Source: Spirochaetaceae bacterium (GTDB lineage Bacteria > Spirochaetota > Spirochaetia > DSM-2461). Taken from it: DNA of 24,928 bases. The position numbers and the translations under genes were made by a program. The notes below the pieces were generated by a model. That model was not told where the DNA came from. It worked only from the letters and a program-made list of their open reading frames with translations, and did not search any database. How positions within the stretch are numbered: position 1 is the first letter of the stretch; each line of letters opens with the position of its first letter. Positions 1 through 24,928 of the stretch are shown here, piece after piece. The stretch covers positions 1-24,928 of the forward strand of contig JAOPTT010000007.1 in assembly GCA_051531975.1 (NCBI GenBank), in the 5' to 3' direction.

Positions 1-1197
1 TTTACAGAAGGGAATCCAATGAATGGTGTTGTTGAAGATACAATAGCACGATTTGAAGCGGATAATCCTAATGTGAAAATAAATCATGTTACGGCAATTG
101 ATAAAGATTACAAAACAAAAATGAAAGTAGCTATGGGATCTAAAACAGAAGGTGATGTTATGTTTACATGGGGTGGAACTATGTCTCTTTTACCAATGGT
201 TGAAGCGGGAAGAGTTGTTGATTTATCTCCATACTTAGATTCAGATCCTGAATGGGCAGCTAGATTTTTACCTAGTGCTATGGCTTTTGCAGAATTTCCT
301 GAATACCCTGGTACATGGGGAGTTCCTGTTTTTGCTGGTGCAAGTCTTGTTAGTATGAACTACCGGAAAGATATTTTTGCTAAGTATAATCTAAAAGAGC
401 CTCAGACATGGGATGAGTTTATTAGCGTTATGGATACTTTGTTAGCTAATGGTATTACACCTCTTGCACTTGGAAACAAAGTTATGTGGCCTGGATCTTT
501 CTGGTTCATGATACTTGTAGACCGAATTGCTGGACCATCTGCATGGGAAAAAGCATCAGTACCTGGTAGAGGTGGTTCATTTACTGATGCTGCTTTTATA
601 GAAGCCGGTGAAATGATTCAGGATCTTGTTGCCAAAGGATATTTTGGAGAAGGTTATAATAGTCGAAACTGGGAAGCTGGTGATACTAGAACTCAGTTAT
701 ACACTGGTGCTGCAGCAATGGAGTGGATGGGTAGTTGGACATTAGGTCAGTATGCTGTTGAGCAACCTGAAATGGAATTTGGTTTCTTTAACTTTCCAAG
801 TGTTCCGGGTGGTAAAGGTGATGTAAGTAACTCTATTGGAGCTATGGGTGGTCTTGAATTTGTTGTTACTAAAAACTGTGAGAACGTAGACTTAGCTGTA
901 GAATTTCTTAAGTATGCATCAGATGAAATCACTGTAAAGAATCAGGTTGTTAATGCAAATTCTGTAGCACCATTACATGGAGTAGAAAGCTTCTTAGGTG
1001 AAAATCCAATAATGCAGGATTTCTTTAGTAAAATTGTTGCTCCTGCAGCAAATGTACAATACTGGTTTCAAGAAGATGTACCAGCAGAAATTAGTCAAAC
1101 TTATCTTGATGTTGTAAAAGCAATCTTTGGTGGAGCTGATGTTCGGACTGAACTACAGAGACTTGAAGATAAAAAAATACAATACCACAATAGATAA
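1..1197 (+). CDS. Sugar ABC transporter substrate-binding protein (SBP family 1), 5'-truncated by the window edge
   Basis: The frame is open from base 1 (FTEGNP-MNG...) and there is no signal peptide at ATG 19, so the true start is upstream. Typical CUT1 SBP motifs: FEADNPNVKI, YRKDIFAKYNLKEPQTWDEF, GAAAMEWMGSW. Followed by two permeases. Confidence 0.9.
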   Translation, partial: FTEGNPMNGVVEDTIARFEADNPNVKINHVTAIDKDYKTKMKVAMGSKTEGDVMFTWGGTMSLLPMVEAGRVVDLSPYLDSDPEWAARFLPSAMAFAEFPEYPGTWGVPVFAGASLVSMNYRKDIFAKYNLKEPQTWDEFISVMDTLLANGITPLALGNKVMWPGSFWFMILVDRIAGPSAWEKASVPGRGGSFTDAAFIEAGEMIQDLVAKGYFGEGYNSRNWEAGDTRTQLYTGAAAMEWMGSWTLGQYAVEQPEMEFGFFNFPSVPGGKGDVSNSIGAMGGLEFVVTKNCENVDLAVEFLKYASDEITVKNQVVNANSVAPLHGVESFLGENPIMQDFFSKIVAPAANVQYWFQEDVPAEISQTYLDVVKAIFGGADVRTELQRLEDKKIQYHNR

Positions 1198-1207
1198 ATT
1201 GTTATAG

Positions 1208-1248
1208 GATAGTGTTTTATCTTTGTATAAAGCACTATCTATTTTTTT
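1208..1248 (+). terminator. Stem-loop plus T-run after the SBP gene (partial terminator or mRNA-stabilising hairpin)
   Basis: GATAGTGTTTTAT (1208-1220) pairs with ATAAAGCACTATC (1227-1239) with one G-U pair; followed by TATTTTTTT. Confidence 0.7.
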
Positions 1249-1266
1249 AAATAAGCGGTGGTTTTA

Positions 1267-2157
1267 ATGAATTCAAATTCTTTACATAAAAAAAATACAG
1301 ATTACTTTACAAGTTTTCTCTTTATTGTACCTGCATTAACGATCTTTCTTTTATTCTTTTTATCTCCTGTAGTTGTTTCAGGATATTACTCTTTTTTCCG
1401 TTGGAATGGAATTGGGGAAATGAGTTTTATAGGATTAAAAAACTGGGTAGAATTAATGGGCGATGTGGTGTTCTGGAAATCTCTTTCACACAACTTACAA
1501 TTATTATTTACAGCAGTTGTTGTTCAGTTTTGTCTGGGATTATTTTTAGCTTTGTTTATTACTCTAAAAAAGGGTAAAAGGATTAATTTTCTAAAAACTT
1601 GTTATTTTATTCCTTTCATTTTATCTACGGTGTTCGTAGGTCTTTTGTGGGGATATATCTTAGCCTGGGATGGAATGCTTAATTCAATTCTTGATCAGTT
1701 TCACTTCGGTTGGCTCAAACGAGATTGGCTCGGCGACCCTAAAATATCGTTGCATTCATCAATAATCGCAACATGCTGGAGAAATTATCCATTTTTTATG
1801 ATTCTTTTCCAGGCTGCTATTGTAGGAATTCCACAAACTCATTTTGAGGTAGCTCAAATCGAAGGAGTATCTAAAGTACAAATGTTATTCTTTGTAATTA
1901 TACCGGGAATAAAACATACTTTTATGAATGCCGTATTGCTTATAATTCTCGGTTCACTAAAATACTTCGATATTATTTTTGTTATGACGCTTGGAGGTAC
2001 AAATCACTCGGCAGAACTTATGGCGACATATATGTACAAAAACGCATTTGAAAACTTCAGAATGGGTTATGGTTCTACCATAGCAATGGCGATGTTTATA
2101 TTCATGATAATAATTGCCACTATCTTTCAAATATTTCGAAAAAGGAGGGATATATAA
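1267..2157 (+). CDS. Carbohydrate ABC transporter permease (MalF-like)
   Basis: Multiple TM segments, FIGLKNW motif, degenerate EAA loop (FEVAQIEGVS), GYGSTIA C-terminal motif. ATG 1267 preferred (GGTGG upstream); the ORF track starts at GTG 1258. Confidence 0.92.
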   Translation: MNSNSLHKKNTDYFTSFLFIVPALTIFLLFFLSPVVVSGYYSFFRWNGIGEMSFIGLKNWVELMGDVVFWKSLSHNLQLLFTAVVVQFCLGLFLALFITLKKGKRINFLKTCYFIPFILSTVFVGLLWGYILAWDGMLNSILDQFHFGWLKRDWLGDPKISLHSSIIATCWRNYPFFMILFQAAIVGIPQTHFEVAQIEGVSKVQMLFFVIIPGIKHTFMNAVLLIILGSLKYFDIIFVMTLGGTNHSAELMATYMYKNAFENFRMGYGSTIAMAMFIFMIIIATIFQIFRKRRDI

Positions 2158-3008
2158 TGATAAAATCTTTAAAAATTGAAAAACCTTCTGATTATTTATT
2201 TAAAATTGTTATCTGGTCGTTAGCTCTATTTTGGCTATTTGTTACTATATATCCACTGTTTGTCATGGTTATTAATTCTCTTAAAACCAGGTCGGAATAT
2301 ATGGTTTCAACTATGTGGGCTATGCCCAAAAAAGCAACACTGAATAACTATCTTGTAGTATTTGAATCGGGATTTATGAGAAGTTATTTAAACAGTATTA
2401 TTGTAACGGTTTGTTCATTAACTATTATGATTTCATTTTCTACTCTTGCTGCTTATGGTTTATCGAAATTGAAATTCCCTGGTAGCAAACAAGTATATGC
2501 AATATTCATTGCAGGTATGATGATTCCCATTCATATAACAATAATTCCTATATTTAAACTGACACAGAGTCTTCATCTCTATGATAGTCTTGCTGGTCTA
2601 ATTGGTCCCTATGTGGCAAGTGCACTACCGATGGCAATCTTTATCCTTAAAGGATTTATAGACGCTGTGCCTAGTGAACTAAATGAGGCTGCAGAGATTG
2701 ATGGTGCTGATAAGTTTGTAACATTCAGATTGATCATCCTACCGGTTTTAACACCAGCAATTGCAACCGTAATGATATATAATGCGGTCTACTATTGGGG
2801 TGAATTTGTTTATGCTCTTGTTTTGACAATGAGCAAAGAAAACAGAACTATTAACCTTGGACTGTGGGCATTTTATGGTGAAAGAGGGGTAGATTTAACC
2901 CTAATATTCTCTGCATTGGCTATATGTTCAGTACCGCTAATAATTGTATATGCAATATTTCAAGAGCGGGTTATCAATGGTATGGTCGCTGGAGCTGTAA
3001 AAGGTTGA
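2157..3008 (+). CDS. Carbohydrate ABC transporter permease (MalG-like)
   Basis: EAA motif ELNEAAEIDGA, C-terminal GMVAGAVKG, AGGAGG RBS, and start overlapping the upstream stop (TAATG). Confidence 0.93.
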   Translation: MIKSLKIEKPSDYLFKIVIWSLALFWLFVTIYPLFVMVINSLKTRSEYMVSTMWAMPKKATLNNYLVVFESGFMRSYLNSIIVTVCSLTIMISFSTLAAYGLSKLKFPGSKQVYAIFIAGMMIPIHITIIPIFKLTQSLHLYDSLAGLIGPYVASALPMAIFILKGFIDAVPSELNEAAEIDGADKFVTFRLIILPVLTPAIATVMIYNAVYYWGEFVYALVLTMSKENRTINLGLWAFYGERGVDLTLIFSALAICSVPLIIVYAIFQERVINGMVAGAVKG

Positions 3009-3013
3009 TCTAA

Positions 3014-3053
3014 TATAAACAGTCAGGATAAAACTTTAAACTGACTGTTTATA
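3014..3053 (+). terminator. Perfect 13-bp inverted repeat between the ABC permease and the MCP
   Basis: TATAAACAGTCAG (3014-3026) and CTGACTGTTTATA (3041-3053) with a 14-nt loop. There is no long T-tail, so it may be leaky. Confidence 0.55.
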
Positions 3054-3066
3054 CACTAGGAGTCAT

Positions 3067-4944
3067 ATGAAAATACGTTCAAAGTTTTTAACTCTCATAA
3101 TAGGTATAATGATATCCGTTATTGCATCTATCTCAATTCTGGTAATAAACAATCTCCACATTCGTGACATTGATAAAGAAAGATTACTTATGAATGATCT
3201 TCTCTTCGCTTATCATGAACTTTCAATTTATAATGAGCAGCTTTACACAAAAGATATAAAAAGAACTATCAATCGTTTTTCAGAATCGGTGGAACGGGCG
3301 GATCATCTGATTGACAAAATCAATACACTCAAATATCTCAATCAACTAAATCCATTAATTAGTGAATCTCTAGAGAGTATTTACATCTTGAAAGAAAACC
3401 AGCAAAGTCTCTTAAAACAAGTTCTTGATGGGGCTGATCTTCTTATTCGTGATTTTCAAGATATAGGCGGGGCCAATATTAGTTTCATCATGTCCGATCT
3501 ACCGATCAACCCTTTCATTGTAGATAGACCTGGTTATGAAAAGATTATAGATCATCTCTCCGAAGAAAGAAGTACTATTGAGTCTCTAGGTATTCATTTG
3601 GAGGGAAGTATCAATGTAATTATCACTCAGAATCAACTAATTTTAGAGGAGATAGAAAAGACTTCACAACGTAGTCTGACTTCATCGGTGTTAATATCAT
3701 CTATACTTATTGTTTTTAGCCTGATTGCAGCTGTATTCATTACTTCATCTATCGGAAAATCTATATTTCAGATTAGGCAGGAAGTCTCAAAACTGACCTC
3801 GGGTAATCTGACATTGGACTTTAATACAGAAGGAAATGATGAAATTACCGACCTCAAAAAGGATTTAAGTAGATTTCTTGTTAAATTGAATCAGTCAATT
3901 ACAGAAATAAAAAAAATATCTGTAATCAATTCCTCAATAAAAGAGAGTTTACTGGAATCAACAGAGGAATCATCTGCAGCTACGGGGCAGATAAAATCAA
4001 ATATTGATTCCATTAACAATCAGCTTCAGCTGTTAGATGATAGTATAAAGCAATCATTATCCTCAATTGAAACAATTGATAATATCATTACTGAAGAAAG
4101 TTCTCAGATCTCGAAGCAAATTACAATGGTAGAACAAGCATCAACATCTATTACCCAGATGATCAGCTCTATAAATTGTGTAGTAAAAACGACTGAAATC
4201 AATCAGGAAGCAACGGGCTTATTAGTGTCTATTGCCCAATCGGGAGGTCAGCAGATAAATAGTACATCGGTTGTTATAAATGAAGTAAAAGAGTACATTA
4301 GTGATATTAATAATATGGCTGATTTTATTCAATCCATTTCTCAGCAGACAAATTTACTCGCCATGAATGCCGCAATTGAAGCAGCTCATGCTGGAGACGC
4401 TGGAAAAGGATTCGCTGTTGTTGCCGACGAAATAAGGAAGTTAGCAGAAGCTTCTTCTAGGAGTTCAAAAGATATAAGAAGTACAATTAAGTCTATAATT
4501 CTTAAAATTACTGAAGCTGGTGATTCTTCCGACTCAACTATTGTTGCCTTTAAAAGTATTAATGAACAAATACAGAATGTAGAGGAAACACATTCTGGGA
4601 TTCACCAGAGTATGAAAGAACTGAAAGTTGGAAGCTCAAGCATTCTTGAAGCTATGTTTCATCTTAAGAAGTTTTCAAAGGATGTACAGGAAGGTTCCGA
4701 GAATATGAATGGTGCATCCGCTGTAGTAAGTTCCACAATAACTCAGGTTCAAAGGGTCTCTATCGAAACTATGTCAGGTATGAATGAAATGGTTATGGGA
4801 ATAAATGAAATCCTAGAATCCATGAACCATCTAACAGATATTTCAATGGAAATTCACGGTATCAGCGAAGAACTAAATAATTCGGTCTCATTTTTCAGGA
4901 CAAAGAGTATCACTGATAATGATCATGATACTTCTCGAGTTTAA
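3067..4944 (+). CDS. Methyl-accepting chemotaxis protein
   Basis: Two TM helices flank a periplasmic domain, followed by HAMP (GNLTLDFNTEGNDEITDL) and the signalling hairpin QTNLLAMNAAIEAAHAGDAGKGFAVVADEIRKLAE. AGGAG RBS. Confidence 0.95.
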   Translation: MKIRSKFLTLIIGIMISVIASISILVINNLHIRDIDKERLLMNDLLFAYHELSIYNEQLYTKDIKRTINRFSESVERADHLIDKINTLKYLNQLNPLISESLESIYILKENQQSLLKQVLDGADLLIRDFQDIGGANISFIMSDLPINPFIVDRPGYEKIIDHLSEERSTIESLGIHLEGSINVIITQNQLILEEIEKTSQRSLTSSVLISSILIVFSLIAAVFITSSIGKSIFQIRQEVSKLTSGNLTLDFNTEGNDEITDLKKDLSRFLVKLNQSITEIKKISVINSSIKESLLESTEESSAATGQIKSNIDSINNQLQLLDDSIKQSLSSIETIDNIITEESSQISKQITMVEQASTSITQMISSINCVVKTTEINQEATGLLVSIAQSGGQQINSTSVVINEVKEYISDINNMADFIQSISQQTNLLAMNAAIEAAHAGDAGKGFAVVADEIRKLAEASSRSSKDIRSTIKSIILKITEAGDSSDSTIVAFKSINEQIQNVEETHSGIHQSMKELKVGSSSILEAMFHLKKFSKDVQEGSENMNGASAVVSSTITQVQRVSIETMSGMNEMVMGINEILESMNHLTDISMEIHGISEELNNSVSFFRTKSITDNDHDTSRV

Positions 4945-4952
4945 CAATCTCA

Positions 4953-4990
4953 CAATAATTTAATTAGCTTAACAGTTAATTAAATTATTG
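4953..4990. terminator. Inverted repeat between the convergent MCP and gntR genes (likely bidirectional terminator)
   Basis: CAATAATTTAATTAGCT (4953-4969) and AGTTAATTAAATTATTG (4974-4990): 17 bp with one mismatch and a 4-nt loop. Very AT-rich, so weak. Confidence 0.55.
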
Positions 4991-5593
4991 GATATTTTTT
5001 TCCAATAGAGTTAATACCACTTCTTTGTCACACTTTTTTATTGCGTTTAAAATAGTTCTGTGTTCAGTATAACAATCCATTAAATTATCAAGTCGTGTAT
5101 ATCTAAGCATCATACGGTTTACTATAGTGGTCCATAATTCTAAGAGGTGTTTATCTTCATGTTTCTGTACAATTAATTTGTGAAACTGCAGGTCATAATC
5201 TATAATAGAATAAATATCATCACTCTCACAGGCTGAACGAAGATTCTCTACTGTGTGTTCCATATCAATAAAATCTTCATCTGTATATAATTCGAGGTTT
5301 TCGACAATGACAAAAAGTTCGATTTGTTTTCTAAATGCAATAATCATTGATAAAACATTTTCTCCAGGATGAGATGCAACTTTTACTCCCACATTTGGTT
5401 TTGATATCAAAAATCCACCTTTGGATAAAGATTTTAAGGCGTCTCTAACAGGACCTCTACTGACTTTGTATTTCTTTGACAACTCTATTTCCTTTAAAGC
5501 TTCACCTTCAGACAGAGCTCCGGTTATAATTTCCCTTCGAATTTGATTGGCTATTTGTTCAGATATTGTTAGAAATACTTTATTATTGTTCAC
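4985..5593 (-). CDS. GntR family transcriptional regulator (FadR/FCD-type C-terminal domain)
   Basis: N-terminal wHTH (ISEQIANQIRREIITG...EIELSKKYKVSRGPVRDAL). FCD motifs DLQFHKLI and EHRTILNAI. GTG start with AAGGA upstream. Confidence 0.93.
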   Translation of the reverse strand: MNNNKVFLTISEQIANQIRREIITGALSEGEALKEIELSKKYKVSRGPVRDALKSLSKGGFLISKPNVGVKVASHPGENVLSMIIAFRKQIELFVIVENLELYTDEDFIDMEHTVENLRSACESDDIYSIIDYDLQFHKLIVQKHEDKHLLELWTTIVNRMMLRYTRLDNLMDCYTEHRTILNAIKKCDKEVVLTLLEKNIQ

Positions 5594-5630
5594 GAACTAC
5601 CATCCTTATTTAATACATTATTATTTAAGC

Positions 5631-5668
5631 ATGTTAACAATATATAGTATTTTGTCGATTGTTAACAT
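5631..5668. promoter_or_regulatory. Putative GntR operator sites upstream of gntR (autoregulation)
   Basis: ATGTTAACAAT (5631-5641) and its inverse ATTGTTAACAT (5658-5668). The minus strand of 5652-5668 reads ATGTTAACAATCGACAA, matching the sites at 5790 and 10618. Confidence 0.65.
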
Positions 5669-5788
5669 AGGTGGAATACATTTATTTATATAAATCAGGT
5701 AAAATAGAGGTTAAATGGATCAAAAAATTGGAATTATTCGCATTTATGCATTATCAAAGTAAAAAAATCTACAGATTGCATGTAATAT

Positions 5789-5820
5789 ATTGTTGACAAT
5801 CTACAAAAAGAGTGTAGAAT
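5789..5820 (+). promoter_or_regulatory. Sigma70-type promoter of the catabolic operon, overlapped by an operator
   Basis: TTGACA (5793-5798), 16-bp spacer, TAGAAT (5815-5820). The operator-like TTGTTGACAATCTACAA (5790-5806) covers the -35 box. Confidence 0.75.
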
Positions 5821-5872
5821 ATATTTAATAGTCAGAGAAAATAGACTATAATAATGAAAAGGAAGGAATAAT

Positions 5873-7486
5873 ATGAAGAAAGCTTTTTTAATGGTTTCTA
5901 TGATTTTTTTTGGTATCGCTTTATTTGCAGCGGGAAATCAAGAAGAGGAGAAAACAACTGGTGAATTATCTGCAAAGGGGGTATTTCCTGTTATATCAGA
6001 ACCAATTACAGTTGATATGTTAATAGTCAAAAACCCACTAGTAAAAGATTATAATACAAATGCATTTGTAAACTGGTTTTCAGAAACTACTAATGTGAAT
6101 TTTACCTTTGATGAAATGACCCACGAAGATGAAGAACAAAAAGTTAACCTTTTACTTGCTGCTCAACAATATCCTGAAGTTATGCTGACATGGGGATTAA
6201 ATGCTGCACAACTAGCAGAATATGGTGGAAACGGTTCTTTGTTACGATTAAACGAACTAATTGAAGAACATGCACCAAATCTTACAAAACTTTTTAATGA
6301 TCATCCATGGCTAAAAGCCGGAGTGACTCTTCCTGATGGTGGAATCTATACATTGCCATGGGCTGAAGAAAATTATCAGACAACAATGCACTGGAGAATG
6401 TACGTTTATTCTCCTTGGATTGAGAAATGGGGTGGTGAACCTCAGACTACTGAAGAATTCTACCAATTCCTTAAATGGGTTAAAGAAGAAGATCCTAATG
6501 GTAACGGAGTAGCTGATGAGGTTCCTCTTAACTCTGCAAGAGGTTGGGGTAGTTCTGATGTTGTAACATTTCTTATGAATTCATTTGTCTATACAGATTA
6601 TGAAACATATCTTGATCCAAATAATGGTAAACTTGATTTTGCTCCAATATCCGAGGAGTGGAAAGAAGGTCTAAAATATATTGCAAAACTATATTCTGAA
6701 GGTTTAATTACTCCTGACGCCTTTACTGCACCTTATGGTGAGCAGCAGGCAATGGGTGAAAGCGATCCCGCTATTCTAGCAGCCGGAACTGCTGGTTGGA
6801 TGAATGAGATAGCTGTAAATTATGGCGATAGTGGTAGATATATGGAATACAATACTATGCCTCCTTTAGCAGGACCTGACGGTGCTAGGTATGCAGTAGT
6901 TGAAACTCCTTTTGTAAGAAATATGCTTGCTATAACTGATAGAAGTAATAATCCTATAGCAATTATTAAAGCTTTTGATATGTGTTATGATCCTGACGTA
7001 GTAAAGAAACTCTATTATGGAGTTGAAGGTGACCACTGGAGAAAAGCAGATGCTGGGGAATTAGGACTAAACGGAAAACAGGGTGACTTTATGGTTATTA
7101 AACCAAAAGGTGCTGAAGTTCAAAATGATATGGTTTACAACTTATGGCCATCTTTTAGAAGTGCTGATTTTTTTAACGGCATAGTTACAGATAATCACGA
7201 TACTAATCATGAAGCAAGACTTTTAAGATCAGCTCAGTCTTATGCTCCATATGCAACAAAAGAAGCATTAGGTCCCCTGTTTTTTACAGTTGAAGAGATT
7301 GAGACTATGCAGGATGAAACTGAAAATCTTCTTGAATCTGTTAGAAACTGGTCTGCCAGATTTGTTACAGGAACAGATGATATCGACGCTAGTTGGGATG
7401 AATATGTGGCTGAACTAGAAGGTTTAGGGTATAAAACATATCTTAAACTCAACCAGGAATCATATAATAGAGCTAGAGGGAAATAA
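5873..7486 (+). CDS. Oligosaccharide ABC transporter substrate-binding protein (LplA-like), probably for agar-derived oligosaccharides
   Basis: Signal peptide MKKAFLMVSMIFFGIALFA-AGNQE without Cys. Motifs EPQTTEEFYQFL, DPNGNGVADEVP, YGVEGDHW and WDEYVAELEGLG are typical of the LplA class. Substrate inferred from neighbouring genes. Confidence 0.88.
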   Translation: MKKAFLMVSMIFFGIALFAAGNQEEEKTTGELSAKGVFPVISEPITVDMLIVKNPLVKDYNTNAFVNWFSETTNVNFTFDEMTHEDEEQKVNLLLAAQQYPEVMLTWGLNAAQLAEYGGNGSLLRLNELIEEHAPNLTKLFNDHPWLKAGVTLPDGGIYTLPWAEENYQTTMHWRMYVYSPWIEKWGGEPQTTEEFYQFLKWVKEEDPNGNGVADEVPLNSARGWGSSDVVTFLMNSFVYTDYETYLDPNNGKLDFAPISEEWKEGLKYIAKLYSEGLITPDAFTAPYGEQQAMGESDPAILAAGTAGWMNEIAVNYGDSGRYMEYNTMPPLAGPDGARYAVVETPFVRNMLAITDRSNNPIAIIKAFDMCYDPDVVKKLYYGVEGDHWRKADAGELGLNGKQGDFMVIKPKGAEVQNDMVYNLWPSFRSADFFNGIVTDNHDTNHEARLLRSAQSYAPYATKEALGPLFFTVEEIETMQDETENLLESVRNWSARFVTGTDDIDASWDEYVAELEGLGYKTYLKLNQESYNRARGK

Positions 7487-7498
7487 TCTCTCTTTCTA

Positions 7499-7550
7499 AT
7501 AATAGAATGGTGGTGAGAACAGTATCATCATTCTATTATATTATTTTTTT
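7499..7550 (+). terminator. Stem-loop plus T-run after the second SBP gene
   Basis: ATAATAGAATGGTGGTG (7499-7515) pairs with TATCATCATTCTATTAT (7523-7539). The three non-Watson-Crick positions are all G-U on the + strand. Followed by ATTATTTTTTT. Confidence 0.7.
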
Positions 7551-7594
7551 GAAAATATATTTTGCTTAATGGCGAGGGATGGTTTTTTTTAGAA

Positions 7595-8521
7595 ATGAAA
7601 AACTTGAGAAAAATTAACAAATTAGGTATGTTAAAACAGAATTGGCAATTGTATGTCTTAGTTTTATTACCACTTATATTTATCATAATATTCAACTATG
7701 TTCCAATTTATGGAGCACAGATAGCATTCAGGCGATTCAGTGCCAGAGCTGGTATTTTGGATAGCAATTGGGTGGGTTTAAAGTATTTTATAAAATTCTT
7801 TCAAAGCCCAATGTTTAAGATAACTATGCTCAATACAATTAAGCTTAGTATAATCGAGATGGCTTTGACCTTTCCATTACCAATAATATTGTCCATATTT
7901 CTTCATTATATGATGAAGTTAAAATATAAAAGTGTTGTTCAAATGATAACATATGCACCATATTTTATCTCAGAAGTTGTTGTTGTTAGTATTTTATTTG
8001 AGTTATTATCGACCCGAACAGGAGCCATTAATAATTTGATTAGGATGTTTGGGGCAGAACCTATAAACTTCCTCGGGAATCCTGAGTATTTTAGAATGGT
8101 TTATTCAGTTTCCTCTGTCTGGCAGATTGTTGGATTCAGCTCTATTGTATATCTGTCTGCATTATCAAGTGTCAGTCCAAGTTTACATGACTCTGCAACA
8201 ATCGATGGTGCAAATAAATTACAGCGAATACTTTATATTGATCTACCATCAATTATGCCAATGATAATGATAATGTTGATTCTACGTGTTGGATATTTCA
8301 TGAATGTTTCATTTACAAAGGCGTTACTTCTACAAAACCCTCTGAACATATCATCCTCAGAAATTTTGTGGACCTATACTTATAAAATCGGATTTGCAAA
8401 TGGCTCTCCACAGTTCTCCTATGCTAGTGCCATTGGTTTAGTCGCAAATATAATCAATTTCACTTTACTTCTATTAGTTAATTATGCAAGTAAAAAAACA
8501 AGTAAAGTAAGTCTGTTTTGA
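7595..8521 (+). CDS. ABC transporter permease (LplB-like)
   Basis: WQLYVLVLLP, FNYVPIYGAQIAF, WVGLKYF and EAA loop LHDSATIDGA. Start uncertain (TTG 7562, ATG 7595 or ATG 7628). Confidence 0.92.
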   Translation: MKNLRKINKLGMLKQNWQLYVLVLLPLIFIIIFNYVPIYGAQIAFRRFSARAGILDSNWVGLKYFIKFFQSPMFKITMLNTIKLSIIEMALTFPLPIILSIFLHYMMKLKYKSVVQMITYAPYFISEVVVVSILFELLSTRTGAINNLIRMFGAEPINFLGNPEYFRMVYSVSSVWQIVGFSSIVYLSALSSVSPSLHDSATIDGANKLQRILYIDLPSIMPMIMIMLILRVGYFMNVSFTKALLLQNPLNISSSEILWTYTYKIGFANGSPQFSYASAIGLVANIINFTLLLLVNYASKKTSKVSLF

Positions 8522-9435
8522 GGATGTATAGAACCATGAAAAGTTTTAAAGATAAAAAAAAGTTAGATATCGATAAAGTTTTTGATATCTCAAATTACAT
8601 AATATTAGGTATTGTTCTGGTAGTGACAGCTTATCCACTAATATATATATTGAGCAGCTCCTTTTCAGGTTATGATGCTCTGATGAAAGGAAAAGTTGTT
8701 TTGTGGCCTGTAGATTTTTCTATAGAGGGGTACAGGGCTATCTTCAGTGATAACAGTGTAATAGTAAGTTTTTTTAACAGTGTTTTTATTGTTGTCTTTG
8801 GTACGATGCTTAATGTCTTTTTGACCATAATATGTGCTTATCCTCTTTCTAGGAAGGATTTCTATGGTAGAAATGTTCTTATGTTTATATTCAGCTTCAC
8901 TATGTATTTTAATGGAGGGTTGATACCAACATTTATGCTTGTGAAAAATCTTGGATTATATAATACCAGATTAGCTCTGATTCTACCCGGTGCTATAGCC
9001 GTATATAATATGATAATTGCAAAAACGTATTTCCAGCACAATATTCCCGATGAATTTTGGGAATCCGCAAAAATAGAGGGTTGTGATGATTTTACATTTA
9101 TATGGAAAATTGTTGTGCCTGTATCAAGGCCTATAATAGCTGTAATTACTCTCTATTATGCTGCGTATCACTGGAACTCTTGGTTTCAGGCTATGATCTA
9201 TTTGACAAATGATAGTCTGTATCCACTTCAGTTATACTTGCGAAATATATTAGTGTCATTGACTCAGGCAGCCTCTTCTATGGTTGATGCTGAAAATCAG
9301 GCCCATAGAACTAAAATCGTTGAAGTTATGAGATATTCTCTCATTGTCGTAGCAAGTGTACCAATGCTTATAGCTTATCCTTTTGTTCAGAAACACTTTG
9401 TTAAAGGGATAATGATGGGAGCCATAAAAGGATAA
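8518..9435 (+). CDS. ABC transporter permease (LplC-like)
   Basis: AYPLSRKDF, FTMYFNGGLIPT, EAA loop WESAKIEGC and YPFVQKHFVKGIMMGAIKG. The real start may be ATG 8524 or 8536. Confidence 0.92.
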   Translation: MRMYRTMKSFKDKKKLDIDKVFDISNYIILGIVLVVTAYPLIYILSSSFSGYDALMKGKVVLWPVDFSIEGYRAIFSDNSVIVSFFNSVFIVVFGTMLNVFLTIICAYPLSRKDFYGRNVLMFIFSFTMYFNGGLIPTFMLVKNLGLYNTRLALILPGAIAVYNMIIAKTYFQHNIPDEFWESAKIEGCDDFTFIWKIVVPVSRPIIAVITLYYAAYHWNSWFQAMIYLTNDSLYPLQLYLRNILVSLTQAASSMVDAENQAHRTKIVEVMRYSLIVVASVPMLIAYPFVQKHFVKGIMMGAIKG

Positions 9436-9440
9436 TTATT

Positions 9441-10571
9441 ATGAATAAAAAAGAACAGAGTTATGCAATGGATAGATTTAAGGTAGATGATGGGGATAAT
9501 CCCTTTTTTACCTTATTTAGATATAGTCCGATTAAAGGTTTAGGTTATGAACCGGGGATAGGTAGACGGGATCCAAGTAATATTATTAAAGTCCAGGAGA
9601 CGTATTATCTTTGGTACACCAGGATTAGTGGGGAAAAACCTGTAGGTGTTCCAAAGTCTAATGAGGCTAGAAGAGCCTATAAGTGGGATCTGGCAGAAAT
9701 TTGGTATGCAACATCAAAAGATGGTGTGGATTGGGAAGAGCAGGGTGTCGCTGTAAAAAGAGGTCAAAAAGGTTGTTTTGATGATCGAAGTGTTTTTACT
9801 CCTAATATTTTAGTTGCAGAGGGTAAATACTACTTAGTTTATCAAGCTGTTAAGGCACCATATGTTCACAGAACTAAAAATGTAGCTGCTATGGCTGTAT
9901 CGGATTCTCCAGAAGGTCCATGGACGAAGTTTGATTCACCTGTTTTGAAGCCAGATGATAGTGGTATCTGGTTTGGAGATGAACTGGATGAAGAAGTTGA
10001 GTGGACTAAAGTTGAAACTCCAGGTGCCTGGGATAGTATGAAAATTCATGATCCAGGATTCCTTGTAAGAGACGGGAAATACTGGCTCTATTATAAAGGA
10101 CAGCAGATAGGAAAACATCCCTGGGAATCAAAATGGGGAGTCGCCGTAGCTGATAAGCCAGAAGGACCCTATGTAAAAAGTTTGCTAAATCCTATAACCA
10201 ACAGTGGTCATGAGATTTGGATGTGGCCTTATAAAGGCGGTGTATGCGCTATGGTTGACTGGGCTGGACCTGAAAAAAATACAATTCAATATTCTGAAGA
10301 TGGATTAAACTTTGAAGTTGTCTCAGCTGTGGAGAACATTCCACCAGCAGGTGGAGCTTATATTCCAGACCTTTTTACCAATACAAAAGATGGAAAAGGA
10401 TTCACATGGGGATTATGCCATCACAGTGATGATGAATGGGATTTTTTAGTTCGTTTTGATTGTGACTTAGAACGGGGAAAAGAGAAAGATTTTATTACTG
10501 TATATAATGATTATGCAAAAATTAAAGCTGTTTATGCAAATAGAGAACTTTTTTATGCAGAAAATAATTAG
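9441..10571 (+). CDS. GH117 family glycoside hydrolase (putative alpha-1,3-(3,6-anhydro)-L-galactosidase / neoagarooligosaccharide hydrolase), cytoplasmic
   Basis: GH117 N-terminal SxAxxR signature (SYAMDR). Catalytic motifs RRDPS and NSGHE, plus WYATSKDG, DRSVFTP, YQAVKAPY, KIHDP and GPEKNT. No signal peptide. Confidence 0.88.
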   Translation: MNKKEQSYAMDRFKVDDGDNPFFTLFRYSPIKGLGYEPGIGRRDPSNIIKVQETYYLWYTRISGEKPVGVPKSNEARRAYKWDLAEIWYATSKDGVDWEEQGVAVKRGQKGCFDDRSVFTPNILVAEGKYYLVYQAVKAPYVHRTKNVAAMAVSDSPEGPWTKFDSPVLKPDDSGIWFGDELDEEVEWTKVETPGAWDSMKIHDPGFLVRDGKYWLYYKGQQIGKHPWESKWGVAVADKPEGPYVKSLLNPITNSGHEIWMWPYKGGVCAMVDWAGPEKNTIQYSEDGLNFEVVSAVENIPPAGGAYIPDLFTNTKDGKGFTWGLCHHSDDEWDFLVRFDCDLERGKEKDFITVYNDYAKIKAVYANRELFYAENN

Positions 10572-10616
10572 ATAAAACAGTAAATAAATAATATTATATA
10601 ATTTTGCAAACTATGT

Positions 10617-10634
10617 ATTGTTAACAATTGACAG
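10617..10634 (+). promoter_or_regulatory. Putative GntR operator and internal promoter element upstream of the cycloisomerase
   Basis: Perfect palindrome ATTGTTAACAAT (10617-10628) extended by TGACAG; contains TTGACA (10628-10633). A matching -10 box is not obvious. Confidence 0.65.
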
Positions 10635-10683
10635 TATACGGTTTGTGAATGTAAGTATCACCATAAGATAAACGGAGTTAAAT

Positions 10684-11787
10684 ATGGAAAATAAATCCAC
10701 AATTACTAAATTGAATACACAATACTTTAAAGTTCCATTAAGTGAAGCATTGGTTGATGCGGTTCATGGTACACATACCCATTTTGAACTAATTACGGTT
10801 ACTATCGTATTGTCGGATGGAACCGAAGGTACTGGATATACATATACAGGCGGGACTGGTGGAAAAGCAATTTATCAGGTTATAGAGCACGATTTAAAAC
10901 CGTGGATTATTGGAAAAGACGGTAGTCAGATTGAAGGATTATGGGAGGCCATGGGGTGGAAAATCCATTATGTTGGAAGAGGTGGTATAACATCTTTTGC
11001 TATTTCTGCTATAGATATTGCACTCTGGGATATCCGAGCAAAAAAAATTAATCAGCCTTTATGGAAACTTGCTGGTGGGGCGGATAATTCATGTAAAGCT
11101 TATTATGGCGGAATTGATCTTGATTTCCCGTTGGAAAAATTATTATCAAATATCCAACATCAGCTAAATAATGGTCATAGGGCTATCAAAATAAAACTGG
11201 GGAAAGAACATCTATCTGAAGATCTTGAGAGAGTGAAAGCTGTTAGAGAAATGATAGGTCCCGATGTTGTCTTTATGGTTGATGCAAATATGTCTTGGAC
11301 TGTTGAAAAGGCTATAAAAGCAGTGAAAGAACTGGAAAAATATAATATATTCTGGCTCGAGGAACCAACAATCCCAGATGATTATTACGGAATTGCACAG
11401 ATTGCAGATTCATCATCCGTTGCCCTTGCTATGGGAGAAAATCTTCATACAATATATGAACATAAACATGCATTACAGTTCAGTAAAATAAGTTTCATAC
11501 AGCCCGATGCCTCTAATATCGGTGGTATTACTGGTTGGCTTAAAGTTGCAAACTTAGCAGAAGCTTTCAATATTCCAGTCTGTTCTCATGGTATGCAGGA
11601 GCTACATGTAAGTCTTCTCTCTGCTGTTCCACACTCGGGATATTTGGAAATACACAGTTTTCCAATAGATCAATATACGGAAAATCCCATCAAAGTTGAA
11701 TGTGGAAGAGTCAAAGCTCCAGATACACCTGGAACTGGAGTTGTTTTTAATTGGGAAAAACTAAATCCCTTCAAAATTGAGCTATAA
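10684..11787 (+). CDS. 3,6-anhydro-L-galactonate cycloisomerase (mandelate racemase / enolase superfamily)
   Basis: MR-subgroup motifs KIK, DAN, WLEEP, GEN, QPD and CSH. Segments HGTHTHFELIT, GTGYTYTGG, IHYVGRGGI, GGIDLDFPLEKLL, GENLHT, HGMQELHVSL and LEIHSFPID closely match the Vibrio AHG cycloisomerase as I recall it. Flanked by two GH117 genes. Confidence 0.85.
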   Translation: MENKSTITKLNTQYFKVPLSEALVDAVHGTHTHFELITVTIVLSDGTEGTGYTYTGGTGGKAIYQVIEHDLKPWIIGKDGSQIEGLWEAMGWKIHYVGRGGITSFAISAIDIALWDIRAKKINQPLWKLAGGADNSCKAYYGGIDLDFPLEKLLSNIQHQLNNGHRAIKIKLGKEHLSEDLERVKAVREMIGPDVVFMVDANMSWTVEKAIKAVKELEKYNIFWLEEPTIPDDYYGIAQIADSSSVALAMGENLHTIYEHKHALQFSKISFIQPDASNIGGITGWLKVANLAEAFNIPVCSHGMQELHVSLLSAVPHSGYLEIHSFPIDQYTENPIKVECGRVKAPDTPGTGVVFNWEKLNPFKIEL

Positions 11788-11790
11788 TAA

Positions 11791-11847
11791 GATAATTATG
11801 GAGTTCAAGGATATACAATTACAGTTGATGGAGGCTGGTTAATTTGA
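11791..11847 (+). pseudogene. 3' remnant of a kduD-like short-chain dehydrogenase gene
   Basis: The intergenic bases translate to DNYGVQGYTITVDGGWLI-stop, matching the KduD C-terminus (DYVNGYTIAVDGGWLAR). Its TGA overlaps the next gene's ATG (TGATG). Confidence 0.75.
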
Positions 11848-13085
11848 TGAAAAAAAAGAATATATTTCCTGCACAATACCCTACAAAAAAACCAACAAAT
11901 ATTGATTTGAGTCCTGCAATGGAGAGAATCTATGATTATTGGGATGCTACAGATGATAGAAATAATGAATTTTTTACAAATTTTAAGTATTCACGTATCA
12001 CTGGAATTGGAAAAGAAAAATCTGTATCCCGGAGAGATGCTTCTAAGATCTTAAAAAAAGATGATAATTATTATGTCTGGTATACTAGAAGAGAGACCGA
12101 CTGTCCTCCTGTAGGAATGGATAAATGCACTGATGAATTTCCTGCAGTTGACTGGGACTTGGCTGATATTTATTATGCCACCAGTAAAGATGGATTTGAC
12201 TGGCAGGAGCAGGGTATTGCCGTTGGTCGTTCACCTAAAGGTGAATATGGAGACAGGTCTGTAACAACTCCAGATATTCTCTATTATAAAGAGAAATATT
12301 ATCTCTATTATCAATCTTTTACAGGCAGGTTTACACCTGAAAAGGGAGACTATTGTGATGTAAGTATGTCATGGTCTGATTCTATTTGTGGACCATGGAT
12401 AAAATGTGAAAAATCAGTTGTTGATCTAGGTTCAGAAAATGATTGGGATGGCGGAGCAATACATGATCCTTATCCCCTAGTATATCAGGGTAAAATATGG
12501 ATGTTTTATAAAGGGCAACCAATAAAAAATGGAAGGGATTGTATGATTAGAGCTCAGGGTGTAGCTATCGCCGAAGACCCACTTGGTCCATATGTTAAAC
12601 ATGACCTAAATCCTCTGTTAAACTCAGGACATGAAACCTGCCTATACCCATATAAACAGGGGATAGCAGCTCTACTTATCTTTGACGGTCCAGAAAAAAA
12701 TACGGTACAGTTTGCTCCTGATGGTATTAATTTTGAGCCAAAAGCTTCAGTTCAGTTACCACCGATAGCTCCAGGACCATTCTGTCCTGACGCATTTGCC
12801 GATAATGGTGATGGTAAGGGCATATCATGGGGTTTGTGTCATATGGGTGCTAATACTGTCTCTCCTGATAGCGAGAGGAAAATTGTTGAACACTCCTCTT
12901 TCCTCGCTCGTTTCGACTGTGATCTACATGTTAATATAGATAGACAGTATTTTAAAAATCCCCATGACCACGTGGGGCGTTTTGGTGAAGAAGTTTTTTT
13001 TCAGGAAAAGATGATGCTGGAAGATGAACCCAAAAATAAAATTATTACTGAAAGTAGTTTGCTAGATAGCGAAACGATTATATAA
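11847..13085 (+). CDS. Second, divergent GH117 family glycoside hydrolase, cytoplasmic
   Basis: LSPAMER (SxAxxR), SRRDAS, WDLADIYYATSKDG, DRSVTTPDIL, IHDPYP, NSGHET and RFDCDL. No hydrophobic signal peptide. GGAGG at 11830-11834; start is TTG 11844 or ATG 11847. Confidence 0.85.
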   Translation: MKKKNIFPAQYPTKKPTNIDLSPAMERIYDYWDATDDRNNEFFTNFKYSRITGIGKEKSVSRRDASKILKKDDNYYVWYTRRETDCPPVGMDKCTDEFPAVDWDLADIYYATSKDGFDWQEQGIAVGRSPKGEYGDRSVTTPDILYYKEKYYLYYQSFTGRFTPEKGDYCDVSMSWSDSICGPWIKCEKSVVDLGSENDWDGGAIHDPYPLVYQGKIWMFYKGQPIKNGRDCMIRAQGVAIAEDPLGPYVKHDLNPLLNSGHETCLYPYKQGIAALLIFDGPEKNTVQFAPDGINFEPKASVQLPPIAPGPFCPDAFADNGDGKGISWGLCHMGANTVSPDSERKIVEHSSFLARFDCDLHVNIDRQYFKNPHDHVGRFGEEVFFQEKMMLEDEPKNKIITESSLLDSETII

Positions 13086-13105
13086 GAAAATTGGAGGAAG
13101 ATAAT

Positions 13106-15016
13106 ATGGTGTACGGTATTAGAAACAGAATATTAAGAGTAAATTTAACTACTAAGGAAATATCAGTAGAAAACCCTGGTGAAGAAATATTTAAAAAATA
13201 TATAGGTGGGAAAACCCTAGGAGCCTATTATCTGAATAAGGAGGTAGACCCTAAGTGTGACCCCCTATCTCCTGAGAATAAAGTTTTTGTATTTCTTAGT
13301 CCATTAACAGGAGCTCCTATTCCTGGAACTTCCCGTTTTTCTGTACTCTCCAAATCTCCCATCTCAGATGCTTTTGGTGATGGAGAAGCGGGTGGTTTTT
13401 TTGGCCCAGAACTAAAATTTGCTGGCTTTGATGGTATCATCATTGAAGGGAAGTGTGATTCTCCTTGTTATCTCTCAATTATTGATGATGATATTCAAAT
13501 TAAAGATGCAGCTAATCTTTGGGGAAAAGATACGGGAGTTGTTGAAAAACTGATCCGTGAAGAAAATGAACAACCTAGAATGAGAGTACTCCAGACAGGT
13601 CCTGCTGGGGAAAATATGGTACGTTTCGCCGCTTTGACAAATGAGCTTAAACACTGGAATGGTCGATGTGGTCATGGTGCGGTTTTTGGTTCAAAAAACC
13701 TTAGGGCGATCGCGGTTAAAGGTTCTAGCAAAATTGTAATGAAAAACGGGGCCGCAGTTAAAGAGTATATAAAAGAATTTTCTGCTAATGCTAGAGAAAG
13801 TCAGGCTCTTAAAGATTTTGGTAATTGTGGAACTTCTGGTTTAGTGGAAATTTTAAGTGATATGGGAATTCTTCCTACAGAAAACTTCGCAAAAGGTTCA
13901 TTTGATCATGCTAAAGATATTGATGGTATAAAAATGAACAATGAACTTCTAGTAAAGAGAGAGAGTTGTTTTGCCTGTCCTGTACGTTGCAAGAGGGTTG
14001 TTGAATCTAAAGATGAAAAAATGCCTATCGACAAAGATTATGGTGGCCCTGAATATGAAACTCTTGGAGCACTAGGTTCTAATTGTGGTATTAAAGATAT
14101 TAAAACTGTCTGTAAGGCTAATGAATTATGTGGCCGATATGGTATGGATACAATTGGTGCAGGTATGACGATTGGTTTTGCCATAGAGTGTTATCAGAAA
14201 GGCTTTCTTACAAAAGAAGATACAGGTGGTTTGGAACTGAAATTTGGTGACGGTGAACTTCTTCTGCAGTTGCTGGAAATGATTGGAAAACGTGAAGGTT
14301 TTGGTGATGTTTTAGCAGAAGGAAGTTACCGTCTATCTGAAAAGCTTGGTGAAGAGACAAAAGCATTCTGTATGACTTCAAAAAAGATGGAGTTTGCCGC
14401 TCATGAGCCCCGTGGGAAATGGAATGTTGGTCTTGGATATGCCCTTTCTCCAAATGGAGCTGATCATGTTGTTGTTGAACATGATCACGGTTTTATTGGA
14501 GAACCGGATATAACAGATGATAAACAAAGTGGCGATCTGATTTATCCACTCTTTAAGTTTGGGATAAGAAAATCAATTGATCCTTTGAGTCTTGATAATG
14601 ATAAACTTAGACTGTTTGTAGTTCTGCAGAAACTTTGGTGTCTTTGTGATACTCTCGACGTCTGTATATTCCTAGCTGCTCCAAGTAGAAGGTTCTCATC
14701 TATTGAAGATCTACTTAATGCTTTAAATAACATTACAGGATGGGATCTTAGTCTTATTGAATTGATGCAAGTAGGTGAAAGAGCTACTGTTCTAGCAAGA
14801 CATTTTAATGCTCGCTGTGGAATAACTTCTAAAGATGAAACATTACCAGATCGATCTTTTGAGCCTCTGGAAAATGGACCTCTAAAAGGGATTGCCATAG
14901 ACCGAGAAGCGTTTGAAAAAGCTAAACGACTCTATTACCAGATGACAGGAATGGACAATGAAGGCAGGCCTTTAGATGGTAAAATGGTGGAGATGCAACT
15001 TGAGGAACTGATGTAG
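13106..15016 (+). CDS. aor: Aldehyde:ferredoxin oxidoreductase family protein (tungstopterin, 4Fe-4S)
   Basis: ILRVNLT, YIGG, DPLSPEN, GGFFGPELKFAGFDGIIIEGK, GPAGENMVRFA and GAVFGSKNLRAIAV. Fe-S ligands CFACPVRC plus the distal DTLDVC. Also GPEYET, GMDTI and GADH. GGAGG at 13093-13097 favours ATG 13106 over TTG 13091. Confidence 0.93.
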   Translation: MVYGIRNRILRVNLTTKEISVENPGEEIFKKYIGGKTLGAYYLNKEVDPKCDPLSPENKVFVFLSPLTGAPIPGTSRFSVLSKSPISDAFGDGEAGGFFGPELKFAGFDGIIIEGKCDSPCYLSIIDDDIQIKDAANLWGKDTGVVEKLIREENEQPRMRVLQTGPAGENMVRFAALTNELKHWNGRCGHGAVFGSKNLRAIAVKGSSKIVMKNGAAVKEYIKEFSANARESQALKDFGNCGTSGLVEILSDMGILPTENFAKGSFDHAKDIDGIKMNNELLVKRESCFACPVRCKRVVESKDEKMPIDKDYGGPEYETLGALGSNCGIKDIKTVCKANELCGRYGMDTIGAGMTIGFAIECYQKGFLTKEDTGGLELKFGDGELLLQLLEMIGKREGFGDVLAEGSYRLSEKLGEETKAFCMTSKKMEFAAHEPRGKWNVGLGYALSPNGADHVVVEHDHGFIGEPDITDDKQSGDLIYPLFKFGIRKSIDPLSLDNDKLRLFVVLQKLWCLCDTLDVCIFLAAPSRRFSSIEDLLNALNNITGWDLSLIELMQVGERATVLARHFNARCGITSKDETLPDRSFEPLENGPLKGIAIDREAFEKAKRLYYQMTGMDNEGRPLDGKMVEMQLEELM

Positions 15017-15086
15017 ACAAAATATAAAAAACTGCATAGTAAATCTTATTAATAATATTTAGATTATGAAAAAGTGGAAATAACTT

Positions 15087-15116
15087 GATGGAGTATAAAA
15101 TTATATATACTCCATC
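15087..15116. terminator. Inverted repeat between the convergent aor and antiporter genes
   Basis: GATGGAGTATA (15087-15097) and TATACTCCATC (15106-15116): perfect 11 bp. Confidence 0.6.
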
Positions 15117-15153
15117 TGCTATTTTAAATTGGGATTAAACTGGTGGGTTACTT

Positions 15154-16089
15154 TTAAATAAGCTCGTACTGTTTTAAGTTGTAATAAACATACATAAGTA
15201 GGAATAGGAATCCATATATTCTGTATACTTTTTTAGCCTGAGCAATAATCATAAAAATTAGAGTAGACATTAATAACATTGGTAAAGTGAATGAAATAAT
15301 ACTTTTAGGAATTATTAAATTACTCATCATAGCTGGGATACCCATAACAGCTAATATGTTAAAAAGATTTGAACCTAATACGTTACCAACAGCCATCTCG
15401 TTTTGACCTTTTCGGCCAGCTTGAATTGTAACCATTAATTCTGGTAGAGAAGTCCCTAATGCAACAGCTGTAGAGGCAACAATTTCATTACCAACTCCGA
15501 TAAAAGCTGCGATCTCTGTAATTGCTATTATTAAATATTTTGAACTTATATATATTCCGATGGGGGTTAAAATAAGTAAAATCCAGTCTTTTGCAGTTGG
15601 AATATGGGCTTTCTCGTTAATTAATTCTTCTATTGAACCATCTTTTAATGATCTGTATAGATATAAAAGTAACATTATTAGACAGATTATTCCTTCACCA
15701 AAAGTAAAGTTTAAATCCATAACTGCAATAGATATATATCCTGTTGCTAATAGTAAAAATGGAAGGTCTGTTTTCATTATGTCGTGCTTAATTTCAAAAC
15801 TTTTAGAGAATAGAGCTGATGCACCAAAAACAAGGAACATATTAGCAATGTTTGAACCAAAAACATTACCAACAACCATCTCCGTTTTTCCAATTGAAAC
15901 AGCCATAATCGAAGTAACTAACTCTGGTAAAGATGTCCCAATTCCTACTAATATCACACCAATAACAAATGATGGTAGTTTTAAGAACTTACCAATACTA
16001 TCTGCGGCTTCTATAAATTTATCTGACGCCCAGACAAGTATAGCAACACCTACTATAAAAATAACTATTTGTAATAATAAATCTGTCAT
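15154..16089 (-). CDS. yrbG: Calcium/sodium antiporter (CaCA family, YrbG-like)
   Basis: Two alpha-repeats, GTSLPEL...GNVFGSNIAN and GTSLPEL...GNVLGSNLFN, with about 10 TM segments. Confidence 0.92.
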   Translation of the reverse strand: MTDLLLQIVIFIVGVAILVWASDKFIEAADSIGKFLKLPSFVIGVILVGIGTSLPELVTSIMAVSIGKTEMVVGNVFGSNIANMFLVFGASALFSKSFEIKHDIMKTDLPFLLLATGYISIAVMDLNFTFGEGIICLIMLLLYLYRSLKDGSIEELINEKAHIPTAKDWILLILTPIGIYISSKYLIIAITEIAAFIGVGNEIVASTAVALGTSLPELMVTIQAGRKGQNEMAVGNVLGSNLFNILAVMGIPAMMSNLIIPKSIISFTLPMLLMSTLIFMIIAQAKKVYRIYGFLFLLMYVYYNLKQYELI

Positions 16090-16103
16090 AGCATATATTA
16101 TAT

Positions 16104-16137
16104 AAAAAAAAGCTACAACTTAATAGTTGTAGCTTTT
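16104..16137 (-). terminator. Rho-independent terminator of oadGAB
   Basis: AAAAGCTACAACT (16108-16120) and AGTTGTAGCTTTT (16125-16137) with a 4-nt loop, and an 8-T run downstream on the minus strand. Confidence 0.85.
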
Positions 16138-16161
16138 AATTTAATATTTAAATAGTTATTT

Positions 16162-17472
16162 TTATGCAAATGCTGGTATTAACGCTAGTAGAATTCCGGC
16201 TGCAACTGCAGAACCAAGAACTCCAGCTACATTTGGGCCCATTGCATGCATTAACAGATAGTTTGAAGAGTCCTCTTCAAGACCAACTTTATTGGCAACC
16301 CTAGCCGCCATAGGTACTGCAGAAACTCCTGCAGCTCCAATAAGAGGGTTTATAGGGGTTTTTAAGAATTTATTCATAAGTTTTGCTAATAAAACACCAC
16401 AAGTAGTTCCAATACTAAATGCAACTAAACCTAGTGCTAAAATACCAAGAGTTTTAGGGTCTAAAAACTTTTCTGCGGCCATTTTTGAACCAACAGAAAG
16501 CCCTAAAAATATTGTTACAATATTAATTAGCTCACCTTGCATTGTACTTGCTAATCTATCTACTTTTCCACACTCTCTAGCAAGGTTTCCAAACATTAAA
16601 GCACCAACTAGTGGAGTTGCAGTAGGTAGTAAAATTATACATATAATCAGTACAACTATAGGGAATATTATTTTTTCAGCTTTTGATACAGGTCTAAGCT
16701 GAACCATTTTAATCTTTCGTTCTTCTTTAGTTGTTAAAAGCCTCATTATTGGAGGTTGAATTATCGGTACTAACGCCATATATGAATATGCAGCAACCGC
16801 AATAGCTCCAAGTAAGTTAGGGGCCAGTTTAGATGCTAAAAATATAGCTGTAGGACCATCTGCGCCACCAATTATTCCAATTGCACCAGCCTCTGGAAGT
16901 GTAAAATCTAGTATTCCATTTTGACTTAAAGCCAATGCACCTAAAAGAGTTGCAAAAATACCAAACTGGGCAGCTCCACCGAGTAGTGCTGTTTTAGGGT
17001 TTGCTAAAAGTGGACCAAAGTCTGTCATAGCTCCAACACCCATAAAAATAATCAGAGGAAATAGACCACTTTCTACTCCAAATCCATATAATTGCCCAAC
17101 TAAACCACCAAAAGATGTAAAATGTCCTTCGGCAATACCAACAAAACCATTTAGATTTCCATCGGTTATACCTAGCTCTTTTGCTTTTCCTAATACACCG
17201 GAACCATAATGAGCTAGAGTATTAGTATCTATACTTTTTACAAAATTAACAGTGGCATCAGCAATACCGGCAGTTGGAATATTTGCAAATATAGCTCCCA
17301 TACCAATAGGTACTAATAAAAGTGGTTCAAAGTCTTTTTTAATTGCTAAAAAAAGCAATGTAAGTCCAACTAATATCATAACAACTTGGCCAAGAGCAAA
17401 GTTCATAATTCCAGTTGACTTCCACACTTCTACTAAAGCCTCTCTAATATTTAATTGTAGTAGTAGGTTCAT
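16162..17472 (-). CDS. oadB: Sodium ion-translocating decarboxylase beta subunit
   Basis: [43 protein letters not shown] and [13 protein letters not shown]. Confidence 0.96.
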
Positions 17473-17475
17473 AGC

Positions 17476-19266
17476 TTATCCTTGTATCTCAAACAGAGCT
17501 TGTCCGGCTGTAACCTGATCACCTTGGGCTACATTTATTCTTGCTACTATTCCTGTTTTTTTAGCAGTAATAGGGGATTCCATTTTCATTGCTTCTAAAA
17601 CCATAACTTCATCGCCTTCTTCTACGGAGTCTCCAGCTTCTACACTAACTCTAAGAACAAGACCGGGAAGAGGAGCAGATGTAACATCACCGCCACCACT
17701 TGTAACTGGTGCAGCAGCTTGTTTATCAATACCTAATGCAACATCTACGTTATACTCTTTACCATTTACAACAGCTTTCCCATCTTTCATTTCAACAGCA
17801 TAACTTTTACCATTAACAGAAACTGTATAACCACCATCTGGGTCACCATTTGTACATGGTTCAGTACTAACTCTTCTAATATTTTCTACAGCTTTACCTT
17901 GTAAAAATGTTATACCCTTTTCACGACATGCTGCTGCAATAAATATATTTTCATCATTTATAGGTAAGTTAGCTTTTTCAAGCATTGTTGTAGCGGATTT
18001 TACACCTAAATCAGAATCTCTTCCATTTATATCAACTACTTTTTCAGTTGTAGGTTCTAATCCTAATTGTTCCTGTGCAATCTCTACTATTTTAGGATCC
18101 GGAGCACATGGAGTTTTCCCAAAATATCCAAGAACCATCTTTCCGTAGCCATCCGCAATTTTTTTCCATGGACCGAACATTACATTATTAAATGCTTGCT
18201 GAAAATAGAACTGAGAAACAGGTGTAACAGATGTACCAAATCCACCTCTTTCAACAACTTCTCCCATAGCTTTAGTAATATCAGCATATTTATCCATTAA
18301 ATTATTATCTCTTAACATCTGAGTATTTGCAGTTAATGCTCCACCAGGAAGAGGGGAGAATGGAATAAGAGGGTTAACAGCCTTTGCTTCTGGAGGCATA
18401 TAATAATCTTTTAGACACTCTTTTAATACTTCTTCTACTTCAATAATTTTTACAGGATCAACACCTAAATCATAATCTGAACCTTTTAATGCATGCCACA
18501 TAGTCATAACATCTGGCTGACATGTTCCACCTGACACAGGTGCTAAGGATAAGTCTATTTGTGAAGCTCCAGCAACAAGTGCCGCTTTATATTGCATTAC
18601 ACTAATTCCTGCTGTTTCATGGGAGTGGAATGTTATGTTCATCTCCTCTCCTAATAGTTTCCTTGCAGCTTCAATAGTGTCGTAAACTTTATTTGGTGTA
18701 CTTGTTCCAGATGCATCTTTAAAACAGATTGAATCAAATGAAATATTAGCATCTAAAATCTTTCTTAAAACACCGGTATAGAATTCTGCTGTATGAGCAC
18801 CTTCACAACCAGGTGGTAGTTCCATCATGGTAATACATACTTCATGTTTTAATCCCGCATTAACTATACACTCTCCTGAATATATAAGATTATCCACATC
18901 GTTAAGTGCGTCAAAGTTTCTAATTGTTGTCATACCGTGTTTTTTAAACAGATCAGCATGTAGTTTAATTATATCTCTTGGTTGGGAAGCTAAACCTACA
19001 ACATTAACACCTCTTGATAGAGTCTGTAAATTTGCATCAGGCCCAGTTGCTTTTCTAAATTCGTCCATAACGTCAAAACCATTTTCGTTACAATAAAAGA
19101 AAGGAGCTTGAAATCTTGCACCACCACCGGCTTCAAAATGTCTGATTCCTGCGTTTGTAGCTACTTCAACTGCTGGTAGAAAATCTTTTGATAATACCCT
19201 GGCTCCATAAACAGATTGAAATCCGTCCCTAAATGCTGTAACCATAAAATTGATACGTTTTTTCAT
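17476..19266 (-). CDS. oadA: Oxaloacetate decarboxylase alpha subunit / PycB-type carboxyltransferase with biotin-carrier domain
   Basis: Carboxyltransferase motifs FRDGFQS, CFKDASG, FHSHET, PGG and VTPVSQ. C-terminal biotinyl domain with EAMKME. Lies between oadG and oadB. Confidence 0.9.
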   Translation of the reverse strand: MKKRINFMVTAFRDGFQSVYGARVLSKDFLPAVEVATNAGIRHFEAGGGARFQAPFFYCNENGFDVMDEFRKATGPDANLQTLSRGVNVVGLASQPRDIIKLHADLFKKHGMTTIRNFDALNDVDNLIYSGECIVNAGLKHEVCITMMELPPGCEGAHTAEFYTGVLRKILDANISFDSICFKDASGTSTPNKVYDTIEAARKLLGEEMNITFHSHETAGISVMQYKAALVAGASQIDLSLAPVSGGTCQPDVMTMWHALKGSDYDLGVDPVKIIEVEEVLKECLKDYYMPPEAKAVNPLIPFSPLPGGALTANTQMLRDNNLMDKYADITKAMGEVVERGGFGTSVTPVSQFYFQQAFNNVMFGPWKKIADGYGKMVLGYFGKTPCAPDPKIVEIAQEQLGLEPTTEKVVDINGRDSDLGVKSATTMLEKANLPINDENIFIAAACREKGITFLQGKAVENIRRVSTEPCTNGDPDGGYTVSVNGKSYAVEMKDGKAVVNGKEYNVDVALGIDKQAAAPVTSGGGDVTSAPLPGLVLRVSVEAGDSVEEGDEVMVLEAMKMESPITAKKTGIVARINVAQGDQVTAGQALFEIQG

Positions 19267-19487
19267 TAGTTTTTCTCCCTAGATGTAAAGCTTCTAACTG
19301 CTGCAATAGCTATTGCAATTTCGATATCTGTGGATGGCGCTCTTTTTACCTGTGCCACAGCTTCCTTTTCTGGTATAAATTTCTGGATAAATGAAGACAT
19401 GATACTCATCGAAAAAACCAGAAGTATCAGGAATACAAAAACTCCTAACATACCTACTAGTGTTATAATTAAACCTGCATCGAACAT
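19266..19487 (-). CDS. oadG: Sodium pump decarboxylase gamma subunit
   Basis: 73 aa with an N-terminal TM (GMLGVFVFLILL) and C-terminal IAIAIAAV. AGGAG RBS. Stop overlaps the oadA start. Confidence 0.9.
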   Translation of the reverse strand: MFDAGLIITLVGMLGVFVFLILLVFSMSIMSSFIQKFIPEKEAVAQVKRAPSTDIEIAIAIAAVRSFTSREKN

Positions 19488-19549
19488 TGGTCCAACTCCT
19501 GTAAATTTGTATTTCTAAAATATTATGCTAAATTCTATTACAAATCAAG

Positions 19550-19590
19550 CTATAATCATTGTTTGTTGTTAAAATCAACAATGATTATAG
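19550..19590 (-). terminator. Perfect 14-bp inverted repeat just after the cyclase stop
   Basis: CTATAATCATTGTT (19550-19563) and AACAATGATTATAG (19577-19590). Confidence 0.6.
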
Positions 19591-19593
19591 TTA

Positions 19594-22311
19594 TTATTTA
19601 GAAGTTAAATTAAAAACTCCATCCCAATTATCTTCTGGCTGTTTTACTAAGAATTTATCACACATCTGAATGTATCTTATTGAAGTTTGATCTTCTGGTA
19701 TAAAATCAAGAGCTTTTTTAAATGTTTCCTTTGCTTTTACCCACTGTTTATCTTCAAAAAGTGTTAATGCTGCTTCAAAGCTTTCTACCATTCCTAACTG
19801 TTCGGTGGTCGCTTCATCTTTGACACAAATAGGATTATATAATCTTATAGGATTGTTAATACCAACAACTCTAACTCTATCAAGACGTCTTGTTAAAAAG
19901 AGGTCTTCAGCTTTATCCATTGTCCGTTCACTTGCTAATATCCATGTACCATACTGCTTATTTACACCTTCTAGCCTAGCAGCAATATTTACATCACTAC
20001 CCATCATGGTATAATCCATTTTTTTAGGAGTTCCCATATTACCTACAACACATGGACCTGAGTTAATACCTATTCTTGTCTGAAGTGGTGTTGGAGTCAT
20101 ACCTCTTTCTGCAAAATCCTTATTAAGTTTCTCTTCCATCTCTTTCATTCGTATTGCAGCCATTACTGCTTTAGTTGCATGATCTGGTAGAGGAGCTGGA
20201 GCTCCAAAGAAACCTATAATAGCATCACCTTCGTATTTATCTATGGTACCTTTATACTCTAGTGCTATGTTACTCATTGCTGTTAAATATTCATTTAGCA
20301 GTGTTACTAACTCATTTGGTGTTAACTTTTCTGATATTGTAGAAAAACCTTTTACATCAGTAAAAAATGCAGTAATCTCTTTCTCTTCTCCACCTAATTG
20401 CAGTTTAGAAGGGTCGTTAATAATATCTTGAATAACTTCTTCTGATAGATACTGACCAAATGCGTTTTTGATAAATGCTTTATCTTTGGATGTGGATATT
20501 AGTTTTCCGGATATCTTTTGAATAAAAACAAGAATGAAACTCAGTCCAGGAATTAGTATCTTCATGTATATACCTGTAAAATAGAATAGTGCTAAATAAC
20601 TAACTACTATTAAAAGAAACAGAGATAAACCAAGAATGATTGCAGTATTAGCTTCTCTCTTTTTTATTAGTACTGAAGCGATAAATGCAAAAATGAATGC
20701 TAAGACTATTGGTATCCACATCGGTAATATTGTAATAAACTCTTCTGCTAATAAGTTATTATATAACGTTGGGTATATTCCCATATTAAAATAGTCTTTT
20801 TCGAATGGATTTGATCCAATATCAAAAGTAGAAGTTGCTGTATAACCAAAAGTGATAATTGTACCATCAATTTTTTCTTTTAATTCTGTCCTAAACTCAA
20901 GAAGTGTTTCTAAATTTTTTCTTCCATTGTCAAATATTTTACTTATTTCATCTGCAACTGCAATATATACATTATTTTCATCCTCAGTAAAATCTTGTCC
21001 AGCTAAAAAATTATTAAGGGCATTTCGGTATACGACATCAACACTTGGTTGATCGACAGAGCCATTAAGAAGAATGATTGATTGATTTATAGCCTCTTCT
21101 CTAAGATTTCTATATTCCTCAAACTCCTCTGGATCTCCAGTTTTTTTAATATCATCTGCCATTTTAAACATGGAAACAACATCTCTGTAGCTTTTACCAG
21201 TTAGTTGGTTTGTATTTGGGTTTGTAATTATTTTATTAAGGGTACTTGTTAAAGCTTTAAGCAGAGTATCGTGTCTATATAATAGATAAAAATTCAGACT
21301 GGGAAATGTAGTATCATAAAATTCTCCAGCCCAATCAATTACAACAGAACCATCAGAAAATAGTGGGATTTTAACATTTTTTAAGTCCGCATTCCCATTT
21401 TTGACACCTTCTAAAATTATATAATTATTGTAGACATTAATTTTAGGATTCCCAACTTTATCTAAATAACTTCTAAAAGATAGGTGAGGATAGTAAAATC
21501 CATCTTTTTCTAAAATAATTTGAGATCGACGTGTTTTACCATCTATGTCTAACAATGTTTCAACAAAACCAGATCCTTTTGTACTCTCCATTACTATTTG
21601 AATTGCTGGATTATTACCTTCTCTAGATTCAAATGGGTTTTCTTCATGAAACTCAATATTTTTTAGTGCTTGGTTTTCTTCTAAATATTTGGTGAACTCA
21701 GGGCTAATTGATTTTCCCTCTTCAAAGTCATTTGTTACATATATATTATCTATAAATGCAAAAATATTTGCTATATAAGCATCATAATCTAAGGCAATTT
21801 GATCTGTTTCATCTAATAGGTAATCAAATATATCATCATATTCCCATGACATATCTGCAATTAACTCCTCTGCGACTTCAAATCCAGGAGGTAGCTGTCC
21901 ATTCGCATAAGCATTTATTAGTTGAGTAGAATAACTTAGAGTATTGTTTTTAACTTGATTAATTACCCCAGGGATTTCATTGAACTTTGTACTATTCATA
22001 CCTGGAACACTTGGGTCGACTAACTGGGTATCCAGAAGAATTGAATCTGCACCAAATTCTTTTAGAACTAACATTCCATCTGCCAGGGTTGAACGTTTTA
22101 GTGGATACATTTTTAGCTTATCTAATGCTAAATCATCTACCTGTACATTTAAGAACTTACCCGAAACCTCTGAGAATGGTTTTATCTTTAACGCGGCATC
22201 GTATAATTTATTATCGATATCTTGAAGAATAGGTGCTAGAAAGCCTAATGCACTTATCGCCAAAACTAAGAGAAATGGAATTAAAAAACTAATAATTGAT
22301 CTTTTTTTCAT
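19594..22311 (-). CDS. CHASE2-domain membrane class III adenylate cyclase
   Basis: N-terminal TM, a large extracytoplasmic region with CHASE2-like motifs (VDDLAL..YPLKRS, DIDGKTRR, GYTATSTFD..NPF), three TMs, then the catalytic domain (FTDVKGFS, IDKYEGDAI, RIGINSG, DYTMMGSDVNIAARLEG) and a TPR-like tail ending WDGVFNLTSK. Confidence 0.92.
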   Translation of the reverse strand: MKKRSIISFLIPFLLVLAISALGFLAPILQDIDNKLYDAALKIKPFSEVSGKFLNVQVDDLALDKLKMYPLKRSTLADGMLVLKEFGADSILLDTQLVDPSVPGMNSTKFNEIPGVINQVKNNTLSYSTQLINAYANGQLPPGFEVAEELIADMSWEYDDIFDYLLDETDQIALDYDAYIANIFAFIDNIYVTNDFEEGKSISPEFTKYLEENQALKNIEFHEENPFESREGNNPAIQIVMESTKGSGFVETLLDIDGKTRRSQIILEKDGFYYPHLSFRSYLDKVGNPKINVYNNYIILEGVKNGNADLKNVKIPLFSDGSVVIDWAGEFYDTTFPSLNFYLLYRHDTLLKALTSTLNKIITNPNTNQLTGKSYRDVVSMFKMADDIKKTGDPEEFEEYRNLREEAINQSIILLNGSVDQPSVDVVYRNALNNFLAGQDFTEDENNVYIAVADEISKIFDNGRKNLETLLEFRTELKEKIDGTIITFGYTATSTFDIGSNPFEKDYFNMGIYPTLYNNLLAEEFITILPMWIPIVLAFIFAFIASVLIKKREANTAIILGLSLFLLIVVSYLALFYFTGIYMKILIPGLSFILVFIQKISGKLISTSKDKAFIKNAFGQYLSEEVIQDIINDPSKLQLGGEEKEITAFFTDVKGFSTISEKLTPNELVTLLNEYLTAMSNIALEYKGTIDKYEGDAIIGFFGAPAPLPDHATKAVMAAIRMKEMEEKLNKDFAERGMTPTPLQTRIGINSGPCVVGNMGTPKKMDYTMMGSDVNIAARLEGVNKQYGTWILASERTMDKAEDLFLTRRLDRVRVVGINNPIRLYNPICVKDEATTEQLGMVESFEAALTLFEDKQWVKAKETFKKALDFIPEDQTSIRYIQMCDKFLVKQPEDNWDGVFNLTSK

Positions 22312-22339
22312 AAAAATACCTTTATTTATTGAATTTTGT

Positions 22340-22368
22340 TAGATACTACATTAATTTTAGGTTATAAT
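22340..22368 (+). promoter_or_regulatory. Putative sigma70 promoter of the rightward operon
   Basis: TAGATA (22340-22345), 17-bp spacer, TATAAT (22363-22368), with AGGAG RBS downstream. The AT-rich background limits specificity. Confidence 0.55.
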
Positions 22369-22401
22369 TAAAGTAAAAAGCAATAGGAGTATATTGATCC
22401 A

Positions 22402-23622
22402 ATGAAAAAACAGTTGTTATTGATTTATTTAGTATTAGCTACAAGCCTTGCATTCTGTTTAAATGTAGATTACGGGGTTTCGATAGATTCTTTTGTAGGA
22501 ACAGATTCTGAAGATCCATTTGGATTTGAGAAGGTTTCAATTTATAGTTCACTACAAATAACAGAAAAAGTTAGTTTTGCAATAGATGGTTTTTATAAAT
22601 TTGGGTATAGCAGTGAAGACCCTACCCATACATTCGATTTTGCAACACTTGTTGCCATATTCCCTATAGGTTCAATTAATTTTCAAGTTGGTAGAGCATA
22701 TATGGGTGATTATAGTGGGGATATTTTAGCTCACACATTAGATGGTTTAACTGCAACTATGGCAATGGGATCAGGTTCTCTGTCTATTAATGCTGGTTAT
22801 TCAGGTCTGATTCATGAAGATGAAATTAGCATAATATCTACTATTGAAGATGATGATGAAGAGACTGTAAAGAGATTAATTGAGGGTGCAGATTATATTA
22901 TTCCTCTTGGATCTTTAACGGGTTGGGTTTCAGTATATACTTTTCAAGATTTTAATAGTTTAAGTACAAACCTTTCCGTTTTCTTTGGAGGTGGTCTTAA
23001 AGGTTCAATAGGTTCCGATCTTTATTATTCATTAAGAGGTAATTTTCAGGGTGGTTTATACCCATATCTTGATTCTGAAACTTTAGACACTGAATCAGAA
23101 ACATTAATTGCTGGAATGGGTGTCCTATCTCTTGATTGGTACTTGCAATTCGAAAAGATTAAATTCTTGACTCCAGCAATATCATTAAATATAGGAATAA
23201 GTTCAGGTGATGATACTATTTCAGATGGTGCAGGTCTTGGTGATGTTCAACCAGACTTAGACGACTTAGTATCACTTTATTCTCCAATTACAACTGGAGG
23301 ACCAGGTACAATTTATTCAACAAATAACCAAAACTTAATGTATATGAAGGTTGGAGCATCAGTATCTCCTTTAGATACTCTTCAAACTCAGTTAAGTTCA
23401 GTAGTATATTTTAGAACAGTGGAAGGTGCTACTTCAGATTCAAATGTAGATTCTGAGGAAAGTGGGAATTATCTAGGTACAGAAATTAGTTTGGCAATAA
23501 ACTATAGACCATTTTCTGATTTAGGTGTATCTGTAAGTGGTGGATTTTTCTTCCCTGACGGTACTGTAATAGATGACGATCCGTCAGGAATGATTACAGC
23601 ATACGTATCACTTAGTTTATAG
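22402..23622 (+). CDS. Hypothetical exported protein, probable outer-membrane beta-barrel
   Basis: Signal peptide; many amphipathic Gly/aromatic strands; YLGTEISLAINYRPFSDLGVSVSGGFFFP; alternating hydrophobic C-terminal strand ITAYVSLSL. Confidence 0.7.
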   Translation: MKKQLLLIYLVLATSLAFCLNVDYGVSIDSFVGTDSEDPFGFEKVSIYSSLQITEKVSFAIDGFYKFGYSSEDPTHTFDFATLVAIFPIGSINFQVGRAYMGDYSGDILAHTLDGLTATMAMGSGSLSINAGYSGLIHEDEISIISTIEDDDEETVKRLIEGADYIIPLGSLTGWVSVYTFQDFNSLSTNLSVFFGGGLKGSIGSDLYYSLRGNFQGGLYPYLDSETLDTESETLIAGMGVLSLDWYLQFEKIKFLTPAISLNIGISSGDDTISDGAGLGDVQPDLDDLVSLYSPITTGGPGTIYSTNNQNLMYMKVGASVSPLDTLQTQLSSVVYFRTVEGATSDSNVDSEESGNYLGTEISLAINYRPFSDLGVSVSGGFFFPDGTVIDDDPSGMITAYVSLSL

Positions 23623-23632
23623 GAGTTGTGTT

Positions 23633-24418
23633 ATGAAAAAAATATTATTATGTTTATGTTTATTAATTAGTTTCTCTCCGCTGTTTGGGATAGCGACAGT
23701 AAAAGATTTTTTTGGAAAAGTAAAAGTTAAATATGCTGGAGATTCTACGTGGAGTAGATTGACAATTGGTCAGGAGATTCCTGCAAACGCAACGGTTTCA
23801 ACAGGTTTTAATTCCCAAATTGTTTTAGATCTTGGTAATGCTACATTGGATGTTCTACCTTTAACAAGAATGACAGTTAGTGAAATTACTGAAACTCAGG
23901 ATACAATCTCTACATCTCTATTTTTGCAAGGTGGTAAAATTACAGCAGATGTTGGAAAGATAGATGGTAAAGTTAATGACTTCAAAATAAAAAGTCCAGT
24001 TGCTACGGCGTCAGTTCGTGGAACAGCTTTTGGTTTTTCTGGTAATACCCTTACTGTTATCAGAGGGGAAGTTGCATTCTCACCAACGAAGAAAAAGGAT
24101 AAACCATCTGGAACTTCAGGTTCTGCGGAGGAAGAGGAAGAAGAGGATGCTGAAGACGAAGGTGATGTTGTAGCTGTTAAAGCTGGTGGCCAAACAGAGA
24201 TGGTAAGTCCTACTTCAAAACCTGTAGATCCTGGGGTTATAGCTAAAAATAATTCTTCAATATCCCCATCAACTAAACCTGCAATTATTAGAAATGTAAT
24301 TGTTGATAATTTAAGTGGAGATGGATCAAAACCAGAGGTTCCAACTCCTAGTGATATTCAGAACATTATTGATACAATTGCCCGAGTAACAATTACAATA
24401 AGTTTTGAAGAAGAGTAG
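23633..24418 (+). CDS. Exported FecR-domain protein
   Basis: Signal peptide; GKVKV...VSTGFNS...LQGGKI...FKIKSPVATASVRGTAF...VIRGEV FecR pattern; acidic insert and Pro/Ser-rich tail. Confidence 0.85.
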   Translation: MKKILLCLCLLISFSPLFGIATVKDFFGKVKVKYAGDSTWSRLTIGQEIPANATVSTGFNSQIVLDLGNATLDVLPLTRMTVSEITETQDTISTSLFLQGGKITADVGKIDGKVNDFKIKSPVATASVRGTAFGFSGNTLTVIRGEVAFSPTKKKDKPSGTSGSAEEEEEEDAEDEGDVVAVKAGGQTEMVSPTSKPVDPGVIAKNNSSISPSTKPAIIRNVIVDNLSGDGSKPEVPTPSDIQNIIDTIARVTITISFEEE

Positions 24419-24432
24419 GAAGAGGTATATTT

Positions 24433-24928
24433 GTGAAAAAGTTTTTATCAATCGTAGTTTTACTTTTTGTATGTGGGACAATCTTTGGACAATCAGACGA
24501 AATTTTAGATAAGTTGTATGAGCAAGATAATGCACAGACTTTATATTCAGCCCTTATTGTTTTACAAGCGGCCGGGTATTTAGATAATGATGCAACTATA
24601 GACAATGCTAGAGAGTTTTTAGAGTCTAAAAAATGGGGTCTTTCAGTACTTAAAGATGAAGAATATATTACTGCAGGGGGGTTTTCATTACTTGTAATGG
24701 AAGCTTTTGATCTTCCCCACGGCTTAATATACAATCTATTTCCTATTAAGAGATATGCTCTTAAAGAGATGGTATATAGAAAATACATTTTAGGAGCTCC
24801 TTATACTACAGATATTATGTCGAGTTTTGATGTTATTTATGTTTTAGCTTCTATACCTGTTAATGATGAAATAAATAAAAATTATATTGATGAGTCAGAG
24901 GATGTAGCTCCAGTAGAAGAGCCTGCTC
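24433..24928 (+). CDS. Hypothetical exported protein, 3'-truncated (absent from the ORF track)
   Basis: GTG at 24433 after AGGAAGAGG. Open to the window end: MKKFLSIVVLLFVCGTIFGQSDEILDKLY...AFDLPHGLIYNLFPIKRYALKEMVY...; has a signal peptide. Confidence 0.8.
   Translation, partial: MKKFLSIVVLLFVCGTIFGQSDEILDKLYEQDNAQTLYSALIVLQAAGYLDNDATIDNAREFLESKKWGLSVLKDEEYITAGGFSLLVMEAFDLPHGLIYNLFPIKRYALKEMVYRKYILGAPYTTDIMSSFDVIYVLASIPVNDEINKNYIDESEDVAPVEEPA

Follow-up and report, generated by a model that had tools for sequence, protein, structure and literature searches.

In a Spirochaetaceae bacterium, an aldehyde:ferredoxin oxidoreductase (AOR) of the oxygen-sensitive, tungsten-type family, encoded among agar-sugar genes, is probably a ferredoxin-linked oxidoreductase for 3,6-anhydro-L-galactose (L-AHG, or AHG), and the sole enzyme for AHG oxidation in this genome. 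The window (the whole stretch of 24,928 nucleotides that was analyzed, on contig C7) carries a co-oriented operon at 5873-15016 encoding a binding protein, two permeases, a GH117 glycosidase, a 3,6-anhydro-L-galactonate cycloisomerase (ACI), a second GH117 and the AOR (Table 1). The initial annotation had described two GH117 genes, ACI and an intact AOR as co-oriented; all four are confirmed in place on the + strand, and the operon, starting at 5873, has more genes than were given there. Our reading starts from what is observed, namely the identities of the genes, their linkage and conservation, and the lack of a gene for the AHG dehydrogenase (AHGD) type of aldehyde dehydrogenase (ALDH). From the sequence we infer the substrate, the electron acceptor and the metal of the AOR, and the whole points to an undescribed ferredoxin-yielding agar fermentation in a marine fermenting bacterium. 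We found no prior paper on an AHG-oxidizing AOR in the literature.

Table 1. Features of the window, with the matches on which each assignment is based.
Feature	Position	Strand	Evidence or remark
Sugar ABC substrate-binding protein	1..1197	+	SBP_bac_1 E 1.8e-32; first 46 codons on C9 end
ABC permease	1258-2157	+	BPD_transp_1
ABC permease	2157-3008	+	BPD_transp_1
Methyl-accepting chemotaxis protein, behind first ABC set, co-oriented	3067..4944	+	MCPsignal E 3.5e-28, HAMP
GntR/FCD regulator, divergent from operon	4985..5593	-	GntR + FCD domains
Promoter-like site ahead of operon	5793..5820	+	TTGACA-16-TAGAAT, 11/12; consensus match only
Oligosaccharide-type substrate-binding protein, 537 aa, first operon gene	5873..7486	+	SBP_bac_8
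ABC permease	7562-8521	+	BPD_transp_1
ABC permease	8518-9435	+	BPD_transp_1
GH117a, alpha-1,3-(3,6-anhydro)-L-galactosidase type	9441..10571	+	4AK5 E 1.6e-99, 3P2N E 1.9e-87
3,6-anhydro-L-galactonate cycloisomerase (ACI, EC 5.5.1.25)	10684..11787	+	5XD7 E 5.3e-152; MR_MLE_N, MR_MLE_C
GH117b, start codon uncertain	11844..13085	+	4U6D E 5.1e-108, 4U6B E 8e-106
Shine-Dalgarno GGAGG	13093..13097	+	8 nt before AOR ATG, read in sequence
AOR, class I WOR-like (636 aa), with L-AHG:ferredoxin oxidoreductase as its proposed function	13106..15016	+	AFOR_N + AFOR_C; 1AOR E 4e-127
11-bp palindromic hairpin	15087..15116	.	Between convergent AOR and Na/Ca exchanger genes

Both glycosidases belong to family GH117 by sequence. 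The solved relatives nearest GH117a (4AK5, 3P2N) are anhydro-alpha-L-galactosidases, and GH117a is predicted to be of the L-AHG-releasing type; GH117b falls in a clade of uncharacterized Zobellia GH117s (4U6D, 4U6B), followed by 4AK5 (E 2.9e-66). ACI, an enolase-superfamily protein, has the characterized 3,6-anhydro-alpha-L-galactonate cycloisomerase 5XD7 as its closest relative, in a match that spans residues 4-365, with 2OVL (3e-106) and then the L-talarate/galactarate dehydratase 2PP0 (1.4e-56) next. In other genomes, orthologs of the GntR regulator, 37-51% identical, adjoin ACI at loci L085, L088, L089, L090, L094, L097, L099 and L100.

The window contig joins the preceding contig, C9, by an exact 22-nt overlap with in-frame read-through at the 1..1197 gene, and C9 adds a Zn-dehydrogenase (ZnADH), KduD, a ThiS-like WorX and a ThiF/MoeB just upstream of the window. 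ZnADH is 46-50% identical to its counterparts in canonical ZnADH-SDR-AHGD-ACI clusters, and KduD scores 413.5 bits against an NCBIfam cut-off of 338.85. C4 and C20 each encode a KDG kinase-aldolase pair, so that the downstream canonical enzymes (L-KDGal 5-dehydrogenase, KduD-type reductase, KDG kinase and KDPG aldolase) are all encoded; the canonical L-AHG enzymes are all present and linked except AHGD. The pathway known from agarolytic bacteria such as Vibrio sp. EJY3, drawn as in the available text of PMC10163077 and PMC9706016, consists of AHGD (EC 1.2.1.92), ACI and those same four downstream enzymes. This genome is like it in GH117, ACI, orthologous ZnADH, KduD, kinase and aldolase, and unlike it in having the AOR with WorX and ThiF in the locus and no AHGD-type ALDH.

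In the proposed route, the ABC importer at 5873-9435 would bring in oligosaccharides, GH117a and GH117b would release L-AHG, and the AOR would oxidize the free sugar to 3,6-anhydro-L-galactonate, with ferredoxin, not NAD(P)+, taking up the electrons. ACI would open this acid to 2-keto-3-deoxy-L-galactonate, which ZnADH and KduD (on C9) would convert to KDG, and the KDG kinase and KDPG aldolase encoded elsewhere would yield pyruvate and glyceraldehyde-3-phosphate. In its free form AHG exists mostly as open-chain aldehyde or hydrate, and for that reason should suit an AOR.

No AHGD-type ALDH was found in this genome (98.5% complete) by blastp and six-frame tblastn, the best match being 31-35% identical, and no ortholog of the Vibrio AHGD (PDB 6J75) occurs in the locus or elsewhere in the genome. 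In other ACI genomes the AHGD-type genes share 43-100% identity with the query and the next best matches at most 37%, thresholds that are soft because a functional AHGD may share as little as 40% identity with the Vibrio enzyme (PMC9706016, available text). A six-frame PF00171 search of the genome gave six matches, none on C7, and Pfam finds no ALDH among 19 of the 24 listed ORFs of the window (the other 5 being shadow or duplicate frames), as the initial annotation had it. Three generic non-acylating ALDHs are encoded, on C9, C5 and C25; one of the three shares its operon with a two-domain ABC ATPase gene.

The AOR has the domains of the WorL family, AFOR_N (PF02730, 239.4 bits, model positions 2-198 of 199) and AFOR_C (PF01314, 405.4 bits, model positions 2-385 of 385) both being full-length in Pfam, and it matches the solved structure 1AOR. 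Alignment of the two shows that the [4Fe-4S] ligand motif CxxCxxxC...C is kept (CFACPVRC in the AOR, CYACPIGC in 1AOR), as are the distal Cys ligand (DTLDVC, DSAGLC), the active-site Glu (GPEYE in both) and the active-site His (GADH, GGCH). We take the four Cys to be the cluster ligands and the two active-site residues to correspond to Glu313 and His448 of PfAOR. The AOR family has two pterin-binding DxxGL(C/D)x motifs; the second reads DTLDVCI here, and the first reads GRYGMDT against DxxGLD, with its first Asp replaced by Gly. This altered first motif (GRYGMD) was counted against reading the protein as an AHG oxidoreductase.

The AOR gene has GH117b upstream and a convergent Na/Ca exchanger gene downstream, and no gene for a small Fe-S or flavin subunit beside it, which fits class I, defined as WorL alone with ferredoxin as acceptor (PMC13328260, available text). 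Against the NCBIfam GAPOR model it scores only 25.7 bits. Between the GH117b stop (TAA, 13083-13085) and the AOR ATG (13106) lies a spacer of 20 nt with no terminator-like site, so both the spacing and the lack of a hairpin first noted there hold up in the sequence and a hairpin scan. The sole strong hairpin near the AOR is 3' of its stop codon (15087-15116) and is likely a two-way terminator.

GAPOR and GOR tungsten enzymes replace the NAD-dependent GAPDH in the glycolysis of some anaerobes, and can coexist with an NAD(P) dehydrogenase in one organism. The AOR would be like them as a ferredoxin-linked AOR-family enzyme at a step done elsewhere by an NAD(P) dehydrogenase, and unlike them in its different clade, non-phosphorylated substrate and other pathway. 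It resembles Pyrococcus furiosus AOR and class I generally (PfAOR, CsWOR87, BmWOR; PMC13328260, available text) as a single WorL-type subunit with both AFOR domains and with the [4Fe-4S] Cys, Glu and His kept, and CsWOR87 in particular in having a ThiS-like WorX and a ThiF nearby (PMC13328260). Unlike the characterized class I enzymes, it is encoded within an operon for sugar catabolism and its first pterin motif is altered. The roles assigned to those enzymes, in the portion of PMC13328260 available, are aldehyde detoxification or glycolysis (GAPOR-type, PfGAPOR and CbGOR being listed as glycolytic), not free-sugar oxidation.

The cofactor of the AOR would be a pyranopterin with tungsten, not molybdenum, matured by WorX and ThiF, which would be co-transcribed with ZnADH and KduD; WorX and ThiF lie within both sugar clusters of the genome (C9/C7 and C20). 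Tungstate would be supplied by a TupA-like transporter. Its binding protein scores 224.7 bits, below the cut-off of 400, and together with a TupB-like permease it adjoins MoaA, MoaC and MoeA. This putative tungstate transporter and these pterin genes are of the kinds that the initial annotation had marked for checking, and their presence speaks for its inference. Five [FeFe]-hydrogenase-domain genes and PFOR are encoded, and no heme-copper oxidase was found in the genome, which looks anaerobic and ferredoxin-based. Reduced ferredoxin from AHG oxidation could feed the hydrogenases.

A second AOR, 54% identical to the first, heads a cluster on C20 in which AOR, GntR, a DauB-like enolase, KDPG(al) aldolase, KDG(al) kinase, WorX and ThiF are all co-oriented. 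The DauB-like cycloisomerase matches 5OLC (E 4.2e-110), which is DauB; in the available text of PMC5698469, the dau cluster of Zobellia galactanivorans (DauA-DauD) is the 3,6-anhydro-D-galactose (D-AHG) system and dauA belongs to its core. The C20 cluster is like dau in its DauB-like cycloisomerase, KDG(al) kinase, KDPG(al) aldolase and adjoining sulfatases. It is unlike dau in that DauA, DauB, DauC and DauD do not occur together, no ALDH or DauA being found in the cluster and the AOR paralog standing first instead; in addition, the GH127 gene is on C9 rather than C20, and the glycosidases nearby, a six-hairpin GH and a GH2, differ from the Zobellia set. This paralog may carry out the same oxidation for 3,6-anhydro-D-galactose.

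It is conceivable, though we put it forward tentatively, that AOR tungstoenzymes have been recruited independently at least twice as anhydro-sugar:ferredoxin oxidoreductases, for L-AHG (the agar sugar) and for D-AHG (the carrageenan-type sugar), where the AOR would be the first oxidative step in marine anaerobes. Related members, whose operons also encode a monosaccharide importer, an enolase-superfamily dehydratase and a lactonase, may form a wider, unrecognized class of aldose-oxidizing, ferredoxin-reducing enzymes, with which oxidative sugar-acid pathways may pay under fermentation. AHG makes up about half of agarose, and the only catabolic route known for it, to our knowledge, goes through an NAD(P)-dependent dehydrogenase, work on which has dealt with aerobes and facultative bacteria. 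If true, the proposed function would explain the use of agar and carrageenan by strict fermenters in sediments and guts, and would change the energy and hydrogen balance of fermenting these polysaccharides. It would also give a physiological, growth-supporting role to the tungsten oxidoreductase family, with such a role known for just 5 of its 92 clades (PMC13328260, available text), and a new enzyme for seaweed biorefining at the AHG step, which blocks industrial fermentation of red seaweed (PMC9706016, available text).

Three identical metagenome contigs from a sister species, at 83% nucleotide identity to the window, carry GH117a-ACI-ZnADH-KduD-GH117b-AOR-WorX-ThiF as a single operon (GntR 85% and the 537-aa binding protein 91% identical). 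Between the two species the AOR has a dN/dS of 0.030, the lowest of 5 genes compared (others 0.049-0.059). AORs of a distinct clade, at 35% identity (FastTree tree of 61 AORs, support 100), adjoin ACI in genomes G335 (ABC-ACI-AOR) and G034, and GH117 in G026. The ACI-AOR pair of G335 goes with a monosaccharide-type ABC importer, and the queries used found neither an AHGD-type ALDH nor GH117 in that genome. The synteny with GH117 and ACI expected at the outset is thus seen in the sister species and in three genomes with the other clade, but the closest homologs are adjacent to neither. That of the congener G003, 71% identical, adjoins GH2, two CoA-transferases and an enoyl-CoA hydratase, and the ACI-GH117 cluster of G003 has no AOR. 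All seven Bacteroidota/Kiritimatiellales genomes with AORs 60-64% identical (G401-G407) carry ACI, and 200 other genomes sampled from the order of G401 (Bacteroidota) include none with either an AOR homolog or ACI. ThiF/MoeB lies beside the AOR at 5 of 8 Bacteroidota/Kiritimatiellales loci, with a full pterin-biosynthesis set at 3 of the 5, and a sixth locus, L061, has a ThiF match on a side outside the family scan; at L062 and L063 (2/8) the AOR neighbors are unrelated.

Mutual exclusivity with AHGD, also anticipated, fails. A canonical AHGD is adjacent to ACI in all seven of G401-G407, which have the closest AOR homologs, and within the class sample, which has 16 ACI genomes, both enzymes occur in 4 of these (G003, G026, G034, G273), making 11 genomes examined in which the two coexist. 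There the AOR is not needed for the AHG step. The notion of an AOR in place of AHGD has therefore to be limited to this genome and G335, and does not extend to the enzyme clade as a whole. Both kinds of enzyme, AHGD-type ALDH and AOR, are missing from four other ACI genomes (G113, G138, G159, G380); therefore other routes exist, and could exist here. That the AOR performs the missing aldehyde-to-acid step stays the best explanation, partly supported overall.

AHG might instead be oxidized by the C9, C5 or C25 ALDH or by an unrecognized dehydrogenase, with the AOR as a broad-range aldehyde scavenger retained in galactan loci owing to the reactivity of AHG and of what it breaks down to (e.g. furan aldehydes). 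We regard this as rather unlikely. It fits the detoxifying role to which characterized class I WORs are mostly assigned (PMC13328260, available text), the coexistence of AOR and AHGD, the four genomes with neither, and the three non-acylating ALDHs encoded here. These ALDHs are, however, among the genome's own that reach only 31-35% identity to AHGD types. Beyond this genome, orthologs of the most AHGD-like of them, on C9, occur in 12 members of the class sample (401 genomes), yet 0/12 belong to the 15 ACI genomes other than this one. Neighbors of the C5 ALDH gene are an OYE/2,4-dienoyl-CoA-reductase-like gene and genes for a TetR regulator and an efflux carrier. Nor would a scavenger be expected twice, each time with its own WorX/ThiF, in two different anhydrogalactose clusters, or to show the strongest purifying selection of its operon, and AHG oxidation "for detoxification" is the same reaction as proposed.

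It is improbable that the AOR acts on a different red-algal galactan aldehyde, complementing AHGD rather than replacing it; candidates are a modified (methylated or sulfated) anhydrogalactose from GH117b, or the reducing-end anhydrogalactose of agarobiose-type oligosaccharides. Such a substrate would explain the joint presence of AOR and AHGD in ACI-bearing Bacteroidota and agrees with the position of the AOR after GH117b, a member of an uncharacterized GH117 clade (4U6D, 4U6B), but it leaves this genome and G335 with no enzyme for plain AHG even though ACI, ZnADH and KduD are kept, and the G335 ACI-AOR goes with a monosaccharide-type importer, no GH117 being found. Aldehyde oxidoreductases do oxidize glyceraldehyde in some archaeal non-phosphorylative Entner-Doudoroff variants, a precedent for an AOR that takes glyceraldehyde (or lactaldehyde or glycolaldehyde) from non-phosphorylative aldolase cleavage of the 2-keto-3-deoxy acid. 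The absence of dauC from some dau clusters likewise suggested a non-phosphorylative variant (PMC5698469, available text). This alternative, raised in the initial annotation, is nevertheless weak, and we consider it very improbable, because a kinase and phospho-aldolase route is encoded that yields glyceraldehyde-3-phosphate and releases no free aldehyde: a PfkB KDG/KDGal kinase and an Eda-type KDPG(al) aldolase lie next to the AOR on C20, and C4 has a second kinase-aldolase pair.

The genes of the window that concern us form one operon (listed below), which ends with a tungsten-type aldehyde:ferredoxin oxidoreductase (AOR). The initial annotation described two GH117 genes, a 3,6-anhydro-L-galactonate cycloisomerase (ACI) and an intact AOR in the same orientation, in a window free of ALDH genes, and our scans bear this out. 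The GH117b stop codon (13083-13085) is separated from the AOR start codon by a 20-nt spacer that includes GGAGG (13093-13097), and the scan found no terminator-like site between the two genes. No ALDH gene was detected in the window by ORF family scans or by a genome-wide PF00171 search. The AOR retains the [4Fe-4S] cysteines and the Glu and His of the Pyrococcus furiosus enzyme, with the first pterin motif altered.

Features of the window (SBP, solute-binding protein) and the basis for their assignment
Feature	Coordinates	Strand or position	Basis
SBP and permease set followed by methyl-accepting chemotaxis protein	19-4944
GntR/FCD regulator	4985-5593	divergent from operon	family scan
Promoter-like site	5793-5820	ahead of operon	scan
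SBP, 537 aa	5873-7486	+	ORF listing and family scan
17-bp stem-loop	7499-7539	within operon
Two ABC permeases	7562-9435	+	family scan
GH117a	9441-10571	+	closest solved are anhydro-alpha-L-galactosidases (4AK5, E 1.6e-99)
ACI, enolase superfamily	10684-11787	+	5XD7, 3,6-anhydro-L-galactonate cycloisomerase (E 5.3e-152)
GH117b	11844-13085	+	closest solved are uncharacterised Zobellia GH117 chains 4U6D and 4U6B
AOR-family gene, last in operon	13106 (ATG)-15016	+	Pyrococcus AOR 1AOR (E 4e-127)
11-bp hairpin	15087-15116	3' of AOR	scan
Oxaloacetate decarboxylase beta/alpha (Na+-translocating) and 905-aa CHASE2 adenylate/guanylate cyclase	16162-19266 and 19594-22311	-

The stem-loop immediately 3' of the SBP gene resembles those often seen after strongly expressed SBP genes. 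A second ABC set lies upstream of the GntR/FCD regulator, and the co-oriented chemoreceptor directly after it may mediate binding-protein-dependent chemotaxis to algal oligosaccharides. The oxaloacetate decarboxylase and cyclase genes downstream are unrelated to the AOR finding.

The end of contig C9 (L102:17319-17456) and the start of the window (1-22), where contig C7 also begins, share an exact 22-nt overlap through which the SBP frame continues, so nothing is hidden in the assembly gap, and the locus reaches upstream to four co-oriented genes, divergent from the junction SBP, for a Zn-dependent dehydrogenase (ZnADH), KduD, a 75-aa ThiS-like ORF and ThiF/MoeB. KduD scores 413.5 bits against TIGR01832 (cut-off 338.85), and the ZnADH is 46-50% identical to its counterpart in the canonical GH2-ZnADH-SDR-AHGD-ACI clusters of Bacteroidota, AHGD being the NAD(P) dehydrogenase of 3,6-anhydrogalactose (AHG). 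The available text of PMC10163077 and PMC9706016 gives the canonical L-AHG pathway six enzymes: AHGD, ACI, L-KDGal 5-dehydrogenase, a KduD-type reductase, KDG kinase and KDPG aldolase. With GH117 and ACI linked to ZnADH and KduD, the locus therefore covers all steps to KDG except that of AHGD; kinase-aldolase pairs are located on contigs C4 and C20. The ThiS-like/ThiF pair is like the worX and thiF genes described beside a class I tungsten oxidoreductase in the available part of PMC13328260, and is here co-oriented with two AHG-pathway enzymes. Conserved ThiS-like ORFs of 73-75 aa, matching WorX as that part presents it, are found at L102:14551-14778(-), L010:5057-5278(-), L106:11919-12146(+) and L059:3799-4023(+), placed between AOR or sugar genes and ThiF, with a C-terminus of ...VGAG rather than GG.

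Three metagenome contigs from a close relative, identical to each other over the locus and with 83% DNA identity to the window, carry GntR, importer, GH117a, ACI, ZnADH, KduD, GH117b, AOR, WorX and ThiF in one operon. Taken with the layout of the window and C9, this means one gene set linked in two arrangements. Between window and sister, dN/dS is 0.030 for the AOR and 0.049-0.059 for the four other genes compared.

The genome carries three AORs, one of them on contig C8. The paralogue on contig C20, 54% identical to the window AOR, is the first gene of a co-oriented cluster. A GntR/FCD regulator, an enolase-superfamily gene and the genes for KDPG(al) aldolase and KDG(al) kinase follow it, then WorX (73 aa) and ThiF. 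The divergent genes encode a sulfatase, a two-component system, an ABC importer and a six-hairpin glycosidase, then a second sulfatase and GH2. The best solved relative of the enolase-superfamily gene is 5OLC (E 4.2e-110; next 1.2e-85), which is DauB, a 3,6-anhydro-D-galactonate cycloisomerase (PMC5698469). The core dau system, in the available text of that paper, includes the ALDH DauA, whereas the C20 cluster has an AOR in DauA's stead. Since the cluster encodes a kinase and a phospho-aldolase, the anhydro-sugar is the sole free aldehyde of that route, and action of the AOR on glyceraldehyde after non-phosphorylative cleavage was set aside for the same reason. In three other genomes (L051 in G032, L053 in G037, L055 in G034), AORs that share 42-45% identity with the C20 paralogue stand in operons that also encode an SMP-30/gluconolactonase, a sugar ABC importer of CUT2 type and enolase-superfamily enzymes 39-54% identical to the DauB-like gene; an NAD-dependent sugar dehydrogenase is absent from these operons, which may represent an AOR-initiated oxidative sugar route.

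The proposal that the AOR stands in place of AHGD called for a search of the remaining genome (5.46 Mb in 29 contigs, 98.5% complete), and no dedicated AHGD was found there by PF00171, blastp or six-frame tblastn. The six PF00171 matches genome-wide are ProA, two acylating enzymes and three non-acylating ALDHs. By blastp and tblastn, the genome's ALDHs are only 21-35% identical to an AHGD-type group, taken from four other genomes as the ALDHs that adjoin ACI or lie in its vicinity (45-61% mutual identity); one member of that group has as best solved relative 6J75 (E 5e-193), an AHG dehydrogenase reference in the available text of PMC10163077. It is possible that a promiscuous ALDH of this genome handles the AHG step. 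The most AHGD-like, on C9, adjoins a two-domain ABC ATPase and has 8HAP as its best solved relative; in the 401-genome class sample its own relatives (40-58% identical) occur in 12 further genomes, none of which has ACI (0/12). The ALDH on contig C5 neighbours an OYE/dienoyl-CoA-reductase-like gene, a TetR regulator and an efflux carrier, and the third non-acylating ALDH is on contig C25. Orthologues of the C9 and C5 enzymes were not found in 37 other family genomes, a result uninformative alone.

At a criterion of E <= 1e-80, ACI is present in 16 of the 401 genomes of the class (17 matches), and up to 20 kb was fetched around each match, as well as around the AOR on contig C199 of G026. An AOR adjoins ACI in the genome studied here, in G034 (divergently) and in G335, whose operon joins ACI and AOR to an ABC importer of monosaccharide type; G026 has an AOR immediately after GH117, on a separate contig. 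These three other AORs are about 35% identical to that of the window, and a FastTree phylogeny of 61 AORs (support values SH-like only) places them in a clade of their own with support 100, the other clade holding the window, C20, congener (G003) and Bacteroidota/Kiritimatiellales AORs, which suggests two recruitments. GH117 was not found in G335 or G034 with the query used, so both probably take up free sugar.

Whole-genome searches of the 16 ACI genomes divide them into three with an AHGD-type ALDH and no AOR (G017, G144, G164), four with both (G003, G026, G034, G273), five with an AOR and no AHGD-type ALDH (G000, the genome studied here, with G335, G150, G327 and, as a fragment, G218) and four with neither (G113, G138, G159, G380). 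Three loci of 66-69% GC (L097 in G138, L099 in G380, L100 in G159) group GH117 genes with GntR and ACI. G138 and G380 each have three GH117 copies there, and the G159 contig, which is cut, has two; genome-wide searches of these three detected no AOR and no AHGD-type ALDH. At L088 (G150) and L089 (G113), ACI and GntR adjoin a TRAP (DctPQM) transporter, which points to import of the sugar acid as such, and the oxidation step would then be dispensable.

A scan of species genomes placed the closest homologues of the window AOR (60-64% identical) at eight loci; six of the genomes concerned are Bacteroidota and one belongs to Kiritimatiellales. All seven genomes have ACI, at 61-65% identity, and the AOR clade and ACI were each found in 0/200 other genomes sampled from the order of G401, one of the carriers; this is a strong genome-level association of AOR with ACI, though the kin are not independent. 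ThiF/MoeB lies beside the AOR at six of the eight loci (family-confirmed in five). A fuller pterin-biosynthesis gene set, together with regulators or receptors of PUL type, is seen at the contig-1 locus of Labilibacter; at the Saccharicrinis and SZUA-561 loci the genes resemble these in size and position only. At L062 and L063 the AOR neighbours are unrelated. The expected synteny of the AOR with GH117 and ACI holds for the sister operon, and with one or other of the two for the 35%-identical AORs of G034, G335 and G026, but not for the closest homologues, at none of whose eight loci (0/8) either gene lies 10 kb or less from the AOR. Mutual exclusivity with AHGD, also predicted, fails: both enzymes occur in four of the 16 ACI genomes and in all seven carriers of the closest AORs, where canonical AHGD is directly beside ACI. 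In Saccharicrinis sp. (G402; contig 22, L060 and L148-L149), about 19 kb separates the AOR and putative pterin-biosynthesis genes from a canonical GH2-ZnADH-SDR-AHGD-ACI cluster on what appears to be one contig, and a hybrid two-component regulator and a SusC-like receptor are encoded in the interval.

The congener (71% complete) has an ACI-GntR-dehydrogenases-GH2-GH117 cluster without an oxidising enzyme; its AHGD-type ALDH (47% identical) lies outside that cluster, and its AOR (71% identical) is grouped with GH2, two family-III CoA-transferases and enoyl-CoA hydratase. A module of GH2, an SBP-like protein and two family-III CoA-transferases, with the hydratase in the congener, adjoins clade-A AORs there (L046, G003:C21, 2999-11629) and in a Bacteroidetes MAG (L061, 12568-19857); no counterpart was found in the genome studied here.

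Operon structure, paralogy, conservation and co-occurrence link the AOR clade to anhydrogalactose metabolism. The AOR is no simple alternative to AHGD; many carriers retain both. The coexistence of AOR and AHGD can be likened to that of GAPDH and a tungsten GAP oxidoreductase in some anaerobes. The most economical account would make the AOR a ferredoxin-linked isoenzyme for anoxic growth, whose substrate, electron acceptor and metal we infer, and which would have become the sole enzyme for the AHG oxidation step in the present lineage and in G335.

In the full-text literature searched, no paper connects AOR or tungsten enzymes with the catabolism of anhydrogalactose or carrageenan, or with GH117. 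According to a 2026 classification of the AOR family (PMC13328260), the known roles are in detoxification, in glycolysis, in the oxidation of sulfonates and in growth on aldehydes; in the available text of that paper "anhydro" occurs only as anhydrotetracycline, and PF13378, MR_MLE, cycloisomerase, PF04616, Labilibacter and Saccharicrinis are all absent from the available portion of its supplements. The paper's complete dataset of gene neighbourhoods could bear on novelty. The Pontiella paper has nothing on the AHG aldehyde-oxidation step. What would be new here is a non-orthologous enzyme for one step of the known AHG pathway and, if true, a new physiological role for a known enzyme family.

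The gene content of the genome fits an anoxic, ferredoxin-linked lifestyle: it includes five [FeFe]-hydrogenase-domain genes, PFOR and one cytochrome bd, and no heme-copper oxidase was found in it. A search for tungstate-transporter and pterin-cofactor genes, suggested by the initial annotation, located a TupA-like transporter adjoining MoaA, MoaC and MoeA.

Follow-up and report, generated by a model that had tools for sequence, protein, structure and literature searches.

Within the window, by which we mean the whole 24,928-nucleotide stretch of Spirochaetaceae DNA analysed here, two agar-sugar genes stand on either side of a gap of 59 nt. Upstream of the gap lies the gene for a 3,6-anhydro-L-galactonate cycloisomerase (ACI, 10684..11787, + strand), which carries the Pfam domains MR_MLE_N and MR_MLE_C and matches PDB 5xd7, '3,6-anhydro-alpha-L-galactonate cycloisomerase', over residues 4-365 (E=5.3e-152). 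The gene downstream encodes a GH117 enzyme, paralog b (GH117b, 11847..13085, + strand), with matches to PDB 4u6d (E=5.7e-108) and 4ak5 (E=2.8e-66). A second GH117 paralog, of the anhydro-alpha-L-galactosidase type (GH117a, 9441..10571, + strand; Pfam GH43/GH32N), precedes ACI; its best solved relative is 4ak5, ANHYDRO-ALPHA-L-GALACTOSIDASE (E=1.6e-99), and it shares 42% identity with GH117b. The last gene of the unit encodes an aldehyde:ferredoxin oxidoreductase of the tungsten AOR family (AFOR, 13106..15016, + strand; Pfam AFOR_N and AFOR_C), which matches PDB 1aor over its full length (E=4e-127). An identical 636-aa protein, with its start at ATG 13106, is present in the protein collection, and a terminator-like hairpin lies 3' of AFOR at 15087-15116. 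The ACI protein ends in ...PFKIEL, at the same point as 44 homologs (for example ...PHKIEL before the stop at locus L053), and the N-terminus of GH117b, MKKKNIFPAQYP, lines up with those of P0002 (MKKNTPFPAQFP) and P0001 (MIKDKNVFPAYYP). Both neighbours of the gap are intact and have native ends.

The ACI stop codon TAA (11785-87) is followed by a second in-frame TAA (11788-90), and this tandem TAA TAA (11785..11790, + strand) blocks read-through from ACI into the open stretch beyond it, which continues in the same frame. Positions 11791-11844 read GAT AAT TAT GGA GTT CAA GGA TAT ACA ATT ACA GTT GAT GGA GGC TGG TTA ATT, translated in the frame of ACI as DNYGVQGYTITVDGGWLI. The next stop, TGA at 11845-47, has one A in common with the GH117b ATG at 11847-49, and a GGAGG at 11830-34 falls within the codons GAT GGA GGC. 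The first-pass annotation of this DNA had described the spacer peptide, the TGATG overlap and the GGAGG in the D-G-G codons, and all of these are found on the sequence; the start that it gave, 11788, is that of the second stop codon, and the peptide proper begins at 11791. Only 18 codons of open frame lie between the tandem TAA and the next stop, and in-frame ATG, GTG and TTG codons are all absent from 11791-11844. Translation of this stretch, by read-through or as an ORF of its own, was rejected in view of the tandem stops and the lack of any start codon. At 11844 a TTG offers an alternative start for GH117b. In another frame, a 14-codon ORF runs from ATG 11798 to TAA 11842 without a convincing Shine-Dalgarno (SD) sequence. 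The RNA fold of 11770-11880 is unremarkable (z=-0.13), and a promoter and terminator scan of 9300-15300 gave no signal within the spacer. No long repeat capable of collapse or recombination is found at the junction, the longest nearby similarities being imperfect and 15-21 nt in length.

The spacer peptide was compared with the six-frame window, shuffled windows, E. coli KduD, the tails of reductases from other GH117 loci and 150 KduD-like representatives. E. coli K-12 kduD, when translated, has the C-terminus ...SASDYVNGYTIAVDGGWLAR, in agreement with the KduD-type ending that the first-pass annotation had given, and over VQGYTITVDGGWLI the spacer is identical to it at 11 of 14 residues. The ungapped BLOSUM62 score of the spacer against this tail is 63, with nothing above 33 elsewhere in the six-frame translation of the window; 200 shuffled windows scored in the same way gave a mean of 30.2 (sd 2.8, maximum 40), which places the spacer about 11 sd above them. 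With a profile of 43 KduD-like reductases the spacer peptide ranked first among 1329 six-frame peptides (E=0.023, the next at E=9), and phmmer with E. coli KduD as the query against the six-frame peptides returned it at E=0.0021. So short a peptide allows only modest profile E-values (0.002-0.02). Of the 45 reductase-like ORFs in the GH117 loci, 42 have KduD-like tails, with scores of 43-63, and 3 have tails of other short-chain reductases (SDR), with scores of 11-29; against the 150 KduD-like representatives the peptide reaches a median score of 43 and a best score of 63. Both the T that precedes VDGGW and the L that follows the W are found among these representatives. The best NCBIfam match of the locus reductases is TIGR01832 (kduD), at 322-326 bits, just short of the curated cut-off of 338.85 bits; their tails (VDGGWMGR) are less like the spacer peptide than is the E. 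coli KduD tail.

The similarity spans GYTI.VDGGWL and extends up to the extreme C-terminus of the family, where the stop abuts the GH117b start. GYTITVDGGWLI and its stop conform to the KduD C-terminal pattern G-x-T-x-x-VDGGW-[LM]-x-R plus stop, except that the terminal R is replaced by TGA. To judge by similarity, the spacer carries the last coding part of a short-chain reductase gene of the KduD family, and the resemblance is far beyond chance; raw scores, profile and phmmer all bear out the SDR tail proposed for the spacer at first pass. The stretch concerned, (Q)GYTITVDGGWLI, lies at 11806..11844 on the + strand. A classical SDR has an N-terminal Gly-rich dinucleotide-binding motif and catalytic Ser, Tyr and Lys residues. 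At the spacer there is no full-length reductase (~250 aa), no cofactor motif and no catalytic residue; adh_short has no Pfam match in any of the 19 window ORFs, and the 1329 six-frame window peptides include no second reductase-like segment. Since the start codon, the cofactor motif and the catalytic residues are all gone, what is left is a remnant, no longer a gene. It displays the marks of a gene remnant, namely significant partial similarity, a frame that is untranslatable, and intact flanking genes.

The SDR-derived stretch probably extends over about 11806-11850 only. The first residues of the open frame, DNY(G), are probably not from the reductase, because one residue more separates them from GYT than in any of the 43 tails. 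A reading of DNY as the S-D-Y of the family was rejected, since in all 43 tails Y/F is separated from the G of GYT by two residues, against three in the spacer. The left part of the spacer, ATAAGATAATTATGGAGTT (11787..11805, + strand), has the look of an initiation region. It is similar to ATAAGATAAACGGAGTT at 10663-10679, 4 nt 5' of the ACI ATG, and the pattern ATAAGATAAN{2,4}GGAGTT, chosen post hoc, occurs only at 11787-11805 and 10663-10679 and in 0 of 100 shuffles. The GGAG at 11800-03 may be the orphaned ribosome-binding site of a gene that formerly came after ACI; for the idea, raised at first pass, that TATGGAG is a leftover ribosome-binding site, this post hoc pattern provides suggestive support. 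Between 11779-11799 and 9419-9439, the latter 5' of the GH117a ATG, 18 of 21 positions also agree, which is in the range of chance repeats. Comparable short repeats arise by chance in the AT-rich DNA of the window.

At its right end the remnant frame reads TGA TGA (11845..11850, + strand), the present stop at the Arg position followed by what would be the ancestral stop. A DGG lies near the end in 114 of the 150 KduD-like representatives. Four residues follow it in 109 of these 114 tails and three, as in the spacer, in none, and 74 of the tails are R-terminal; the 43 locus and E. coli tails all read VDGGW[ML][GA]R. Reading one codon past the TGA at 11845-47 leads to a stop at 11848-50, in the usual ATGA overlap with the ATG at 11847. 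With TGA at the terminal Arg codon of the relatives, the ancestral overlap was probably ATGA, and the present TGATG overlap is probably secondary, the outcome of a putative Arg-to-stop change.

The GGAGG within the D-G-G codons (11830..11834, + strand) is SD-like and would act as the ribosome-binding site of GH117b. An SD site is expected to be a purine-rich complement of the anti-SD at 5-10 nt 5' of the start. The GGAGG lies 12 nt from ATG 11847 and 9 nt from TTG 11844, and there is no SD-like run nearer to the GH117b start. In the other window genes examined a GGAG, GGAGG or AGGA stands about 6-9 nt 5' of the start, that is, closer than 12 nt; in the case of AFOR, GGAGG at 13093-97 is 8 nt from ATG 13106.

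A KduD-type enzyme has a place in L-AHG catabolism. PMC5943477 describes a route from L-KDGal via L-DDGal to KDG, in which a KduD-type enzyme reduces 2,5-diketo-3-deoxy-L-galactonate to KDG; the step assigned to a KduD-like reductase by the first-pass annotation agrees with this account. The combination of GH117 with an AHGA cycloisomerase, by which an L-AHG cluster is recognized, is present in the window, given the structural matches of GH117a, GH117b and ACI. The 19 window ORFs include no ALDH-family L-AHG dehydrogenase, L-KDGal 5-dehydrogenase, L-DDGal reductase or KDG kinase, and a six-frame search of the window for traces of ZnADH, ALDH and KDG kinase found none (every E above 2.6). Gene content elsewhere was assessed at 80 GH117 loci from genome contigs, found with a GH117b alignment and at most 66% identical in GH117b. 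ACI is present in 44 of them, a KduD-like gene in 42 and both in 39. As KduD-like genes accompany ACI in 39 of 44 loci, the remnant backs the assignment of the locus to the L-AHG pathway, as had been claimed for it from the start. An AOR-family enzyme occurs at 0 of the 80 loci and is present in this window, where AFOR is a candidate to stand in for the L-AHG dehydrogenase that depends on NAD(P).

A KduD-like gene lies directly 5' of GH117b on the same strand in 3 of the 80 loci (L018, L020 and L031), each with the order ZnADH, KduD, GH117b, ACI. At L009 the order is ACI, KdgK, ZnADH, KduD, ALDH, GH117b, and the KduD-like gene is on the same strand between ACI and GH117b. L004 has ACI, ZnADH, KduD, ALDH, and a tblastn map gave the same ACI-then-KduD spacing for L003-L007 and L053. 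The first-pass annotation had pointed to syntenic loci as the place to seek an intact reductase between cycloisomerase and GH117; one is found beside GH117b at the three loci and within the ACI-GH117b interval at L009, all of them distant (at most 66% identity). The three Spirochaetia loci of this set (L025, L026 and L029) have GH117b, GntR and ACI and no KduD-like gene within 10 kb, so a reductase at this position is not a rule of the phylum. Two close relatives encode proteins that cluster with GH117a, ACI, GH117b and AFOR of the window at 90% identity. Among more distant relatives are a contig bearing both ACI and GH117b, Clostridium sp. DL1XJH146 and C. grantii.

We consider it highly probable that the gap is the remnant of a KduD-family gene that once stood directly 5' of GH117b, the rest of which was removed by deletion. 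This gene would have been translationally coupled to GH117b through an overlapping stop and start. The deletion, which we infer to have occurred in place, would have taken the rest of the reductase and probably also whatever stood between the reductase and ACI, the likeliest lost neighbour being a Zn-dependent L-KDGal 5-dehydrogenase. It would have spared ACI and GH117b and kept about the last 12-14 of ~253 reductase codons, at ~11806-11850 in the right two thirds of the gap. The kept piece is now untranslated and still provides the only SD-like sequence (GGAGG) before GH117b; this endpoint may have survived because a longer deletion would have silenced GH117b.

A rearrangement with its breakpoint inside the reductase gene is a less likely alternative to deletion. 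The GH117b-AFOR block could have been moved or acquired by recombination, with a breakpoint inside the donor's upstream reductase gene, so that ~40 nt of that gene were carried behind ACI; we regard such an event as possible and on the whole doubtful, and equally doubtful its corollary that the reductase never stood between ACI and GH117b here. In its favour, the only loci with the reductase directly 5' of GH117b (L018, L020 and L031) have ACI downstream, not upstream, of GH117b; against it, gammaproteobacterial loci have the order ACI, then ZnADH and a KduD-like gene, and at L009 ACI, KduD and GH117b come in this order on one strand. The cluster looks horizontally mobile: the OadB of the window is 90% identical to that of Thiospirochaeta perfilievii, the nearest named relatives of GH117b are from Reichenbachiella (66%; gammaproteobacterial loci 63-66%) and those of ACI from Clostridium (67-71%), and in the close relatives the OadB homologs are on contigs that differ in length from those with the agar genes. 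The left spacer directly after ACI, however, with its look of an orphaned initiation region, fits a downstream gene that was lost.

That an AT-rich spacer with an SD GGAGG merely happens to encode an SDR-like peptide appears extremely unlikely. An in-frame GGAGG readily yields G-G or D-G-G, an 18-codon open frame is by a rough estimate ~25% likely at this composition, and the profile E-values are only 0.002-0.02, but against it stand a score about 11 sd above the 200 shuffles, a match to GYTI.VDGGWL that goes beyond DGG alone and stops exactly at the family C-terminus beside the stop codon, and a family, KduD, that is the enzyme expected from both pathway and synteny. An assembly artefact, in which an intact reductase of the real genome was collapsed or mis-joined, is also very improbable. 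The 309,777-bp contig of the window is of uncertain assembly history, yet no long repeat flanks the junction, ACI and GH117b are complete and in phase, and at the junction itself both stops are clean and the motif of an initiation region is plausible.

The likeness of the remnant to KduD (2-dehydro-3-deoxy-D-gluconate 5-dehydrogenase; TIGR01832) is one of C-terminal sequence; in contrast to KduD, it keeps about 12-14 of ~253 codons, is without the start, cofactor-binding and catalytic parts, and has a stop at the Arg position. In engineered in-frame deletions of the Keio type, the last codons of a gene are retained to spare the ribosome-binding site downstream. The same logic applies to the spacer, in that a retained 3' end averts polar loss of the next gene, although this scar is natural and has kept no start codon with which it would be in frame. 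The company of GH117 and AHGA cycloisomerase is that of the KduD-like L-DDGal 5-reductase in the Pseudoalteromonas atlantica-type L-AHG pathway (PMC5943477). 'The Life-Cycle of Operons' by Price, Arkin and Alm (PMC1480536) deals with the scars that deletions leave in operons, gene remnants and short pseudogenes among them, and with the stop/start overlaps to which deletion gives rise. Like such scars, the present case would have had co-directional genes brought close and downstream initiation signals kept; unlike them, it has a lost gene that can be named from its surviving codons, an SD inside these codons, and a wide 59-nt spacing instead of an overlap. SD sequences that reside within the last codons of the preceding gene have likewise been described (PMC2784483), and the GGAGG of GH117b in former D-G-G codons resembles this type, whereas here the upstream gene is gone, the SD would lie in untranslated RNA, and the coupling to the reductase would be lost.

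As a trace of operon rearrangement the remnant is clean but ordinary. It may serve as a natural example of operon deletion endpoints that are non-random, the surviving piece holding what would be the ribosome-binding site of GH117b. It also carries a warning for annotation, as a 59-nt spacer can hide a pseudogene fragment that is missed by gene callers and domain scans with a minimum length of at least 20 aa. For the locus itself, the remnant gives sequence-internal, independent support for annotation as an L-AHG (agar sugar) module, and it suggests that GH117b was once preceded by a KduD-like reductase, an arrangement known from other agar degraders.

Within the window the pathway is unlike the published ones in that it lacks reductase and ALDH alike and has instead an AOR-family enzyme; this is the more interesting question, and the neighbouring AFOR is a more novel lead than the remnant. 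It is conceivable, if rather improbable, that an anaerobic spirochaete akin to Thiospirochaeta has rewired its L-AHG catabolism and that the scar reflects this, NAD(P)-linked steps having been lost from an acquired agar module and AFOR paired with it instead. Under this speculative scheme, the KduD-like reductase might have been lost, probably along with the Zn-dependent L-KDGal dehydrogenase, and there would be no ALDH-type L-AHG dehydrogenase. Just as tentatively, AFOR might oxidise L-AHG to anhydrogalactonate via ferredoxin, and L-KDGal might take a different downstream route.

A co-directional gene unit, extending from a solute-binding protein through an aldehyde:ferredoxin oxidoreductase (AOR), occupies the + strand of the window. 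ORF and domain scanning placed the solute-binding protein at 5873-7486 and two permeases at 7562-9435. They are followed by GH117a (9441-10571), which is nearest to the characterised anhydro-alpha-L-galactosidase 4ak5, a mandelate-racemase-type enzyme (10684-11787) similar to 5xd7 (E = 5.3e-152), GH117b (11847-13085), nearest to the Zobellia paralogs 4u6d and 4u6b, and the AOR, an ORF from 13091 to 15016 with a likely start at ATG 13106 and similarity to 1aor (E = 4e-127). The similarity to 5xd7 identifies the racemase-type enzyme as a 3,6-anhydro-L-galactonate cycloisomerase (ACI). A hairpin with an 11-bp stem (15087-15116), terminator-like on both strands, separates the AOR gene from the convergently transcribed Na/Ca-exchanger gene. 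The two GH117 paralogs share 42% identity and belong to different clades: the structures nearest to GH117a (4ak5, 3r4y and 3p2n) are characterised galactosidases, those nearest to GH117b were deposited as hypothetical proteins, and several GH117 copies are also present in many of 80 GH117 loci from other genomes. The GH117a-ACI spacer (10572-10683) is 112 nt long, very AT-rich and much wider than the other gaps of the unit. It may contain an internal promoter or regulatory site; a promoter scan of this spacer returned weak promoter-like matches only. Within 1-9435, two separate sugar ABC uptake systems enclose a methyl-accepting chemotaxis protein (3067-4944) and a GntR/FCD regulator that is transcribed divergently on the - strand (4985-5593). 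Most of the comparison loci likewise have GntR homologs near GH117 and ACI.

The gap between ACI and GH117b comprises 59 nt (11788-11846). The first-pass annotation had read this spacer as the tail of a lost KduD-like reductase (SDR), and its description matches the sequence letter for letter. Two stop codons, TAA TAA, at 11785-90 are followed in the same frame by DNYGVQGYTITVDGGWLI (11791-11844) and by a TGA (11845-47) overlapping the GH117b ATG at 11847, and a GGAGG (11830-34) sits within the codons GAT GGA GGC. The C-terminal end of E. coli K-12 KduD, retrieved and translated, is SASDYVNGYTIAVDGGWLAR. An ungapped BLOSUM62 comparison with this tail gave a score of 63 for the spacer peptide and at best 33 elsewhere in the six frames of the window. 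A KduD-like profile, built from 42 reductases encoded beside GH117 genes plus E. coli KduD, ranked the spacer peptide first of 1329 six-frame peptides (E = 0.023; runner-up, E = 9). Compared with 45 reductase-like ORFs of the fetched loci, the peptide scored 43-63 against the 42 KduD-like tails and 11-29 against the 3 other SDR tails. For 150 KduD-like representatives, drawn from 1.84 billion proteins, tail scores had a median of 43 and reached 63 at best (P0453, with an E. coli-type tail), and both the T preceding VDGGW and the L following W were found in this set. The stretch itself was rejected as a gene, having no in-frame start codon and two stops ahead. ORF domain scans and six-frame profile and phmmer searches revealed no other reductase-like segment in the window. 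In an alternative frame, a mini-ORF of 14 codons (11798-11842, ATG to TAA) lacks a convincing Shine-Dalgarno (SD) site and is probably meaningless.

Both neighbours of the scar are intact. The ACI end, ...PFKIEL, aligns with the C-termini of 44 homologs in the loci, and the N-terminus of GH117b is native; hence, the loss was confined to the DNA between them. In 109 of 114 DGG-tailed representatives DGG is followed by four residues, and in none by three as in the scar; in 74, Arg is the last residue. Every one of the 43 tails in the locus set ends VDGGW[ML][GA]R. Because the tails of relatives run one residue longer, TGA 11845-47 occupies the position of the final Arg codon. A second TGA follows directly in frame (11848-50) and would make an ATGA overlap with ATG 11847, a common stop/start arrangement. 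Our inference is an ancestral gene with the ending ...WLIR-stop in such an ATGA overlap, in which one later substitution changed CGA or AGA to TGA. Thus, the TGATG overlap proposed previously is present, but is probably secondary rather than original. At the left side, three residues separate Y/F from the G of G-Y-T in the spacer, compared with two in the family, so DNY(G) is probably not derived from the reductase. The sequence at 11787-11805 (ATAAGATAATTATGGAGTT) resembles 10663-10679 (ATAAGATAAACGGAGTT), located just ahead of the ACI start (ATG 10684); their joint pattern, defined after seeing both, occurs nowhere else in the window and in 0/100 shuffles. Similarly, 11779-11799 agrees at 18/21 positions with the stretch ahead of the GH117a start (9419-9439), such repeats being common in the AT-rich DNA here. 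A shared AT-rich motif, (C)ATAA..GATAA followed by GGAG or AGGA, is seen at 10663-10679, 11787-11805 and 9419-9439, and could be typical of initiation regions in general, serve as a regulatory site or have arisen by chance. The resemblance is suggestive only; it agrees with the earlier proposal that the first lost gene left TATGGAG behind as its orphaned RBS. If the left part is an orphaned initiation region, the junction would lie at about 11806-11809.

An alignment scan of species-representative genomes with GH117b yielded the 80 loci (best, 66% identical), onto which the window proteins and E. coli KduD were mapped. Within the fetched flanks, ACI was found in 44/80 loci, a KduD-like gene in 42/80 and both in 39/80. 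The best NCBIfam match of the locus reductases is kduD (TIGR01832), at 322-326 bits, narrowly missing the cut-off of 338.85. In an Anaerolineales locus (L018) the order is ZnADH, KduD-like, GH117b, ACI, ALDH, with the reductase stop 24 nt ahead of the GH117b start; tblastn mapping gave the same KduD, GH117b, ACI order in L020 and L031. A Cellvibrionales locus (L009) has ACI, KDG kinase, ZnADH, KduD-like, ALDH, GH117b, and a gammaproteobacterial one (L004) ACI, ZnADH, KduD-like, ALDH; the ACI-then-KduD spacing of L004 recurs in L003, L005-L007 and L053 (tblastn map). A KduD-like gene is thus placed upstream of GH117b, with ACI on the other side, in L018, L020 and L031, and between ACI and GH117b in L009; these are distant loci, at most 66% identical in GH117b. 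The Spirochaetia loci L025, L026 and L029 are arranged GH117b, GntR, ACI, and have no KduD-like gene within 10 kb, unlike most Chloroflexota and gammaproteobacterial loci. This absence counts against a simple deletion picture, and spirochaetes in general may handle L-KDGal by different means. The gene contents and orders of the comparison loci agree with the Pseudoalteromonas atlantica-type route (L-AHG, AHGA, L-KDGal, L-DDGal, KDG, KDPG) and the Paraglaciecola order (ACI, L-KDGal 5-dehydrogenase, L-DDGal reductase, AHG dehydrogenase), as outlined in PMC5943477; PMC11219438 likewise covers its first two steps.

Could the spacer peptide resemble a KduD tail by chance? Applied to 200 shuffled windows, the same BLOSUM62 scoring gave a mean of 30.2 (sd 2.8) and a maximum of 40, compared with 63 for the peptide, and phmmer with E. 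coli KduD as query returned it at E = 0.0021. Chance is thus extremely unlikely, and the KduD-type C-terminus recognised at first pass is borne out. An assembly error at the scar is also very unlikely, given that no long repeats were found at the junction and that ACI and GH117b both have intact ends. If the spacer is a remnant, a rearrangement or acquisition with its breakpoint inside the reductase gene of the donor would leave an identical scar; we regard this origin as the less likely one.

In a reductase remnant left by deletion, the ancestral reductase and GH117b would have been coupled via the stop/start overlap, and the D-G-G codons would have happened to hold GGAGG. After the loss, ribosomes ending ACI at 11785 would sit 59 nt from the GH117b start; at this distance GH117b would need fresh initiation. 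GGAGG 11830-34 is the sole SD-like run ahead of GH117b, 12 nt before ATG and 9 nt before TTG 11844. Upstream regions of other window genes, read by eye, place GGAG-type sites at about 6-9 nt from the start (AOR, GGAGG at 8 nt). The GGAGG of the remnant is hence a putative RBS of GH117b. A deletion extending further right would have taken it away, which would explain the surviving endpoint. RNA folding of the scar region indicated no special structure (z = -0.13).

The OadB of the window (16162-17472, - strand) shares 90% identity with its Thiospirochaeta perfilievii counterpart, and the housekeeping-type genes suggest a Thiospirochaeta-like spirochaete. Among named organisms, the closest relatives of GH117b are from Reichenbachiella (Bacteroidota, 66%), with gammaproteobacterial loci at 63-66%, and those of ACI from Clostridium (67-71%). 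Because OadB is spirochaetal while GH117b and ACI are nearest to other phyla, the agar module was probably acquired horizontally. At 90% identity, each of GH117a, ACI, GH117b and AOR clusters with proteins encoded on contigs of 350,119 and 15,169 bp. Judging from these lengths, all four genes lie together on a single contig in two close relatives; OadB homologs of close relatives are located on contigs other than those bearing agar genes.

Gene remnants and operon-tightening deletions are already known (PMC1480536), as are SD sites inside the coding ends of upstream genes (PMC2784483), so that the scar adds a clean new example to established categories. What stands out more is the AOR directly 3' of GH117b, in an L-AHG module without the customary ALDH-type L-AHG dehydrogenase. 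No AOR-family homolog was detected within the flanks of the 80 GH117 loci (0/80), and no paper in the literature library searched combines 'aldehyde ferredoxin oxidoreductase' with 'anhydro-L-galactose'. The two close relatives retain the AOR together with the GH117 and ACI genes on one contig. AOR may be a candidate ferredoxin-linked oxidiser of L-AHG in an anaerobe.
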